Shown: one piece after another, positions 1 to 64,000 of the stretch
Layout of the letters: each line of letters begins with the position of its first letter
Numbering within the stretch: position 1 is the first letter of the stretch
NCBI GenBank assembly: GCA_019429385.1
Contig: JAHYIS010000008.1
Location: 4,318 to 68,317 of the forward strand
DNA length: 64,000 nt
Source of the DNA: ANME-2 cluster archaeon
Lineage (GTDB): Archaea > Halobacteriota > Methanosarcinia > Methanosarcinales > Methanocomedenaceae
Direction: 5' to 3'
The notes under the pieces: model-generated
Seen by the model: the letters and a program-made list of their open reading frames with translations, nothing else
The model's database searches: none
Told to the model about the DNA's origin: nothing
Position numbers and translations under genes: made by a program

Positions 1-1973
1 AGAATCATGTCAGAAGCTTCCTTGCTCACTTCCGTTCCCGTGATACCCATGGCAATTCCAATATCAGCAGCCTTCAGCGCAGGTGCGTCGTTCACACCAT
101 CGCCGGTTACTGCGACAACATGTCCATGCTTTTGCATAGCCTGTGTGATTCGTAATTTGTGTTCAGGTGTAACCCGTGCATATACCGAGGTATCTTCTAC
201 GACACTATACAGTTCATCATCACTCATACGTGACAGCTCATCTCCGGTCAACACCCTGTGAGTATCTATTCCCAGTTTTGCGGCAATGGCTTTCGCCGTA
301 CTTGCATAGTCCCCGGTCACCATTGCAACCCGTATACCTGCATCCCTGCATTTTTTCACCCCGTCAATCGCTTCTTCTCTTGGCGGGTCAATCATTCCCT
401 GGATCCCGAGAAACGTCATGTCCCTCAGGTCGCGCTCATCAAGCGTCGTTTTGTCAGTTACCTTGAATGCCATGGCAATCAGCCTGAGCGCTTCCTCTGC
501 CATCTCATTGGCTTTTTCCAGTGTCTTCTCTTTGTTGACCGGTCTGATGTTCCTATCTTCCATCCTGGTACTGCACATCTCCAGTATCCGCTCTGGTGAC
601 CCCTTCACATAGATGATATTCCCACTCTCTGCCTCATGGAGTGTAGCCATGTACTGCTGTTCAGACTCGAACGGGATCTCGTCCAGCTTTACCAGGTCAT
701 CGTCAATACCCGCTTTCATTGCACAAACCAACAATGCACCTTCGGTCGGGTCTCCACGTATGGAATATCCGCCATTTTCCACGATACCTGCATTATTGCA
801 AAGATACCCTGCCCTCAATGTTTCCCTCAACTCATCAGTCATCTCCTGCGGAGTGAATTCTCCAGAGGGTTCGTATCCGACCCCGCTCACCCTGTAGTCC
901 TGTCCGCCCGAATATATCCAGGAAACCGTCATCTGGTTCTTGGTGAGGGTCCCGGTCTTATCCGAGCATATGACTGTGGTGCATCCAAGGGTCTCTGCTG
1001 CAGGTAATCTTTTGATTATCGCATTCTTTCGCGCCATTGCGGTCACACCGAATGCCAGGGACATGGTCACTATTGCGGGCAGTCCTTCAGGTATAGCGGC
1101 GACTGCCATGGATACCGAAGCGAGGAATGCATATATTACATCGTACCCGAACCATACTGCCAGGAGAAAATTAATAAAGGTGATTGTGAGGATCGCAATG
1201 ACAAGGAACCGTGTAAAGTCCGCCATCCTTCTCGTAAGCGGTGTTACGATCTTTTTTGTCCGGGTAATCAGTGTTGCGATCCTTCCAATCTCTGCCTGGC
1301 TACCGGTACCGATAACGATTCCATATCCGAGCCCTTTCGTGACGAACGTACCGCTAAATGCCATGCACTTCTGGTCCGCAATAGTCGCTTTTCTCATAAC
1401 CGGGTCAGTATGCTTGGCCACAGGTACGGACTCTCCTGTCAATGCTGCCTCATCTGTGCTCAGATTCTTTGTACGGAACAGCCGCATATCTGCAGGGACT
1501 TTATTCCCGCCCTCCAGGATCACTACATCCCCCGGGACCAGTTCCCTTGCAGGTATGACAATCGTCTCATTATCCCGTATCACGGTGCACTCAGGTGTCA
1601 TCAACTTCCCAAGCGCTTCCACCGATTCTTCAGCTTTTCCTTCCTGGATAAAGCCGATTACGGTATTTGCAAGGACCACGGCAAGGATGACTACTGAATC
1701 CATCCACATATCCGCGCCTTTCCATATACTAAGAGCAGTGGTGATCGCAGCACAGGCAAGCAGGATGTAGATCAACGGGCTGTTGAACTGCATCAAAAAT
1801 CGAATAAGTGGACTTCGTGACTTAAATGTCAATTCATTGAACCCGTATTTGCCAAGTCTTGCCTTTGCCTCATCCGGGGAAAGTCCTGATGGTCCTGACC
1901 GCTGTTTTTCGAAAACGTGGTTCACAGACAGTTGATACCATTTGATTTCATTTGATGATACAGTTTTTTCCAT
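1..1973 (-). CDS. P-type cation-transporting ATPase (P2-like); C-terminal part lies beyond the window edge
   Basis: Absent from the ORF track because there is no stop in the window. Reverse-strand translation from the ATG (complement of 1971-1973) gives MEKTVSSNEIKWYQLSVNHVFEKQRSGPSGLSPDEAKARLGKYGFNEL..., then TGES and CSDKTGTLT (phospho-Asp site). Near the edge it gives GHVVAVTGDGVNDAPALKAADIGIAMG. The GGC codon at 104-102 is in frame with the ATG. Confidence 0.9.
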   Translation of the reverse strand, partial: MEKTVSSNEIKWYQLSVNHVFEKQRSGPSGLSPDEAKARLGKYGFNELTFKSRSPLIRFLMQFNSPLIYILLACAAITTALSIWKGADMWMDSVVILAVVLANTVIGFIQEGKAEESVEALGKLMTPECTVIRDNETIVIPARELVPGDVVILEGGNKVPADMRLFRTKNLSTDEAALTGESVPVAKHTDPVMRKATIADQKCMAFSGTFVTKGLGYGIVIGTGSQAEIGRIATLITRTKKIVTPLTRRMADFTRFLVIAILTITFINFLLAVWFGYDVIYAFLASVSMAVAAIPEGLPAIVTMSLAFGVTAMARKNAIIKRLPAAETLGCTTVICSDKTGTLTKNQMTVSWIYSGGQDYRVSGVGYEPSGEFTPQEMTDELRETLRAGYLCNNAGIVENGGYSIRGDPTEGALLVCAMKAGIDDDLVKLDEIPFESEQQYMATLHEAESGNIIYVKGSPERILEMCSTRMEDRNIRPVNKEKTLEKANEMAEEALRLIAMAFKVTDKTTLDERDLRDMTFLGIQGMIDPPREEAIDGVKKCRDAGIRVAMVTGDYASTAKAIAAKLGIDTHRVLTGDELSRMSDDELYSVVEDTSVYARVTPEHKLRITQAMQKHGHVVAVTGDGVNDAPALKAADIGIAMGITGTEVSKEASDMI

Positions 1974-2226
1974 TGCACCCACGTTTAATAGTACGCTCTG
2001 CCACTAAATAAATATATATACCCAAAAAATAATTGCGGACAGCAAACCATGGCTGCCAACAAACAATTTACCGGTAAGTGTTACCGTTCAACAACATATC
2101 AGTATGAACAGCCCACTACCGATGGGATATCATCGGATGCCATTGGATATCATCAGGTGCTATCGGAAATCGTGGAAAACTACAGAAGACCAGCGGAGAG
2201 CAGAGGATTACACAGGAGGCAGTAAC

Positions 2227-2604
2227 TTGGGATACAAAACGCTTTTAATAATCGGCATTGGTGGATTCCTGGGTGCTACGTCACGGTATTACCTGTCAGG
2301 ACTGGTCAGGCATGACAATTTTCCCTACGGGACCCTTCTGGTCAACTTTATAGGGTGCCTGGTCCTGGGATTGTTGATATTCTCACATATATACCAGGGA
2401 TATTTTTCTGATACGACCAGGAATTTTATCGCTATAGGACTTCTGGGTTCGTTCACCACCATGTCAACATTTTCCTACGAGACCGTGCGGCTGTTCAATG
2501 AATCCAATATAATGATGGGGTATGGGAATATACTCATGAACATTGTGTTGAGCATTTCCGGGATTTATGTTGGCAGGTTCATTGTAACGTCATTAAGCAT
2601 TTGA
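2227..2604 (+). CDS. crcB: Fluoride ion channel CrcB/FluC
   Basis: LLIIGIGGFLGATSRYYLSG...FPYGTLLVNFIGCLVLG...GLLGSFTTMSTFSYE is a typical CrcB layout. The track ORF starts at 2104, but CrcB proteins are about 125 aa. An in-frame TTG at 2227 follows AGGAGG (2213-2218). Confidence 0.85.
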   Translation: MGYKTLLIIGIGGFLGATSRYYLSGLVRHDNFPYGTLLVNFIGCLVLGLLIFSHIYQGYFSDTTRNFIAIGLLGSFTTMSTFSYETVRLFNESNIMMGYGNILMNIVLSISGIYVGRFIVTSLSI

Positions 2605-2790
2605 GGAGAATTAAGCAGCATTGCCTTGTTTGACACATTTGTTTGATATCTTTGGTCGATTACCATTTTTTTTCTGCATATCACCTCCAGGTTAAATAAA
2701 CTGCGGATTAAACCGCAGCTAAAGTAAATTATAATAACCCCCACAGCTACTATTAAACAATGGAACACTATTTTGCCCGGGTGGTACACT

Positions 2791-3537
2791 ATGGGAATCA
2801 GGCCGATAACCCAAATAATAATACTTTCAATCCTCACAACGCTGATCATGCTTAGCGGATGCACTGAAAACAATGATGGTCAGCCGCAGGTTGATGATAA
2901 CAATTCCGGCAATGGACAGTTTATTTATGGGGACGCTGCAGTTGAAAATATAGATATAATGATACTTGAATCGTTTCCGGTGCAGGTGATAGTGAAAGCT
3001 GCAGGATACCTTCCCGATGGCTGTACCGAGATAAACAATGTCACTACAAGCAGGAACGGGAACACATTTACCATCAGCATTACAACGATCCGGCCTGCTG
3101 CTGTCATGTGCACCCAGGCAATCGTACCTTTTAATGAGACCATCCCGCTTAATGTCCTTGGACTCAAGGCCGGCATCTATAATGTGACGGTCAATACCGT
3201 AAGCGATTCATTTGAACTGCACATGGACAATGCCATTACCGAGGGCTTGGACGGAGAAGGTATGGAATTGAAAATGGGCAATACCTTTTATGTTCAGCTC
3301 AATGAGAACCCCACAACAGGATTTTCATGGATGATGGATACCACTGACGGACTTGTTGTGGTCAATGATGAGTACATTGCACCCGACCCCGGACTGGTGG
3401 GTGCGGGCGGAGTTCACGTGTGGGAGATACAGGCGGTTGCAACAGGGACGCACCAGGTCTCAGCTTTGTACAGGCGCTCATGGGAAAATGTGACCGGGGA
3501 TGAGCAGATATTTGGATTTACCGCAGAGGTCATTTAA
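2791..3537 (+). CDS. Secreted lipoprotein with C-terminal chagasin-type cysteine-peptidase inhibitor (I42) domain
   Basis: Signal sequence plus lipobox-like LSGC. The C-terminal segment GNTFYVQLNENPTTGFSWMM...VGAGGVHVWEIQAVATGT carries the NPTTG(F/Y)xW hallmark of the chagasin/ICP family. The first ATG is at 2791; the track starts at TTG 2773. Confidence 0.75.
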   Translation: MGIRPITQIIILSILTTLIMLSGCTENNDGQPQVDDNNSGNGQFIYGDAAVENIDIMILESFPVQVIVKAAGYLPDGCTEINNVTTSRNGNTFTISITTIRPAAVMCTQAIVPFNETIPLNVLGLKAGIYNVTVNTVSDSFELHMDNAITEGLDGEGMELKMGNTFYVQLNENPTTGFSWMMDTTDGLVVVNDEYIAPDPGLVGAGGVHVWEIQAVATGTHQVSALYRRSWENVTGDEQIFGFTAEVI

Positions 3538-3676
3538 TATTTCAACGGGAAAGTGTTCATTTTACCATGGATTCGGAGCCGGTTATATATCCTGTATTTC
3601 GTTCCAAATAGTGCTGCGACACGACAGTCACTGCCAAATTTTCACGAACCCACTGCCATACTCTTTACCCACTATT

Positions 3677-4150
3677 CTACCCATATCCCTGCGACCTTAC
3701 TTCCAGCTCGTCCAGGCACACAGTCTCAGTCTGGGACACATCCCCCAATGATACCTCGATATCAAAACAATCGAACTGCTCGATACGATTATTTTTCAGG
3801 TTCAACTTCACCCCGTTGGCAGATGAATTGACATTTGAGTCCAAAGAATATATGAACACGTTATCCTCTCCATCCTCAACACCGTAAACGCTGACATCCC
3901 ACCTGAAACCCACATACTCCGAAGGAAGGGTCAGTTCAATAAATGCCCACTGGTCAGTAGTATTTATGTAGCGTGAACCATTGAACCAGGTATTAACGGT
4001 CACATCGAATGTATCGATACCATTATTGTCAGGATATTTTTCCTCCAAAACATTTTCCTGATAAAACAATAAGACGAAAGCTGCTACTATGAGCAGCACA
4101 CAACCCAGGGCAACCACGATCATCATTATGAACTTTTGTTTACCATCCAT
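3677..4150 (-). CDS. Hypothetical N-terminally membrane-anchored protein
   Basis: 157-aa ORF with one N-terminal hydrophobic helix (FIMMIVVALGCVLLIVAAFVLLF). No family recognised. Confidence 0.45.
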   Translation of the reverse strand: MDGKQKFIMMIVVALGCVLLIVAAFVLLFYQENVLEEKYPDNNGIDTFDVTVNTWFNGSRYINTTDQWAFIELTLPSEYVGFRWDVSVYGVEDGEDNVFIYSLDSNVNSSANGVKLNLKNNRIEQFDCFDIEVSLGDVSQTETVCLDELEVRSQGYG

Positions 4151-4174
4151 TCATACCAGAGATGAACGTTACAG

Positions 4175-7018
4175 CTAATTACTTTTGCCACCCATGATCT
4201 CTTTGAGGAACCGCCCGGTATATGAACTGCTCACCAGGGCAACTTCTTCGGGCGTACCTTTTGCGATCACGGTGCCGCCACCCTCGCCACCCTCGGGTCC
4301 CAGGTCGATGATATGGTCGGCGGTCTTGATGACATCAAGGTTATGCTCAATGATCACAACAGCGTTGCCGGCATCGGTCAGCCTGTTCAATACAGACAAT
4401 AGTTTATTCACGTCATCAAAATGAAGCCCTGTGGTGGGCTCGTCAAGGATGTACACGGTACGACCCGTACTTCTGCGGCTCAGTTCAGCGGAAAGCTTAA
4501 TGCGTTGAGCTTCGCCGCCGGACAGCGTTGTGGCTGACTGTCCCAGTTTAATATATCCCAGACCCACGTCCTGGATGGTCTGGAGTTTGTTCGTGATCTT
4601 GGGGATGTTCCGGAAGAATTCAAGGGCTTCCTCAACGGTCATGTCCAGCACATCCGCGATATTCTTGCCCTTGTAGGTTATCTCAAGGGTCTCGTTGTTA
4701 TAGCGGCTGCTGTGACATACCTCGCACTGGACATACACATCGGGCAAGAAATGCATCTCGATGGTGATGATACCGTCGCCGCTACATGCCTCGCACCGCC
4801 CGCCCCTGACATTGAAACTGAACCTTCCGGGCTTGTACCCGCGGGCCTTGGATTCAGGAGTCATAGCGAACAGTTCCCTGATCGGCGTGAACACGCTGGT
4901 ATACGTAGCAGGATTGGAACGCGGTGTCCTGCCAATGGGACTCTGGTCGATGGTTATCACCTTGTCTATCTGTCCGATACCGTCAATGCCATCGTGTTTG
5001 CCGGGTTTTGAACGTGCGCGGTGGAGCTTGTGTGCCAGTGCCTTGTTCAGTATTTCATTGACCAGCGTGCTCTTGCCCGAGCCTGAAACACCGGTCACGC
5101 AGGTCATTACACCCAGGGGGAACTTCACATCAATATGCTTCAGGTTGTGTTCCTGCGCACCCCTGAGAGTCAACCAGCCGGTCGGAATCCTGCGCCTGGA
5201 CGGGATCTCAATGTTCTTTTTCCCTGAAAGATACTGCCCGGTAAGCGATTGTACGGTTTTCATGACCTTTTCGGGCGGACCTGCCACTACGACCTCGCCG
5301 CCGTGGACCCCGGCACCTGGCCCCATATCCACGATATAATCTGCAGCGAGCATGGTATCCCGGTCATGTTCCACGACAATGATGGTATTACCCAGGTCCC
5401 GCAGTTGTTTCAGCATCCTGATAAGCCTGTCATTGTCCCTGTGATGCAGTCCGATACTGGGTTCATCCAGGATGTACAGCACGCCCACCAGGCTGGAACC
5501 TATCTGCGTAGCCAGGCGTATGCGCTGTGCTTCGCCGCCTGACAGGGTGCCTGAAGCGCGGTCCAGGCTGAGATAATCCAGACCAACATCGATAAGGAAT
5601 CCCAGCCTGGCATTGATCTCTTTCAGGATGCGCCTGGCTATCAGGAATTCCCGTTCATTCAATTCAATAGTAGTAAAAAAATCCGCAGCATCCTTCACAG
5701 ACATGGCAGATATTATATCAATACCTGTATCCTTCACCGTGACCGCAAGGCTATAAGGTTTCAACCTCTTCCCGTTGCATTCCTGGCACGGCGCCGTGCT
5801 CATGTACTGCTGGATCTTGTCACGCATCTCTTCACTGGTGGATTCACGGTACCGCCGCTGCAGGTTATGTACCACACCCTCGAACCTGCTGTAGTGTTCC
5901 CATACACCTGGCCTTTCCTTAGGTACATACCTGAACTTTACCTTCTCGGTGGTCCCGTACAGAATAATGTTAAGCTGCTCCTGGCTCAACTCTTCGATAG
6001 GCGAGGTTATGGAAAAACCGTATTTTTCAGCAACAGCCTTCAGGGTCTGGATGTGGTACCCGTTTGGCGATTTGCCCCACGGTTCAACAGCCCCTTCCAT
6101 AATGGAAAATGTGGGGTCGGGTATGATAAGTTCGGGGTCGAATTCCATGGTACTGCCCAGTCCCTGGCATTTGGGACAGGCACCCCTGGGATTATTGAAC
6201 GAGAACATGGCAGGTTCCAGTGCCTCGAAACTCAACGTGCAGTGGGCACATGACAGGTGTTCACTGAACAGCATCTCACGGTCTTCATCCACAACCTGTA
6301 CCATTACCACACCGCCACCCACATGCAGTGCAGTCTCGACCGAATCGGCAAGACGTTCCTTTATACCTTCTTTTATCACCAGGCGGTCGATGACGACATC
6401 GATATTGTGCTTCTGGTACCTGCCCATCTGGATATCATCTTCCAGGCTGTGTATCTCACCGTCCACCCGCACCCGGCTGTATCCTTCACGTTTCAGGTCA
6501 TCGAATAACTGTTTATACTCCCCTTTGCGGTCCTGGACAATAGGTGAGAGCACGTGTATTTTGGTATCTTCAGGCAGTACCATCACGCTGTCGATGATCT
6601 GGTCAAGGGTCTGTGGTGCTATCTCCCTGCCGCAATCAGGGCAGTGCGGCACGCCTATCCTGGCATACAGCAGCCTGAGGTAATCGTGTATCTCAGTTAC
6701 CGTGCCCACGGTTGAGCGCGGGTTCTTGCTGGTGGTCTTTTGTTGAATGGAGATGGCAGGGGAGAGCCCTTCTATATATTCGACATCGGGTTTGTCCATC
6801 TGGCCAAGGAACTGGCGGGCATAGGCTGAGAGGGATTCCACATAACGACGCTGTCCTTCCGCATAAATGGTATCGAATGCAAGCGAGGATTTACCGCTAC
6901 CGCTGATCCCGGTAATAACGATGAATTTGTCCCTGGGCAGTTCCAGGTCGATATTTTTGAGGTTGTGTACCTTTGCGCCTTTGAGCAGTATCTTATCAAG
7001 TGCCATTTTGTAGCTCAA
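4175..7018 (-). CDS. uvrA: Excinuclease ABC subunit A
   Basis: 947 aa. Two ABC ATPase modules ([31 protein letters not shown] twice) and zinc-finger cysteines (CPDCG, CxxC). Confidence 0.97.
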
Positions 7019-7321
7019 GATTTACCTGAACCATATTAACACTTTCAGCCAGACAATTCTGGAATGAGGGTAAAAAGCAGGAAGGTTTATTGCGAAATAA
7101 GACTAAATATTAATGGGGAATGGAAATATGAGCTATGTATGTATCTATCTTGTAGGTAATCGATGTACTGCTAGCGCGAGCCATTATTTTCCTGACGCAA
7201 AACACATTGAGAAGTATTGCCATAGTCTTGATTGCCAGAGATGTCCTGTCATGATGACGTACATAACCCGGCCAGGTATATTTTCAGATGGGTGGTAGAA
7301 TAATAACGATTTTAGCCGATT

Positions 7322-9289
7322 TTAGTCTATTTCTTCCAGTTTCTGTTTCAATTCCCTGATACGATCCCTCATAGAAGCAGCATCTTCGAACTCAAGCTGT
7401 TTTGCTGCCTTTTGCATTCTGGCTTCCAGGTCGATCATGAGGTCCAGTATCTCCTCCTGGGACAGATCTTCAAAGAGTTGTGTGCCAATTTCTTCGTGTT
7501 TTGGTACAATGTCTTTTCGAATAGATTTGGTTATGGACCGTGGTGTGATATTGTGCTGTCTGTTATATTCCTGCTGGATGAGACGACGCCGGTTTGTTTC
7601 ATCCATCGCTCTTTTAATGGAACCGGTTATCTTATCGGCATACATTACCACCCTGCCTTCCACGTTGCGGCTGGCGCGGCCGATGGTCTGGATGAGCGAG
7701 CGCTCAGACCTCAGGAATCCTTCTTTATCAGCATCAAGAATGGCGACCAGTGACACTTCGGGAAGGTCAAGACCTTCCCTCAACAGATTAATGCCCACCA
7801 GTACATCGAACTGGCCCAGGCGCAGATCCCGTATTATTTCCACCCGTTCAAGGGTCTGGATATCAGAGTGCATATACCTGGCTTTGATATCGAGTTCAGC
7901 CAGGTATTCGGTCAGGTCTTCAGCCATCCGCTTGGTCAGGGTAGTGACCAGGACGCGCCCGCCTGCATCCACCTCACGCCTGACCTCTCCTATCAGGTCG
8001 TCCACCTGTCCCTGTACAGGACGTATCGCAACTTCGGGGTCTACCAGCCCGGTAGGCCTGATGATCTGTTCAACCACTCTGGCGCTATTTTCCAGTTCAA
8101 AATCACCGGGCGTGGCCGAGACATATATGGTCTGCCCCGCACGTTTGCGAAACTCATCGATCCTGAGCGGCCTGTTGTCATAAGCACTGGGTAACCTGAA
8201 ACCGTTTTGTACCAGCGCGTCCTTGCGGGCGCGGTCTCCATTGTGCATCCCCTGTATCTGCGGGAGGGTAACATGGCTTTCGTCAAGGATGGCTAAATAG
8301 TCATCAGGAAAAAAATCAAGGAGGGTATAAGGGGGTTCTCCAGGCGAGCGGCCTTCCATATGCGCGCTGTAGTTCTCGATACCGGAACAGTACCCTATCT
8401 CGCGCATCATTTCGATATCGAACCGCGTTCTTTGTTCCAGCCGCTGTGCTTCCAGAAGTTTCCCCTGGGAACGGAACCGCTCAACTTCCACTTCCAGTTC
8501 CGCTTCTATTGAGACTATGGCTTTTTCGATGGCCTCGGCAGGCATAACATAATGCCTGGCAGGGTATATTGCAGCGCACTGGAGGTCGTGCAGGGTATGA
8601 CCTGTCAACGGGTCGAACTCGGTTATCCGTTCCACTTCGTCGCCGAACAATTCTATGCGCAACCCCTGGTTCGACATAGCGGGAAAGATTTCTATGGTAT
8701 CGCCGCGCACTCTGAAATTGCCCTGGGTAAAGTTCAGGTCATTGCGCTCGTACTGGATATCTACCAGCGCGGCCTGGATATATTTTCGTTCGATATGCTG
8801 GCCCACATCAAGCACCAGCGTCATGCTGCGCCATTCTTCAGGACTGCCCAGTCCGTAGATACAGGATACACTTGCTACCACGACCACATCCCGCCGTTCT
8901 ATGAGCGAGCGGGTGGTAGCGAGCCTGAGTTTGTCTATCTCTTCATTGATGTGGGCATCTTTTTCAATATAGGTATCTGTGGTGGGCAAATAGGCTTCCG
9001 GCTGGTAGTAATCGTAATAACTGACAAAGTATTCCACTGCATTCTCAGGGAAGAACTCCTTGAACTCGCTGTACAATTGGGCGGCGAGGGTCTTGTTATG
9101 GGCAATGACCAGGGTGGGGCGCTGGACTTTTTCGATCACCTTAGCTACCGTGAAGGTCTTGCCTGAACCAGTGACCCCGAGGAGGGTCTGGTGTCGTTCA
9201 CCGGCCTGGATACCTTTTGACAGGGATTCTATAGCAGGTCCCTGGTCACCGGTGGGCTGGAATTCTGATACGACGTTAAAAGCGGGCAT
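7322..9289 (-). CDS. uvrB: Excinuclease ABC subunit B
   Basis: 655 aa. [21 protein letters not shown], helicase motifs and the C-terminal UVR domain ([15 protein letters not shown]). Confidence 0.97.
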
Positions 9290-9563
9290 TTACTGGAGGA
9301 TATGTTTAGGAGAGGTATTAAAAGGTAGGTTGGTAACCGGGTCATATAATTAGTAGATAGGGATTTTCTTCTGCTGAAAAAGGGCATTTGCGGATTTTAT
9401 TACAAATAATTAAATACTATCTGATGTTATAACCAAAGAATGGTTACATGTTATTTCGAAAAAACAGGCACAATTCAGATAATCAAAACACTTTATGTGT
9501 GATTCATATTTTTAATAATGGCGAATGTTCCCATTAATACGTTGTACGAGGAGGATATTGTTT

Positions 9564-10667
9564 GTGGATAAAATCAAAATTGCAATTGTAGGTCTTGGAA
9601 ATTGTGCCAGTTCCCTGATACAGGGAATTGAGTATTATAAGAATAACGACAGCAATAGTGTTAATGGACTCATGCATTGGGACCTCGGAGGTTACCTTCC
9701 TTATGATATTGAGGTCGTGGCAGCTTTTGATGTTGATAAGCGGAAAGTGGGAAAGGATGTATCAGAGGCTATATTTGAAAGACCGAATTGTACGACCGTG
9801 TTTTGTAAAGATATACCCCGCACCGGCGTAAAGGTGATTATGGGGCAGGTGCTGGACGGCATATCAGAACACATGAGCGGTTATGATGACAAAGCCACCT
9901 TTATTGTTTCTGATGAAAAGGAGGCTTCGAAAGAGGATATCGTAGATATACTAAATGCCACCAGGGCCGAGATTCTTTTGAATTACTGTCCTGTAGGGTC
10001 TGAACAGGCCACACGGTTCTATGCAGAATGTGCCCTGGAAGCCGGAGTGGCGTTTATCAATAACATGCCTGTTTTCATTGCAAGTAATCCGGAATGGGCT
10101 GCCAGGTTCAAGGAAAAAGGCATACCCATAATAGGCGATGATATAAAAGCACAGATAGGGGCCACCATTACCCACAGGACCCTGGTTGACCTGTTCAGGA
10201 AACGCGGAGTGAAAATTGACAGGACATACCAGTTAAATACCGGGGGGAATACTGATTTTCTGAATATGCTCAACAGGGAGAGGCTTGCCTCTAAAAAGAC
10301 GTCAAAGACCGAATCGGTGCAATCTGTGCTGTCCGAGAGGCTCGATGATGATAATATCCATATCGGTCCCAGCGATTATGTCCCGTGGCAAAAGGATAAC
10401 AAGGTCTGCTATCTGAGGATTGAAGGCAAGCTGTTCGGTGATGTGCCCATGAACCTGGAAATGCGACTGTCTGTGGAGGATTCGCCAAACTCTGCGGGAG
10501 TGGTGGTAGATGCCATCCGCTGTTGCAAACTGGCACTTGACAGGGGTGTAGGCGGGATACTGTATTCTCCATCCTCATATTTCATGAAGTACCCGCCCGA
10601 ACAGCATTCCGATACTGAGGCTTACCAGTTGACGGAAGATTTCATCAACGGTGATAGAGAGAACTGA
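9564..10667 (+). CDS. ino1: myo-Inositol-1-phosphate synthase (archaeal type)
   Basis: [25 protein letters not shown]-terminus and overall length fit archaeal MIPS. The likely start is GTG 9564, downstream of GAGGAGGA. The track ORF starts at 9525. Confidence 0.85.
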
Positions 10668-10712
10668 ACAGGGACCTTACCCTGCCGGGCTATTGAGCTC
10701 ACGAACACGACC

Positions 10713-11003
10713 ATGTCTGGGGAACGGGAAGTTATCCTTGTCAAAAAATTAGTGAATAAACGCATCGACTGTACCTGCGGGGTGGCTGTGATGCCCATTG
10801 ACCCCTCGCCTGAAGTAAGTGAGGCCATCAAGAGAGTGGCCCGGGAGTCTGGTGCACGTTTTCGTATTATTGATACCTCGGTGCATCCGGAGGTAGTTTC
10901 AAAGTATCATATCAAGGAACTGCCTGCTGTTTTGATAGAAGAAAGGGTGTACGAGGCTGATGAAGGAACGGTAAAGAGGGTGCTGGCTGAAATTACCAGC
11001 TGA
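10713..11003 (+). CDS. Small thioredoxin-fold-like protein (CxC instead of CxxC)
   Basis: 96 aa. The beta-alpha-beta layout, with CTCG where small archaeal thioredoxin-like proteins carry CxxC, and ..ELPAVLIEERVY resemble that family. This is a weak call. Confidence 0.4.
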   Translation: MSGEREVILVKKLVNKRIDCTCGVAVMPIDPSPEVSEAIKRVARESGARFRIIDTSVHPEVVSKYHIKELPAVLIEERVYEADEGTVKRVLAEITS

Positions 11004-11223
11004 AATAGAGCCAAAAATGGGGTTTTTATTTGTAAACAGGCGAATATGGTGGTTATTTTAAGACATTTTTAAGAAAATGCTATTCGCCCAATGTTTCATG
11101 TGGAAAAATACGAAAAAGGGTAATGTGCAGACCAGCGACCAGAAGATCCGTATCTACAGTACAGGCAATACCGTAATGAAATGATTTATAGCATATTTAA
11201 TGGGTTATTTATTAAGGGAGAAC

Positions 11224-11883
11224 ATGAGACTTCGTAATCTAGCGATTGTGTGCATATTGGTAATATCTGCTGTTTCCGGGTGCCTATCTAATACAGAAAA
11301 GATAAACGATTACGGGAATGAGACCGAAGCTACCCAATACCAGGGTATCAAATTAACTCCTCTGAGCAGGCAGCGTAATAATGCAGTAGAAGGAACTCAA
11401 TATATCGATAAGGAAACGTACAGGCTGCAAATTGATGGACTGGTGGAAAAGCCGGTAAATCTTACGTATGACCAGATACTTGCATACCCTTCAACATCCA
11501 AAGTGGTCGACATGAACTGCGTGGAAGGGTGGGGCTTTACTGCAAAATGGACCGGGGTTCTCTTCGAAACATTGCTCAACGATTCGGGTGTTCATGAAAA
11601 TGCTACTGACGTGATATTCTACTGCGCTGACGGATATTCCACGTCACATGACCTCGATTTCCTGATGGATAATGATATCATGCTTGCCTACAGGATAAAT
11701 GACGTTACCCTGCCTCATAGCAGAGGATTTCCTTTGCAGCTGGTTGCTGAGGATAAGTATGGGTACAAGTGGGCTAAATGGATAACCCGTATCGAAGTTA
11801 CGAATGCCGAGTACAGGGGGTACTGGGAGAGCAGGGGGTACAGTGATAGAGCTGATGTAGGTGGACCTGCATTTGAAAGATGA
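11224..11883 (+). CDS. Exported molybdopterin-dependent oxidoreductase (sulfite-oxidase/YedY-like Mo domain), probable lipoprotein
   Basis: Lipobox AVSGC. YRLQIDGLVEKPVNLTYDQIL...VVDMNCVEGWGFTAKWTGV...GFPLQLVAEDKYGYKWAKWITRIEV matches the Oxidored_molyb domain pattern. Confidence 0.75.
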   Translation: MRLRNLAIVCILVISAVSGCLSNTEKINDYGNETEATQYQGIKLTPLSRQRNNAVEGTQYIDKETYRLQIDGLVEKPVNLTYDQILAYPSTSKVVDMNCVEGWGFTAKWTGVLFETLLNDSGVHENATDVIFYCADGYSTSHDLDFLMDNDIMLAYRINDVTLPHSRGFPLQLVAEDKYGYKWAKWITRIEVTNAEYRGYWESRGYSDRADVGGPAFER

Positions 11884-12111
11884 ACGGGTAACTCCGTATG
11901 AAGAACATGTGTTAAAAAGTGTTATGTATACCTCGGATGATCCCGGATACATGAAAGATGAGGATGGTGAGAAAATCTCACCAATTCCCTTTTAGATTTA
12001 TTTCATGACGATCCTCGGTCATACATCAGATTTGACACTATTTTGATAGTACATAAAGTATACCTTTTTGTACTCAAGTAAATCCGACCGCAGGGAGGAT
12101 TTTCTTGTACC

Positions 12112-12948
12112 TCATACTACAGTTATCGTCTGCGTGTCTGGGATTTCACTACTTTTCAGGCTGAAACTGAATGTACCCGTTTCATTGAAAGTGTATTCAT
12201 GATATCTCATATAACTGATATCGATCGGTTCTTCCCAGAATCCATCTTCACTTATCAAATACCTATGACTCTTTTTGAGCTCACGGTTCTGCCATTTGAT
12301 AGTTGTACCTGCGGGTATTATTATATCCATGGGTAATGAGAAACGATTTAGCGAAAACTGACTTATATATTCAGCAGGTTCATTTACAGGCATTGTATCG
12401 GGTCTCAGAAGTGTTTCCATTATCCCAAACTGGAACTCGCCATATTCTAAACAAGTCAATGCTTCGTCCATTTTTGAAAAATCGGTTCTGGTAGGATCAT
12501 ATTCTGCATAATATCCGGCGAGTCGGTATGCTTCCAATGCATGTTCATATTGTTCAACAATTATTTGATTTTCGGGAGAAACATGGAACCCTTTTACTTT
12601 TAATTGATCATCTTCGACATACTCTTTGAGGGTTTTGCCCCAATTTCCGGTTCGCATATTAATAGTGGTCTGACTTCTGATTGAACTCATAGAATCTAAT
12701 GTCCATGCAATGAATTGTTCGTCATCATATGTTTCCACTACTATCGGAGTTAGGGATGTTGTATTTTTTGAAATGAATGTTGTTTCATCAGTTTTATCAT
12801 CATTGATATCAGACTCTTCTGCAGGCGCAACGGCAGGTTTTCTTACATGTTCGTAAGGCTTGACATCATATTCATCAACACAACCCAAAGTTAGCATCAA
12901 TAGTAAAATGACTGCTATTCCTATGATTACGTTTTTCTTTCCATTCAT
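12112..12948 (-). CDS. Hypothetical lipoprotein
   Basis: 278 aa. Signal sequence plus lipobox (LTLGC). No family recognised. Confidence 0.5.
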   Translation of the reverse strand: MNGKKNVIIGIAVILLLMLTLGCVDEYDVKPYEHVRKPAVAPAEESDINDDKTDETTFISKNTTSLTPIVVETYDDEQFIAWTLDSMSSIRSQTTINMRTGNWGKTLKEYVEDDQLKVKGFHVSPENQIIVEQYEHALEAYRLAGYYAEYDPTRTDFSKMDEALTCLEYGEFQFGIMETLLRPDTMPVNEPAEYISQFSLNRFSLPMDIIIPAGTTIKWQNRELKKSHRYLISEDGFWEEPIDISYMRYHEYTFNETGTFSFSLKSSEIPDTQTITVV

Positions 12949-13219
12949 TTTTCTCTACCTTCTTCAAAAATATATACTATATTATACTATCCATGTTTTT
13001 GTTTAAATAAATTGTGAACAATTTAAGGAGAATGTATACGATTAACATTGACTGAACATGAAATTATTATAAGTACAGGGCTAATCAGACAGTATCGAGC
13101 AGATGTACACTATTTTAATGTCTTAATTCCAAATTATGGATAAAATTCTCATAATCAAAAAGAATAAGTACATAATGACCATAATTTATTGAACGGAAAT
13201 ATTTTTAAGGGGATGTCAG

Positions 13220-14404
13220 ATGAAAAAGGAGAAGAAGTTCGGCACTCAATGTGTCCATGCAGGAGAAACACCGGATATTTCATACGGAGCACATACGACA
13301 CCGATATATCAGACGTCCACTTTTGTATTTGATAGTGCCCAGCAGGGTGCTGCACGATTTAACGGTGAAGAAGAAGGATATGTATATGCCCGTGTAGGAC
13401 CAAATACCCCCACACATGCAGCTTTTGTAAAAAAGATCGCTGCACTCGAAGGTGGTGAGACCGGCCAGACCTTCTCATCCGGCATGGCTGCGATAACTGC
13501 TGTTGCTCTTTCTCAACTGGAACAGGGAGACCATCTTTTGTCCACGAATGTAGTCTATGGCGGTACCTATGGATTATTTTCATCAATTCTCAGTAAGTTC
13601 GGTATAGAGGTCAGTTTTGTTGATACATCGGATCCCGGGAATGTGAAAAAGAACATACAAGAAAATACCAGGGTCATCTTTTTAGAAACACCAGCAAATC
13701 CCACCATGATAATCAGTGATATTGAAGAGATATGCACAATAGGCCACGATAGAGGTGCACTGTGTGTCGTTGACAACACCTTTGCTACTCCCTGCTTCCA
13801 GAGACCTCTGGAATTGGGTGCAGATGTCGTAATCCATAGCTGCACGAAATATATCGGTGGTCATGCGGACCTGTTAGGTGGTGTTGTTGTTGGAAAAAAA
13901 GATTTTATTGATAGCATGTCATCAATTGTTAATTCTACTGGGGGAGCTATGGGTCCCCTTGAAGCCTGGCTATGTATCAGGGGATTGAAGACCCTGCATC
14001 TCAGAATGGAAAGGCATGCCAGTAATGCTATGAAAGTTGCCGAATTCCTGGAGACACATCCGAAGATAGGGTGGGTCAGGTATCCCGGATTGCCTTCTCA
14101 TCCACAATATGATATCGCTAAAAAGCAGATGAACGGCTTTAGTGGTATGATGTCTTTTGGGATCAAGGGGGGTATTGAAGCGGGACAGAACCTCATGAAC
14201 AGTCTTGAATTGTGTTCACTGGCAGTTAGCCTGGGTGCAGTTGATACCCTGATACAGCATCCTGCGTCCATGACCCATGTGAATGTTCCCGCTGATGTAC
14301 GAGCAGAGACGGGAATTACTGATGAGCTGGTGAGAATTTCAGTGGGTGTCGAAGATGCAGAAGACATAATAGCAGATCTTGACCAGGCGTTAGCACACCT
14401 ATGA
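13220..14404 (+). CDS. PLP-dependent Cys/Met-metabolism enzyme (methionine gamma-lyase / cystathionine gamma-synthase / O-acetylhomoserine sulfhydrylase family)
   Basis: FGTQCVHAG..., SSGMAAI, VVDNTFATP and SCTKYIGGHADLLGG (PLP lysine). The length is typical of the family. Confidence 0.85.
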   Translation: MKKEKKFGTQCVHAGETPDISYGAHTTPIYQTSTFVFDSAQQGAARFNGEEEGYVYARVGPNTPTHAAFVKKIAALEGGETGQTFSSGMAAITAVALSQLEQGDHLLSTNVVYGGTYGLFSSILSKFGIEVSFVDTSDPGNVKKNIQENTRVIFLETPANPTMIISDIEEICTIGHDRGALCVVDNTFATPCFQRPLELGADVVIHSCTKYIGGHADLLGGVVVGKKDFIDSMSSIVNSTGGAMGPLEAWLCIRGLKTLHLRMERHASNAMKVAEFLETHPKIGWVRYPGLPSHPQYDIAKKQMNGFSGMMSFGIKGGIEAGQNLMNSLELCSLAVSLGAVDTLIQHPASMTHVNVPADVRAETGITDELVRISVGVEDAEDIIADLDQALAHL

Positions 14405-14753
14405 ACAATACGACGGCATATGAATTATAATTTGAATTCTAGACAATTATGCTTTCCCAGCTATTGCCAATCGTATCTACCTGATATTACCAGGTATCAG
14501 TTTCCACCCCGGCAATAATCGTGCTTAATGGTTCTTGATGTTGTATTTGGATACATGGTAGATCATACGATTAGGCTGATACTGATTGTGCAGCTTCGGA
14601 GGTGAGCAGTGTACAGGGAGTTGGCAAGGTCAGAATATATAACCCAAAATCTATTTATCACATCATCTCTAATGATAAAATTGGAGTGTAATTGTAGTAG
14701 ATATATAATTCTCTAGCAATGCACAGAATTGTACATACCAGGGGGTAATGTAA

Positions 14754-16250
14754 ATGACTGTATATGAAAAGATGATACGTGAAGCCATAGCTGCACAAAA
14801 AGCCGATGTGGCAGTGGTAAAGGAAAAGCGAGGTACGAAATTCAAATTAAGTGATGTCAAGCCGTATGTTGACGTTGCCAATAAAATGAAACCTGAAGGA
14901 ACCCAGAGCAAAGCTGTATTCGACCTCCATAAGGATTCGATCAACGCACACTTTGAGATACTGAGCAGCCTCACAGACACGGTAAGGCCAGAGGATGACC
15001 CGTTCGTGGAGCATTACCAGACCGGACCCATTCTTGAGATACTGTATGATGAGAAACCGGATTTCCGCAAGTCCATGGATACATTCATCAATGGATTGGA
15101 CAAGGCGAAAGCCCTGATATCCAAGGAAGTGATCCGGAGATATGGCGGATTTTACGGACCCACCTGTGTAGTGGATTTCGCTCTTGTCCCCGGCAGTACC
15201 ACAAACCTGGTCAACAGGATCCTCCAGAAACTGGATATAAAGGATGACCATAAACGCACTATCCTGGCATCAAAATCCTGGGGTATGAATACATCGTACG
15301 GTATCGGAGATGTGTTCGCCCATGCCCTTGAAGACGGTAAGACCGCTGCAGAGGCAGTGGATGAAGAGGTCAAGATGTTGAAATTCATCTATGATCAGCC
15401 TATAGAAGCACAGACGAAACTCATGGAGAATGCAGGACATACTTCTTTTGATGTAAGGAAATACCAGGACCAGTATAAGGAAAGGATGAAGAACACGGTA
15501 AAAGCAGCCATCGATGATGAAGTGCTTGATGCGAACATTGTGACCGTTCCTGCCTATTGTGTAGGTGACATAGCACATCATATCTCCCAATCCACCTTCA
15601 ACATGTGCAAGGATGACGTGATAATGGCGGTCATCGAAGCCGAGACAGCCGTGCTGGAGAGTACATTGAACAAGGCGATACGCCAGGGTATAGAAAGTGA
15701 GTATAAGATATTGAGCCTGGCAACAGCAGCAACAGCAGCGGGAGCCGAGTACATACTTGAAAAGGACGGGTTCACCGCACCTATGGTCGTGGACCTGCTC
15801 ACGAAGAGGTTCCATAATTACGTCCAGCTATATCCCACCCGGGGTGCCGCAGCAGAACTGCATAACCATGATTTCATGGATATGATCTGGCGGGGCTGGA
15901 TGATACTTGAGAAAGCCCAGAGAAGCCGTAATGGCAAGAAGGAATCGCTTAAACCCAAGTCCGGTACCTATACCATCGATCTTGAACCTATTGACAAGAA
16001 CGAGGTCATCATGAACCCGCAAAGATACGCATATCCAGGATGTGCCATTACTGTCCGGTTCTCAGCACTGATGAGGTTGGCCGATTACCCGTGCCTGCTC
16101 ACGAGTGAGCCGGTAACCGCGACCCTGATGACCAACATCATCGCGCTGCATAAGGATAAACCCGGGGCGCCGGCCAGGGTATGCAAGCATTGCGCCTCAA
16201 CATCCATTGATGTCAGGCACCAGTACTGCCAGTGGGCTGAAGCTATATGA
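14754..16250 (+). CDS. Conserved archaeal protein of unknown function (resembles the family I remember as DUF2193)
   Basis: 498-aa soluble ORF with good coding texture and a Cys-rich C-terminus (RVCKHCASTSIDVRHQYCQW). The family name is from memory only. Confidence 0.6.
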   Translation: MTVYEKMIREAIAAQKADVAVVKEKRGTKFKLSDVKPYVDVANKMKPEGTQSKAVFDLHKDSINAHFEILSSLTDTVRPEDDPFVEHYQTGPILEILYDEKPDFRKSMDTFINGLDKAKALISKEVIRRYGGFYGPTCVVDFALVPGSTTNLVNRILQKLDIKDDHKRTILASKSWGMNTSYGIGDVFAHALEDGKTAAEAVDEEVKMLKFIYDQPIEAQTKLMENAGHTSFDVRKYQDQYKERMKNTVKAAIDDEVLDANIVTVPAYCVGDIAHHISQSTFNMCKDDVIMAVIEAETAVLESTLNKAIRQGIESEYKILSLATAATAAGAEYILEKDGFTAPMVVDLLTKRFHNYVQLYPTRGAAAELHNHDFMDMIWRGWMILEKAQRSRNGKKESLKPKSGTYTIDLEPIDKNEVIMNPQRYAYPGCAITVRFSALMRLADYPCLLTSEPVTATLMTNIIALHKDKPGAPARVCKHCASTSIDVRHQYCQWAEAI

Positions 16251-16263
16251 GGAGACTATTACC

Positions 16264-16467
16264 ATGCATTGCTATGTTTGTGCACAAAAGGGAAAAGAGA
16301 CTGTTGCCATTGCCACATGCATTGTATGTGGAATGGCCCTCTGCCAGGAACACCTGATAAGGTCAGATATCGATATGTGGGAAGGGGGGTACCCGGTCCC
16401 GCGCCAGAAAGCAAAGAAAAAACTTCCGAGGATCCTTTGCCATGAATGCTATAGCGCATTAACGTGA
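16264..16467 (+). CDS. Small zinc-ribbon protein (resembles the family I remember as DUF2180)
   Basis: MHCYVCAQKGKETVAIATCIVCGMALCQEHL...ILCHECY has paired CxxC motifs. The ATG at 16264 lies 14 nt after the upstream stop. The track ORF at 16207 overlaps the upstream gene. Confidence 0.55.
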   Translation: MHCYVCAQKGKETVAIATCIVCGMALCQEHLIRSDIDMWEGGYPVPRQKAKKKLPRILCHECYSALT

Positions 16468-16473
16468 GGTTTG

Positions 16474-17232
16474 ATGATGGCTGAAATAGGAATCATGAAG
16501 CGCTCTCTGGCCGAGCTGATAGGCACGTTTGCCCTCGTATTCATCGGGCCCGGAGCAGCAGTGATAACATTATTACTGGCTGAGGGGCAGACCAATAAGG
16601 GTGGCTTTAATATCGGCATAGGGTATGGTGGACTGGGAGACTGGCTGGCCATAGGTCTTGCATTCGGATTTATTATAATGTGCATGATCTATGTCTTCGG
16701 TCACATATCAGGGACCCATATCAATCCGGCAGTTACTCTTGCTCTATGGGCTACCAGACGGTTCCCGGGCAAAGACGTGGTACCCTACATAGGAGCACAA
16801 CTTATCGGTGCTGCTCTGGGGTCATTATGCCTGGTGGCTGTACTTGGTACAAGAGCAGCTACGATCGGTGGTCTGGGTGCAACGGCACCGTTCGAGGGTG
16901 TCACCTATTCCCAGGCTATTATCTGCGAGGCCATAGCAACGTTCTTTTTAATGCTGACCATCATGGGGGTAGCAGTGGATAGGCGTGCACCGGGCCAGTT
17001 TGCAGGATTTGCCATTGGGATGGTTGTGGCAGTGGACATTATTGTCACGGGAAATATCACAGGCTCGTCGTTGAACCCTGCCCGTACTTTTGGACCATAT
17101 CTGGGAGATACACTGTTCGGGGGACCAAACCTCTGGAACTTTTTCCCGATCTATATTATTGGACCAATAGTGGGTGCCGTAATCGCTGCCTTTCTCTACG
17201 ACTATATTGCAGGTTTGAAAGAAGCCGAATAA
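16474..17232 (+). CDS. aqpM: MIP-family channel (aquaporin AqpM-like)
   Basis: Two NPA boxes (HISGTHINPAVTLA and SSLNPARTFGP) and six hydrophobic segments. The start lies 7 nt after the Zn-ribbon gene's stop. Confidence 0.9.
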   Translation: MMAEIGIMKRSLAELIGTFALVFIGPGAAVITLLLAEGQTNKGGFNIGIGYGGLGDWLAIGLAFGFIIMCMIYVFGHISGTHINPAVTLALWATRRFPGKDVVPYIGAQLIGAALGSLCLVAVLGTRAATIGGLGATAPFEGVTYSQAIICEAIATFFLMLTIMGVAVDRRAPGQFAGFAIGMVVAVDIIVTGNITGSSLNPARTFGPYLGDTLFGGPNLWNFFPIYIIGPIVGAVIAAFLYDYIAGLKEAE

Positions 17233-17235
17233 GGC

Positions 17236-17254
17236 TTCTTTATTTTATTTTCTG
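17236..17254 (+). terminator. Oligo-T tract after aqpM (archaeal-type terminator candidate)
   Basis: cttctttattttattttct sits immediately after the TAA at 17230-17232. Confidence 0.35.
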
Positions 17255-17354
17255 CTCTTATAGAGAAACAAATACTATTTGTAGAACTTCCTTGATGTGT
17301 GCGGGCCTGGCAGACGCTTTTTGATTAAACCGGTGATTCAGTGTTTGAATTCCC

Positions 17355-18084
17355 ATGCAAAAGAAATGCTACTCCACTGGGAAGCAAAATAAACCTTTAT
17401 CTCATGTCAATGGATTAGATTCCTGTATGGACGATAGACCAGAAGAACCTGAATCCCGGCTGTATAGTGAACGGATGAGAGGGAAGACAGGTCACAAACA
17501 CCATCATGGTTCATGGGATGATATATACAAAGGAGCTAAACCGGAATACCTTCCCTGGTTTTCACCTGAGCCTGATACCGATATCATGCAATTGATCGAC
17601 AAGCTTGTACCGGGCAGGGCCCTGGATATGGGCTGCGGTCCCGGTATCCATTCGATAGCACTGGCAAAACGGGGATGGCATGTAACTGCCCTGGACATTT
17701 CACCGGGGGCTATCACCATGGCGGAAGAACTTGCTAAAAAAGCCGGGGTTGATGTAGATTTCAGGGTCATTGATGTGCTCACCTTTGAACCGGATGGGAA
17801 GTTTGACCTGGTGCTCGACCAGGGGTTTTCTCCATTCACTTGAACCACCCCAGCACCCCGGATGGACGGACCTGGTGGCAGCCGCCCTGAAACCGGGTGG
17901 TATTGTGGTGGCCAAGGAATTTACCATTGATCCGGTGAACCAGTACGGTCCGGCGGGATTGAGCGAATCCGAGATGCGGGATGTCCTGGATGGGCGATTC
18001 ACGGTAGAGATGCTTGAGAAGACAGAATTCTCTGTCAGGGGGTACGCGCATGATGGGCTCATCTTACGGGGGATACGTGTTTAG
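17355..18084 (+). pseudogene. Class I SAM-dependent methyltransferase interrupted by a +1 frameshift at a GGGGTTTT run
   Basis: ORF 17355-17843 carries RALDMGCGPGIHSIALAKRGWHVTALDISP...FDLVLDQGF and then stops. ORF 17770-18084, in the +1 frame, continues ..GFLHSLEPPQHPGWTDLVAAALKPGGIVV. Removing one T from the run at 17826-17829 restores FDLVLDQGFLHSL. Confidence 0.7.
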
Positions 18085-18169
18085 GTGGGAAAAGATTGTA
18101 CGTGGGTCAGGATGTCGGTTTTTCCTTCCGGTTCCTGTATTCCCTGTTATATGAAGGGAAACGGGCCGT

Positions 18170-18729
18170 TTAAACCGGTAAATCACTTTGAGAACCCTGT
18201 GCTTCTATCAGTTTTATGGTTGCCAGGCAAAAGCAGAGCACAGTGAATGGGTATGTGACCAGCCAGCCCACCTGAAGTGCGCCCCCGACTCCATTGATGA
18301 CCCATAGGACGATACCCAGTATTATTGAAAATTGCAGGTTCGCCCAGCCTAATTGATAACTTTTTGTCAGGGAATCAATGGCACCTTTTTTTTCAGATAC
18401 GGCAATCGGGATGGCATACTGGAATAATATAATGAGGACCAGGCCGGGGATGATAAGGAACAACATTCCTACCATTATTGCCAGTCCTGCGATTATTGCC
18501 AGCACCCAGCTGGTGATGAAGTAATCAAATCCCTTGAACACATCTCCGATCTCTACTTTCTCTCCCCTGATAAGCATAAACGCCATATGGAATATGCCGA
18601 AGAACAGGGGCGGTGAAAATTCCCACCTAAAATTGACCCTACTGCAGCGATAATTGTTGCAACGATAAATGTGACAAACTGTTCTTTATATAATCCATAC
18701 CCTTCACTCAGTATATCTTCCACTCTCAC
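18170..18729 (-). pseudogene. Polytopic membrane protein split by a frameshift near 18606-18625
   Basis: The track ORF 18170-18586 begins [20 protein letters not shown]. Upstream, in another frame and after GGAGG, a GTG (18729) opens [36 protein letters not shown]. The downstream frame is already open as ..[14 protein letters not shown]. The junction lies in gggaattttcaccgcccc. Confidence 0.55.
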
Positions 18730-18820
18730 GGGTTACGCCTCCACAAATTATTGAAACCATTGGTGGAATGTTCTGTTCATTTATTTATAATTATCTGGCA
18801 GATTTTCCCCATTCTTTTAG

Positions 18821-19087
18821 CCCAAGTTTGACACTTAAACTTCCTTTTTTCAATAAATTCTTCTGTTTTGTCAGGAAAACCAATTTGACAGTTTAAAAAA
18901 TAAAGACATAAACCTACGAAATTCCCGTATTTCGACTCATAATCAACGTATTTATCCAGTTAAAATTCGCATAAATCAGATTTTTCATCCCATTTTTCAT
19001 GAAATCCACAGTAACTTTCAAATGGTTTTTCCTGACAAAACAGAAGACATTCCCGAAAAGAAAGAAGTGAAAAGTGTCAAACTTGGG
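18821..19087. repeat. MITE-like element / long hairpin: imperfect terminal inverted repeats of about 68 nt around a core of about 130 nt
   Basis: The left arm starts cccaagtttgacactt...tcttctgttttgtcaggaaaacca. The reverse complement of the right arm reads cccaagtttgacactt...tcttctgttttgtcaggaaaaacca. There are perfect blocks of 16 and 17 nt, and the element has no ORF. Confidence 0.55.
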
Positions 19088-19123
19088 TTATGCATGAAAA
19101 AAAAACCATAAAACAGATTTTGT

Positions 19124-19564
19124 TTATTTTTTCACCGAAATTGCTGTTGGTTCAATGGTGACCTCTGATTTCATGGAATTAGCGGCAATGCAACGCTTTT
19201 TTGCATGCTCCAGCATCCGCAGGATCTGTTCTTCGGACTCCTCTGCTTCGACTCTGGGCCTGAGGACTATTTTTGTGAACACCCTGAGTTTATCTACTTT
19301 TTCCAGGGTCCCTGTTGCAGTGGATTCATAGGAAATTAGGTTCACTCCCATATTTGCAGCTGTTCCTAAAAACGTAGTCATGAAACATACGTTGGCCGCT
19401 GCCACAAACAGGTCTTCAGGTGTTATTATCCCTTCATGTCCGCCGAATTCCGGCGGAGTAGCCACAATAATCTCAGGCTTTCCCTCCTGAAAAAACGAGA
19501 CCGTTCCCATTTTCTCACGACCCCACCTGAGGGAACTTTCATAAAAAAGCATATCTTCTACCAT
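19124..19564 (-). CDS. OsmC/Ohr-family peroxiredoxin-like protein
   Basis: 146 aa. [29 protein letters not shown]...[12 protein letters not shown] has the two conserved Cys in OsmC-like positions. Confidence 0.8.
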
Positions 19565-19619
19565 GTCAATTCACTACACAAATTATATCCTGAAAAATCT
19601 TAATACTTTTGGAACAACC

Positions 19620-20138
19620 ATGAATGACACAATATCTCGTATTCCCCTTCACCTTTATCATGCAAACCAGTGCGACCCAAAGAAATGCACTGGCAAAAAG
19701 CTGGCAAAGTTTCACCTTGCACACCTGCATCGTCAGGCCGGCAAATTACCGAGAGGTGCAATATTTCTCGATCCAATGGCACAACAGGCCCTCTCGCCAG
19801 CAGATAACTATAGCCAGGGGATAATTGTGCTGGATTGTTCATGGGAAGAGGTCGAGCGTGTTTTCCCCACCCTGCAAAAACTCAGGCTTGAGCACAGGGC
19901 ACTGCCGTATCTGTTAGCTGCAAACCCGGTAAACTACGGAAAACCGTTTAAGATGGGGACTGTAGAAGCTTTTGCCGCGGCTCTGTATATCTATGGGTAT
20001 AAAGGTCAGGCCATGGAGATATTGGACAAGTTCAAATGGGGCCACACATTCCTGGAACTGAACTATGAACCGCTTGAAGCATATTCAAAAGCCAGGGACA
20101 GTCGTGAAGTGGTCAAAATCCAGTATGAATTCATGTAA
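19620..20138 (+). CDS. tsr3: 16S rRNA aminocarboxypropyltransferase Tsr3 (DUF367 family)
   Basis: [25 protein letters not shown] and [30 protein letters not shown] 19620 is preferred over the track start at 19563, which abuts the osmC start. Confidence 0.8.
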
Positions 20139-20230
20139 TAGTAGAATACTGGCGTTCATTGTATATTCTCTAAAAAGTCTCGCAATTCAATACATAACTT
20201 ATTTATGCATGCCTTATTATAATACGCTCG

Positions 20231-22474
20231 ATGGATAAGCGAATAGACTCATTGAAAAATGATACTACATTCATGTTAAGCATTATATCCATTATAGCAA
20301 TATTCATACGAATAATACCTTTTTCAAAAATCTTTATCAATGGTACTGTTGCCATAATTGGATGGGACCCCTATTACCATATGAGAAGGATTTTTTTTAC
20401 TGCTAATCATTTTCCTGATACTATCACGTTCGATTCATATCTCAATTATCCGTATGGGCTGGAGATCGGGTGGCCTCCCCTGTTCGACCAGGTCATTGCA
20501 TTCATCGCACTACTGAACGGCCATGGCTCTCCGGACCCGTTCATCGTCCAGACGACAGCGGCAATTTTCCCTGTCATTTTAGGGATTATCGTATTCATAC
20601 CACTCTATTTTGCCGTATCAATGATCTTTGACCGCAACGTTGCATTAGCAAGCGCGTTTATCCTTGCAATTCTCCCGACAAACATTAATTATTCAATGCT
20701 GGGGTCAACAGACCACCATATTGCAGAAGTATTTTTATTAATTACATCATACGCATTTGTTATCGCTGCTCTTAAAAGTCCTCGTCATAAACGTCTTTCA
20801 TTATCGCGTATTCCGAAAATCGGTCAAGGCAAATCCCTTTCACTCCAATTTATTTATGCGATATGTGCCGGCTTCTTCCTGGCAGTAGCCTTATTTACCT
20901 GGATAGGTGCTCCGATATTCATTGGCATTATTTCACTTTATGTGGCATTACAATACACAGTTGACTTGAAAAAAAACAGGCCTTTGCCAGGTCTTAATAA
21001 CATTTTCATCCCGGCTTTATGTGTTACCCTTGTGTTAACAATCTTTGGAGTAATAAGGTCTGTTCGACCGGGATTGGAGATGAGTCCGATACACATCTCC
21101 TGGTTCCAGGTCTTATTCGTTCTGCTCATTATCCTGTCAGTATTTGCATTATCTTTCCTCGCAGGATTTGTTTCATCAAAAGGATATGGTTGGTGGAGTT
21201 TCCCGTTCATTGTAGCAATTTCAATGGTTATCATCTTTTTTGCACTTCACCTTTTCTCGCAATCAACATTTGGTTCACTGAAATATGGAATTAGTTATTT
21301 ACTTGGGTATGGAGACGTATTATCAACAATTGCCGAAGCCCAGCCTTTAATTCAGGGACCGCAACAAACACTCAATACATTATTCGCTTTCTTTGGTTCA
21401 AGTATATTCTTTGCCATTCCGGCTTTACTCCTGTTCGTACAGAAAATGTTCAAGGAAGAGCATCCACCTGAATTGCTTTTCTTTGCATCCTGGACTCTTG
21501 TTATCTTGATCCTTTCATTGTCACAGATACGTTTCGTCAACCAACTTTCTATTATTGTTGTGATATTGGCAGGATATTTCATTATCTTCAGTATCAACGT
21601 GATCAATTCATTCAAATATTCAAATGTATTGAAACTCACCGGCATTGCTATACTGCTCTCGGTTGCCATCATACCTACTGTGTATTCAGGGTATCAAATA
21701 GTGGCAAATCCGCAACTTCCTCCGCAGGATTGGGTAGATTCTATGGAATGGTTGAAAAAAAATACACCCGAAACTTCATACTATGACAATCCCAATATGA
21801 TGCCAGAATATGGCGTGATGAACTGGTGGTCGTATGGTAATTGGATCCTGTATCTTTCAGAACGTCCTGTAGTGGCAAATAATTTCCAGGCAGGTATGGA
21901 AGATGCAGGGCGCTTTTTCATTGAATCTGATGTATCCAGGGCAAGAGCGATACTGGATGCCAGGAATGTCAGGTATATCATTACGACAGGCGAAATGGTG
22001 TACGGGAAAAACGAAAATATTGCACTGGCTGCAGGTGAAAATCCTGCTGAGTATTCTGTACGCAGCGATATGTTGAAAACTACTACAATGTATAGATTGC
22101 ACATTGGTGATGGTTCAGGACTGGGTTATTATCGTTTATTGTATGAATCTAAAAGTCCACAGATATTCCTTAAAAATGTTAAAATATTTGAGTATGTAAA
22201 AGGTGCGAATATCATCGGGCAGGCTTCACCACATGAAGTGGTGCTGGCATTCACCAATATTACGACGAATCAAAATAGGGTTTTTACCTATTTTAATTCA
22301 GTGGAAGCTAATGAAACTGGGTGGTATACTATTTCGGTGGCATATTCTACGACTGAGTCAGCATTTGTAAGGAATAAAGTAGAACCGTATAAGGTTATTA
22401 ATTCTAAAAATATTCTGATAGACGAAGTATCAGTGAAGGAAGATGATATAATTCATGGCAGAAATGTTGTTTGA
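20231..22474 (+). CDS. aglB: Archaeal oligosaccharyltransferase AglB (STT3 family)
   Basis: 747 aa with about 13 TM segments. The N-terminal loop has WDPYYHMRR and the C-terminal domain has MNWWSYGNWI (WWDYG-type motif). Confidence 0.85.
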   Translation: MDKRIDSLKNDTTFMLSIISIIAIFIRIIPFSKIFINGTVAIIGWDPYYHMRRIFFTANHFPDTITFDSYLNYPYGLEIGWPPLFDQVIAFIALLNGHGSPDPFIVQTTAAIFPVILGIIVFIPLYFAVSMIFDRNVALASAFILAILPTNINYSMLGSTDHHIAEVFLLITSYAFVIAALKSPRHKRLSLSRIPKIGQGKSLSLQFIYAICAGFFLAVALFTWIGAPIFIGIISLYVALQYTVDLKKNRPLPGLNNIFIPALCVTLVLTIFGVIRSVRPGLEMSPIHISWFQVLFVLLIILSVFALSFLAGFVSSKGYGWWSFPFIVAISMVIIFFALHLFSQSTFGSLKYGISYLLGYGDVLSTIAEAQPLIQGPQQTLNTLFAFFGSSIFFAIPALLLFVQKMFKEEHPPELLFFASWTLVILILSLSQIRFVNQLSIIVVILAGYFIIFSINVINSFKYSNVLKLTGIAILLSVAIIPTVYSGYQIVANPQLPPQDWVDSMEWLKKNTPETSYYDNPNMMPEYGVMNWWSYGNWILYLSERPVVANNFQAGMEDAGRFFIESDVSRARAILDARNVRYIITTGEMVYGKNENIALAAGENPAEYSVRSDMLKTTTMYRLHIGDGSGLGYYRLLYESKSPQIFLKNVKIFEYVKGANIIGQASPHEVVLAFTNITTNQNRVFTYFNSVEANETGWYTISVAYSTTESAFVRNKVEPYKVINSKNILIDEVSVKEDDIIHGRNVV

Positions 22475-22560
22475 TGAAATGTAATCTTTCCCATTTGAAT
22501 AATATTATGTTTTTTTCCTGTAATCCCTCAATCCAATAAGGAATCAAGAACAAATATCAG

Positions 22561-23376
22561 TTATCGATTTTTTTCTTTTTTATTCAATTCAATAAAAGCT
22601 TCTCTGAGTTCATGGTGAATGTTAAACGGAAGTTGGCCGTTGACTTTGTATGAACACCAAATATAATATCCTATGATATAAAGGCCTAAAAGCAGAAATA
22701 AAATACCTAACAATTCCGTGATATCGAATATCGAATTAAGAAATATTGAGGTGATCGGAACTATAATTATCGGAGCGAAACCAATGACCCATGCGTCTTC
22801 AAAGTGAAAGATCTTAAATTGGTTGGTAAGGAAGAACCACCATCCAAAAAAGATAATAGGTATAACATAAGGAACTACAGTAATAAGCCGTGTGACTTCA
22901 ATAAAATAGATAAAAAGGGATAAAGTAATTAACACAAGCAAGATATTTCGTACGACGAAATTATCTGAAATACCGGCATTTGATGGCGAATGGCTTTTCC
23001 CTTGAACGTGTTCCATTTCAGATTCTATATTTTCAACTTTATTTAAGAGCATTTTCAAATCTATAGAAAAATCCTTGACTTCCACCTGCGTCTCAGCTAG
23101 AACATTGACCAGTGGGCCCAAACGTCTATAAATACCATTTTCGAACGATGAATCTAAAAGTTCATCCAAATAAAGAACCTTTCGGTAAATTTTAACTGCA
23201 TAAATGAGAGTGAAACCTCCGATAAATAAAAACAGTGTTCCAACTATCACATCAAGGATAATATTGGAGATAAAGCCTGAAATAACAGAAAAAAATGACC
23301 ATATTATTAAAAAAACTGCCGCTATTATCGTACTGTAGAGGCCGATTTTTTCTAAAGTCGTTAAATGGTTGGCCAT
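22561..23376 (-). CDS. Polytopic membrane protein of unknown function, translationally overlapped with the pentahaem cytochrome gene
   Basis: 271 aa. It has N- and C-terminal TM bundles separated by a soluble charged segment. Its ATG lies 16 nt inside the 3' end of the upstream cytochrome ORF. Confidence 0.5.
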   Translation of the reverse strand: MANHLTTLEKIGLYSTIIAAVFLIIWSFFSVISGFISNIILDVIVGTLFLFIGGFTLIYAVKIYRKVLYLDELLDSSFENGIYRRLGPLVNVLAETQVEVKDFSIDLKMLLNKVENIESEMEHVQGKSHSPSNAGISDNFVVRNILLVLITLSLFIYFIEVTRLITVVPYVIPIIFFGWWFFLTNQFKIFHFEDAWVIGFAPIIIVPITSIFLNSIFDITELLGILFLLLGLYIIGYYIWCSYKVNGQLPFNIHHELREAFIELNKKEKNR

Positions 23377-24047
23377 TTTACCTCGATGAAGGTCTTGAAT
23401 ATTAACGTAATCACATCAGCAATTGTAGGGATACCCCCTGCCTCTTTTATTGGAGCAGGTGAAATCTCAGGTGATGTTTCCAACAGTTTTACAATCTCAC
23501 TGTCAGGTTTATTTGAATAACTCAGCCCGTATTCACCATGACAAAGAACACATAAACTGCTCAGGTTCTCATGCGACCCATGTGGACCATATGGATGGCA
23601 AATACTGCAATCAGTAGTATTCGGCCTTATCAATCGCTCTTTTTCCACATGGCAGACTTCACATTTTTTATTACTATGAAGTATGTGGATATCATTATCC
23701 CCTAATTGGTCAACTATTCCGACATGGCATCGGATACACGGACTATTCCCGTGTATCTGCTGTACTTTCTTGATATCAATTTCCATATCCCATTGATTGT
23801 TTTCCAGATAATGACATTTACAATTGATTCCATAAGCCCTCTCGATCTCTATGAGCGAAAAATGGCATTGAAAACATTTTGCTCCACTATGACGTAGGTC
23901 ACCTGACCACCCGGGTCTTTCATAGGGGAAGGTATATTCAGGGGCGTTTTTTTCATCAGTGACTGCTGATGAAGAAGATACTTCCTGTACCACAAATAGT
24001 GAAATGAATATTATTAGAACAATTAATGTGGAACCCGGTTTCTTCAT
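23361..24047 (-). CDS. Secreted pentahaem c-type cytochrome
   Basis: Sec-type signal (MKKPGSTLIVLIIFISLFVV). Five CxxCH motifs: CFQCH, CIRCH, CEVCH, CSICH, CVLCH. There is also one off-pattern CKCH. Confidence 0.85.
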   Translation of the reverse strand: MKKPGSTLIVLIIFISLFVVQEVSSSSAVTDEKNAPEYTFPYERPGWSGDLRHSGAKCFQCHFSLIEIERAYGINCKCHYLENNQWDMEIDIKKVQQIHGNSPCIRCHVGIVDQLGDNDIHILHSNKKCEVCHVEKERLIRPNTTDCSICHPYGPHGSHENLSSLCVLCHGEYGLSYSNKPDSEIVKLLETSPEISPAPIKEAGGIPTIADVITLIFKTFIEVKWPTI

Positions 24048-24333
24048 GATGCCTCTTACTATAATTGCATAGATTAAATATAATTATATCCATATATACA
24101 TGAATTGATGATATAAATTATTTGAGGACTATTAACCTTTTCATTATACAGGTTTGTGAAATGTATTTTATTGAGTTTCATGCAATACGTACCATATGAG
24201 TCTAATGTTATATGATTCTACCAGATATCCGGAACAAATCCTGGGTTTCAAGTACCTGGTATCGCAAAGGAGTGTTTTTTTCAAAACAACGTGAATCGAT
24301 ATATTTATCAATGTGATTTAATAATTCTAATGT

Positions 24334-24759
24334 GTGAAAACCAGATATATCATAATTGCGGGACTAGCTGTTATAATAATATTGATCTTTGGTGCAAATT
24401 TATTTGACTTTTCAGAAAAAGTGCCGGTAATTAAAGCGAAATTTGAAATTATCGAAGTTGATAATGAAACTATAATTATCGATAGATCGGTCGAACAATC
24501 TAAAACCACCTATTTAAAACGACCCAGATCAGAATTACAGGAATATCCTTTATTAACCTCGCATGCAGCTATAAATGGAGTTTATTATAGCGATTGGGGT
24601 ATTACTCAATATAATGGTCCTGGGGAATATGAAATTCAAATGGGATTTCGGGAAGGATATTATCCTGTATCGAATGATTATGTTATGGTGATCTCTTATC
24701 TCTATGATGAGGAAGGGAATGTAATACTGAAAGATAAAATTGATTATTATTGGGAATAG
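24334..24759 (+). CDS. Hypothetical N-terminally anchored small protein
   Basis: 141 aa, GTG start, one N-terminal TM helix. No family recognised. Confidence 0.4.
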   Translation: MKTRYIIIAGLAVIIILIFGANLFDFSEKVPVIKAKFEIIEVDNETIIIDRSVEQSKTTYLKRPRSELQEYPLLTSHAAINGVYYSDWGITQYNGPGEYEIQMGFREGYYPVSNDYVMVISYLYDEEGNVILKDKIDYYWE

Positions 24760-24984
24760 AACAACAATATTTTTAGAATATTATATATAATTATTTTACA
24801 TTGCAGATTTCGCACTTTTAATAAGTATCAAGCATCTATCAAGTGTAATTTGATTTACTGTTATATACATATCGGAATTTATATAATTATATAGCTTTCA
24901 GAAAAAAACGATACATATATATGCTTTGAAACAAACAATTAGCCATTAATTGGGATTCATCCCAAACGGAATAGGAGAATTATT

Positions 24985-25593
24985 ATGAATAAGATTGGAC
25001 TCGTATTAGCAGCTGTAATAGCTGTTGGAATGTTTGCCCTGCCTGCCACATTGGCATACTTTGATGGGCAGCACGTATTCGTATCTGGTTCTGATGTGGA
25101 TTGTGGTAAATGTCATACTGCAATTGCTGATGAATTCTATTACGCAAATAGAGGTGCCGATGGTGGTGTAGTTGGTCCTCACGCAACCAACATGGTTTGT
25201 ACGGACTGCCATGTCACTGTACTGATGAATGGTAACAGTACAAGTACTGTCTATCAGAACCCTGCTGCCAAGGAGGGTCACGCATCAACAGCTGTTGAAT
25301 GTATGGATTGCCATGACAGCAATCAAACATCTTATGCTAAACAGGCTGGACAATATGGTAACCATGACATCACTGATCCCACCGCAGCTCACTACGATTT
25401 CTATGCTGCCGCTCTTGCAAACGAGGACACAACACTGAGAAATGGTGCCAATGAAGCTTGTATTGCATGTCATACCCATACCGCCGTAACTATTGTTTGG
25501 GTATCAACAGATGGCAATATGACCTATGACCAGGCTACTGGACATTTCTCACAGAACGCCAATCCAGGGAACAAAGTAAACGCAACATATTAG
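24985..25593 (+). CDS. Secreted tetrahaem c-type cytochrome with SipW-cognate-like N-terminus
   Basis: Four CxxCH motifs (CGKCH, CTDCH, CMDCH, CIACH). The N-terminus is MNKIGLVLAAVIAVGMFALPATLAYFDGQHVF. GGAG sits 8-11 nt upstream of the ATG. Confidence 0.9.
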   Translation: MNKIGLVLAAVIAVGMFALPATLAYFDGQHVFVSGSDVDCGKCHTAIADEFYYANRGADGGVVGPHATNMVCTDCHVTVLMNGNSTSTVYQNPAAKEGHASTAVECMDCHDSNQTSYAKQAGQYGNHDITDPTAAHYDFYAAALANEDTTLRNGANEACIACHTHTAVTIVWVSTDGNMTYDQATGHFSQNANPGNKVNATY

Positions 25594-25666
25594 AGTTTTG
25601 AATTGTTACCTAACTCTAACAACAATTGGTTAAGGTTTTTTGAACCTTAACCGATACCTTTTTTTT

Positions 25667-26383
25667 ATGATTATTTATATTATACTTTCCTCGATTTTTC
25701 TGATTATTCTATTCGGCTTTTTTTACAATCAACATCATAATGGTAAACTGTATCTCCTTCCTTTAATTTTCATCCAGGACCGGTACAAAAAGAATTCAAC
25801 AAAAAAACGTATTGAACAGATACGTTCAAATTGTCATACCCCTGATACGACATTTACCTTGATTGGTAATTTTGGGTTCATTGCAATTTGTATAATCCTG
25901 GCATATGTCTTTCTCTCCCATACACTATTGTTCGGTGCAGTAATGACCGGGAGCATGACCGGTACAGTTGATAAAGGTGACCTTATTTTTATGACCTCTG
26001 TAGGTGAGGTAGAAGTAGGAGATATCATAATGTTCAATTCTCCGGATGTACTGTATCCCGTGACTCACAGGGTCTATGACATCACTCCGTTCGGTATAAC
26101 AACGAAAGGAGATGCCAGGAACCTTCCTGACAGTTGGACTATCCAGAATGAAGATGTACTTGCCCAAGCCGTTTTGATATTTGAAAAACCCATTGTCATC
26201 CCTGATGCAGGTAATTATTTCATTGTCGGGGATGAATTCGAAAGAAAATCAACCATTGATACAGAATACGGAGATGAATATGCCATTGCCAAAAAATTCT
26301 TTAGTATGATACGCTCATATGGAGTAGTAATATTTATCATAGTACTGTTATATTCAGTGTTAGATCTATTCAAAGGCGGTTGA
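25667..26383 (+). CDS. Signal peptidase I, archaeal/ER (S26B, SipW/Sec11) type
   Basis: LLFGAVMTGSMTGTVDKGDLIFM (Ser box), GDIIMFNS..YPVTHRVYDI (His box) and TTKGDARNLPD. It has N-terminal TM segments and a C-terminal TM. The track start is TTG 25640 and the first ATG is 25667. Confidence 0.8.
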   Translation: MIIYIILSSIFLIILFGFFYNQHHNGKLYLLPLIFIQDRYKKNSTKKRIEQIRSNCHTPDTTFTLIGNFGFIAICIILAYVFLSHTLLFGAVMTGSMTGTVDKGDLIFMTSVGEVEVGDIIMFNSPDVLYPVTHRVYDITPFGITTKGDARNLPDSWTIQNEDVLAQAVLIFEKPIVIPDAGNYFIVGDEFERKSTIDTEYGDEYAIAKKFFSMIRSYGVVIFIIVLLYSVLDLFKGG

Positions 26384-26384
26384 A

Positions 26385-27272
26385 TTGAAAAAACTGATAT
26401 TACTTCTCATTGCCATAGCATTCATTGCCACCCCCAACACCATTTCTTACTTTACAGGTCAGCACACTTTTGAATCAAAAAGTTGTATGGCCTGTCACAA
26501 CAGCATAGAACTGGATGTCAAACAGGGGACTACTCTTATGGCAACATTTGATTGTATCCAATGTCATTATTATATTTCAATTTCCAATTCATCCGTTCAA
26601 GGGCATTCTACCGTCAATAATGCATGTATTGATTGTCACTTAAATGTCGGGGACCAATTCATTTCAAAAAATGATTCTCATAAGAATTTTTATCAAGCTG
26701 CGATCCTTGATAATTCCATGTTATCCACAAATGAAGCCTGTCTTATGTGTCATAGTGATATCAATAAAAGTTTTATTTTTTCAAGGCCTGAATTCATAGA
26801 ATACGAAGTAATGAATGATAGCGGTACCTGGACGGTCCAGAATTTACTGGAAGGAGCTACAGTGAACAATAATATCAATTTTAACAGCAATAATGGAACA
26901 CACACCATACTAAGTGGAGCTGATGTGGGTTGCACAAAATGCCATACTGATATCACCACTGCGATAGGTACAGGTGGTCATTATCCTGTAAACACCACGT
27001 TCCACTCGGCTTCATCGACCTGTGCCCTTTGCCATGATAACTATGACCAGGTACAACTCGTCCAGCATGTATCAAATTCATCCACATGTATTAGTTGCCA
27101 TTCTACCCATAATGGAAGTATTATCAATTCAATTAACAATTATCCTATGAACGTTAAAGGAAATATTTGTCTTGGATGTCATATGACATCTGCTCCCTAT
27201 TTACCGGCAAACAATACCATAACAAATTTTAAAGTGTATCTTGAACCTGGTTCAGATGTCATTATAACATGA
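26385..27272 (+). CDS. Secreted octahaem c-type cytochrome with SipW-cognate-like N-terminus
   Basis: Eight CxxCH motifs (CMACH, CIQCH, CIDCH, CLMCH, CTKCH, CALCH, CISCH, CLGCH). The N-terminus is MKKLILLLIAIAFIATPNTISYFTGQHTF. The TTG start is 1 nt after the peptidase stop. Confidence 0.9.
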   Translation: MKKLILLLIAIAFIATPNTISYFTGQHTFESKSCMACHNSIELDVKQGTTLMATFDCIQCHYYISISNSSVQGHSTVNNACIDCHLNVGDQFISKNDSHKNFYQAAILDNSMLSTNEACLMCHSDINKSFIFSRPEFIEYEVMNDSGTWTVQNLLEGATVNNNINFNSNNGTHTILSGADVGCTKCHTDITTAIGTGGHYPVNTTFHSASSTCALCHDNYDQVQLVQHVSNSSTCISCHSTHNGSIINSINNYPMNVKGNICLGCHMTSAPYLPANNTITNFKVYLEPGSDVIIT

Positions 27273-27386
27273 TTGATAGTGAATTCAAGGTAATTGAAAG
27301 ACAAGAAAATCCCTCCTACGGTCGGATTACCTTGAGTTTAGAAAGTTATACTGTATTTACAATTAAAAAATAGTAACAATTGATTG

Positions 27387-28655
27387 TTATTTTCTTTTTT
27401 TATTAAGTTGTCTTGATATCATCACCAATGCAAAAATGACGAAAAATCCTGAAATCGATGGAATTGAAAAACCATTATCACTATCAGTTTCATTTATTGC
27501 ATCACCAGGATTAACTGGGGATTCTGCATCCTGAACAACAATTACTTTCTTAAATTCCTTGCCCTGGATTTTTGCCTGGAATATTCCCGGAGTTTCCATC
27601 GATACATTAAAACGAACGACTTCAGATTCTCCATAGGCTAATGTAACATTCCTGGTGGCCTTTACTTCATCATTAAGCAATAAGACCACTGGTCTGGTAC
27701 CATTCTCACCTGTATTGAACACTCCGACAGAAATCGTTACGTTTTCGCCTTTATAATATTTTATCCTATCTGCCTGAAGTTCATTATAAATGAATTCCGT
27801 AGGTTTTACAGGAATTATTTCAACTTCATAACTCACGTTCTTTGAGCCTAATTCCAGGTTATTAATACCCGGTATAGATGAAATAACGGTGAAATATACT
27901 TCATTTATCTTGTTGGGCTGCAAATCGAAACTGACATCGCCCAGTTTTTTTCCATTCAATACCAGTGGAATACTATCCTTAACAATGTTGGGATTTTCAT
28001 TCGCAATTAAGACTTTCACATTCACATCTGATTCAGGTGGTACATGCTCGGGCACAATGATCTCTTTGACAAAATACGGCTTTGCCGAGCTGTCAATGAT
28101 GATCTTGAGTTCTTTTTCAACTACTTCAGCATGACTGCGGGGGATCAACAAACCTTCATCGATCAAAGTGTCTTCATCATAGGTTGAAAAGAATTTTTCC
28201 AGATGATTGACCTCTTTATCACTCATCCTTGGATCGATGGGTGTAATAAACTTTTTCGTAGTATATGTATAGTTCGTTCTATCCATCTGGTATATCTTGA
28301 TAGTATATTCTCCATCTATCCACTCGGGAGGTATCTTCTTTGAAAAAAAAGCTGACGTTTCTTTACCATACGTCCTTGACCTGTCCTTTTGTATCTGGAT
28401 ATGCACAGGATTATCGTTCGGGTCCTTTATTACTAATAGGTAATCATAAGCAACGATACGATTATAATTATAGAGAAGGTTCCTGTGCGAGTATACATTA
28501 ATAGTACTGCCCGGTACAAACACAGTATTATCGCGGAGTGTTTTTCCGTCAGAAAGCGTGAAATATAATGTTTCGGTGTAGTCCGTAGCATCAACTAATG
28601 GTGCTAATAGTATCAGTATGAACAATATTCCAATAATTGCTGATTTTATACTCAT
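27387..28655 (-). CDS. Cell-surface protein with repeated beta-sandwich (CARDB-like) modules and a C-terminal membrane anchor
   Basis: 422 aa. It has a signal peptide and two similar modules (..VNVKVLIANENP.. and ..VTISVGVFNTGENG..). The C-terminus is SIPSISGFFVIFALVMISRQLNKKRK. Confidence 0.55.
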   Translation of the reverse strand: MSIKSAIIGILFILILLAPLVDATDYTETLYFTLSDGKTLRDNTVFVPGSTINVYSHRNLLYNYNRIVAYDYLLVIKDPNDNPVHIQIQKDRSRTYGKETSAFFSKKIPPEWIDGEYTIKIYQMDRTNYTYTTKKFITPIDPRMSDKEVNHLEKFFSTYDEDTLIDEGLLIPRSHAEVVEKELKIIIDSSAKPYFVKEIIVPEHVPPESDVNVKVLIANENPNIVKDSIPLVLNGKKLGDVSFDLQPNKINEVYFTVISSIPGINNLELGSKNVSYEVEIIPVKPTEFIYNELQADRIKYYKGENVTISVGVFNTGENGTRPVVLLLNDEVKATRNVTLAYGESEVVRFNVSMETPGIFQAKIQGKEFKKVIVVQDAESPVNPGDAINETDSDNGFSIPSISGFFVIFALVMISRQLNKKRK

Positions 28656-28852
28656 ATCTGGTAATTGGCATTAATAAATTATGAACGCATAAATAGATAT
28701 TGTTTTGAAAACATCATTTATATGATTATCATCATACCAATTTATGCAGTCTATTGTACCTGTTTATATATTAAATTATATAATCGTATAGATTACATAA
28801 TTATATATGTATTCCGATTAATTTGAGATACGTGGTAACATTATCTCATTAC

Positions 28853-28895
28853 AAAAAAAAATGCCGATGATAAACCCTTTACCAGGTCTATCATC
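28853..28895 (-). terminator. Hairpin plus T9 terminator candidate after the thermosome gene
   Basis: On the minus strand, GATGATA-(16 nt)-TATCATC (28889-28895 pairing with 28866-28872) is followed by ggca and nine T (complement of the A9 run at 28853-28861). It starts 6 nt past the stop codon. Confidence 0.5.
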
Positions 28896-28900
28896 CTTAT

Positions 28901-30532
28901 CTAAACCTGGTAGTCCTTCATTCCGGGAGCCTGTTTCGGCCCTTTACTACCGCTGGAAGCTATCATATCATCAATGCGGAGTATCATGTTGGCTGCCTCG
29001 GATGCCGAATCAATTGCCTGGAGCTTCACTCTCAAAGGCTCTACCACACCAGAGACCTTCATATCTTCTACCCTGTTCTTAAAGACATTCAGCCCGGCAT
29101 TCTTTTCCCCTGCCTCATGCCTGCTTTTAAGTTCCACAAGTTTATCAATAGAATCAAGACCACTGTTCTCGGCAAGGGTCTTGGGAATTATTTCTACTGC
29201 CTCGGCAAACCTTATCACTGCCAGTTGTTCCCTGCCCTTCAATGTAGCTGCATATTCCTTTAGCCGTAATGACAGTTCCACTTCAGGTGACCCACCGCCG
29301 GCTACGACCCGCCCGTCCTCAATGACCACACCTACCACGCGCAGGGCATCGTTCATGGCCCGTGCAAGATTATCCACCACCTGTTCGGTGCCGCCTCGCA
29401 GGATAATAGATACAACCTTTGTATTGGGACAATCACGTACAAATATCATCTCGCCGTTACCCACCATTTTTTCTTCGACCAGCCCGGCATTACCCAGGTC
29501 GTCCGGAGTAATTTCGTCAAGATTGGTAACAATCTTACCGTTCGTGGATTGGGCAAGCAGTTTCAGGTCCTTCTTCTTTACCCTGTGAATAACAAATATA
29601 CCGGCCTTGGCCAGGTAGTGGCGCGCCATATCGTCAACAGCTTTCTGGCAGAACACTGCATTAGCCCCGCTGTTGATCACTTTATCCACCACGTCCTTCA
29701 CCATCCGCTCTTCCTGCTCAATAAAAGCCCGGCGCTGTGTTGTACCTGTCAGGGATATCTCATTCTTGAATTCCATTGACCGTACATCAATGGGCGTGGC
29801 AAGTATTGCAATTCTGGCATTATCGACCCTGGTGGGCATGCTCTGGTGGGTACGGGTCCTGTCAATGATAAGTCCTTCTACCAGTTCAGTATCGTCCACA
29901 CTGCCCTCCACCCTGCGCTCCATCATAACATCCTTAATATCTACGGTCTTTTTTCCGTTTGCATCAGTTTCAGTAATAGCGCGCACGGCCCTGACCACAA
30001 GTGGTGCAATGATATCCGTCGCAGATTCCGCACCTTTGCCCGTAAGCGCCGTCTCGGCTATCTTAACCAGGGTATCCACATCGTCTTCGGTCACCTGGAT
30101 TGATATGCCTTCCAGAATGCGGTGTGCCTCAATAGCAGCCATCCGGTATCCTTTTGTAATAGTCGTGCTGTGCACGTTCATATCCAGCAGTTCTTCTGCC
30201 TTTTCCAGCAGTTCTCCGGTCAGTACAGCAGCTGTGGTGGTGCCGTCGCCCACTTCGTCATCCTGGGTTTTTGCGACCTCTACAACCATTTTGGCTGCAG
30301 GATGCTTGATATCCATTTCATCCAGGATAGTTGCGCCGTCGTTGGTAATGGTAACCTGGCCTGCAGAATTCACCAGCATCTTATCCATACCCTTTGGTCC
30401 CAGGGTGGAACGTACTGCCGATGCAACCACTTTTGCTGCCATGATATTACCCCTCTGGGCATCTCTACCTGTAGTCCTTTGTGTCCCCTGTCTGAGGACC
30501 ATTATTGGCTGACCGCCTAACTGTGCTGCCAT
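28901..30532 (-). CDS. ths: Thermosome subunit (group II chaperonin)
   Basis: 543 aa. [32 protein letters not shown] and [11 protein letters not shown] are classic CCT/thermosome motifs. Confidence 0.96.
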
Positions 30533-30615
30533 GTGATAATCTCCATTATAAATAATATTTGATTGTAATTAACTAAGTAACGGATTTCGCATTTCGTATG
30601 TTTGAAGTTCTATAT

Positions 30616-31473
30616 TTACGTTGTGGTACGTTCAATCTCAACATTGTATACCTTTTCCGGATTCTCCTTGTGGATTTTCCAGAAAACCTCATCTTCCCAC
30701 TCATCCACCAACGCAAGCGTCTTTCGGGGTATGGTCCTGGCACCCAGCACTGCACCGGGACGCTGTGGGTCGTCAATATAATCCGTTTCCATCATGAACC
30801 TGTCCCCCTGGACCAGTGCCTCCTCTATCATCCCTTTACCGGCAAGTACGCCCGGCCATATACCGCACTTTGCAAATTCAGGTATCATGGGCGGTGAGAA
30901 ATGCTTCACCACTTTTTCAGGGGAAAGTCCGGCTTTTCGTGCCATGCACGCCAGCTCATGTACGCCCTCAGGAGTTGCGGTTTCGGTATGCAATTGCACA
31001 GGACATCCTGCGTCCCGTGCCAGTTCCATAGCGTAGACCAGTATCATATTTGAAGCATCCCACAAAGCAGGTTCAACCTCATAATGGGGACGACCCGATT
31101 TCATACCCACGGCAAGCCCATCTTCTACATATCCGGCGGCAATCTCAAGACCAGACCGCATCAACTCAATAGTCCTGTCCAGACCAACCCTTCCATACAT
31201 CTTGGTAATGGCAGCAGGATGTACGCCAAGCACAGGAAAAGCTGTCACACCGATCCTTTTAACAGCTTCTGCCATTTCGATGGTTTCATCGAACACCAGT
31301 CTGTAATCATCTGGCTTGTTTATGGTTACACCTATGGTCCATGAAGGTTTTGAAACTAAAAAAATATGGGTGCCGCCTGCGCGCTTGAAAGCTTTGGCGG
31401 CCTCTGTACCCTGACAACGGTGGTCAAGGTGCATGTGATGGTCAGTAATTGGAAATGTGTGACCTGAATTCAC
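30616..31473 (-). CDS. TatD-related metal-dependent hydrolase
   Basis: The N-terminal ITDHHMHLD metal-binding motif and a later ..VQLHTE.. fit the archaeal TatD-like hydrolase pattern. Confidence 0.7.
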
Positions 31474-32036
31474 ATCAATCCCAGGCTATCCAGTTCCTCT
31501 ACGATTTTATCAACAGCAGCGTGTGCATCTTCTGGTTTTTTTCCGCCGGTTACCACAAGTTTGCCTGAACCGAACAGGAGCATGACCACCTTAGGGACTG
31601 CTAACCGGTAAACCAATCCTGGAAACTGTTCAGGTTCATATTCGATGTTCTCAAGTCCCAGTCCTATGGCAATAGCGTTGAGGTTAAGAACTGTACCCAG
31701 GTCAGCGGAGGCAACAATATTTTGCACCGTTATCTCTGGATTGTCCATTACCTCGACTCCCATATTTGTCAGTTCATTGAATACCTTTTTCAGGCCGTTA
31801 TGGACATCTTCAATACTCTTTGCACCGGTACATACGATCTTTCCGCTCCCGAATATCAGGGCCGCAGTCTTTGGGTCCTTGGTTCTGTAAACCACCCCGG
31901 GAAAACGTTCTTTATTATAATCTGCACCTTCAAGTTTCATGGTTATTTTGGGCAGGTCTAGTGTGGTACCAATAGCGGTGGAAGCTACAACATTTTCTAT
32001 CTTAATAGTCTCTTTTGGGTCATCAGTATTAGCCAT
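31470..32036 (-). CDS. tbp: TATA-box-binding protein
   Basis: Two direct repeats: [19 protein letters not shown]...RFPGVVYR...[16 protein letters not shown] and [19 protein letters not shown]...QFPGLVYR...[16 protein letters not shown]. The track start at 32054 is also possible. Confidence 0.96.
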
Positions 32037-32336
32037 GATAATCACTACCTTCATATAGGGAATTTAAACCTTTATATAGTTTAAGTAGTAATGTAAATTG
32101 CCCGAGGAGAAATTATCGTTATTAGAATCTGTTTTTGTAGCAAAAGGCGGAATGCATACCACCCTTGTAAAGCAGTATAAGCAAAGACTAAAAAAATATG
32201 ACCTTTACGATGAAATCCCAAAATAGTATACGCACAGGGCGTTCAGGTTCGCAGAGGGTTATTATTTTTCTCTGAGTCTCTTTGCGCACTCTGCAATTTT
32301 CCCTAAACGTCCGGAAAATCATAAAAGGTCTTTATT

Positions 32337-33911
32337 TTACCCTACCGTATCACCGAAATAGAATGCGGTTATTGTCAGGTCCTGGACATTTATTGTTCCA
32401 TCCTGGTTCACATCCCAGCGTGGATACGGTTTTTCTATTGATGCACCATATTTTTGGCCAATTATGGTTACATCCAGAATATTTACGATACGGTCCTCAT
32501 TCACATCCCAGCGGGGATGCACATCATTTATAGTAATGGTGTGCAGATGGGTAACCTGGTTAGTCCCATCACTAACCGTAATATCAATGATATGGATGCC
32601 TGAACTTGAGTAGCCGGTTTCCCAGGTATAGTTTGGATTTGTGCTGCAGGTGACCCCATCGATCTTTATGACATAGGTCAATACATGGCCATCCACATCG
32701 TTTGCGGTAACGTTTATATTGACCGTACTCAACTCATCAAAGACCGATGCATCTGCTGGTTCGAAGACAGTAATGACCGGGGGATGGTTCACTTCATATA
32801 CAGTGATAGTAACGGCTTGCGAGTCGCCAAAGACGCCATCACTTACTTCAAAGGTAACCACATAGGTGCCTGCCTGCCCATCACCAGGAGTCCAGGAGAA
32901 AGCTCCTGTGACAGCGTCAATGCTGGCACCATCTGGCAGATTAGTAGCAGAATATACCAGGCGGTCTCCATCCTCATCAGAAGCGCTGATAGTAAAAGTA
33001 AGCACAACCTCTTCATCAATTGATCTCGCACCGATGGAACCCATCACTGGCGCGTGATTAACTGCATTTACAGAAATCGTCACCACTTCAGAATCGCTAA
33101 GGAAGCCATCAGTAACAGTAAAGGTAACCACATAAGTACCTGCCTGACCATCTGCAGGAGTCCAGGAGAAAGCTCCGGAAGCAGTGTTGAAACTGGCGCC
33201 TGCGGGAATACTGGATGCAGCATATACAAGGCTATCGCCATCCACATCAGACGCGCTGATAGTAAATGCTATGGCATTTTCTTCGTCAATAGATTTTGCG
33301 CCTATTAAACCCAGCACCGGAGCAGTGTCAACAAGAACTGATGCATTCGTGATAGTATATGGTGCAGCAGTTGAATTAAAGTCGCTGATTATCACTTTGG
33401 TGAGGTTTAGGTTAAGATAGCCTGTAGTGCTGCCCGCGGTCATGGTGACCGATGCAAATACACCCGGTAACGACACATTCGTATTGCCAAGGATTGAACC
33501 ATAAACATTCGTTACTGTTCCTGTGGAATTGTTGATAGTGCCGCTGTTGAACAGGGTGTTTGCACCGTCCTGATCTAAGAAATTACCTTCTGTAACAGAG
33601 TTCACACGTGCCAGCGAACTATCATAGAGTAAATTTAATTGAGCACCGTTCATAGGGACTGCCGGGGTTATGGGTATTGTCAGTGTAAAAGTCTGACCAG
33701 GGATTATCTGGCTGGATGAAGGAACAACCGAAATAATACTATCTGATGTTCCGGAAGCTGTACCAGGGGTGCTTATTCCTATAAGGAATAAGCCAAATAC
33801 AATCATAAAGCCAATTATTCGTATTCTGTGCAAATTTCGTTTTGTTTGAACGCTAAGGTGGTTCATAAGCAATACAGTGTATGGCCACGCATATATGGGA
33901 TATGTAATCAA
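32337..33911 (-). CDS. Secreted protein with an N-terminal cohesin-like module, three Ig/cadherin-like repeats and a C-terminal dockerin
   Basis: Cohesin-like segment: VVPSSSQIIPGQTFTLTIPI...AQLNLLYDSSLARVNSVTEGNFL. Repeats carry ..FTISASD(V/E)DGD.LVY...GAFSWTP.DGQAGTYVVTF. Dockerin EF-hand pair: WDVNEDRIVNILDVTIIGQKYG and WDVNQDGTINVQDLTITAFYFG. Confidence 0.8.
   Translation of the reverse strand: MITYPIYAWPYTVLLMNHLSVQTKRNLHRIRIIGFMIVFGLFLIGISTPGTASGTSDSIISVVPSSSQIIPGQTFTLTIPITPAVPMNGAQLNLLYDSSLARVNSVTEGNFLDQDGANTLFNSGTINNSTGTVTNVYGSILGNTNVSLPGVFASVTMTAGSTTGYLNLNLTKVIISDFNSTAAPYTITNASVLVDTAPVLGLIGAKSIDEENAIAFTISASDVDGDSLVYAASSIPAGASFNTASGAFSWTPADGQAGTYVVTFTVTDGFLSDSEVVTISVNAVNHAPVMGSIGARSIDEEVVLTFTISASDEDGDRLVYSATNLPDGASIDAVTGAFSWTPGDGQAGTYVVTFEVSDGVFGDSQAVTITVYEVNHPPVITVFEPADASVFDELSTVNINVTANDVDGHVLTYVIKIDGVTCSTNPNYTWETGYSSSGIHIIDITVSDGTNQVTHLHTITINDVHPRWDVNEDRIVNILDVTIIGQKYGASIEKPYPRWDVNQDGTINVQDLTITAFYFGDTVG
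32784..33323 (-). repeat. Tandem 270-nt (90-aa) coding repeat, two full copies
   Basis: Residues 197-286 (APVLGLIGAKSIDEEN...VNAVNH) and 287-376 (APVMGSIGARSIDEEV...VYEVNH) align without gaps. A more diverged third copy follows. Confidence 0.85.
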
Positions 33912-34196
33912 TTCAGCATGATATGTTCACATAATCTCTGAAGTGTGATTATATCGAATATTCAATGATTACGTGAAATATTTATTCAAAAAAAGGAGCA
34001 TCCTTATTTAGTTAAATGTCACAGGATATCAAAAATCAACATGGCATATTTTTCGACACTGTTTAGATCCATCAATAATTATTACCTCTAAACATGACCA
34101 TAATTTTTACTTTCACGGCTAGAAGTAATATTGGGAACATTCGTACTCTTTGTGTTCATGGTATACGTGATTGATATTGTTAATAAGTTCAACCTC

Positions 34197-34727
34197 TCAT
34201 TCGTATATTAACATATTACTGGTTACTTCCACATGTTTGTTAGCAGCCAGGATCAACTCGTTTCCAGTATTCTCAATGAATGAGATTATCTCAACCTTAA
34301 CCCCTTTTGATTGAAGTGCATAAACCAGAGGTACAAAGTCACTATCACCTGTTAATATAACCATTATATCCACTTTGTCGGCAAGTGCAAGGGCATCAAT
34401 GGCAATTTGCATATCCCAATCTGCCTTGATGGAACCGTCAGGAAGTTTGCGCGGTTTTTTGGACTTTACTTCAAAACCCAGTTTTTCCATGGTATGAACA
34501 AACTTTGACTGGTCAATTCCTTCAGGCGAGACATTGTATAGTATAGCCCTGGTGATCAACCTGGAGTTCATTGAATCTATGAGCGCACTATAGTCCGGTT
34601 TCGCACCCCTGGTTTTTGCTGATAAGTATATGTTCTGGCCATCTATCAGTATGGCTGTTCTTTGTTGAAAATTGTTTTTTATGTCATTCATACTATTGCC
34701 AGTGCAATTTATGTTTCCATGACTCAT
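34197..34727 (-). CDS. NYN-domain (LabA/DUF88-like) putative RNase
   Basis: TAILIDGQNIYLSAK...DIMVILTGDSDFVPLVYALQSKGVKVEIISF is the characteristic NYN/LabA layout. Confidence 0.8.
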   Translation of the reverse strand: MSHGNINCTGNSMNDIKNNFQQRTAILIDGQNIYLSAKTRGAKPDYSALIDSMNSRLITRAILYNVSPEGIDQSKFVHTMEKLGFEVKSKKPRKLPDGSIKADWDMQIAIDALALADKVDIMVILTGDSDFVPLVYALQSKGVKVEIISFIENTGNELILAANKHVEVTSNMLIYE

Positions 34728-34939
34728 TTATACTTTTGGTAATACCATTTATGTTTTTTATGACTCGTTTATACTTTTGTGTCATGGTGCTATGATTTGG
34801 GAAATGTCCTGAAATACAGGTTTCATTTTCAGGTATTGAAACATAGGAACTATTTCAGCACTATCCTGTAACATCGAAACATGATAAACAGCAAACACTT
34901 ATTACCCTTAATTTTCAATGTTACTATCGGGGAATCATT

Positions 34940-36409
34940 GTGCAGGAGTATAAATTACTGATAAATGGAGAATGGGTTGGCTCATCAACAAATGATACTT
35001 TCGATGACATCAATCCCGCAACGCTGGACAAACTTGCATCATTTCAGGTTGCATCCAGCGACGACGTATCACGTGCTGTCACATCAGCACAGGAAGCTTT
35101 TACGACCTGGAGCGAGACACCGCCCCCTAAACGGGCATATATACTCTTCAAAGCAGCCCGCATCCTGGAAGAGCGAAAAGAGGAACTGGCAAGACTCCTC
35201 ACCCGGGAAATGGGGAAGGTCATATCAGAAGCAAAGGGCGATATCCAGGAAGCTATAGACATCACCCTGTATGCTGCCGGTGAAGGCCGCCGCATGTTCG
35301 GTGAGACCACCACTTCTGAATTGAAGAACAAGTTCTGCATGACCATACTGCGCCCCATCGGCGTCATCGGGATGATAACACCCTGGAATTTCCCCATGGC
35401 CATCCCGGCCTGGAAAGTGATGCCCGCACTGGTGGCCGGAAATACTATCGTCATGAAACCGGCAAGTGACACCCCGCTATTGACCATCCGAATGGTGGAA
35501 GTGCTCATGGAAGCAGGACTTCCACCCGGGGTCATCAACCTGGTGTTCGGGCCCGGAAGTACCGTGGGAAGTGCCATCGTCCATCATCCTGATATCAGGG
35601 CCATATCCTTTACCGGCAGCCTGGAAACCGGGAAATGGATCGTGAGCGAGTGCGGCAAGGAGATGAAACGGGTATCTGTGGAACTGGGCGGTAAGAACCC
35701 CATCATAGTCATGGACGACGCAGACCTGGACCTTGCAGTGGATGGCGTTATCTGGGGTGCGTTCGGTACCACAGGCCAGCGCTGTACCGCAGCCAGTCGG
35801 GTCATCGTACATGAGAAGGTTAAGGCTGCATTCACAGACAAACTGCTGGCCCGGACCAGGGCACTTAAACTGGGCGACGGTCTGCTTCCTGAAACCGACA
35901 TCGGCCCGGTCATCAACCAGTCACAACTGGATAAGATAGAGCACTATGCACGCATAGGTCAGGATGAGGGGGCCGTATTGCTAATGGGCGGCAAAGTGGC
36001 CGAACCCGGGTTACCTGGCTACTTCTTCGAGCCTACCATCTTCACGGATGTGGGCCAGGATATGCGCATTGCCAGGGAGGAGATATTCGGCCCCGTAGTG
36101 GCCCTGATATCCGTATCCGGACTCGATGAGGCCATTGAAGCTGCCAACAATACCGCGTACGGCCTGTCATCATCAATATATACCAGAGATATGACCAGCG
36201 CATTCCGTGCCATTGAAAAGATAGACGCAGGAATTACCTACATCAATGCATCCACTATCGGTGCCGAAGTACACCTGCCTTTTGGTGGTGTGAAGGGAAC
36301 CGGTAACGGTTTCAGGGAGGCGGGAACAGATGCGATTAAAGAATTTACCGAGGTCAAGGCCGTGTATTTCGATTACAGTGGAAAGCTGCAAAAGGCACAG
36401 ATAGATTAG
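34940..36409 (+). CDS. NAD(P)-dependent aldehyde dehydrogenase
   Basis: 489 aa, GTG start. ITPWNFP, FTGSLETGKWI, VELGGKNP and GQRCTAASR (catalytic Cys). Confidence 0.9.
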   Translation: MQEYKLLINGEWVGSSTNDTFDDINPATLDKLASFQVASSDDVSRAVTSAQEAFTTWSETPPPKRAYILFKAARILEERKEELARLLTREMGKVISEAKGDIQEAIDITLYAAGEGRRMFGETTTSELKNKFCMTILRPIGVIGMITPWNFPMAIPAWKVMPALVAGNTIVMKPASDTPLLTIRMVEVLMEAGLPPGVINLVFGPGSTVGSAIVHHPDIRAISFTGSLETGKWIVSECGKEMKRVSVELGGKNPIIVMDDADLDLAVDGVIWGAFGTTGQRCTAASRVIVHEKVKAAFTDKLLARTRALKLGDGLLPETDIGPVINQSQLDKIEHYARIGQDEGAVLLMGGKVAEPGLPGYFFEPTIFTDVGQDMRIAREEIFGPVVALISVSGLDEAIEAANNTAYGLSSSIYTRDMTSAFRAIEKIDAGITYINASTIGAEVHLPFGGVKGTGNGFREAGTDAIKEFTEVKAVYFDYSGKLQKAQID

Positions 36410-36422
36410 AACGAGGCAATAC

Positions 36423-37712
36423 ATGATAGAACCACCCGGACCCATAGCAAAGAACATCATTGAACGTGACTGTGATGTCATGTCCTCATGCCTGGCACGT
36501 CCGTATCCGCTGGTGATAGACCGGGCAAAAGGAGTCACCATCACCGATGTGGAAGGAAAGGAGTACATTGATTTCGTGGCAAGCATTGCAGTGATGAATG
36601 CGGGCTATTCCAATCCTGCAGTATCAGAGGCCATAACTTCGCAACTGGCAAAAATATCACACTGCGGGTTCCCTGACTTCTTTGCCGAGCCGCCTGTGAA
36701 ACTGGCTGAAAAACTCAAACAATTGACGCACTATGACCGTGTGTTCTTCTGCAACAGCGGGACCGAGTCTATTGAGGCTGCTATTAAACTGGCCATGTGG
36801 AAGACCCACAGGCAGGCTCTGGTAGGATTCTATGGGGGTTTTCATGGCAGGACACTGGGTTCGTTATCCCTCACCTGCTCTAAGGTCAGGCAGAAGGCAT
36901 ATTTCCCTGCGATACGGACAGTACATTCCCATTATGCATACTGCTATCGCTGCCAGTTCAATAATGAGTACCCTGGCTGCGGTATCCAGTGTGCCGCATA
37001 TATCGAGGATGTTATTTTCAATCGGGAATTGAGCCCCAATGACACTGCAGCTATTGTTGTGGAACCCATACAGGGCGAGGGGGGTTTTATCGTACCGCCG
37101 TCCGAGTTCCTCAAAGAGATCAGGCGCATATGTGACGACCATAATGTGCTGATGGTGGCCGATGAAGTACAGGCGGGCTGCTACCGTACCGGGACGTTCA
37201 TGGCCCTGGAGAACTTCGGGGTAAGGGCTGATATCGTGTGCATGGCAAAGGCGCTTGGCGGCGGTCTTCCCATGGGGGCCATGTTGTCAGGCAGCCACAT
37301 CATGGACTGGCCGCCAGGTACCCATTCAAACACCTTCGGCGGCAACCTGCTGGCATCGGCAGCGTCACTGGCGACACTGGAATATATGGAAAAAGAAGGA
37401 CTGGGCAACCATGCAAAGGAACTGGGCAGGCATATCATGCAACGGCTTGGGGAGATGCAGACCGAATATCCCGGCATAGGGGATGTGCGAGGTCTGGGGC
37501 TGATGATAGGTGTCGAGATGATAAAGCCAGATGGGTCCATTGACCCTGGTACCAGGGACCGTATCATTCTTGAAGGATACAAAGAAGGCATCATCCTGCT
37601 TTCATGCGGTGATTCTGTCATCCGTTTCTCACCGCCGCTGGTCATGACCAGGGAGGAAGCTGACGTGGGTCTGGACAGGTTCGAAACAGCACTGAAGAGG
37701 GCTGTATCATAG
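36423..37712 (+). CDS. Class III (omega) aminotransferase, 4-aminobutyrate/acetylornithine aminotransferase-like
   Basis: DVEGKEYIDFVASIAVMNAGYSNP, NSGTESIEAAIKLA, ADEVQAGCYRTG and MAKALGGGLPMGA (PLP Lys). Confidence 0.88.
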   Translation: MIEPPGPIAKNIIERDCDVMSSCLARPYPLVIDRAKGVTITDVEGKEYIDFVASIAVMNAGYSNPAVSEAITSQLAKISHCGFPDFFAEPPVKLAEKLKQLTHYDRVFFCNSGTESIEAAIKLAMWKTHRQALVGFYGGFHGRTLGSLSLTCSKVRQKAYFPAIRTVHSHYAYCYRCQFNNEYPGCGIQCAAYIEDVIFNRELSPNDTAAIVVEPIQGEGGFIVPPSEFLKEIRRICDDHNVLMVADEVQAGCYRTGTFMALENFGVRADIVCMAKALGGGLPMGAMLSGSHIMDWPPGTHSNTFGGNLLASAASLATLEYMEKEGLGNHAKELGRHIMQRLGEMQTEYPGIGDVRGLGLMIGVEMIKPDGSIDPGTRDRIILEGYKEGIILLSCGDSVIRFSPPLVMTREEADVGLDRFETALKRAVS

Positions 37713-37720
37713 GTGTTCAT

Positions 37721-39109
37721 ATGGTACGGATAGAGAGAGATACTATGGGCCAGGTGGAAATACCTGATGAGGCGTATTACGGACCACAGACCGTGCGGGC
37801 CGCCCGGAATTTCAGGGTAAGCGGCCTGAAACTGCCGCCCGTTTTTATCAGAGCCCAGGCAGCGATAAAGCAGGCATCTGCAAAAGCCAATATGGATGCC
37901 AGTAAACTGGACCCTGCTATCGGTGAGGTCATCATCCAGGCTGCATCGGAAGTCAGGGAAGGCAGGTTCGATGACCAGTTCGTGGTGGATGCGTTCCAGT
38001 CCGGGGCCGGGACCTCACAGAACATGAACGCCAACGAGGTTATCGCAAACCGTGCATTGGAGATAATGGGCGAACCCAGGGGCCGATATGATAGTATCCA
38101 TCCCAATGACCACGTAAATATGTCCCAGTCATCCAACGATACTGTCCATACTGCGATTCACATCGCATCAATGGAGGCGCTCAGCAACAGGTTGCTGCCG
38201 GTACTTTCCTTATTGCATGAGGGACTTACAGCCAGGTCGGTCGAGTTTCGGGATGTCGTCAAACCGGGCCGGACACACCTGCAGGATGCAGTCCCGGTAA
38301 CTCTTGGTCAGGAATTTGGCGGGTATGCCCGGATGGTGGAACTGGGGATGAAGTGCATATTCACCTCAATGGATGGCCTGACAGAATTGAATATGGGTGG
38401 CACTGCTGTTGGGACTGGATTGAACGCACCTGAAGGTTTTGGGGATAGAGCAGTAGCTGAGGTGAACCGGATTACTGGCTTTACATTCAGGCTGGTACAC
38501 AATCCATTTGAAGCAACCCAGGGTGCCAGTGCTATACTCGCTACATCGTCGGCACTTCGCAACATTGCAGTTAGCCTTATCAAGATAGCCAATGACCTGC
38601 GATTGCTGTGCAGCGGACCCAGGACCGGTATTGGTGAAATTAATCTTCCTGCTGTCCAGCCAGGGTCGTCCATTATGCCAGGCAAGGTCAATCCGGTTAT
38701 GGCAGAAATGGTGAACATGGTATGTTTCCAAGTGGTAGGAAATGACACTGCCATTATGATGGCAGCACAGGCGGGCCAGCTTGAACTGAATGTTTTCACT
38801 CCTTTAATGGCACACAATCTCCTGGGTTCAATTGAGATACTGTCCGGGGCTGTTGAATCATTTAACAGGCAGTGCCTGTCGGGTATCACAGCCAATGTTG
38901 AGCATTGTGAATCACTTGCCAGCAAAAGCCTTGCACTGATCACATCACTTGCCCCGAAATTGGGATACGAAAAAGCGGCAGATGTCGCTTACCAGGCTTA
39001 CCGGGATAATAGAACGATACGGGAAGTCGTGCTTGATTCGGGATTATTGATAGAAGAAGAAGCTGATACAATGTTGGACCCACTCAGGATGGCGGCGGTA
39101 AAGAAATGA
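37721..39109 (+). CDS. Class II fumarase/aspartase-family lyase; motifs lean towards aspartate ammonia-lyase
   Basis: RIERDTMGQVEIPDEAYYGPQTVRAARNF, QSSNDT and the SS-loop GSSIMPGKVNPVMAEMVN. As I recall, the NPV...E form and YYG.QT.RA are more AspA-like than FumC-like. Confidence 0.8.
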   Translation: MVRIERDTMGQVEIPDEAYYGPQTVRAARNFRVSGLKLPPVFIRAQAAIKQASAKANMDASKLDPAIGEVIIQAASEVREGRFDDQFVVDAFQSGAGTSQNMNANEVIANRALEIMGEPRGRYDSIHPNDHVNMSQSSNDTVHTAIHIASMEALSNRLLPVLSLLHEGLTARSVEFRDVVKPGRTHLQDAVPVTLGQEFGGYARMVELGMKCIFTSMDGLTELNMGGTAVGTGLNAPEGFGDRAVAEVNRITGFTFRLVHNPFEATQGASAILATSSALRNIAVSLIKIANDLRLLCSGPRTGIGEINLPAVQPGSSIMPGKVNPVMAEMVNMVCFQVVGNDTAIMMAAQAGQLELNVFTPLMAHNLLGSIEILSGAVESFNRQCLSGITANVEHCESLASKSLALITSLAPKLGYEKAADVAYQAYRDNRTIREVVLDSGLLIEEEADTMLDPLRMAAVKK

Positions 39110-40782
39110 TAAAACATGATATACTTGTGATTGGTGGCGGTCTTGCAGGTCTCCGGGCTGCTCTTGAAGCTCATCTACGGGGTGCGGATGTTGCTGTGAT
39201 ATCCAAGGTACATCCCATACGCAGTCATTCGGTGGCCGCCCAGGGTGGTATCAATGCCGCGCTTGGCCAGGATGACAGCTGGGAAGCACATACTCTGGAT
39301 ACGGTCAAGGGGAGTGATTACCTGGCCGACCAGGATGCTGTTGAGGTCATGTGCAGGGATGCACCCGGCCGGGTTCTTGAGATGGAACACTGGGGCACCC
39401 TGTTCTCCCGCACCCCTGATGGTCATATCGCACAGCGTCCTTTTGGCGGCGCAGGATTTCCCCGGACATGCTATGCAGGGGACAGGACCGGGCACAACCT
39501 GCTGCATACCCTGTATGAACAGGTGTTGAGGGCAGGTATCAGGATATACCGGGAATGGCTGGTCACCAGACTGGTGGTCGATGAGGGAAGGTGTACCGGA
39601 TTTATCGCTATGCACACCCCTGATTCAAAACTGGAGGCGTTTGGAGCAAAGGCCACGGTCCTTGCCACTGGCGGATACGGCAGGATATACCAGCGTTCCA
39701 CCAATGCCATCATCAACCGGGGGTATGGCATAAGCCTGGCCTACCATGCCGGTGTCCCGCTCCAGGATATGGAATTCGTACAGTTTCATCCAACCACGCT
39801 TATGGGGAGTAATATACTCATGACTGAAGGTGCCCGAGGTGAAGGTGGATATCTCTATAATAGACTGCACGAGCGGTTCATGAGCACTTATGCCCATGAT
39901 ATGATGGAACTCGCACCGCGCGACATTGTGGCCAGGTCCATCCAGATTGAGATCGATGAGGGCAGGGGATTTGAGGGTGGGTACGTCCATCTGGATATTA
40001 CCCATCTGGGCGAGAAGAAGATCGAAGAAAGATTGGGCGGCATCAGGCAGATTTCCATTGATTTTGCGGGTATCGACCCTGTTAAGGAGCCCATCCCGGT
40101 CCAGCCCGGGCAGCATTATTCCATGGGTGGCGTTCCGTGCGATGTTAACGGTGCAACGCCTCTGGAAGGTTTGTATGCTGCCGGAGAATGTGCTTGTGTC
40201 AGTGTTCATGGAGCCAACCGGCTGGGCGGCAATTCCTTGCTTGACACCATAGTGTTCGGAAAAAGGGCCGGCGAACATGCTGCAGGTTTTGTGAAAGGGA
40301 TCACTATGTCGGCAGTTGATGCATACCTTGAGTCCCTGGTCCGTGAAAAACAGGCCATTTCTGACCTGATGGGGGAAGGAGGAGGGAATTTTGCTGTTGT
40401 CAGGGATGAGCTGAGATCTGTGATGCAGCAGGATGTTGGGGTGTTCAGGCACAGGGACGGATTGCAGAGGGCTGTTGATATGATTAAAGAACTCAGGGAA
40501 AGAGGGCGAAATGTGCGCGTGAAAAGCAATGCAACATCTTTCAATTTTGAATTGCTCAATGCTATTGAATTAAAAGGAATGCTTGAGCTTGGGCAGGTTA
40601 TTGCAGAAGGGGCGTTGGCCAGGGAAGAGAGCAGGGGCGCCCACTACAGGACGGATTTCCTGGAGCGTGATGATGAACACTGGCTCAAGCATACGCTTGC
40701 ATACCAGACCCCCGAGGGTCCCAGGCTTGAGTATAAAGATGTGACCATAACCCAGTTCCAGCCTAAGAGGAGGGAATACTGA
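39106..40782 (+). CDS. sdhA: Succinate dehydrogenase / fumarate reductase flavoprotein subunit
   Basis: DILVIGGGLAGLRAAL, RSHSVAAQGGINA (FAD His), the HPT motif and RLGGNSLLD. There is a 4-nt ATGA overlap with the upstream gene. Confidence 0.92.
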   Translation: MIKHDILVIGGGLAGLRAALEAHLRGADVAVISKVHPIRSHSVAAQGGINAALGQDDSWEAHTLDTVKGSDYLADQDAVEVMCRDAPGRVLEMEHWGTLFSRTPDGHIAQRPFGGAGFPRTCYAGDRTGHNLLHTLYEQVLRAGIRIYREWLVTRLVVDEGRCTGFIAMHTPDSKLEAFGAKATVLATGGYGRIYQRSTNAIINRGYGISLAYHAGVPLQDMEFVQFHPTTLMGSNILMTEGARGEGGYLYNRLHERFMSTYAHDMMELAPRDIVARSIQIEIDEGRGFEGGYVHLDITHLGEKKIEERLGGIRQISIDFAGIDPVKEPIPVQPGQHYSMGGVPCDVNGATPLEGLYAAGECACVSVHGANRLGGNSLLDTIVFGKRAGEHAAGFVKGITMSAVDAYLESLVREKQAISDLMGEGGGNFAVVRDELRSVMQQDVGVFRHRDGLQRAVDMIKELRERGRNVRVKSNATSFNFELLNAIELKGMLELGQVIAEGALAREESRGAHYRTDFLERDDEHWLKHTLAYQTPEGPRLEYKDVTITQFQPKRREY

Positions 40783-41576
40783 TGGTCAGGCTGAAGGTCA
40801 GGCGGCAGGACGGTGATAGGGTCTGGCATGAAACATTCGATGTAGAAGAGACTCCGGGTATGAGTGTACTGGAGGCCCTGTTCTCTGTGCAGGAGCGGCT
40901 GGACGGGGGATTGTGTTTCCGGTATTCCTGTCGCGGAGCCGTGTGCGGAAGCTGTGCTATGCTTATTAACAAGGTACCCAGGCTGGCCTGTCGTACCCAG
41001 GTCAGTGATGCGCGGAGCGAGATGACGGTGGATGCAGTGAAATGGGGGGCTCTGGCCAGACCGGTTGTAAGAGTGGCAAAGGCTGAGATACTTATCGAGC
41101 CCCTGCCTAACATGAAAGTCATCCGGGACCTGGTGGTGGATATGGATCATTTCTATGAACTGCTGGACTCTATCAAACCATGGATATCGGCTGGTGAGGA
41201 TGTACCAGAGGGAGGCAACCTGATGAGCCCGGCAGTGGAGCAGAAGATAGAGGTCTATACCAATTGTATCCTGTGTGCCATCTGCCACGGGGCATGTCCG
41301 GCAGCTGGAAGGGATGAGACGTACCTGGGACCTGCTGCCCTTGCAAAGGCATGGCGGTTCTACCTGGATCCGAGGGAGCCGGAAAAGGATAAACGTGCCA
41401 GGCTTGAAGCTGTGGATAACCAGTCTGGTGTGTGGGGCTGTGATGGGGTGTTCAAGTGCACTGCTGTGTGCCCCAAAAAGGTTACGCCTACACAGGGTAT
41501 ATTAGCACAGCGCAGACAGATTCCTAAGAATAAGATAAAAAATGTATTCAACAGAGGGAAGAAGAGTGAAGATTAA
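40782..41576 (+). CDS. sdhB: Succinate dehydrogenase / fumarate reductase iron-sulfur subunit
   Basis: 2Fe-2S cysteines (FRYSCRGAVCGSCAM...C) and ferredoxin-type clusters (CILCAICHGACP, CDGVFKCTAVCP). TGATG overlap with sdhA. Confidence 0.9.
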   Translation: MVRLKVRRQDGDRVWHETFDVEETPGMSVLEALFSVQERLDGGLCFRYSCRGAVCGSCAMLINKVPRLACRTQVSDARSEMTVDAVKWGALARPVVRVAKAEILIEPLPNMKVIRDLVVDMDHFYELLDSIKPWISAGEDVPEGGNLMSPAVEQKIEVYTNCILCAICHGACPAAGRDETYLGPAALAKAWRFYLDPREPEKDKRARLEAVDNQSGVWGCDGVFKCTAVCPKKVTPTQGILAQRRQIPKNKIKNVFNRGKKSED

Positions 41577-41904
41577 TAATTATACGGGAGCAGGCATGTG
41601 GTCCTGGGTTTTGCAGCGTATCACTGGTGTACTGCTGGTAGTATATTTTATGGCACACATGTGGGGCATGCATTTCAGGTTCGAGTTCAAGACACCCCTG
41701 GATGGATTGTTGACATACATCCTTTCTACGGATTTCTTCCTGATAATAGTGGTACTGGTAGTGTATCACGGGTTCAATGGAATCCGTTCCGTGACCATCG
41801 ACCTGGTGGGAGGAATGCGGTTACAGCGCTGGTTATTCTGGGTGCTTATGGTATTAGGGGTATTGCTGTTATATTCGGTAAGTATCAGATCGAGGCTGTT
41901 TTGA
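41542..41904 (+). CDS. Small SDH/FRD membrane-anchor subunit candidate
   Basis: Three hydrophobic helices. MWSWVLQRITGVLLVVYFMAHMW resembles the SdhC/D His-containing helix. The start is uncertain: 41542, GTG 41566 or ATG 41596. Confidence 0.55.
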   Translation: MYSTEGRRVKINNYTGAGMWSWVLQRITGVLLVVYFMAHMWGMHFRFEFKTPLDGLLTYILSTDFFLIIVVLVVYHGFNGIRSVTIDLVGGMRLQRWLFWVLMVLGVLLLYSVSIRSRLF

Positions 41905-42001
41905 GCGGGGGTATCTAAATATTAAAGCGATTTTTATTCAATGATTATGGTTTAGCGCAAACATTATGTTGATGTTATTGTATATGTTTATGTAAACACA
42001 G

Positions 42002-42214
42002 ATGGTGATACAAATGACCGAATATGTGCGAACCACAATAAAGTTAAGAGAAGATGTTTACCAGACACTGAAAAAGGAAGCCGGACCAAAGAACTTATCT
42101 GAAAAAATCAACGACATATTGATGAAAACACTGTTCAAAGAAAAGAAGAGCCTGTTCGGGACAATGGAAAAAACCGATTTGTCTGATCTCAGGGATCATG
42201 AGGATAGGTCATAA
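42002..42214 (+). CDS. vapB: VapB-type antitoxin candidate
   Basis: 70-aa ORF whose stop overlaps the start of the downstream PIN gene (ATAATG). The N-terminal TIKLREDVYQTLKKEA looks RHH-like. Confidence 0.55.
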   Translation: MVIQMTEYVRTTIKLREDVYQTLKKEAGPKNLSEKINDILMKTLFKEKKSLFGTMEKTDLSDLRDHEDRS

Positions 42215-42588
42215 TGCTACTGGATTCTTTTGCCTGGATGGAGTATTTCATGGGGACAAAACAAGGTGAGGTTGTAAAAGAGTTGGTAGATGACAATGTG
42301 CAATTATATACCTCTCCTATTGTAATCGCTGAAATATACTCCAAATCTCTCAGGACTGATGGGAATGCAAAAGTGAGAACAGATTTCATAATTGACAGGT
42401 GTGCTTTAATTCCTATAGGTGATATTATTGCTATCGAGGCAGCCAAAGTCCATGCTGAGAATAAGAGGAAATATTCAGATTTTGGTCTTGACGATGCCTT
42501 TATACTTGCTTCGGCACGTAGTAAGGAATTGAAAGTACTAACAGGAGATTCACACTTCAGGGATTTCAAGGAAACTGTAATGCTGTAA
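42214..42588 (+). CDS. vapC: PIN-domain toxin VapC
   Basis: MLLDSFAWMEYF (Asp4), ..IAEIY.., ..LDDAFILASA.. and ..LTGDSHF form the acidic quartet pattern of PIN domains. Confidence 0.8.
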   Translation: MLLDSFAWMEYFMGTKQGEVVKELVDDNVQLYTSPIVIAEIYSKSLRTDGNAKVRTDFIIDRCALIPIGDIIAIEAAKVHAENKRKYSDFGLDDAFILASARSKELKVLTGDSHFRDFKETVML

Positions 42589-42652
42589 TCTATTTTTCTG
42601 GTAGATTATTTTCAATTTATTTTAGGGGGGTTAAGAATTGAAACCAAAGATT

Positions 42653-43036
42653 ATGAAATCAAAGGAAGAATGGAAAAATGAACTTGCTCCTGAAAAGTTT
42701 CACGTATTGATAGAAAAGGGAACCGAGCCGCCATTCACAGGCACGTTCAACAAGCACGATAAAGAAGGTGTCTATGTATGCGCAGCCTGCGGCCAGGAGC
42801 TGTTCCACTCTGACGAGAAGTATGATTCAGGTAGCGGCTGGCCGAGTTTCTGGACTCCCATATCAAATGATAAGGTTGAACTGAAGCCCGATAACAGTCT
42901 GGGGATGCACAGGATAGAGGTGGTGTGCAGCAGGTGTGGCGGGCACCTGGGGCATGTGTTCGATGACGGGCCGCAGCCGACCGGGGAGCGGTATTGCATT
43001 AATTCGCTGGCCCTGGAGTTTGAGGATGGGAAATAG
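42653..43036 (+). CDS. msrB: Peptide-methionine (R)-S-oxide reductase
   Basis: GVYVCAACGQELF, SGSGWPSF and RIEVVCSRCGGHLGHVFDDGP. The track start is TTG 42638. Confidence 0.92.
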   Translation: MKSKEEWKNELAPEKFHVLIEKGTEPPFTGTFNKHDKEGVYVCAACGQELFHSDEKYDSGSGWPSFWTPISNDKVELKPDNSLGMHRIEVVCSRCGGHLGHVFDDGPQPTGERYCINSLALEFEDGK

Positions 43037-43215
43037 GATAATCCAACCTGAATAGTATTTATTTACCGAAATTGCGGACGGTTTTCTTAATTGTTTTAAT
43101 TTTCTCAATGTCTTGATACCAATAATCATAGTCTGTCCTTGCCATAAAAATGATACAATAGCCAGGCCAAAATAACCACATCTTTTTATTGTAACAGATA
43201 CAAAACAGGAGCAGC

Positions 43216-44424
43216 ATGAAAGCCGTAATCCTTGCCGCCGGAGAAGGAACGCGTATGCGTCCGCTCACCCGTCACCGTCCCAAAGTGATGCTTCCTATCG
43301 GGAACCGCCCCTTACTGCAGCATGTCATTGAACAGGTAAAAAATGCCGGCGTTGACCACGTTATCCTGGTCATAGGGTACCAGGGCGACACTATCATGGA
43401 ACATTTCGGGGAAGGGGAACGGTTCGGTGTTAAAATTGATTATGTGATACAGGAAGAACGGCTGGGCACTGCCCATGCCATCGGTACTGCACGCACCCTG
43501 ATCGATGAGCGGTTCCTGGTGTTGAATGGCGATGTCATGGTCACAACAGCACAGGTCAGGACCCTGCTTGAGAGGGACGAAGTGGCGGTCATGGCAGCAC
43601 TTGAAGTGGAAGATGCATCGCAGTTCGGTGTGCTGGAAGTCGAAGGAGGATTGGTGGTCAGGTTGCACGAGAAACCAGAGAAACCTCCAACCAATCTTGC
43701 AAATGCAGGAATTTATGTTTTTGAACCTGAAGTGTTCGGCGGTATTGACAGGACACCCCTATCCACACGAAACGAATATGAAATAACCAGGACCATCCAG
43801 GATATGATCGATAACGGTATCCATGTGGGTTATCAGGTACTTTCCGGCACCTGGCAGGATGTAGGTAGACCGTGGGAGCTCCTGGATGCGAACAGGGACT
43901 TCCTCAAGACCATTCACACAGATATCAAAGGCGACATCGAGGATGGTGTACATATCCACGGTCCTGTGATAATCGATACGGGTGCCAGGGTCCGCAGCGG
44001 CGCATATATTGAAGGACCGGCAATAATCGGACCAGATTGCGATATTGGACCTAACTGCTATATCCGGCCATATACCAGCCTGGGCAGGGGTGTGCGTATC
44101 GGCAATGCCGTTGAGGTCAAGAACTCGATAATCATGGACAGGACACATATAGGCCACCTGTCCTATGTGGGTGATAGTGTCATTGGCACTGGCTGTAATT
44201 TCGGGGCCGGGACGAAAGTGGCGAACCTGCGGCATGATGGCGGCAATATTAAGATTTTGATTAACGGTAAAAGGATAGATTCCGGGCGCAGGAAACTGGG
44301 TACCATCATGGGTGATAACGTGCATACCGGCATCAACAGCATGTTGAACGTGGGGTCGGTAATCGAGCCAGGCAGTAATATCCAGCCAGGTGAATTGGTA
44401 AGGGATCATTATCCCCATAAATAA
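43216..44424 (+). CDS. Bifunctional sugar-1-phosphate nucleotidylyltransferase / left-handed beta-helix acetyltransferase (archaeal GlmU-like)
   Basis: MKAVILAAGEGTRMRPLT, LVLNGD and C-terminal hexapeptide repeats (IGPNCYI.., IGNAVEV.., IGTGCNF..). Confidence 0.85.
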   Translation: MKAVILAAGEGTRMRPLTRHRPKVMLPIGNRPLLQHVIEQVKNAGVDHVILVIGYQGDTIMEHFGEGERFGVKIDYVIQEERLGTAHAIGTARTLIDERFLVLNGDVMVTTAQVRTLLERDEVAVMAALEVEDASQFGVLEVEGGLVVRLHEKPEKPPTNLANAGIYVFEPEVFGGIDRTPLSTRNEYEITRTIQDMIDNGIHVGYQVLSGTWQDVGRPWELLDANRDFLKTIHTDIKGDIEDGVHIHGPVIIDTGARVRSGAYIEGPAIIGPDCDIGPNCYIRPYTSLGRGVRIGNAVEVKNSIIMDRTHIGHLSYVGDSVIGTGCNFGAGTKVANLRHDGGNIKILINGKRIDSGRRKLGTIMGDNVHTGINSMLNVGSVIEPGSNIQPGELVRDHYPHK

Positions 44425-44450
44425 GAACTATTAAGATTGGTGATTTAACA

Positions 44451-45740
44451 TTGAATGTTTCTATAATAGGTTCCGGTTATGTAGGTACGGTAACAGCAGC
44501 GTGTTTTGCCGAACTGGGGCACAATGTGGTGTGTATAGACATCGACCCTGAAAAGGTGGATATGATTAACAGGGGCGAACCTCCAATATATGAAGACGGA
44601 CTGGAAGAACTCCTTGCAAAACATGCAGGTAAGACACTTCGGGCTACTGCAGAATATGATGATGCTGTGTCCAGTACTGACATATCGTTCATCTGCGTTG
44701 GTACCCCGTCGGATGATGAAGGCAATATCGACCTCTCCATTGTCAGGGCAGCCAGTAAAAGCCTTGGTATAGCACTGGCTAAAAAAGACGGATACCATGT
44801 AGTTGTTGTGAAAAGCACAGTCGTGCCCCAGACCACGGAAAATGTGGTGGTGCCGCTCATTGAGAGCGTTTCAGGTAAAAAAGCGGGTGTGGATTTTGGT
44901 GCTGCCATGAACCCGGAGTTCCTTCGGGAAGGAAAGGCCGTGTATGATTTCATGCATCCTGATAAGATTGTGGTAGGTGCCATAGACCGGCGTTCAGATG
45001 ATACGGTATCTGCTTTGTATGCAGGTCTTGAACGTGAGATAACCCATGTAGATCCCGGCACGGCAGAGATGATAAAATACGTGAACAACTCGTTCCTTGC
45101 AACCAAGATATCGTTTTCAAATGAGATAGGGAATATCTGCAAGAAACTGGGCATCAATACCTACCAGGTTATGGACGCTGTGGGAAAGGATTTCAGGATA
45201 TCGCCCTATTTCCTGAACTCTGGTGCAGGTTTCGGGGGTTCGTGCTTCCCCAAGGACGTCAAGGCACTGATAGGGAAAGCCAGGGAACAGGGATATGAAC
45301 CTGTATTGCTTAATTCCGTGATCAAAGTCAATGAGCTCCAGCCCCTGATAATGGTAGACCTGCTGGAGTCCAGACTTGGCGACCTGAACGGCCTGACCAT
45401 TGCCGTGCTGGGCCTGGCATTTAAGAATGATACCGATGATATCAGGGAATCCAGGTCCATACCTGTGATAAAGGCATTACTGGACAGGGGTGCTGTTGTT
45501 ACCGCATATGACCCCATGGCCGCTGATATTATGAAGCAGTTATTTGACAATACCATCGTTCATTATTGCGACAGCGCGGCGCAGGCCCTGGAAGGTGCCC
45601 ACGGTTGTCTTGTGATGACCGAGTGGGATGAGTTCAGGTCATTGTGCCATGAGTTTTTGACTATGAAAAGACCGCTGGTAATTGATGGGCGCAACGTCAT
45701 TTCCTGCAATGGGATCGAATATGTGGGCTTATGCTGGTGA
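44451..45740 (+). CDS. Nucleotide-sugar 6-dehydrogenase (UDP-glucose / UDP-ManNAc dehydrogenase family)
   Basis: TTG start. VSIIGSGYVGTVTAACFA, GFGGSCFPKD (catalytic Cys) and LGLAFKNDTDDIRES. Confidence 0.9.
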   Translation: MNVSIIGSGYVGTVTAACFAELGHNVVCIDIDPEKVDMINRGEPPIYEDGLEELLAKHAGKTLRATAEYDDAVSSTDISFICVGTPSDDEGNIDLSIVRAASKSLGIALAKKDGYHVVVVKSTVVPQTTENVVVPLIESVSGKKAGVDFGAAMNPEFLREGKAVYDFMHPDKIVVGAIDRRSDDTVSALYAGLEREITHVDPGTAEMIKYVNNSFLATKISFSNEIGNICKKLGINTYQVMDAVGKDFRISPYFLNSGAGFGGSCFPKDVKALIGKAREQGYEPVLLNSVIKVNELQPLIMVDLLESRLGDLNGLTIAVLGLAFKNDTDDIRESRSIPVIKALLDRGAVVTAYDPMAADIMKQLFDNTIVHYCDSAAQALEGAHGCLVMTEWDEFRSLCHEFLTMKRPLVIDGRNVISCNGIEYVGLCW

Positions 45741-46897
45741 GCACATTGCAAAAGACCTCTCAACGCTGTGACTATTTTGGCGAATCTGTGATCAGGGATA
45801 TGACACGGTTGGCACTGCGTTACGACGCAGTGAACCTTGCCCAGGGATTTCCTGATTTCCCTGCGCCCGAAGAATTGAAAAAAGCAGCCTGTGATGCGGT
45901 TACGACCGACCATAACCAGTACGCTATTACATGGGGCGCCAGGGAACTGAGAGAAGCGATAGCGAACAAGGCTGCCCGGTTCAACAACATCAAGGCAGAC
46001 CCTGAACAGGAAGTGACAGTGACCTGCGGTACCACTGAGGCAATGATGGCATCCATGCTGGCAATGATAGACCCGGGAGACGAAGTGGTCATTTTTGAAC
46101 CGTTCTACGAGAATTACGGTCCTGATGCAGCGGTCTCCGGTGCAGTGCCCAGGTTCGTACCCCTGGAAGGGGACGATTTTACCTTTGATGCTGATGTACT
46201 TGCTGCAGCGTTCAATCACAGGACAAAGGCACTGGTCCTGAACACGCCCAACAACCCCACAGGGAAGGTGTTTGACAAAGAAGAGATGTCGATAATCGCT
46301 GACCTTGCAACCGACAATGATGTAACCGTGATAACAGACGAGATATATGAGCATATCATCTATGACGGGGCACAGCATACCAGTATTGCTTCGATGGGTG
46401 ACATGGACCAGCGCACCATTACTATCGGGGGTTTCAGCAAGACATATAGTGTTACCGGCTGGCGTGTGGGGTATGTGCTTGCGCCGCCCCATCTGACAGG
46501 TGCCATACGCAAGGTGCATGATTTTCTCACGGTAGGGGCACCGGCTCCTTTACAGCATGCCTGTGTTGCAGCCCTTGACCTGCCACCTGCATACTATGAA
46601 GAACTGGTCAGGATGTATGATAAAAAACGGCACATGCTCTATAATGCTCTTACCAAGAATGGATTTACCTGTAAGCTTCCCCAGGGGGCATATTACATCC
46701 TGGCTGATATTTCAGCATTTGACAGGGGAGATGATGTTACGTTTGCGCATTATCTTGCCTCTGAAATCGGCGTGGCGGCAGTGCCAGGCAGTAGTTTCTT
46801 CAAAAATCCTGAAATGGGGGCAAACACTGTGAGGTTTACGTTCTCCAAGAGCGATGAAACTCTGCAAAAAGCTGTATCCAGACTGGAAAACCTATAA
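45731..46897 (+). CDS. Class I/II PLP aminotransferase (aspartate/kynurenine aminotransferase-like)
   Basis: VNLAQGFPDFP, NTPNNPTGKV, DEIYEHI and FSKTYSVTGWRVGY (PLP Lys). Confidence 0.85.
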   Translation: MLVSTLQKTSQRCDYFGESVIRDMTRLALRYDAVNLAQGFPDFPAPEELKKAACDAVTTDHNQYAITWGARELREAIANKAARFNNIKADPEQEVTVTCGTTEAMMASMLAMIDPGDEVVIFEPFYENYGPDAAVSGAVPRFVPLEGDDFTFDADVLAAAFNHRTKALVLNTPNNPTGKVFDKEEMSIIADLATDNDVTVITDEIYEHIIYDGAQHTSIASMGDMDQRTITIGGFSKTYSVTGWRVGYVLAPPHLTGAIRKVHDFLTVGAPAPLQHACVAALDLPPAYYEELVRMYDKKRHMLYNALTKNGFTCKLPQGAYYILADISAFDRGDDVTFAHYLASEIGVAAVPGSSFFKNPEMGANTVRFTFSKSDETLQKAVSRLENL

Positions 46898-46960
46898 CCA
46901 TCGATGCAATATCGATGTACTTATTTATTAGGAGGTATAAAGTTTCATTTCGGTGAGATT

Positions 46961-47713
46961 ATGTCAGGTGATGATAAATCCCAGTATGGAGAAAATGTAA
47001 AAATTATTACTAAGTCGGTATCACTTGAAAACCCGATTATTTTTGAGGGTTTTCCGGGTATTGGGCTTGTTGGGAATATTGCCAGCCAGCATCTGATAGA
47101 TGAACTGAACATGAAATATATTGGAAGTATTGAATCAAAATATTTCCCGCCAATTGCGGTTCTATTCAATGGTATTATCAATATGCCCGTTCGTATTTAT
47201 GAATGTGTGGAACACAATATATTGACCGTGATCTCTGATATCCCCATTCATCCGACTATTTCATACGAGGTCAGTAAGGTTTTGATAGACTGGGCCCAGT
47301 CATTGAATGTAAGAGAGATCGTATCAATTGCAGGGATAGCTACCATGTCTGGCGAAAACAAAGTTTTTGGGGCAGCAACCAATGAAGAAATGCTTGAAAA
47401 AATAAAAGAGCATGTTGAGGTATTCCAGGTTGGTACGATAAGCGGTATTTCCGGCAGCGTGATGACAGAATGCTACATGCGAAATATTCCCGCGGTAAGC
47501 CTGTTGGGAGAGACCAACAGTCCAAACCCTGACCCCAGAGCTGCGGCAATGGTCATAAAGATCTTAAATAATATCTACGATCTCTCTATTAACACTGAAA
47601 ACCTGCTTGAACAGGCAGAACAGATCGAACTTGAACTGCAAAAACTTGCTGAACAGGTCAGGACTACAGAAGAGGGCGAACAACCCAGACGTGAGTTCCC
47701 AATGTACGGGTAA
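46961..47713 (+). CDS. PAC2-family proteasome-assembly chaperone-like protein
   Basis: ENPIIFEGFPGIGLVGNIASQHLIDEL is the typical archaeal PAC2 N-terminus. ATG 46961 is preferred over the track start at 46904. Confidence 0.7.
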   Translation: MSGDDKSQYGENVKIITKSVSLENPIIFEGFPGIGLVGNIASQHLIDELNMKYIGSIESKYFPPIAVLFNGIINMPVRIYECVEHNILTVISDIPIHPTISYEVSKVLIDWAQSLNVREIVSIAGIATMSGENKVFGAATNEEMLEKIKEHVEVFQVGTISGISGSVMTECYMRNIPAVSLLGETNSPNPDPRAAAMVIKILNNIYDLSINTENLLEQAEQIELELQKLAEQVRTTEEGEQPRREFPMYG

Positions 47714-47736
47714 GAATAAGCGTGGGAGTGTTGTAA

Positions 47737-48126
47737 ATGCAATATATAGCGCTAACAGGTATATCTTCGCAGGTGCTCAAGGAGCTACAGGAGAACTGTA
47801 TTCGTACTATTGAGATACACAGTCCCCATAATTTTTTATCCGTTTATCATACTGAAGTTGGCGACCTGCTTTTCCTGACCAAATCCAGTTATAATGATAT
47901 TAAGACCGGGACAATAGGTATACTGGCAAAGATAAAGGAACGGCATATCTCAATGCATCGCTTTGTCAGCAGGTCGCAAGAGATGTTTGAGGAGTGCGAA
48001 ACTTTTGCAGCAAGGATTCAATTGCAGTTACAGGGAATTGCCAGGGTACGCACGGTTGGAGATGCTGTTATGGGCAGTCCTTTCTTTGTGGATGCTGACA
48101 GTGTCACGTATCTTGAAGCAAAATGA
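47737..48126 (+). CDS. Hypothetical protein
   Basis: 129-aa ORF with reasonable coding texture. No family recognised. Confidence 0.4.
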   Translation: MQYIALTGISSQVLKELQENCIRTIEIHSPHNFLSVYHTEVGDLLFLTKSSYNDIKTGTIGILAKIKERHISMHRFVSRSQEMFEECETFAARIQLQLQGIARVRTVGDAVMGSPFFVDADSVTYLEAK

Positions 48127-48223
48127 TATGCCATAAAACTCTTTTATTTGGAATTTGTACCAAAGAGTTTTTATGGTTGGAATACTATTTGAAAGTCCAC
48201 TGGCCAAATCGGTAAACGCCTGT

Positions 48224-48301
48224 GGGCTCGTGGCTTAGCCAGGATATAGCGCCGGGCTTCTAACCCGGATGTCGAGGGTTCGAATCCCTCCGGGCCCGCC
48301 A
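48224..48301 (+). tRNA. tRNA-Arg (anticodon TCT), CCA encoded
   Basis: Hand-folded cloverleaf. Acceptor gggctcg/cgggccc, anticodon arm ccggg-cttctaa-cccgg, T arm gaggg-ttcgaat-ccctc. Confidence 0.9.
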
Positions 48302-48337
48302 GTTGAAATTGAAAGGAAAAACAGGACATATCATCAT

Positions 48338-48443
<106 letters not shown>

Positions 48444-48602
48444 TTAATTTTTATTACCGTTTTTGGGATTGTGATTTTTAAAAAAATTGGATCGGTGTTC
48501 AATACCAGACATAGATATGATAGGAAGATCGAATTTTCTATAGAGTAGTATAATTTTTAAAATGGTCTTGATGCAAAGATAAAAGCCTAACAAAATGTAA
48601 AG

Positions 48603-48677
48603 TGCTCCGGCCGGGATTTGAACCCGAGTCTTCGGCTCGAAAGGCCGGAATGATTGACCGGACTACACTACCGGAGC
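48603..48677 (-). tRNA. tRNA-Glu (anticodon TTC)
   Basis: Reverse complement: gctccgg-ta-gtgtagtccggtcaatcat-t-ccggc-ctttcga-gccga-agac-tcggg-ttcaaat-cccgg-ccggagc-a. There is a C27/A43 mismatch. Confidence 0.9.
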
Positions 48678-48710
48678 ACGATGGTGTTTTTGTTGCATAT
48701 GATTGAATTA

Positions 48711-48818
48711 TAGTCCCGGGCGGATTCGAACCGCCGTCGCGGGCTGTCCTCATCCTCGACCCTACAAGAGTCTCGGGATTCCAAAGGCCTGCAGGATTGA
48801 CCTCTACCCTACGGGACT
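48711..48818 (-). tRNA. tRNA-Gln (anticodon TTG) with a 35-nt intron at 37/38
   Basis: Reverse complement: acceptor agtcccg/cgggact, anticodon stem caggc/gcccg (A28/C42 mismatch), loop ctttgg(a). BHB: cttt pairs with intron gagg (two G-U pairs), with 3-nt bulges at both junctions. The outer helix is atcc/ggat. Confidence 0.8.
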
Positions 48819-48952
48819 GCAGGGTATCCTAATAGCGCATTAAAGTACTTATTCTTTATTGTTACCTGGGCCGATAATTGACAATTGTATCAAAACGTTT
48901 ATGTCTTTTCAATGCATCCAAGAGCAACACTCGCCTACCCACAATACAATGT

Positions 48953-49027
48953 GCCCGGGTGGGGTAGGGGTTATCCTATAGGACTGTGGATCCTTCGACT
49001 CGGGTTCGATTCCCGACCCGGGCCCCA
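48953..49027 (+). tRNA. tRNA-His (anticodon GTG), C73 and CCA encoded, no encoded G-1
   Basis: Acceptor gcccggg/cccgggc, anticodon arm tagga-ctgtgga-tcctt, T arm tcggg-ttcgatt-cccga. The base at -1 (48952) is T. Confidence 0.85.
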
Positions 49028-49166
49028 TTTCAACTCACCATCGGACTTTTTAATAATCCTTTCTGTTGTAAGTGACCTCAGGATTGCGGAATTATAAAAC
49101 CATTATAAAAAGTTCCACGTAACAAAGTGGATTTAAATAACCAGGATAAAAAGGAATGAGACGAAC

Positions 49167-49586
49167 CTATTTAGATTCGTCTGCGGCGCCTTCGCCAGCT
49201 TCGGCCCCGCCGCCCAGAAGTTCATGAATGGATTTACTGCCGTAATCTTCAATAACCGTATTTATCTGGCCAATATCGGAAGCTATCTCCTCGCCCCTGA
49301 TAGCCTTACGGCGTCTCATCCCATCAACCTTGGTCTTGAATCCAACGCCACCTGATACGAGTACCTTGCGACGGCTGGGACCTGGAAGGCCGCTTCGCAT
49401 GGGGAACCCGCCATTATCAGTTCCGCCAGTGATCTTCAGGGAATATCCCGGTAGGTTCACAGCGTCTCCCTTTACAATATCACCAATATTCTTACCGATA
49501 AAATTGTTGATATTGTTATCCGAAATCTGTATCTGGTGTGCATGTCCTGTCTTTCTATCTGAAACAATAACTCTGAAATCTGCCAT
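49167..49586 (-). CDS. rps6e: 30S ribosomal protein S6e
   Basis: MADFRVIVSDRKTGHAHQIQISD...GGTDNGGFPMRSGLPGPSRRKVLVSGGVGF is the S6e signature region. Confidence 0.95.
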   Translation of the reverse strand: MADFRVIVSDRKTGHAHQIQISDNNINNFIGKNIGDIVKGDAVNLPGYSLKITGGTDNGGFPMRSGLPGPSRRKVLVSGGVGFKTKVDGMRRRKAIRGEEIASDIGQINTVIEDYGSKSIHELLGGGAEAGEGAADESK

Positions 49587-49770
49587 TCATTATCTCCTTA
49601 TGGGATCATCAAATTTGAAATATGAAGTTCAATTCAAACGTATGAATATATCGGACTTTACAAGCTATAAAGATATTTAAGATTATCGTGAGGATGGACA
49701 AATACCATCATTTCCATGGTCAGCGACACAATGCAATACTATTAACATATAAGGAACTATCAGGAGATAT

Positions 49771-50775
49771 ATGAACAAGGAGGCACCCGTAATTGGCATT
49801 GACATCGGTGGTGCCAACACCAAATTAGCTTTTGCAGACCGTTCTATCGTCGAGCTGCACTATATCCCGTTGTGGAAAGATACTCAGCTCCCCCAGGCCC
49901 TTCAGGATATGGCCAGGCGTTTCAAACCCGGAAAAGTAGGAGTGGTCATAACCGGCGAACTGGCAGATTGCTTTCCTGACAAGGAACAGGGTGTACGGTT
50001 CATTGTAGACGCTGTAGATGCAGCATTTCCCGGTGCAATGTACCTTGACCACCACGGTCTTTTCTCGAACAGCAGCAATATCAGTGATATCCGCTCACTG
50101 GCAGCCGCCAACTGGATGGCTTCGGCGCTGCTGGCAGGCAGAGATATTGATTGCATTTTTGTCGATGCAGGCAGTACCACCACGGACCTCATTCCTGTGA
50201 AGAACGGGCGCCCGCTTGCAGGAGATACTGACCTGAAACGTTTAGGCCGCCATGAACTGCTTTATCGCGGCATGCTGCGCACGAACATTGCAGCATTCAT
50301 GAACAGGATAGAACTGGGTGGCGTGCAGTACAGGGTCGCTTCAGAACTGTTCGCCCAGACCGGTGACGCGTATGTACTCCTGGGATGCGTCCGGCCTGAA
50401 GATTATACCTGCGATACGCCCGATGGTGAGGGAAAGACCCCCAAATCTGCGGCCCGGCGCCTTGCAAGGGTGGTATGTGCAGACACCACAGAATTGCAAC
50501 ATGAAGATATCATGAATATTGCCAGGCAGATCTATCTACACCAGCGGGATGAACTATCTGAAGCACTGGAATTACTCTCTAAGCAGCATGGTATTAAAAA
50601 AGTAGTGGGGGCGGGCCTGGGCGAGCTACTGATCCAGGATGCTGCCCGGCATGCAGGACTTGGAAGCACCTTGCTGTCCAGAAAATACGGCCCTGACATC
50701 TCAAAAGTATTCCCGGCATTTGCAGTTGCCTGCCTGCTCAGCGAATATGATACCTCTTCTCAGTTATCGTACTGA
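49771..50775 (+). CDS. Hydantoinase/oxoprolinase-like ATPase of the H4MPT-linked C1-transfer pathway family
   Basis: The N-terminal IGIDIGGANTK actin-fold phosphate loop, the 334-aa length and the later DAGSTTTD fit. The family assignment is from memory of methanogen/methylotroph orthologues. Confidence 0.65.
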   Translation: MNKEAPVIGIDIGGANTKLAFADRSIVELHYIPLWKDTQLPQALQDMARRFKPGKVGVVITGELADCFPDKEQGVRFIVDAVDAAFPGAMYLDHHGLFSNSSNISDIRSLAAANWMASALLAGRDIDCIFVDAGSTTTDLIPVKNGRPLAGDTDLKRLGRHELLYRGMLRTNIAAFMNRIELGGVQYRVASELFAQTGDAYVLLGCVRPEDYTCDTPDGEGKTPKSAARRLARVVCADTTELQHEDIMNIARQIYLHQRDELSEALELLSKQHGIKKVVGAGLGELLIQDAARHAGLGSTLLSRKYGPDISKVFPAFAVACLLSEYDTSSQLSY

Positions 50776-50991
50776 CGCAGAAAGTTCCCTTTGGCCTCAT
50801 GAAGTAATGCTGTCAAACCGAAACAGTCTCGATGAAACGATTCTCTGTCTGCGCCTTTCTCATCGCCGGAAACGTTGTTCGTTCTATGACATCCGGTACC
50901 AGAAGAATTACTCGTTATTGACCTTACACGAAAAAAAGATTAATAAAAGAAAATGTATGGAATTATCTCATTATTTTGAGGTTATGAGAAT

Positions 50992-52320
50992 ATGAAAAAA
51001 AAGTTATTTGTTCTGAGAAGTACCGACCTGGTGTATACCACCATCGACGATTGGATTCACCATGAAGCGATTCCATTCTCAGTCGATTCGTCCGAAACCT
51101 TCAATGCCTCCATCGACAGGGTCATCGCCTCATTTGACGACCCGGTGGAGTTGCTCGGCTTTGGAGAAGCACTCCATGGCGGCGAGGACATTCTTATACT
51201 CCGCAACCGGCTTTTCCAGCGTTTGGTTGAGACGCACGGCTACAGTGCCATTGCCATCGAGAGCAGTTTCCCCCGGGCACGCGTGGTGAATGAGTACATT
51301 GCCGGTCGCGGCCCGGCATCATATGAGGCTGTGCAGGACACCGGATTTAGCCACGGCTTCGGCCTGCTCGATGCGAACCGGGAACTCGTGGAGTGGATGC
51401 GGAGATACAATGCCGATCCTTTCCACCGAGTCAAACTCCAGTTCTACGGCTTCGATAGTCCGACCGAAATGGTCGGCACCGATAGTCCAGGCAAGGTCCT
51501 GCATTTTGTTCTCGATTACCTCGCTTCGATCGATAATGCCAGAGGCAAAGAATATCGCGAACGCATAGACCACCTTCTGGGCCAGGATTCTGACTGGGAG
51601 AACCCAGCCGCATCGTTCGACCCGGCGAAGTCGGTAGGACTGTCACCAGAGGCAACTGCATTGCGCATCGAAACTGAGGATCTCATTACAGAACTGCACA
51701 TACGCCGTCCCGAATTGGTGGCAAGGAGCGGCGAAAGCTGCTATCTTGAAGCCAGGCAATATGCTTTGGTGGCACGGCAGTTACTGAACTATCATGCCGC
51801 TTTAGCCCGAAAATCGGATGAACGGGTTTCCAGACTTCTCGGCATTCGCGATGCGATGATGGCGGATAATCTGGCGTACATGGTGTCTCGTGAGCGTGGC
51901 CGGGGGAAAGTGCTGGCCTTCGCTCACAACAGCCATCTGAAACATGGAGAGTCACAATGGCAATTCGGCACTGACGTATACTCATGGTGGCCGGCGGGTT
52001 CGCACCTCAATGAGATGTTCGGCCCAGGTTATGTCGTCATCGGTTCGGCATTGGGCGTTTCTGATGCCAATGGCATCGGCCAGCCCGAACCCGGCACGCT
52101 TGAAGCCCTGCTGACTGCCGTGCCGGGACCAGTGCGGTTCATTCCCACGCATAAAAGCCAGGGGCTTCCGACCACGGCAATATCAACTCTTCCGGCTCGC
52201 TCGGGCAGTATAAAGAACACGACCTATTTCGCACTGACTCCCCAAAGTTTCACCGATTTCGACTGGCTGGCTGTCCTGGATTCAACGATATATAGCCGCG
52301 GTGGGCCACCGCTGCAATAA
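50992..52320 (+). CDS. Erythromycin-esterase-family (EreA/ChaN-like) hydrolase
   Basis: 442 aa. ..LLGFGEALHGGEDIL.., ..YSAIAIESSFPRA.. and ..VLAFAHNSHLKHG.. resemble the conserved His/Glu blocks of the family. GC is noticeably higher than in its neighbours. Confidence 0.7.
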   Translation: MKKKLFVLRSTDLVYTTIDDWIHHEAIPFSVDSSETFNASIDRVIASFDDPVELLGFGEALHGGEDILILRNRLFQRLVETHGYSAIAIESSFPRARVVNEYIAGRGPASYEAVQDTGFSHGFGLLDANRELVEWMRRYNADPFHRVKLQFYGFDSPTEMVGTDSPGKVLHFVLDYLASIDNARGKEYRERIDHLLGQDSDWENPAASFDPAKSVGLSPEATALRIETEDLITELHIRRPELVARSGESCYLEARQYALVARQLLNYHAALARKSDERVSRLLGIRDAMMADNLAYMVSRERGRGKVLAFAHNSHLKHGESQWQFGTDVYSWWPAGSHLNEMFGPGYVVIGSALGVSDANGIGQPEPGTLEALLTAVPGPVRFIPTHKSQGLPTTAISTLPARSGSIKNTTYFALTPQSFTDFDWLAVLDSTIYSRGGPPLQ

Positions 52321-52353
52321 AGGTATATGACCCCGGGCATATACTAATGCCTG

Positions 52354-53871
52354 CTAACGTCTACTAACGTCTACTGTCCCCTGTTCTGTCAGCATCCTCT
52401 CAATGGCATCCATATTAACATGTGCCTGGAAATGCGTTGCAAGCTGGTGGTAGGGTTCAATATACTCCACGTTGTCCCTCACAGCACTATATGACATATC
52501 GCGCCCGTTATACAGGAACTCCAAAAAAGCATCCCTTAGATTCTCATTCTCGAACAACCCGTGCAGGTATGTCCCCCATACCAGCCCTTCTTTATTCACA
52601 CAGCCATCATCACCAAAAGCGGGTACTTCATCCCCGAGCCGGGTCTTACCCATGTGGATTTTATAACCTGATACCTGCTGCCCCTTTATACAGCCCAGGA
52701 TGGGGCCGTTACCTGTTACTGTCTTTTCGGTCTGGACAGTCTGCTTTTCATATTCAGTAAAATACGTGGCAATATCCAGCAGTCCCAGGCCATTGAAAAC
52801 TGCAGCTTCCCCGCTTCCCCCTTCTATACCGCTGTCAGTGATGGTACTGCCGAGCATCTGGTAGCCGCCACAGATGCCAATAACAGGAACACCTGCCTTT
52901 GCAAGTTCAAGTATCCGGGCATCAGAGCCGCAATCCTGCAGCACTTTCAGGTCGTCAATGGTGTTCTTGGTGCCGGGAATGATAAGGGCGTCTGGGTGCC
53001 CTAAGTCATCGCCCGGTTCAATATAATGCACATTTGAATAGGGCTCCAGGGGCTCGAAGTCGGTGAAATTGGATATTCTTGGCAGGCGGAGAACTGCAAT
53101 ATCCACCAGCCCGTTGTCTTTGGATGCGGAGCGTACCTTGTCGGCAATGGAAACCGAATCCTCTGAGGGAATGGATAGCCCGGTATAGGGGATGACGCCC
53201 AGTACCGGCACCCCCGTGAGTGCTTCAAGCTGCCGTATGCCGGGTTCCAGTATTGCCGGGTCGCCCCTGAACTTGTTGATGATGATGCCTTTGACCAGGG
53301 GCGCAATGTCTTCGGGGAGGAGTTTCAGGGTGCCATAGATACTGGCGAACACGCCGCCGCGCTCGATATCACCGACAAGGATGACAGGGGGATGCAGCAT
53401 CCTGGCAGTACCGATATTGACCACATCGCGGTGGTACAGGTTGATCTCGGCGGCACCCCCGGCCCCTTCTATGACGATGGTATCGTACTGTTGGGCCAGC
53501 CTTTCGTATGCGCCCTCGACAATGTTCATCATGTCTTCAATGGAATCGTAATAGTCCCCGGCGGTGCGGTCGGCATACGGTTTTCCCAATAGTATCACCT
53601 GGGACTTGCGGTCGCCTTTGGGTTTGAGGAGAATTGGGTTCATGTCTGCGGTCGGCAGGATGCCACATGCCTTTGCCTGGATGGCCTGTGCGATACCTAT
53701 CTCGCTACCATCCTCGGTTATCCAGGAGTTGAGGCTCATGTTCTGGGCTTTGAAGGGTGCAACAGTGTGGCCCTGTTCGGCAAAGATGCGGCACAGGGCT
53801 GTGACTATCACGCTCTTGCCTACATGTGAGCCTGTGCCCAGTACCATCAGGGGTTTTGCTGTGTTGTTCAT
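52354..53871 (-). CDS. cobQ: Cobyric acid synthase
   Basis: KPLMVLGTGSHVGKSVIVTALCRIF and the C-terminal glutamine amidotransferase domain (IGICGGYQMLG...TYLHGLFEN). Confidence 0.92.
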   Translation of the reverse strand: MNNTAKPLMVLGTGSHVGKSVIVTALCRIFAEQGHTVAPFKAQNMSLNSWITEDGSEIGIAQAIQAKACGILPTADMNPILLKPKGDRKSQVILLGKPYADRTAGDYYDSIEDMMNIVEGAYERLAQQYDTIVIEGAGGAAEINLYHRDVVNIGTARMLHPPVILVGDIERGGVFASIYGTLKLLPEDIAPLVKGIIINKFRGDPAILEPGIRQLEALTGVPVLGVIPYTGLSIPSEDSVSIADKVRSASKDNGLVDIAVLRLPRISNFTDFEPLEPYSNVHYIEPGDDLGHPDALIIPGTKNTIDDLKVLQDCGSDARILELAKAGVPVIGICGGYQMLGSTITDSGIEGGSGEAAVFNGLGLLDIATYFTEYEKQTVQTEKTVTGNGPILGCIKGQQVSGYKIHMGKTRLGDEVPAFGDDGCVNKEGLVWGTYLHGLFENENLRDAFLEFLYNGRDMSYSAVRDNVEYIEPYHQLATHFQAHVNMDAIERMLTEQGTVDVSRR

Positions 53872-53998
53872 TGTCTTTTATCCTTATGCTGATTGATGGC
53901 TATGTCTAACCTGAAGATTGAAAAGCATATTGATAAAGGGGGGAGCAGGTAAGATTTATGCTGTAGTAACCTAAACATTATTTTCAGGATTTGATGAT

Positions 53999-54304
53999 AT
54001 GAACAAGAACGTTGACGATGATGAACTGGAAGACATGATAATGCGTGGCCCCACGGCCCGTGAGGCAAAGACAGGGGACCATGACATGATGTTCAAGGCA
54101 CTGGGTAATCCGGTGCGCAGGAAGATCATTGTTTCTATTGGTGCTTTTGGTAAATCACTGGCGGATGTGATGAAAGAGACAGGGGTTAACCGGTCGCAAC
54201 TGGATTACCAGCTGGATTTTCTTAATAAGGGGGGGTTTGCCGTGGTAGAGGGGGATATCTGCCGGCTGACCGATAAGGGATTGGGGCTGCTGTCGAATAT
54301 TTAA
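53999..54304 (+). CDS. ArsR-family winged-helix transcription regulator
   Basis: 101 aa. MFKALGNPVRRKIIVSI followed by a helix-turn-helix-like segment (LADVMKETGVNRSQLDYQLDFL). Confidence 0.6.
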   Translation: MNKNVDDDELEDMIMRGPTAREAKTGDHDMMFKALGNPVRRKIIVSIGAFGKSLADVMKETGVNRSQLDYQLDFLNKGGFAVVEGDICRLTDKGLGLLSNI

Positions 54305-54426
54305 GCGATTGGAGCGGTGTTGGGGGTTATGGTTGGTTGGTGCGGGATTTGATGCATTTGGTTGAGGTATGTAACTCCTATCACCCTTAGCTACCTCGGA
54401 CGTAGCTGCAAAACCGAAATGGTTGA

Positions 54427-55305
54427 TTACCCCTTAACTTCAAGGAATTTGTCAAATTCAAAGGCAGAACCGAATTGTTAGAAACCTATGGCGGCAAGGA
54501 CATATTTAAAATTGATGTCAACAGTGACAAATTTGATCTCACAAAATTCCAGAATGAATTAGTACTCTATTTCAATGAATATCTTCTATCTGGCGGATAT
54601 CCAGAATACCATCCTGCAAAAGACATACGGCTATGGCAGGACATCCTTATTGCCGACGTGGTTGAAAAGACAATATATCGAGATATTGCAGTACAATACC
54701 AGATAAAGAACCCCCAGTATCTTGAAAAGATACTCACCTACATTGCCCGGAACAACTGCCAGACAGCCTCATATAACCGGATAGCACAGGCACTCTCCAT
54801 CAGCACGGATACTGTCATAAACATGATAAATTATCTGGAATCCACGCATTTGATAGGAAGTTTACCTCTTTTTTCAAAGAACGTGAAAAAACAAATACGT
54901 TCCAACCGGAAATTCTTTGTAATAGATTCAGGATTGAGCAACGCCATGCTTAAGAATCGCAGTTTAATGGATGAAAACTCCGGACTATTGGTAGAATCGG
55001 TTGTAAATTCCAACCTGTTGACTGCAAAGGAGTTCAGGAGTTTTTTTGACATCAGGAATATCTCGTATTTCACTGATAAGCAAAAGCATGAAGTAGATAT
55101 TGTGCTGGACATTGACGGGAAGATTGTGCCTGTTGAGGTGAAATACCAGAACAATATCTATGAACATGACCTGAAGAACCTGCACTATTTCATGGACGTA
55201 CAGGGTCTGGATTTTGGGGTGGTTGTCACCCGGAACCTGTTTGAGATGAGGAAGAATATCCTGTGCATTCCTGTGTGGATGTTTCTGTTAATATTCACGG
55301 CTTAG
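54427..55305 (+). pseudogene. 5'-truncated AAA-ATPase remnant (DUF4143-type C-terminal half only)
   Basis: The frame opens right after a TGA (54424-54426) as LPLNFKEFVKFKGRTELLETYGG.... This corresponds to the middle of COG1373-type ATPases. No Walker A/B region lies upstream. The C-terminus HEVDIVLDIDGKIVPVEVKY is the nuclease-like end of the family. Confidence 0.55.
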
Positions 55306-55386
55306 GTATCATTTTTACTTGCCTTTGTAACTGCTAACAAGAGTATCATGTTTTTTTCCTCAAACAAATATCTACCATTTGCAAGT

Positions 55387-55434
55387 TATTGCGATTAACA
55401 ATTATTGTGATTTACAATTATTGCAATTAACAAT
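55387..55434. promoter_or_regulatory. Three in-phase 16-bp tandem repeats TTATTGYRATTWACAA (operator/promoter candidate)
   Basis: ttattgcgattaacaa / ttattgtgatttacaa / ttattgcaattaacaa occupy 55387-55434, ending 15 nt before the ATG at 55450. Each unit has TTG...CAA dyad ends. Confidence 0.5.
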
Positions 55435-55449
55435 AACTATTAAGTACTA

Positions 55450-56853
55450 ATGAACTATATACATACATTTATGGAATTTTATGACCGTAAAGAAGAGATT
55501 GAGAAACTCCAAACATTGACATCGCTTGACAAGAGCACAATGATTGTAATCTACGGCAGGCGTCGTATTGGTAAAACTCGGCTTGTGCAGCATGTTTTTG
55601 GAAACAACTCGTTTTACTTTTTTGTTGCGGAAAAAGAAGAATTGTTAATCCTTGAAGATTTCAGAATCATATTGATGGAGCGCCTTGATTATGTTCCCAA
55701 CTTTAAGGATTTCGATGATTTTTTTGGTTTTTTGTTTACGCTACCCGACAAAGAGATATTCATTTTTGATGAATTCCAAAACTTTAAAAAAATCAACACT
55801 GGTGTTTTGTCTATCATCCAAAAATACTGGGATAAATACAAAGATGAACGGAAATATTCATTTTTGTTTCTTGGTTCTTACATAGGTCTTATGAAACATC
55901 TATTCAAAGACTATAAAACGCCACTCTTTGGACGCTCGGATGCACTATTCGATCTAAAACCTCTGCAGTATGATGTTTGCAAAGACATTCTGGCGGGACT
56001 CCAAATCAGTTCCTTTGTCGAAATATATTCAATATTTGGTGGAGTTCCAAAATACTACGAATTATTAGAGAATGTAACTGACAAAACGCTATTAAACATC
56101 ATCTTTGAACAATTCCTGGGCATTGGTGCTCCCCTACTTGATGAAGGTACAAATATATTGATAAGTGAATTTGGAACTCAATACAGGATATATTTTTCAA
56201 TTTTAGAGGCAATTGCCAGCGGAGCAAGCACTTTGAATGACATAGCAAACCGAACCGGTATTAAAAATACCAGTCTTGGGCCTTACATGTCCGACCTTAT
56301 CAATGAATATGAAATTCTGGTGCGCAAAGTTCCCGTGAATGAAAAAGCATCCAAATCCAAAATGGGCAGGTATTTTATCAAAGACAATTTTTTCAAATTC
56401 TGGTTTCGCTTCATTCACAAGAACCGTGGGTTTATTGAGAGTGGCAGACCAGAGTATGTACTTTCAAAAATCGAATCTGAACTTGATCAATACATCGGGC
56501 CGGTTTTTGAAAACATATGTGTTGAGTTTCTGCACAGATCAAATGTTGAAAATAAACTTCCGTTCGTGTTCCAAAACATCGGTTCATGGTGGAACCGCAA
56601 AGGTGATGAGATTGATATCGTTGCTTTAAACGATGATACAAAAGAGATTCTCATTGGGGAATGTAAATGGAACAACCGCAAGATGGATGTGGATATTCTA
56701 ACAAAGCTAAATGACAAAAAGAGGTTGATAAAATGGCAATACGATGCACGTAAAGAGCATTACTGCCTGTTCTCAAAAGTGGGTTTCTCAAAACGCTTAC
56801 ACGAAGTTGCAAAAGAAGAGGATATTTTGCTTTTTACCCTGAATGACTTGTAA
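55450..56853 (+). CDS. Archaeal-type AAA ATPase with DUF234-like C-terminal domain
   Basis: FYDRKEEIEKL...MIVIYGRRRIGKTRLV (Walker A), IFIFDEFQ (Walker B) and the C-terminal ..IGSWWNRKGDEIDIVAL...IGECKW. Confidence 0.8.
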   Translation: MNYIHTFMEFYDRKEEIEKLQTLTSLDKSTMIVIYGRRRIGKTRLVQHVFGNNSFYFFVAEKEELLILEDFRIILMERLDYVPNFKDFDDFFGFLFTLPDKEIFIFDEFQNFKKINTGVLSIIQKYWDKYKDERKYSFLFLGSYIGLMKHLFKDYKTPLFGRSDALFDLKPLQYDVCKDILAGLQISSFVEIYSIFGGVPKYYELLENVTDKTLLNIIFEQFLGIGAPLLDEGTNILISEFGTQYRIYFSILEAIASGASTLNDIANRTGIKNTSLGPYMSDLINEYEILVRKVPVNEKASKSKMGRYFIKDNFFKFWFRFIHKNRGFIESGRPEYVLSKIESELDQYIGPVFENICVEFLHRSNVENKLPFVFQNIGSWWNRKGDEIDIVALNDDTKEILIGECKWNNRKMDVDILTKLNDKKRLIKWQYDARKEHYCLFSKVGFSKRLHEVAKEEDILLFTLNDL

Positions 56854-56977
56854 CAATGAAGGGGACTAACAGTGGACTTCGTGTAATATTGGGCATAAGC
56901 CCCGGTGATTACCAGTGTATAAAGAACTTTGACCACATAAATATAAATCTTCTGAACCAAAAGAACTACATTACCGA

Positions 56978-57892
56978 CTAAACCATTTGTCCGATCACCA
57001 CTTCAGCCAGCACCTTACTCTTTTCAGCCGAAGTCATCAGAGTATCCGCACTCACCACAGCCACACCCATCCCCTCAACATCCCGCAGCCCCAACCCGTC
57101 GCGCTCATCCACCACGAACACATCCAGCAGGTCCTCATAGAACCGGGCCACCCCCCTGGATGACACCTCACACCCGCAGGCGCTCATCAACTTGCCCGCA
57201 GGCCCGCTCACAGGCTCGCACCCGATGATAGGGCTGACCGCTACTACGTGTTTATTGCGTATCAGCTCCCTCATCCCCTTCACAGCAAGAACGGGGCCTA
57301 TACTTGTAATAGGATTGCTGGGACCTATTAGTATTGTATCCTCTTGCTCAACAGCCTTGTGGACCGCATCTGAAACAGTAGTATTTTCAATACCCAGGTA
57401 CTCAATACCCATTACTTCAGGTCGCCCCCTCTTTCCGACCCAGAAATCCTGGAAATGCATGGTACCGTCATCGGTGGTTATCATCGACGATACAGGCTCG
57501 TCACACATCGGCAGGATGGTGCCTTGCGCTCCCAGCATGCGGGCGGTCCTCCCCACAGCCTCTGTCAATGATGCACCCTGCCTGATACATTCTGAGCGCA
57601 GGATATGGGTGGCGCGGTCCCTGTCCCCCAGCCTTAACACCTCATCGTGTCCGGCACTGGCTAGGGCTTCATGGGTATGGTAGGTATCCCCTGCCACACC
57701 CCACCATTTGTCCATGTCAAGCAGACCGGAAAAAAGGTAGGTGACCGTATCAATATCAGGGCAAACCAGGTTTCCCGATACCAACAGGTCCTCTGCCGTG
57801 TTGACAATAACGGTAATATTTTCATCAGGTATAAGTTGCCGAAGACCAGCCAGAAGTTTTGGTGTTCCGGTCCCGCCTGATAATACAAGCAT
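56978..57892 (-). CDS. cofD: 2-Phospho-L-lactate transferase (F420 biosynthesis)
   Basis: MLVLSGGTGTPKLLAGL...VIVNTAEDLLVSGNLVCPDIDTVTYLFSG...WWGV is very close to characterised CofD N-termini. Confidence 0.9.
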   Translation of the reverse strand: MLVLSGGTGTPKLLAGLRQLIPDENITVIVNTAEDLLVSGNLVCPDIDTVTYLFSGLLDMDKWWGVAGDTYHTHEALASAGHDEVLRLGDRDRATHILRSECIRQGASLTEAVGRTARMLGAQGTILPMCDEPVSSMITTDDGTMHFQDFWVGKRGRPEVMGIEYLGIENTTVSDAVHKAVEQEDTILIGPSNPITSIGPVLAVKGMRELIRNKHVVAVSPIIGCEPVSGPAGKLMSACGCEVSSRGVARFYEDLLDVFVVDERDGLGLRDVEGMGVAVVSADTLMTSAEKSKVLAEVVIGQMV

Positions 57893-57992
57893 GCATGCTC
57901 ATAGTACAGGGCAGAATATTAACCTTATTGAAAAGAAGCGTGCGATAAATAATGTTTATATGCCTTTATTCCAATTACATACATGATTCCTC

Positions 57993-58991
57993 ATGAAAAA
58001 AAAAGAGTCGGGCCGGACCATCTACTATTACATTATCCTCTTTTTGATGATGATTTTATTGTATAGCTATATTGCAATATTCATCAAGTCACATTTTGAA
58101 GGAGAATCGTTCACCTTTATTGAAAGTGTATATTTTGTCATCATCACTATGACCACAGTAGGGTATGGGGATATAGTAATGACTACCCCCATTGGAATGA
58201 TATTCAGCATAGTCGTGGCGATTTCAGGGGTCATCATGTTATTTGCACTGCTCTTCCCATTGGTGGTAATACCATGGATCGAGACGCAGATACGGGGTGA
58301 ACTGCCTACCATTGCCCCCACGAAACTCAACGACCATGTTATCATATGCGGTTACAACAAGATGGTCGAATCACTGGTAAACGAACTGGAAGACAATAGC
58401 ATGCCATTCATAGTAGTGGACGACGATGAAAACCAGATACGTTCACTCCTAAAAGAGGGCACCAATTGTATTTTTGGAGACCCTGCCAAAGAAAAAGTAC
58501 TTGATGCCGCAGGGGTATGCAGGGCCAGGCTGCTCATAGCGAACCAGAATGATGAAAAGAATGCCAGTATCATACTGACAGCACGGGAATTCTGTACCAT
58601 TGAGATACTGGCAATCGTGAACGATAAGAATAATGCAGATTATTTGAAATATGCAGGTGCCAACAGGGTGGTATCACCAAAATCCCTCCTGGGTTCATTT
58701 ATCGGTCGCAAGTCGGTAGAACCTCTTACAGACAGGGTTATTAACAGCATCGCTTTCATGGATGACCTCGAAATTGCCGAGTTCCCTATTTACCCTGGCA
58801 GCATTCTGCTGAAAAAGAGCCTGAAAGAATCCAGGATACGTGAACTGACCGGCGCCAACATTGTAGGGATATGGAAAGGAGGCAAATTATCCCTTAATCC
58901 CGTGGCCGATGATGTAATAAAGCGGAATTCCATATTACTGGTAGTTGGCAATAAACAACAGTTGAGAAAGTTCAAACGACTTACCCATTAG
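57993..58991 (+). CDS. Two-TM potassium channel with C-terminal RCK/TrkA domain (MthK-like)
   Basis: Selectivity filter TMTTVGYGD. The RCK Rossmann start is HVIICGYNKMVESL, followed by a TrkA-C-like end. Confidence 0.85.
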   Translation: MKKKESGRTIYYYIILFLMMILLYSYIAIFIKSHFEGESFTFIESVYFVIITMTTVGYGDIVMTTPIGMIFSIVVAISGVIMLFALLFPLVVIPWIETQIRGELPTIAPTKLNDHVIICGYNKMVESLVNELEDNSMPFIVVDDDENQIRSLLKEGTNCIFGDPAKEKVLDAAGVCRARLLIANQNDEKNASIILTAREFCTIEILAIVNDKNNADYLKYAGANRVVSPKSLLGSFIGRKSVEPLTDRVINSIAFMDDLEIAEFPIYPGSILLKKSLKESRIRELTGANIVGIWKGGKLSLNPVADDVIKRNSILLVVGNKQQLRKFKRLTH

Positions 58992-59008
58992 CAAAAAGAG
59001 AGATAGAT

Positions 59009-59698
59009 ATGAACAGTTCACTGGATTTGAACGAGAAACACACGATTGTACTGGGATATGGTGATGTAGGCCACAGGGTCGTACAACGCCTGATGAATGC
59101 CGGAGTGCTCTTTGTGGTAGTGGACTCGAATGAAGGAGTGTTCAAAGATGTGGATTTTACTTATTATACAGGGGATGCCACCTCCGAGTCGACCCTGAAG
59201 AAAGTGGGTGTGGAGCATGCGTCCACCGTGATATTGACCATCGGGTCTGATTCCAACATCATTTTTGCCATCCTGGTAGCGCGCAAACTGAATCCTGATA
59301 GTGTTATCCTGGCACGTGCTAATGACAATCAATCCATAGATAAGATGTACAAAGCAGGAGCCGATTATGTGGCATCGCTTTCCATAATCGCCGGACAGAT
59401 GCTGGGGCAGATCGCGGTGTTACCGCATGACCACCCGCTGCGGGAAGAGACCATACTGATGTATGAAGGAATAGAGATCGAGAAATATACCATCGGTCCG
59501 TCCTCGCCCCTGGCCGGTAAGACCCTGGCCGAACTTGACCTGCGCAACTCTATCGGTTGCACAGTGATAGGGATACATGCAGAGGATAAGACCAGATCAG
59601 AGATTGACCCTCATACCGTTATTAAAGAAGGTATGACCCTTGCAGTACTGGGTAATGTTGAACAGATTAATCGGTTCCGTGAAACCTTTGTAAAATAA
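59009..59698 (+). CDS. Soluble RCK protein (TrkA-N plus TrkA-C domains)
   Basis: HTIVLGYGDVGHRVVQRL (GxGxxG), followed by a TrkA-C-like segment (..LAGKTLAELDLRNSIGCTVIGI..). Confidence 0.8.
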   Translation: MNSSLDLNEKHTIVLGYGDVGHRVVQRLMNAGVLFVVVDSNEGVFKDVDFTYYTGDATSESTLKKVGVEHASTVILTIGSDSNIIFAILVARKLNPDSVILARANDNQSIDKMYKAGADYVASLSIIAGQMLGQIAVLPHDHPLREETILMYEGIEIEKYTIGPSSPLAGKTLAELDLRNSIGCTVIGIHAEDKTRSEIDPHTVIKEGMTLAVLGNVEQINRFRETFVK

Positions 59699-59726
59699 CC
59701 GATTGTTCCTTTGTAGTAGATGATCC

Positions 59727-60767
59727 ATGATGACAGAACAAACGCGTATGGTCACGTATTCCAGAAATGTCTTTATCCCTGTCACCAACATGTGCCGGAA
59801 CCATTGCGGTTATTGTGGATTCAGGCGCAACCCGGAGGACCCGCAGGCTTATATCATCCATCCTGACAGAGTAGCAGAAATACTCCAAAGAGGCGCAGGA
59901 AGCGGTTGCACCGAGGCACTGTTCACCTTTGGAGAGCGGCCCGAGGAAGATATCAGATATTTGGAGCGGCTCAAAACTATAGGATATGAACGGACCCTGG
60001 ATTACCTGCTGGACCTGTGCCGGATGGCTATAAATGCAGGACTGTTACCCCACTGCAACCCGGGATTGCTGTCGTATGAAGAACTTGCCCTGCTCAAACC
60101 ATTCAATGCCAGTATGGGGTTGATGCTTGAGACCACTGCCCAATTGCAGGCACATGATAACAGTCCGGGCAAGGTACCGCAAAAGAGGATAGAGAGCATT
60201 GCACATGCAGGGAAATTGAAGATACCTTTTACTACAGGATTGCTTGTGGGCATCGGCGAGACCAGGAGCGACCGGGTGGATTCCCTCAGGACCATTACAG
60301 GGTTGCACCGTAAGTACGGACATATCCAGGAAGTCATCATCCAGAATTTTACTCCAAAACCAGATACGCCCATGGCAGGACATGAACCGCCATCCTTTGA
60401 AGAGATGCTCTGGACAGTCGAACAGGCAAGGGATATCCTGCCTGATGATGTGGCTGTACAGGTGCCGCCCAACCTCATATCACCAGGAGTACTTATCAAA
60501 CATGGTGCCTCCGACCTTGGTGGCATATCTTCCGAGACCATTGACCACATCAACCCTGAACATAAATGGCCTGACGTGGAGGAACTGAAGCAAACAGCTG
60601 GAAAAGATACCGTGCTTCGTGAAAGACTCCCTATCTATCCAAAATATATCCTGGATGATTGGTTCGGTGAGGAATTACGTTCGCTTATCCATCAATTGAC
60701 CGATGATGAAGGATACAGGAAAACCACTGAAATTGAACTTTCGGGTACAATGTTACGCAAATTATAG
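59727..60767 (+). CDS. cofG: FO synthase subunit 1 (radical SAM), F420 biosynthesis
   Basis: VTYSRNVFIPVTNMCRNHCGYCGFRR (CxxxCxxC). The length and downstream blocks fit CofG. Confidence 0.9.
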   Translation: MMTEQTRMVTYSRNVFIPVTNMCRNHCGYCGFRRNPEDPQAYIIHPDRVAEILQRGAGSGCTEALFTFGERPEEDIRYLERLKTIGYERTLDYLLDLCRMAINAGLLPHCNPGLLSYEELALLKPFNASMGLMLETTAQLQAHDNSPGKVPQKRIESIAHAGKLKIPFTTGLLVGIGETRSDRVDSLRTITGLHRKYGHIQEVIIQNFTPKPDTPMAGHEPPSFEEMLWTVEQARDILPDDVAVQVPPNLISPGVLIKHGASDLGGISSETIDHINPEHKWPDVEELKQTAGKDTVLRERLPIYPKYILDDWFGEELRSLIHQLTDDEGYRKTTEIELSGTMLRKL

Positions 60768-60832
60768 TAATCATTAATACTATCAATGACACAGTTCAGC
60801 CTCTACCAAATAAATAAAAACAACAGGAGAAT

Positions 60833-62580
60833 ATGCCATTAGCATTGAAATCTCGCTTGTATTACCAGCTTATAATGAAGTAAAACGCTTGCATGATACG
60901 GTTATTACAACTGCGCAGACCCTGTCACAGATTACAGAATCTTTCGAGATCATAATCGCAGAGGACGGGAGTACTGATGGTACTGATCGCCTTGCTTCCC
61001 AGCTTGTATCAGAACTGGGTTATGTCCGACACCTTCACAATGACGAAAGACAGGGTCGGGGCCGGGCATTGAACCATGCTTTCAAGACTGCACGTGGTGA
61101 GATTCTCTGCTACATTGATGTGGACCTTGCTACTGATATGTCACACCTTGAAGAGTTGATTGCAGCTATCTACAGGGATGGCTATGATTTTGCCACTGGC
61201 TCCAGGATGATGCCGTACAGTGATGTAAAGCGGCCCATGAAACGTGGTATTGCTTCCAAAGGCTTTAACTTTCTTACCCGTACCTTGCTGGGTTCGAGCC
61301 TGTACGACCACCAGTGCGGGTTCAAGGCATTCAAACGGAGTTCCCTGTTCGAACTTATGGATTCGGTCGAGGACGAGCACTGGTTCTGGGATACCGAACT
61401 GCTGGTCAGGGCACAGCGTGCCGGTTACAAAGTAAAGGAATTCCCGGTTCGATGGCGACATGGAGGTGCCACCAAGGTTGACCTGGTCAAAGACGTGATT
61501 GGCATGGGCAGTCAGATAGTGAGATTGAGATGGCAGTTGAGCGCCCCGCACATAGGACGCAGGCGAAAGGTCTTACTAACGTTTATCCTGGCACTGATGC
61601 TGTTGTTCCTCATATTCACGCTCGTAGGTATAGAGGATGTATGGCAGGCTGCATTATCAGCATCATCACCGATGTTTGGCCTGGCAGTCGTGGTCTACCT
61701 TCTGTCCTGGCCGGTGAGAGGGGTCAGGTACCAGCATATCCTGGGGCGGCTGGGTTATGCTCACGACCTGAACTTCATTACCGGTACCATATTCATGAGC
61801 CAGTCTGCAAACGTGATACTCCCAGCCAGGATTGGCGATATCTCCCGGGCATACATCCTGAAAAAAGAAAAGGACATCCCCCTTACCACAGGTATGTCGT
61901 CGCTGGCCGTGGAACGAATATTTGACATTATTGCTATAACGGTCATTGGAATGATTTCTGTGCTTGTTGTTATGGCCGAGAAATCTATCGACAACTGGAT
62001 CATGCCCCTGATACTATCATCAGTAGCTATTATCGTACTGTTCTTTGCAGGTATCTACTTCCTCTCATCGCGGGGCAGGGACGGTTTATCCCCGGTTGAG
62101 CGCATCATATTCAGGTTTTCCAGGTCAGGAGATTACACCGACATGGTGGCTGGTATTGCCAGGAAATTCGTTGACGAGATCTTCACAGTATCTTCCAATG
62201 TAAAAGACTTCATCATAGTATTCTTTTCATCGCTGGTGGTCTGGACCATTGATATTCTCACCTGCTATATCGTGCTCTTTGCATTCCCGTTTGTGCATAA
62301 TACCACATCACCGACAACGTTGATAGCCATTGTGTTTTTAGCGGTGGCAGTGGGAAACCTTGCAAAGATGTTCCCAATCACGCCCGGCGCCATTGGTACG
62401 TACGAAGCCTCACTTACCCTTATATTCGGAATTGCAGGTATCGTCGGATATGTAGGGGCAGCAGCTGCAGTGATAGACCATATTATCAAGAACTCAGTTA
62501 CCCTGGTTTTCGGGGCAGTATACCTTACAAAGTTCAATATAAAATGGCCTGAATTGCTGGATATTAAGAAGAACAAATAA
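60833..62580 (+). CDS. Family-2 glycosyltransferase (dolichyl-phosphate-sugar synthase-like) fused to a flippase-like/LPG-synthase-type TM domain; the 5' end has a frame problem
   Basis: In the frame of track ORF 60889-62580, the sequence upstream of the annotated TTG already reads YAISIEISLVLPAYNEVKRLHDTV...EIIIAEDGSTDGT. The only nearby ATG (60833, after AGGAGA) is out of frame by one base. Confidence 0.75.
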
Positions 62581-62596
62581 CATTGGCGATACAGTT

Positions 62597-64000
62597 ATGG
62601 AATGGTTTGAAATAATACAATGGTGGGTGGTCCTTGAACTTATAGGACTTGCAGCCATGCCTGCTACTGCATGGATATTCAGGAACTTGCAGGATAGAGG
62701 TGTAACCCTGTCAAAGATCCTGGGACTTGTAATGGTGACATATTTCTCGTGGGTACTAACATACCTGGGTTTTGAATACAACACCATCATCGTCGGTATT
62801 TCTGTGTTGATGGTATTTTCCCTATCAATGGTCGTATTTGTGAACAGAGGATTTCACTTCGATCAAAAAACTCTTGTCAGGTCGGAACTATTGTTCACTG
62901 CAGCTTTCCTGTTTTTTGTAATTCTGCGGGCATACCGTCCGGAAATATTCTGGACCGGGGGTGAGAAATTCATGGATATGAGTTTTATCAATATCATACT
63001 CCGCAGCACCAGTTTCCCTCCCATGGACCCCTGGCTCTCAGGCGAACCTATGCAGTACTATTATTTTGGCTATCTTGTGGCCGCCAACCTGATCAAGCTC
63101 TCTGGAGTTCAAGCAGCTATCGGATTCAACCTCGGGGTAGCATCCATGTTCGCCCTCTCTGTCACAGCAGCGTACGGGCTGGGGGAGCATTTGACCCGTA
63201 GCCGTATATTTGGGCTGTTGGTCATGGCGTTCGTGGTAATATTCGGAAACCTGGCTGGATTTGTACAGTTACTGGTGATATTGTTCATCCCAAAATATTA
63301 TGGCATGTTCAATGTCCCAGCCGGGAATGTGTTGACACGCCTGTCCACGTACAACTACTGGCCTACCAGCAGGGTGATTCCAAACACCATCAATGAGTTC
63401 CCGTATTTCAGTTTTATCCAGGCAGACCTTCATGCCCATATGATCGCAATAGCATTCCAGCTTTTAATGATCGCCCTGTTGTTGAATTTGCTGCTTCAGG
63501 GAAAGGAATACAACTACCCTGCACTGGCAGCGGTCGCCCTGTTGCTGGGATTCATGTTCCCACTGAACTCCTGGGACTATCCCACCTATGCAATATTCTT
63601 TGTTATTGTTATGCTGGCATGGAGAATACGGGTATCTGCCAAACCGGGGAAGCAAAGCAGCTTTGTGGGCAGGATAATGGCCCCATTTCCAAATGAATAT
63701 GCCAGTACATTAGGCATGTGTGCTATTGTTGGCATAAGCAGTATACTATTATACCTACCCTACCATGTGATAGCCAGTGGCGTGTCGCATTCCATTAAGC
63801 TGGTCAAGTACGACCAGACTCAGCTTATTTTCTATTTGGGAGTGTTCGGTATTTTACTGTTCTTTATTCTCGTGTATGCCATTGATCGATTCTATGATCG
63901 GTTTTATCCGGATATGAAACTGATACTGTCCGGCCTTGTTCTTGCAGCTCTTGCGGCATACCTGAGCAACATCCAGATCCTGGTCATAGTCCTTCCCCTC
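62597..64000 (+). CDS. Large polytopic membrane protein of the DUF2298 / YYY family (GT-C-like), 3' end beyond the window
   Basis: Absent from the ORF track because there is no stop in the window. Translation from ATG 62597 gives MEWFEIIQWWVVLELIGLAAMPATAWIF...GGEKFMDMSFINIILRSTSFPPMDPWLSGEPMQYYYFGY...INEFPYFSFIQADLHAHM. The frame stays open to 64000. Confidence 0.8.
   Translation, partial: MEWFEIIQWWVVLELIGLAAMPATAWIFRNLQDRGVTLSKILGLVMVTYFSWVLTYLGFEYNTIIVGISVLMVFSLSMVVFVNRGFHFDQKTLVRSELLFTAAFLFFVILRAYRPEIFWTGGEKFMDMSFINIILRSTSFPPMDPWLSGEPMQYYYFGYLVAANLIKLSGVQAAIGFNLGVASMFALSVTAAYGLGEHLTRSRIFGLLVMAFVVIFGNLAGFVQLLVILFIPKYYGMFNVPAGNVLTRLSTYNYWPTSRVIPNTINEFPYFSFIQADLHAHMIAIAFQLLMIALLLNLLLQGKEYNYPALAAVALLLGFMFPLNSWDYPTYAIFFVIVMLAWRIRVSAKPGKQSSFVGRIMAPFPNEYASTLGMCAIVGISSILLYLPYHVIASGVSHSIKLVKYDQTQLIFYLGVFGILLFFILVYAIDRFYDRFYPDMKLILSGLVLAALAAYLSNIQILVIVLPL

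Follow-up and report, generated by a model that had tools for sequence, protein, structure and literature searches.

Why would a gene for a signal peptidase lie directly between two genes for multiheme cytochromes? We found this arrangement in a MAG of a methane-oxidizing ANME-2 archaeon, of which a stretch of 64,000 nt was analyzed (the window; all coordinates given here are window based). Positions 24985 to 27272 hold three genes, all on the + strand: a tetraheme c-type cytochrome (ECN4; 24985 to 25593), an S26B signal peptidase I (PEP; 25640 to 26383), and an octaheme cytochrome (ECN8; 26385 to 27272). From its TTG start (25640), PEP comprises 247 aa; an alternative ATG start (25667), which is the one in the public annotation (P0044), gives 238 aa. 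The gap between ECN4 and PEP is 46 nt (73 nt with the ATG start), and that between PEP and ECN8 is 1 nt. An initial annotation had read this trio as a dedicated SipW/Sec11-type peptidase processing two cytochromes for assembly into an extracellular polymer. Everything that it stated about the sequence itself (i.e., three co-directional genes, gaps, heme counts, and peptidase boxes) was confirmed.

ECN4 is a relative of an archaeal nanowire subunit

ECN4 (202 aa) contains four CxxCH motifs (CGKCH, CTDCH, CMDCH, and CIACH). Its closest structural reference is AvECN, a nanowire reportedly described by Baquero et al. in 2023 (PDB 8E5G). AvECN is the extracellular cytochrome nanowire of Archaeoglobus veneficus, proven by cryo-EM (PMC12954529). 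Residues 3 to 187 of ECN4 matched 8e5g_A (E = 5e-17; approximately 30 to 35% identity), and a profile of the AvECN family matched AvECN over its residues 1 to 256 (E = 2.1e-72). ECN4 resembles AvECN over almost its full length, including the four CxxCH motifs, the same additional His residues, and the same N terminus; by sequence, it is a member of the AvECN family. This family has been found in ANME-1, ANME-2, Methanoperedenaceae, Syntropharchaeales, and Archaeoglobales (PMC11176372), and the relatives of AvECN include MmcX-type homologues.

We aligned 29 homologues to identify conserved residues. The heme-binding motifs (C40-H44, C72-H76, C106-H110, and C159-H163) were invariant or nearly so. 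Outside CxxCH, exactly four His residues (H30, H66, H99, and H136) were invariant in this four-heme protein; these are putative distal heme ligands, and all four are unchanged between ECN4 and AvECN. [quoted passage not shown] The proposal of a cytochrome polymer thus gains support from the homology of ECN4 to a nanowire subunit proven by cryo-EM.

ECN8 (295 aa) contains eight CxxCH motifs. It is homologous to ECN4 (BLASTP, E = 2e-12; ECN4 residues 1 to 164 versus ECN8 residues 1 to 188), and ECN4 residues 28 to 124 align a second time with ECN8 residues 171 to 253 (E = 1e-4), where the second module starts internally at G-T-H173. ECN8 matched 8e5g weakly (3.4e-4). As judged from these alignments, ECN8 consists of two ECN modules fused in tandem and, in this respect, differs from AvECN in having no solved counterpart. 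Large ECNs of this kind were enriched beside PEP (13 of 23 PEP loci versus 3 of 54 others; P = 2e-6), although the loci are phylogenetically related, so that the counts and P values here and below overstate independence.

The dimensions of ECN4 raise the question of whether it forms a wire at all. ECN4 is shorter than AvECN (202 versus 262 aa) and is missing most of the AvECN C-terminal extension; together with its close ANME-2 relatives (174 to 202 aa), it also lacks the central inserts, whereas AvECN and most homologues keep both the inserts and the C-terminal tail. Being short and without most of this extension, ECN4 may be unable to polymerize. AF2 modeled ECN4 with low confidence (pLDDT 53). 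Alternatively, ECN4 and ECN8 might be soluble or loosely bound proteins that shuttle electrons from membrane to S-layer or back and that PEP merely releases. The modest identity to AvECN would fit such a role, as would the membrane-anchored partners described below (C56, BIG, and MEM), which suit a short relay, and small, highly transcribed ANME cytochromes have been interpreted as membrane-to-S-layer intermediates (Chadwick et al. 2022; PMC9012536). However, the four putative distal His residues are invariant between ECN4 and AvECN; because AvECN takes three of these ligands from neighboring subunits, a monomeric ECN4 would leave hemes lacking a distal ligand. The fused ECN8, moreover, mimics two stacked subunits. 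We regard a shuttle as quite improbable.

The two cytochromes share a conserved N terminus

Both cytochromes start with nearly the same segment (FALPATLAYFDGQHVF in ECN4 and FIATPNTISYFTGQHTF in ECN8), as the initial annotation had pointed out, and the same N terminus is present in AvECN (LPSTTSLFLGQH; LPATLAYFDGQH in ECN4). The predicted signal peptides span residues 1 to 24 of ECN4, with a predicted cut between ATLA and YFDGQH, and residues 1 to 21 of ECN8, with a predicted cut between NTIS and YFTGQH. The predicted mature N termini are accordingly Y25-F-D-G-Q-H30-V-F32 (25057 to 25080, + strand) and Y22-F-T-G-Q-H27-T-F29 (26448 to 26471, + strand), both of which carry the motif that starts an ECN module.

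Family wide, the N-terminal pattern is P-x-T-[VIL]-[SA] before the predicted cut and [LMY]-F-x-G-Q-H after it. F26, Q29, and H30 were invariant in the 29 homologues of ECN4, and F-x-G-Q-H was invariant or nearly so both in these homologues and in 138 unique N termini from 76 loci. Among the 138 N termini, position -1 was small in 98% (S/A/T), position -3 in 91% (T/S/A), and position -5 was Pro in 93%; the predicted cut was followed by [LM]-F-x-G-Q-H-x-[WF]-Y. The cleavage position originally suggested, directly before YFxGQH, fits the -3/-1 rule, from which we infer it.

The invariant N-terminal His is probably a heme ligand. Nearly all large ECNs repeat the module-start motif internally, and since cleavage is impossible inside these fused multimodule members, the conserved GQH appears from the alignments to be mainly a structural and heme-ligand element. 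The further suggestion that the shared segment resembles a SipW-cognate signal failed: TIGR04088 (a 34-position model) gave no match at E ≤ 10 for ECN4, ECN8, or the N terminus of one homologue, while a TasA control scored 42.1 bits (cutoff, 19).

PEP has the features of an intact and dedicated signal peptidase

PEP exceeded the curated cutoffs of TIGR02228 (64.5 bits; cutoff, 51.85) and of Pfam Peptidase_S26 (PF10502; 26.7 bits; cutoff, 22.9). S26B peptidases are defined by a Ser in an S-x-S-M box, a His in an H-R box, and an Asp in a G-D box, and PEP contains the motifs TGSMTG, PVTHRV, and TKGDARN. The corresponding residues are Ser105 (TGSMTGT; codon 25952 to 25954), His143 (THRV; 26066 to 26068), and Asp158 (TKGDA; 26111 to 26113), giving a catalytic core at 25952 to 26113 (+ strand). 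These three residues and D164 were invariant in all 23 homologues and remained so when generic S26B sequences were added; Ser and His coincide in alignment with their catalytic counterparts in human SEC11A. In a Foldseek search with the AF2 model (pLDDT 79; core, >90), the best PDB matches were SEC11A/C (7p2p_A and 7p2q_A; E = 7.7e-4; target TM-scores, 0.50 to 0.53). Three transmembrane (TM) segments were present in 19 of the 23 homologues, one of them directly preceding the Ser box. By sequence, PEP is an intact S26B signal peptidase, predicted to cleave signal peptides.

Of the composite label "SipW/Sec11-type," the second half stands, but it would fit every archaeal signal peptidase. PEP is not SipW proper (NF046067, 31.3 bits; cutoff, 190).

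A Sec11-type signal peptidase is required by all archaea, as far as is known. PEP could therefore be a housekeeping enzyme that lies between cytochrome genes by accident, and its match to TIGR02228, the general archaeal model, is what such an enzyme would give. The PEP subfamily, however, is distinct. Its members scored at least 118 bits, whereas generic S26B sequences scored at most 109 bits and matched the core alone; full-length members (217 to 283 aa, besides some shorter fragments) have extra TM segments, and named members came only from the cytochrome-rich ANME-1, ANME-2, Methanoperedens, and Syntropharchaeia.

The genomic context likewise argued against a chance neighbor. Among 76 loci identified by their cytochromes (the window not included), 22, representing at least five archaeal orders, had PEP together with an ECN gene, always on the same strand. 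Of 23 PEP loci (the window included), 20 had an ECN ORF no more than 100 nt away from PEP, and the two often overlapped. A search starting from the peptidase recovered c-type cytochrome genes within 5 kb in 6 of 6 contigs, with an ECN directly adjacent in 3. As the proposal in the initial annotation requires, both the YFxGQH-type block and the synteny are conserved, the latter in ANME-1, ANME-2, Methanoperedens, Syntrophoarchaeum, and Archaeoglobus. A peptidase of this kind has also been reported missing from a cytochrome-less ANME-1 subclade (PMC9012536). Given the score gap to generic S26B and the synteny conserved across lineages, PEP is, on sequence grounds, a dedicated paralogue from a distinct three-TM subfamily, in agreement with the original proposal; a housekeeping enzyme placed here by accident is hardly credible.

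PEP, ECN4, and ECN8 form the center of a seven-gene module

The trio is the center of a larger conserved module (22561 to 28655), which by sequence consists of MEM, C56, SML, ECN4, PEP, ECN8, and BIG. In three Methanoperedens loci (L025, L040, and L053), all seven genes are co-directional. MEM (22561 to 23376, - strand) encodes a polytopic membrane protein in which hydropathy analysis indicated approximately 6 to 8 hydrophobic segments, a hydrophilic loop of approximately 85 aa, and an invariant WW; it had no match to a Pfam family. C56 (23361 to 24047, - strand), which overlaps MEM by 16 nt, encodes a five-heme c-type cytochrome (5 CxxCH) with an ordinary signal peptide. SML (24334 to 24759, + strand; 141 aa) has an N-terminal hydrophobic segment and matched no Pfam or NCBIfam model. 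BIG (27387 to 28655, - strand) encodes a secreted protein that is rich in beta structure and has a CARDB (Ig-like) domain close to the membrane, a C-terminal TM anchor, and a basic tail; it is a candidate surface anchor or adaptor. Homologues of these genes recurred in the 23 PEP loci: MEM in 19, making it the most constant partner of PEP; BIG in 16, with a CARDB match in 9 of the 16 members (best E = 3.7e-12); C56 in 14; and SML in 11, usually beside C56. On balance, we slightly favor the reading that window positions 22561 to 28655 represent one instance of a conserved gene set that produces AvECN-type extracellular multiheme cytochromes.

Part of this module may have a precedent. Chadwick et al. 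(2022) reported a signal peptidase and an "8x TMH" protein, possibly MEM, beside ANME multiheme cytochrome genes and proposed that the peptidase cleaves cytochrome signal sequences (PMC9012536). Their pair occurred only in ANME, Syntrophoarchaeum, and Archaeoglobi capable of extracellular electron transfer, was absent where cytochromes were absent, and adjoined CcmF2 and the giant S-layer cytochrome MHC-B (PMC9012536). Compared by description, PEP and MEM resemble this pair in how they are coupled and in the lineages that carry them. The initial annotation knew of no SipW-coupled route for cytochromes; because a peptidase and a membrane protein had already been described with ANME multiheme cytochromes, this claim of novelty is weakened. 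The earlier report, however, predates the nanowire structure and makes no link to the AvECN family, the cleavage motif, or the seven-gene module.

Following Chadwick et al., PEP and MEM may instead be a general maturation system for many or all multiheme cytochromes, without a special tie to AvECN-type proteins or to polymerization; the ECN N terminus would then serve heme ligation and folding. The constancy of the PEP-MEM pair points in this direction, as does the internal recurrence of GQH where no cleavage takes place. In L077 and L079/L082, moreover, both genes occur with other cytochromes and no adjacent ECN, and the substrate range of PEP may for this reason exceed ECNs. No peptidase was found in 54 of the 76 ECN loci, including most Archaeoglobaceae, with up to 10 kb examined per side; if PEP acts on these ECNs, it must do so in trans.

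Three observations nevertheless tie PEP to ECNs. The first is the close spacing of the two genes in 20 of 23 loci. Second, only in the ECN family is the signal peptide better conserved than the mature domain (pairwise identity, 54% versus 43%); the trend is reversed in the co-located C56 (22% versus 35%) and BIG (23% versus 28%). Third, the ANME-2 clade has altered both partners, in that S-M-x-P-T of the PEP box has become S-M-T-G-T, and L/M at the P1' position of the ECNs has become Y. We consider a purely general maturation system unlikely, if still a serious alternative.

Some extracellular fibers have dedicated peptidases

The accessible literature describes neither assembly genes nor a dedicated peptidase for AvECN. 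Co-encoded processing enzymes are known from other filaments. In Geobacter, polymerization of OmcZ needs a neighboring subtilisin-like protease, OzpA, which removes a large C-terminal part. A co-encoded protease is thus required before polymerization there also, but the enzyme of the present module is a signal peptidase, and its predicted target is an N-terminal signal. Gram-positive pilus islands carry an S26-fold protein of the SipA/LepA type that is required for polymerization, and the structures matched by the PEP model included Streptococcus pyogenes SipA (PDB 4n31). SipA, however, is devoid of catalytic residues and functions as a chaperone, whereas PEP retains Ser, His, and Asp.

Another parallel is TapA-SipW-TasA of Bacillus subtilis, in which an operon-encoded ER-type (S26B) peptidase processes the fiber subunits. 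The cut sites are loosely alike: T occupies position -3, the residue at -1 is small, and F follows at +2. The TapA-SipW-TasA substrates, however, have a jelly-roll fold and polymerize by donor-strand exchange, and ECNs are heme proteins. Archaeal bundling pilins had also been cited as a precedent for an operon-encoded peptidase; this does not apply to Pyrobaculum calidifontis, where the bundling pilus comes without a peptidase of its own (PMC9245690). The better archaeal precedent is TafD, the signal peptidase encoded in the cluster for haloarchaeal Tafi pili, which also includes TafG (PMC12337348); for AvECN-type nanowires, the same source mentions just a Sec signal. The Tafi cluster resembles the module in combining its own signal peptidase with conserved accessory membrane and secreted proteins, but its pilins have a beta-sandwich fold, are exported through Tat or Sec, and polymerize by strand donation, and nothing resembling DUF5305/TafG was found among the proteins of the module. 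What the module shares with TasA/SipW and Tafi/TafD is a dedicated, taxonomically conserved S26-type gene inside the subunit cluster; since the subunits here are multiheme c-type cytochromes, the likeness is one of mechanism and not of family.

Signal-peptide removal may license nanowire assembly

We infer the following route, from cleavage and its enzyme to the heme of H30, polymerization, and the accessory roles. ECN4 and ECN8 would leave the cell via Sec and be held at the membrane by their signal peptide, which is unusually well conserved (G-x-F-A-L-P-x-T-[VIL]-[SA]), while a Ccm system encoded elsewhere would attach the hemes outside the membrane. PEP, with three TM segments and its active site facing outward, would then cut after the small -1 residue (A24 in ECN4 and S21 in ECN8), yielding the new N terminus [Y/L/M]-F-x-G-Q-H. 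The freed six-residue arm would carry the invariant His as a distal heme ligand. Because three of the four distal His residues in AvECN come from another subunit, release of this arm could license head-to-tail stacking into a heme wire. ECN8 would be a preformed dimer acting as primer, base, or adaptor, and a membrane-proximal base would be built from C56 with its five hemes, MEM with its several membrane passages, and BIG with its CARDB domain and anchor.

That signal-peptide removal licenses archaeal nanowire assembly in this manner (i.e., through a "donor-histidine" arm [X-F-x-G-Q-H], an ECN8 primer or base, and a MEM-C56-BIG platform) is a tentative proposal that we think possible but doubtful as a whole. 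If true, the arm His would ligate the heme of the neighboring subunit, as a counterpart of donor-strand exchange, and the seven genes would constitute the first machinery dedicated to the biogenesis of wires of this type. The module is common to many electron-exporting archaea, which makes it a candidate for their wire-building machinery.

Immediately upstream of the module lies a gene for an AglB/STT3 oligosaccharyltransferase (20231 to 22474, + strand; Pfam STT3, AglB_core-like, and AglB_L1). A homologue adjoins the module in L001 (ANME-2) and L025 (Methanoperedens), and an association with the module is only possible. ECN4 and ECN8 contain four and nine N-x-S/T sequons, respectively.

A signal peptidase gene between two AvECN-type cytochrome genes

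The gene trio reported in the initial annotation was present exactly as stated: the tetraheme cytochrome ECN4 (24985 to 25593, + strand; 202 aa, four CxxCH motifs), the S26B signal peptidase PEP (25640 to 26383, +; 247 aa from a TTG start), and the octaheme cytochrome ECN8 (26385 to 27272, +; 295 aa, eight CxxCH motifs). The public annotation of PEP (P0044) starts at ATG 25667, yielding 238 aa. The gap between ECN4 and PEP is 46 nt (73 nt with the ATG start), and that between PEP and ECN8 is 1 nt. The near-identical N-termini claimed for the two cytochromes were likewise found, YFDGQHVF (ECN4) or YFTGQHTF (ECN8) coming directly after a hydrophobic segment.

Comparison with known nanowire cytochromes, which had been suggested, gave a strong match of ECN4 to one solved structure (8e5g_A; E = 5e-17; residues 3 to 187), and a profile of 29 homologues matched the same chain over its full length (E = 2.1e-72). 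This structure (PDB 8E5G) is AvECN, an extracellular cytochrome nanowire of Archaeoglobus veneficus (PMC12954529), homologues of which are already known from ANME-1, ANME-2, Methanoperedenaceae, Syntropharchaeales, and Archaeoglobales (PMC11176372). The small multiheme cytochromes with many paralogues described by Chadwick et al. 2022 as being among the most highly transcribed ANME genes (PMC9012536) are very probably the same group as this family (here, ECN). An AF2 model of ECN4 (29 sequences) had a pLDDT of 53, which is too low for structural interpretation.

ECN8 matched ECN4 twice (i.e., ECN4 1 to 164 versus ECN8 1 to 188, E = 2e-12; and ECN4 28 to 124 versus ECN8 171 to 253, E = 1e-4), with GQHVFVSGSDVDCGKCH pairing with GTHTILSGADVGCTKCH in the second alignment. 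These alignments show that ECN8 consists of two AvECN-type modules fused in tandem. An internal second module start was present in nearly all large members of the family; the protein at locus L025, for example, has GQHSF at residues 32 and 201. Even larger cytochromes with weak similarity to the AvECN module adjoined module genes at L077 (9835 to 12900, +; 22 CxxCH) and L038 (4097 to 9562, +; 31 CxxCH).

Conserved N-terminus and predicted cleavage site

The N-terminal motif turned out to be a feature of the whole ECN family rather than of the ECN4/ECN8 pair. In an alignment of 29 homologues, G15, P20, F26, Q29, and H30 were invariant, so that the YFxGQHxF block for which an alignment had been proposed is conserved at F26, Q29, and H30; the N-terminus of AvECN is LPSTTSLFLGQH. 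We then considered 138 unique N-termini from 76 genomic loci, with the conserved Phe taken as position 0. Frequencies are uninformative for F at 0 and for Q and H at +3 and +4, which were fixed by the search pattern. The other positions were P at -6 (93%), T/S/A at -4 (91%), V/I/L at -3 (85%), S/A/T at -2 (98%), L/M at -1 (84%), G at +2 (93%), W/F at +6 (98%), and Y at +7 (84%).

Type I signal peptidases follow a -3/-1 rule. Because the residue pattern can be read with this rule, the cut is predicted at P-x-T-[VIL]-[SA]|[LMY]-F-x-G-Q-H, i.e., between A24 and Y25 of ECN4 and between S21 and Y22 of ECN8. This is the same place, just before YFxGQH, as originally proposed. At the sequence level, the ECN signal peptide is unusually conserved: pairwise identity was 54% in the signal region (a figure somewhat inflated by hydrophobic composition) versus 43% in the mature part, compared with 22% versus 35% and 23% versus 28% for two other secreted proteins of the same loci.

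Exactly four His residues outside CxxCH motifs were invariant among the 29 homologues (H30, H66, H99, and H136). Given four bis-His hemes and four invariant extra His residues, H30 is most likely a distal heme ligand. In the AvECN filament, the distal His of three of the four hemes is supplied by another subunit (PMC12203936). With H30 as a probable ligand, the conserved Gly-Gln-His (GQH) block would thus be primarily a structural element of the mature protein, which would explain its internal recurrence in fused ECNs.

Two other signal classes were considered. The SipW-cognate class, to which the N-termini had initially been likened, was ruled out, as TIGR04088 had no match at E ≤ 10 and the TasA N-terminus, used as a control, scored 42 bits. 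A type IV pilin-like (class III) signal was weighed since some N-termini read M-N-G-K-G, and was rejected because this leader lacks conservation and the solved AvECN filament does not resemble a pilin (PMC12337348).

A distinct subfamily of archaeal signal peptidases

PEP scored above the curated cutoffs of both TIGR02228, the model for archaeal signal peptidase I (64.5 versus 51.85 bits), and Pfam Peptidase_S26. In an alignment with human SEC11A, the serine of its GSM box and the histidine of its THRV box fell on the catalytic Ser and His, and Ser105, His143, Asp158, and Asp164 (TTG-start numbering) were invariant in 23 PEP homologues, also when generic S26B enzymes were added; the catalytic residues are intact. 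PEP homologues (three transmembrane [TM] segments in 19 of 23) share one layout, in which a TM segment at the N-terminus is followed by a basic loop, a further TM segment directly precedes the catalytic domain, and the C-terminus is formed by a third TM segment and a basic tail; this arrangement would place the active site outside the cell. The best matches of an AF2 model of PEP (pLDDT, 79) were human SEC11A and SEC11C. The initial label of "SipW/Sec11-type" holds only in its second half, which fits any archaeal signal peptidase and is hence uninformative alone; orthology to SipW was ruled out by a score of 31 bits on the SipW model (cutoff, 190).

A profile search of 5.8 billion proteins defined a distinct PEP subfamily of about 40 representatives scoring at least 118 bits (full-length members, 217 to 283 aa), for which, among the matches listed, the only source names were ANME-2, ANME-1 (Methanospirareceae), Methanoperedens, and Syntropharchaeia. 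A score gap set this subfamily apart from thousands of generic S26B enzymes (≤109 bits) that matched the catalytic core only. After the catalytic Ser, all ten representatives of the ANME-2 clade (P0044 to P0053) carried an S-M-T-G-T box and all others S-M-x-P-T, and ANME-2-clade ECNs (P0002 to P0009) had Tyr at the predicted P1' site, which is Leu or Met in the others. These paired changes may reflect enzyme-substrate covariation, a weak lead, as they are limited to one lineage and therefore amount to a single evolutionary event.

A conserved seven-gene module

With the cytochrome family as the query and one genome per GTDB species, we obtained 76 loci (the scope being the best 80 loci, with the A. 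veneficus locus outside it). The proposed cytochrome-peptidase synteny recurred in 22 of these, with a PEP homologue always on the strand of the cytochrome (phmmer E values, 1e-16 to 1e-116), in ANME-1, ANME-2, Methanoperedens, GoM-Arc1, Syntrophoarchaeum, Archaeoglobus, and unclassified archaea. We consider it very improbable that PEP is a housekeeping peptidase located here by chance.

Clustering of neighboring ORFs placed the trio at the center of a larger conserved module (22561 to 28655). Its seven genes are those for MEM, a polytopic membrane protein (22561 to 23376, -; 19 of 23 peptidase loci, window included); C56, a five-heme cytochrome (23361 to 24047, -; 14 loci); SML, a protein of ~140 aa (24334 to 24759, +; 11 loci); a small ECN with 3 to 5 hemes (here, ECN4); PEP (all 23 loci); a large ECN with 6 to 11 hemes (here, ECN8); and BIG, an anchored CARDB protein (27387 to 28655, -; 16 loci). 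We regard the finding as real and as biologically coherent, and it covers a conserved seven-gene module. Searches against Pfam and NCBIfam assigned MEM and SML to no family and BIG to CARDB alone, and found no TafG/DUF5305-like or TapA-like protein in the module. All seven genes were codirectional in three Methanoperedens loci. MEM follows the large ECN in most other loci, so the module of the window has been rearranged into three transcription units; the minus-strand C56 and MEM genes overlap by 16 nt (23361 to 23376), which suggests cotranslation.

In a reverse test starting from six PEP-subfamily proteins on long contigs, c-type cytochrome genes lay within 5 kb of the peptidase in all six. 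One of these (L077) had C56, BIG, MEM, and the 22-heme protein. Two from Methanoperedens had a second context without ECN, in the order PEP, a 332-aa protein (weak AAA_22), a 418-aa MEM-like protein, a 582-aa protein, and a six-heme cytochrome (L079, 7001 to 12557; L082, 7001 to 12575). This may be a paralogous system; it also speaks for a reading in which PEP and MEM form a general cytochrome-maturation device with no ECN specificity, which we regard as unlikely but worth keeping in view. ECN genes directly adjoined the peptidase in the other three contigs (L080, L081, and L083), and an ECN-family ORF was ≤100 nt from the peptidase in 20 of the 23 peptidase loci. Furthermore, large ECNs (≥7 hemes) occurred in 13 of 23 peptidase loci versus 3 of 54 others (Fisher P = 2e-6, for loci that are not phylogenetically independent). 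Many genomes carried additional tandem arrays of two to five ECN paralogues (3 to 6 hemes) with near-identical signal peptides and no peptidase nearby (e.g., L008, 7428 to 11650; L011, 6124 to 10012; L020, 8347 to 12502; and L002, L009, L015, L043, and others); if it serves these arrays, the peptidase would act in trans.

Relation to known systems and a proposed assembly route

The link between signal peptidase and cytochromes is in part already published. Chadwick et al. 2022 noted, before the nanowire structure, that ANME multiheme cytochrome genes adjoin those for a signal peptidase and for a membrane protein labeled "8x TMH" (PMC9012536). Both proteins were confined to ANME, Syntrophoarchaeum, Argoarchaeum, Geoglobus, and Ferroglobus and were missing from a cytochrome-less ANME-1 subclade, and cleavage of the signal sequences of cytochromes was the role suggested for the peptidase. 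PEP and MEM, likened to this pair by description rather than by sequence, are very probably the same. In the literature searched (the Baquero 2023 nanowire paper being outside its scope), only that study ties cytochromes of ANME or Methanoperedens to a signal peptidase, and only a Sec signal is stated for nanowire subunits (PMC12337348). Dedicated signal peptidases in fiber gene clusters are known from Bacillus subtilis (SipW with TasA/TapA) and from haloarchaeal Tafi pili (TafD; PMC12337348). The bundling pilus of P. calidifontis, invoked earlier as a precedent, has no dedicated peptidase (PMC9245690). By homology and gene content, the present system combines a peptidase of this dedicated kind with putative AvECN-type nanowire cytochromes.

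From the observed gene content, homology, catalytic residues, cleavage-site pattern, duplication, and synteny, we infer a route of module-encoded processing and assembly, to which, taken as a whole, we lend slightly more credence than doubt. ECN4 and ECN8 would be exported via Sec, with hemes attached by Ccm while the conserved signal peptide tethers the precursor. The module's own peptidase would then cut at [SA]|[YLM]-F-x-G-Q-H, and the new short N-terminal arm with its invariant His would complete a heme site, probably in the neighboring subunit by analogy with AvECN, permitting head-to-tail stacking. Processing could be equally dedicated if the module's ECNs formed no wires and served as shuttles; the truncation of ECN4 relative to AvECN speaks for this alternative, which we hold to be rather improbable. 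In the stacking route, ECN8 would mimic a stacked pair of subunits and may act as a primer or anchor of the polymer, and C56, MEM, and BIG may make up a membrane-proximal base.

The module opens the assembly of archaeal cytochrome nanowires to direct testing. The presumed role of the small cytochromes is to pass electrons from the anaerobic oxidation of methane and alkanes on to partner bacteria or minerals. Their genes are among the most highly transcribed in methane-oxidizing consortia (PMC9012536). The compact conserved gene set offers concrete targets for deletion, mutation, and coexpression, with the precise prediction that the mature N-terminus is [Y/L/M]-F-x-G-Q-H and that assembly is blocked in a Ser105 mutant. 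PEP, MEM, and a large fused ECN together could serve as a genomic marker for wire-building organisms.

Surroundings of the module

The module is a low-GC island (0.361 versus 0.467 in the rest of the window; neighboring AglB gene, 0.39; thermosome gene, 0.51), which is compatible with lateral acquisition. An AglB/STT3 oligosaccharyltransferase gene directly adjoins it (20231 to 22474, +), as also in L001 (ANME-2; 5319 to 7589) and L025 (Methanoperedens; 4840 to 7080), and a PMT_2-type glycosyltransferase gene follows the peptidase in Methanoperedens contig L081 (7983 to 9737). ECN4 and ECN8 contain four and nine N-x-S/T sequons, respectively, and this neighborhood may represent a dedicated glycosylation step for the cytochromes.

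Elsewhere in the window, a 524-aa protein with cohesin, dockerin, He_PIG, cadherin-like, and PKD domains (32337 to 33911, -) is a cellulosome-like surface protein of a kind noted before in ANME genomes. A full-length archaeal protein of the family of unknown function DUF2193 (14754 to 16250, +; 861 bits) is encoded between genes for a PLP enzyme of Cys/Met metabolism and a MIP channel of the aquaporin type.

Follow-up and report, generated by a model that had tools for sequence, protein, structure and literature searches.

What is an eight-haem cytochrome doing beside a four-haem protein of the nanowire-subunit type, and how did the two come to be neighbours? The question is raised by a locus in a 64,000-nucleotide stretch of ANME-2 archaeal DNA (contig JAHYIS010000008.1; "the window" below means this whole stretch). 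The initial annotation had proposed that the first half of the octahaem protein arose by local duplication of the adjacent tetrahaem gene and was then extended by a second four-haem half. Our analysis indicates instead that the octahaem protein is very probably a head-to-tail fusion of two modules of the AvECN type (see below) behind a single signal peptide, and that it belongs to an old conserved cassette. The core of the locus is as follows (a slash marks a cleavage point here and below):

24985..25593, + strand: tetrahaem cytochrome, 202 aa, AvECN-type nanowire subunit homologue (phmmer, family profile, motif conservation)
25625..25666, + strand: hairpin with a 14-bp stem (25625-25655), then a U8 run (25659-25666) (terminator scan)
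25667..26383, + strand: archaeal/ER-type (S26B, SipW-like) signal peptidase I, 238 aa from ATG 25667 (NCBIfam, Pfam)
26385..26447, + strand: octahaem signal peptide, residues 1-21, inferred cleavage TIS/YFTGQH
26448..26879, + strand: octahaem module N, residues 22-165 (hhalign, column shuffles, profile against 8E5G, AF2 strands)
26880..27272, + strand: octahaem module C, residues 166-295 plus stop (hhalign, column shuffles, C-module profile against the PDB)

The point of reference is AvECN, the Archaeoglobus veneficus extracellular cytochrome nanowire (PDB 8E5G), reportedly described by Baquero et al. in 2023 (Cell 186:2853). The tetrahaem protein finds 8E5G with an E-value of 5e-17 in a phmmer search against the PDB, and its family profile (A2) does so at 9e-75. 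It has the same four CxxCH motifs (at residues 40, 72, 106 and 159), four candidate distal histidines (30, 66, 99 and 136) and N-terminal motif as AvECN; these histidines and haem motifs are invariant in 43 homologues in the order H30, C40, H66, C72, H99, C106, H136, C159, and so is the ECN N-terminal motif (43/43). A signal peptide is predicted at residues 1-24, with cleavage after A24 (LPATLA/YFDGQH). Judged by these features the tetrahaem protein represents the AvECN-type nanowire subunit at this locus, and its polymerisation is a prediction. Its AF2 monomer model is poor (pLDDT 56, pTM 0.37), too weak for a fold search.

The open reading frame at 26385-27272 (+) is translated into a 295-aa protein with eight CxxCH motifs, at residues 34, 57, 81, 119, 183, 213, 235 and 262; it begins with a TTG codon one base past the peptidase stop. 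Its signal region keeps the ECN-family motif positions (P-10, T-8, S-6, F-4, G-2, Q-1, H0). Module N carries haems 1-4 (C34, C57, C81 and C119) with candidate distal ligands H27, M52, H74 and H99, and ends in a beta-meander (residues 128-166, from the AF2 strands) that bears the family motif SRPEFIEY. Module C carries haems 5-8 (C183, C213, C235 and C262) with candidate distal histidines 173, 199, 228 and 242, and its C-terminal strand is NFKVYLEPGSDVIIT. By alignment this second module begins exactly at the counterpart of the mature-subunit start (G-x-H), with NNGTH173 in the place of FxGQH. Each module thus retains the complete pattern of distal ligand followed by CxxCH, four times over, with Met52 replacing the second His. 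Seven ligand positions (H27, H/M52, H74, H99, H173, H199 and H228) are kept in at least 93% of relatives (39-42 of 42), and H242 is less conserved than the other distal ligands. Residue 52 is His in 28/42 and Met in 11/42 of these relatives, and we infer that one haem has switched to predicted His/Met ligation in the ANME-2 clade. Two further signatures mark the long family, RPE[FY]IE after haem 4 and a C-terminal F.VY.EP strand (R134 in 32/42, P135 in 33/42, I138 in 33/42, F282 in 32/42, E287 in 41/42 and P288 in 39/42 relatives); in the window protein they read SRPEFIEY and NFKVYLEP. The AF2 model has a pLDDT of 78 and a pTM of 0.73, with the N-terminal tail (residues 25-28) below 50 and the equivalent linker around H173 at 74-81. 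Transmembrane prediction finds no membrane anchor. The complete set of eight ligands for eight haems, together with the lack of an anchor, is equally compatible with a free, self-contained cytochrome. Both cytochromes are 100% identical to ANME-2 MAG proteins (K0A89_04470, K0A89_04480).

The similarity of the first half to the tetrahaem protein is real and extends well beyond the haem motifs. All of the motif strings quoted in the initial annotation are present in the two proteins. A BLASTP comparison gives an E-value of 2e-12, but over haems 2-4 its main HSP is one motif out of register, so profile alignments were used instead. In these, octahaem residues 1-155 align with tetrahaem residues 1-197 at 99.8% probability and E 3e-29, haem for haem and in the register first proposed, and hhalign of module N against the tetrahaem family gives 99.5-99.8%. 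In shuffle controls the C, C and H columns (optionally all His columns) were held fixed while the other columns were shuffled; for the mature N half the score is 136 and the null 37 +/- 6 (z 15; 0/80 shuffles reach that score). Single-sequence Smith-Waterman alignment with the CxxCH positions fixed gives z 4.9 (0/1000), and z 3.1 with the motifs masked. A lack of similarity outside CxxCH was to have refuted the initial annotation; these controls show such similarity, and chance resemblance arising from motif spacing is ruled out by them.

The second half is a diverged copy of the same module, so the idea that the protein was extended by an added second half is not supported. Octahaem residues 170-268 align with tetrahaem residues 27-165 at 97.3% probability, and a C-module profile (A5) aligns with the ECN profile A2 at 98.2%; column shuffles against the ECN family give z 6.5, and z 5.3 with all histidines fixed. 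The top PDB match of a C-module-only profile is again 8E5G (2.6e-10, 43 bits, a single collinear four-haem stretch); multihaem profiles inflate E-values against unrelated cytochromes (to about 1e-9), and the margin here is modest, 43 versus 38 bits. For comparison, the long-family profile matches 8E5G through module N at E 1e-27, the octahaem single sequence does so at 3e-4, and in Foldseek the octahaem AF2 model has 8E5G as its sole significant PDB match (E 7e-4, probability 1.0, 203 aligned columns). When the octahaem halves are aligned directly to one another the result is marginal (hhalign 94%; shuffle z 2.4 / 1.6), and single-sequence comparison of half with half gives no significance; the homology of module C, and with it the claim of a tandem, is therefore drawn from the match of each half to the ECN family. 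These comparisons point to a tandem duplication or fusion within the octahaem protein and not to one module plus an unrelated extension.

Each octahaem half thus corresponds to an AvECN module, with several differences. The AvECN protomer has a single module with four haems in 262 aa, whereas the octahaem protein packs two modules into one much more compact chain of 295 aa, has its own RPE[FY]IE and F.VY.EP motifs, and has Met for one distal His. The AvECN polymer is known; polymerisation of the tetrahaem and octahaem proteins is putative. Membership in the OmcZ, octahaem nitrite reductase, NrfB or MtrC groups was considered and rejected, as only generic multihaem matches in short pieces were found. 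The octahaem nitrite/tetrathionate reductases in particular are about 520 aa long with a CxxCK or Lys/Cys catalytic haem, unlike the present protein of 295 aa with eight CxxCH, and the generic matches have E-values of 1e-9.

The two cytochromes carry a common signal and cleavage motif, P-x-T-x-[SA]/[LY]-F-x-G-Q-H, as had been noticed earlier, and the gene that lies between them encodes an S26 signal peptidase. This peptidase matches NCBIfam TIGR02228 (E 1e-17, 64.5 bits against a cut-off of 51.85) and Pfam PF10502, and has three hydrophobic segments and, read from the sequence, the catalytic GSM, HRV and GDxxN boxes. Its open reading frame as listed begins at TTG 25640; the orthologues start at the ATG directly 3' of the U-run. 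In the long family the processing motif is kept at P in 26/42, S in 31/42, F in 33/42, G in 35/42 and H in 41/42 members. Both cytochromes are probably processed by the co-encoded peptidase. The Bacillus subtilis tapA-sipW-tasA operon encodes a major fibre subunit, a related accessory protein and a dedicated ER/archaeal-type peptidase, with a common special signal peptide, and the present locus has the same operon logic, as do archaeal bundling pili, which have a SipW-like peptidase. In the present locus, however, the substrates are c-type cytochromes, not proteins of the TasA/camelysin fold, and the peptidase scores 31 bits against the SipW model NF046067, whose cut-off is 190. The SipW/TasA parallel is one of function by analogy, not of membership.

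The hairpin immediately precedes the ATG of the peptidase gene; its fold energy is -23.1 kcal/mol (z -5.6). A hairpin and U-run occur at the equivalent place in three further ANME-2 loci, and between them the four loci have two distinct stem sequences. The element looks like a putative intercistronic terminator or attenuator. Codon adaptation and GC3, taken as a proxy for expression, do not separate the tetrahaem and octahaem genes (0.68 for both). In the ANME-2c data of Chadwick et al. 2022 (S3 Data, PMC9012536) the top multihaem cytochrome (MHC) overall scores above the top MHC of the S14 group; by our reading the former is that paper's highly transcribed 8-haem protein, which lies outside the S14 group. 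We set these data aside as expression evidence, since they are uninformative on the present octahaem protein.

The surroundings of the core are also conserved, and the following genes flank it:

22561..23376, - strand: polytopic membrane protein TM271, 271 aa, about six TM segments plus a soluble insert of about 75 aa (TM prediction)
23361..24047, - strand: five-haem cytochrome, 228 aa, with an ordinary (non-ECN) signal peptide (in the ANME-2-conserved block)
24334..24759, + strand: protein of 141 aa without a family match, one TM segment at its N-terminus (in the ANME-2-conserved block)
27387..28655, - strand: surface protein, 422 aa; signal peptide, weak CARDB-like domain, TM anchor at the C-terminus

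The five-haem cytochrome gene overlaps the start of the TM271 gene. Homologues of TM271 were found in 19 loci, all of which (19/19) also have the peptidase; they include one in ANME-1 (our locus L025, 3369-4184). TM271 has no Pfam or NCBIfam match and is a candidate assembly or anchoring component; we considered whether it might be Chadwick's "8x TMH" protein, but it has about six TM segments and lacks the Trp-rich loop. The 422-aa surface protein (PF07705, E 2e-3) adjoins the cassette and has homologues in 17 loci, the peptidase being present in 14; L077 and L078 also have it, and there the whole seven-gene block, flanking genes included, is seen. The order tetrahaem-peptidase-octahaem is found in four ANME-2 genomes. 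A long paralogue beside a short ECN gene and an S26 peptidase is present in the window, L001, L077 and L078 (all ANME-2) and in L027, L030, L037, L056, L057, L065, L070 and L012; a 4-nt overlap of short and long genes is often seen. Overall, of the 77 sources (the window and 76 loci), 20 have the peptidase next to ECN genes, and 10 of the 15 sources with a long paralogue also show it. The long paralogue occurs once per cassette where seen, and short ECN genes form arrays of 2-6 copies. ANME-1 cassettes have a small 3-haem protein in its place, so the long paralogue is not universal. Thus a short cytochrome, the peptidase and a long paralogue, with a conserved membrane protein, recur together across archaeal orders.

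Parts of this assemblage have been seen before. Chadwick et al. 2022 defined a "small MHC" group of ANME, Syntrophoarchaeum and Archaeoglobales (PMC9012536, S14 Fig, Fig 12), whose S14 alignment includes the ANME-1 and Methanoperedens long paralogues, and reported that the cytochrome-linked signal peptidase is restricted to organisms capable of extracellular electron transfer. That study pools short and long proteins as one small-cytochrome group and discusses the peptidase beside CcmF2/MHC-B; the tandem-module architecture and the short/peptidase/long cassette are not described there, and a search of its supplementary alignments gave none of the motifs specific to the ANME-2 octahaem protein and the tetrahaem neighbour (PMC9012536). 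We read the octahaem protein as a member of a known family with a new architecture.

What might such a protein do? Both cytochromes would be exported by the Sec pathway, with haem attachment following outside the membrane, and the co-encoded peptidase would cut both after P-x-T-x-[S/A], freeing an N-terminal tail, [Y/L]-F-x-G-Q-H, whose His would serve as a haem ligand. AvECN-type protomers are reported to be joined by inter-subunit His-Fe bonds (PMC11936953, Fig. 1 legend; bioRxiv 10.1101/2023.06.12.544705); a passage of the latter speaks of "0, 1 or 3 His" across protomers, and we read the "3" in that passage as belonging to AvECN. If AvECN protomers are indeed stitched together by such bonds, the octahaem protein would amount to a covalently pre-joined pair of protomers whose "sticky ends" are still exposed, and it could dock onto the tetrahaem polymer and lengthen the haem chain by eight haems. 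The hairpin and U-run 3' of the tetrahaem gene would make the subunit abundant and leave the peptidase and octahaem protein scarce. A scarce, pre-joined pair with sticky ends leads us to read the octahaem protein, tentatively and at somewhat less than even chances, as a low-copy terminal component of the wire, that is, a primer, a cell-proximal adaptor or a cap. A broader version of this idea, which we consider rather doubtful, is that the long paralogues in general are dedicated nanowire end-subunits that, with the peptidase and membrane protein, nucleate, anchor or cap the filament; such a pre-joined pair would donate or receive the His-Fe bonds that cross between subunits where the filament ends. 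The proposed division of roles, polymer subunit and longer accessory subunit, agrees with the anatomy, and both roles are putative. As an overall explanation, a two-module octahaem protein that shares its processing with the tetrahaem subunit and serves as a low-copy terminal wire component is the one that on balance we would narrowly endorse.

The eight haems could also be those of a protomer. OmcZ of Geobacter sulfurreducens is secreted, has eight haems per chain like the octahaem protein, and is matured by a dedicated, nearby-encoded protease, OzpA; its haem chain is branched and contains no tandem of a four-haem module, and the OmcZ chains (7LQ5, 8D9M) are absent from both the PDB sequence matches and the Foldseek matches of the octahaem protein. 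OmcZ does set a precedent for polymerising eight-haem protomers (PMC12954529), and the octahaem protein might itself form filaments, a second type of nanowire independent of the tetrahaem wire. Its two modules retain the full ECN ligand and haem pattern, its N-terminal G-Q-H tail is the one used by ECN subunits, and its family is large and well conserved. Nonetheless we find this unlikely: the octahaem gene is not promoter-proximal but lies 3' of the conserved hairpin and U-run, translationally coupled to the peptidase; there is a single long paralogue per cassette versus 2-6 short ECN copies; and the F.VY.EP strand and RPE[FY]IE have no counterpart in polymerising subunits.

A free, non-polymerising carrier in the space between membrane and S-layer, a shuttle that would feed the wire with electrons taken from membrane cytochromes in the way that Ppc charges OmcS, seems quite unlikely as well. 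It would accord with the missing anchor, with the eight candidate distal ligands for eight haems, with the reasonably confident octahaem monomer model (pTM 0.73), which the tetrahaem monomer does not give, and with the His-to-Met switch, which would tune the potential of one haem; periplasmic nanowire charging is documented in Geobacter (PMC10954620). Such a shuttle does not explain why the ECN-type N-terminal tail is kept, and the tail is poorly placed in the monomer model. If AvECN-type modules swap His ligands, moreover, the outer ends of a two-module protein would be unsatisfied, and a simple shuttle is not usually coupled so closely to a membrane protein and a peptidase of its own.

The origin of the octahaem gene can be addressed through its relatives, of which there are 220 at E<1e-3 among 1.8 billion representatives. 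The nearest are two- and three-module proteins with 6-11 haems from ANME-1, Methanoperedens, Syntrophoarchaeum and Archaeoglobi; the module number is two in the octahaem protein and three in Methanoperedens. An ECN HMM was run on the window protein and on 11 long proteins, one per locus (10 non-ANME-2 genomes plus L001). It finds 2-3 domains in each 8-11-haem long paralogue examined from these genome loci, and the domains start at the GQH position (HMM positions 25-31 in each case). The best matches of the N- and C-module profiles are the N- and C-modules of long paralogues; against the N-module profile, the N-modules of long paralogues in other orders of archaea reach 60-88 bits and the tetrahaem neighbour 18 bits, at rank 314/467, so the paralogy of the octahaem and tetrahaem proteins is old. 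A recent local duplication of the tetrahaem gene, later extended by an unrelated four-haem module, is very improbable despite the adjacent genes, the common signal motif and the haem-by-haem alignment: long paralogues of other orders score three to four times higher than the neighbour, the second half is homologous to the same module, and the same architecture is found in all four of the groups named above. The "local duplication" of the initial annotation is thus not borne out, and by these comparisons the long paralogues are an old family, widespread among archaeal orders, of which the present octahaem protein is the most compact member.

The locus bears on the secretion, initiation, cell attachment and termination of cytochrome nanowires, above all in the uncultured methane-oxidising archaea, which are thought to wire themselves to partner bacteria. 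The locus offers a small conserved parts list, namely a polymer subunit, a dedicated peptidase, a two-module relative and a membrane protein, and the octahaem protein is a concrete candidate for how archaeal nanowires start, anchor or cap. The predictions are testable: the cleavage sites, the ligand residues of each haem, the single His/Met haem and unequal expression across the hairpin. The re-use of a nanowire module by tandem fusion is also relevant to the engineering of covalently linked conductive proteins. If the end-subunit reading is true, no factor that assembles or terminates a cytochrome nanowire of any kind would have been identified before the long paralogues, and they would define the locus from which ANME archaea build their nanowires.

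The two cytochrome genes analyzed here are the following:

24985–25593, plus strand: tetrahaem cytochrome, 202 aa, CxxCH motifs at residues 40, 72, 106 and 159; about 1.4 kb upstream of the octahaem gene
26385–27272, plus strand: octahaem cytochrome, 295 aa, CxxCH motifs at residues 34, 57, 81, 119, 183, 213, 235 and 262

The octahaem gene starts with a TTG codon one base past the stop of the preceding gene. At 100% identity, the tetrahaem and octahaem proteins match hypothetical proteins K0A89_04470 and K0A89_04480 from the MAG of an ANME-2 cluster archaeon, and archaeal genes (thermosome, TBP, AglB) surround the cassette. According to the initial annotation the first half of the octahaem protein aligns block by block with the tetrahaem protein, and all the sequence strings that it quoted are found in the two proteins. 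BLASTP between them gives E 2e-12, with the main HSP setting tetrahaem haems 2–4 on octahaem haems 3–5. Profile–profile alignment of eight octahaem orthologues with tetrahaem homologues places octahaem residues 1–155 on tetrahaem residues 1–197 with the haems paired 1:1, the register originally proposed (probability 99.8%, E 3e-29), and the blocks GHxxxxxxC..CH and H..FY.AA...NEAC..CH fall within it. Because similarity among multihaem proteins can be spurious (unrelated PDB cytochromes score E 1e-9 against these profiles), we ran controls in which the CxxCH columns, and optionally all His columns, were fixed and the remaining columns shuffled. The mature octahaem N-terminal half reaches 136, where the shuffled null lies at 37 ± 6 (z 15; 0 of 80 column shuffles as high); for single sequences z is 4.9 (0 of 1000), and 3.1 with the CxxCH motifs masked. 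Significant similarity thus lies outside the CxxCH motifs, and the likeness of the two proteins is confirmed as genuine.

The tetrahaem protein is an ordinary member of the family (ECN) of the Archaeoglobus veneficus extracellular cytochrome nanowire (AvECN, PDB 8E5G), and this family is already known to extend into ANME (PMC13046784, PMC12246660). 8E5G is its sole meaningful match among solved structures (E 5e-17 with the single sequence, E 9e-75 with the family profile), and invariant in 43 tetrahaem homologues are the four CxxCH motifs, four further His residues (30, 66, 99 and 136) and the N-terminal motif F-A-L-P-x-T-[VLMI]-[SA]-[LY]-F-x-G-Q-H. This motif and the -3/-1 rule predict cleavage after [SA], which would leave a mature N-terminus of [LY]-F-x-G-Q-H with the invariant His at position 6.

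Read in the initial annotation as an added four-haem module, the second half of the octahaem protein is no foreign extension: it is homologous to the same module. Residues 170–268 align with tetrahaem residues 27–165, haems 5–8 on haems 1–4 (profile–profile probability 97.3%, E 2.5e-11), and in the column-shuffle control z is 6.5, falling to 5.3 when every His is also held in place, with none of 80 shuffles scoring as high. When a profile made solely of the C modules of 18 relatives was run against the whole PDB, the best match was 8E5G, in a single collinear stretch over all four haem sites (43 bits); the runner-up, MtrF, reached 38 bits split into four pieces of at most 16 bits each. Against the ECN family the same profile gives an hhalign probability of 98.2%. 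The order of ligands and haems is complete in both module N (H27, C34, M52, C57, H74, C81, H99, C119) and module C (H173, C183, H199, C213, H228, C235, H242, C262), and the second module starts at N-N-G-T-H173, the counterpart of F-D-G-Q-H, the exact point at which a mature subunit would begin. Aligned with each other the octahaem halves show only marginal similarity (probability 94%, shuffle z 2.4 and 1.6), and their single-sequence comparison has no significance; the tandem claim is made because each half matches the ECN family.

The initial annotation also envisaged a local duplication followed by extension; taken as a recent event, this history is contradicted by the profile scores. Against the mature N-module profile the tetrahaem protein scores 18 bits and ranks 314 of 467, whereas the N modules of longer proteins in other lineages score 60–88 bits; the C-module profile ranks the C-terminal modules of those longer proteins first, and the tetrahaem protein has its strongest matches in ordinary ECN genes from other orders (112–134 bits). 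Searched exhaustively with a profile, 1.8 billion representatives yielded 220 relatives at E<1e-3, and those of full length have 250–670 aa and 6–11 haems. In an alignment of 42 members of this long family, haem site 2 is present in at least 90% and the other seven CxxCH sites do not vary; nor do H27, H99 and H228, and H74, H173 and H199 occur in at least 95%. Two conserved long-family motifs are missing from the short subunits: RPE[FY]IE, which follows haem 4, and [HN]F.[VI]Y.EP, a strand at the C-terminus (E287 in 41 and P288 in 39 of the 42). The ECN HMM finds two domains, each beginning at the GQH position, in long paralogues of ANME-1, Methanoperedens, Syntrophoarchaeum, GoM-Arc1 and Archaeoglobi, and a Candidatus Methanoperedens paralogue (locus L027, 7476–9053) has 11 haems and three modules. 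It is very likely that the octahaem protein is two ECN modules in tandem and, from the profile ranks, the shared motifs and the multi-domain paralogues of other lineages, that the fusion is old; the ANME-2 octahaem is its most compact form.

Residue 52 (26538–26540), a distal haem-ligand position, is His in all 43 short ECN proteins and in 28 of the 42 long-family members, and Met in three relatives as well as in each of the eight ANME-2 octahaems. One His/Met-ligated haem, of higher potential, is accordingly predicted in the ANME-2 clade. The AF2 model of the octahaem protein (42-sequence alignment; mean pLDDT 78, pTM 0.73) is most confident in four strands at 128–166 (the module N tail) and in strands at 278–294 (the conserved C-terminus); pLDDT is <50 in the N-terminal G-Q-H tail (25–28) and 74–81 in the equivalent linker around H173. 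Foldseek against the PDB gives a single significant match for this model, 8E5G (E 7e-4, probability 1.0, 203 columns, TM 0.46 on target). In PDB sequence searches the octahaem protein proved related neither to OmcZ nor to the octahaem reductases. The tetrahaem monomer model is poor (pLDDT 56, pTM 0.37), which may fit a neighbour-dependent protomer, but alignment differences alone could also explain it.

The gene between the two cytochromes encodes an intact S26 peptidase of the archaeal signal peptidase I type (Pfam PF10502; NCBIfam TIGR02228, E 1e-17, 64.5 bits, above cut-off) that scores far under the cut-off of the SipW model. The operon logic is similar to that of tapA-sipW-tasA, but the locus is not a member of that system. 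The proposal that the cytochromes have one processing signal in common is plausible, as both carry the same signal motif with the peptidase gene between them, and they are probably processed alike. We scanned 76 genome loci holding ECN homologues (77 sources with the window). The peptidase adjoins ECN genes in 20 of the 77 and is present, within the fetched region, in 10 of the 15 with a long paralogue; where a short gene lies just upstream of a long one, a 4-nt overlap is frequent. Four ANME-2 genomes agree in the order tetrahaem, peptidase, octahaem, and the Methanoperedens locus has the equivalent order (ECN, peptidase, long paralogue). Two ANME-2 loci whose flanks were checked (L077 and L078) share with the window a seven-gene block: a membrane protein and a 5-haem cytochrome (both minus strand), a 141-aa protein, tetrahaem, peptidase and octahaem (all plus), and a 422-aa surface protein (minus). 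The first two are, in the window:

22561–23376, minus strand: 271-aa membrane protein, about six predicted TM segments, no family match
23361–24047, minus strand: five-haem cytochrome, with a 16-nt overlap into the start of the membrane-protein gene

Homologues of the membrane protein occur at 19 loci, including ANME-1 (L025, 3369–4184), and the peptidase is present at all 19; given its number of predicted segments, its identity with the "8x TMH" protein of Chadwick 2022 is not evident. The five-haem cytochrome also has a C-K-C-H with a one-residue spacer. In ANME-1 cassettes the peptidase is followed, in the long paralogue's place, by a 98–135-aa protein with an ECN-type signal and one to three haems (mostly three, in a form of 108–135 aa), whose gene overlaps the end of the peptidase gene (L025, 3029–3376; also L005, L031, L033, L045 and L069). 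From AglB to the 422-aa surface protein (20231–28655) GC3 is 0.24–0.38, versus 0.53–0.63 in the housekeeping genes on both sides, and this region is a compositionally distinct cell-surface gene island. The AglB oligosaccharyltransferase gene (20231–22474) lies 2.5 kb upstream, the octahaem and tetrahaem proteins have nine and four N-x-S/T sequons, respectively, and the secreted cytochromes may be N-glycosylated.

One further element precedes the peptidase gene:

25625–25666, plus strand: hairpin with a 14-bp stem and U8, in the gap from the tetrahaem stop (25593) to the peptidase ATG (25667)

Its fold energy is -23.1 kcal/mol (z -5.6), and three other ANME-2 loci have a hairpin and U-run in the same place, with two stem sequences among the four loci. 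The listed peptidase TTG at 25640 is probably not the true start, which would be the ATG at 25667. Oligo-T is a termination signal for archaeal RNA polymerase, so the element could make subunit mRNA abundant and peptidase/octahaem read-through scarce; it is a possible terminator or attenuator setting the ratio of subunit to accessory protein.

Nanowire protomers polymerise with none, one or several inter-protomer His-Fe bonds, AvECN illustrating several in Fig. 1 of PMC11936953; another account gives the counts as "0, 1 or 3" (bioRxiv 10.1101/2023.06.12.544705), where we take the "3" to be AvECN. Both cytochromes would be exported and loaded with haem, with the co-encoded peptidase cutting each. 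The octahaem protein would be a covalently pre-joined protomer pair whose inner junction is already satisfied and whose outer ends could still swap ligands with tetrahaem protomers. In low amount it could take a place at one end of the filament, where it would be a primer, a cap or a cell-proximal adaptor and would lengthen the chain by eight haems. A split into polymer subunit (tetrahaem) and accessory protein (octahaem) is plausible; we propose the terminal position itself only tentatively. That the octahaem protein instead builds a separate, homopolymeric eight-haem wire seems rather unlikely. That it is a free carrier charging the wire we consider unlikely.

For ANME, Syntrophoarchaeum and Archaeoglobales, Chadwick et al. 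2022 (PMC9012536) reported a "small MHC" group with high transcription, along with a signal peptidase specific to ANME; their S14 alignment includes long paralogues of ANME-1 and Methanoperedens, and the ANME-2 octahaem motifs were not found in it. The searchable literature, which excludes the primary AvECN paper, holds no description of the tandem modules, of the signatures that mark them or of the cassette of short gene, peptidase and long paralogue. What is new here is a tandem architectural variant within the known ECN family, and the cassette supplies a list of parts for archaeal nanowire biogenesis that experiments can test.
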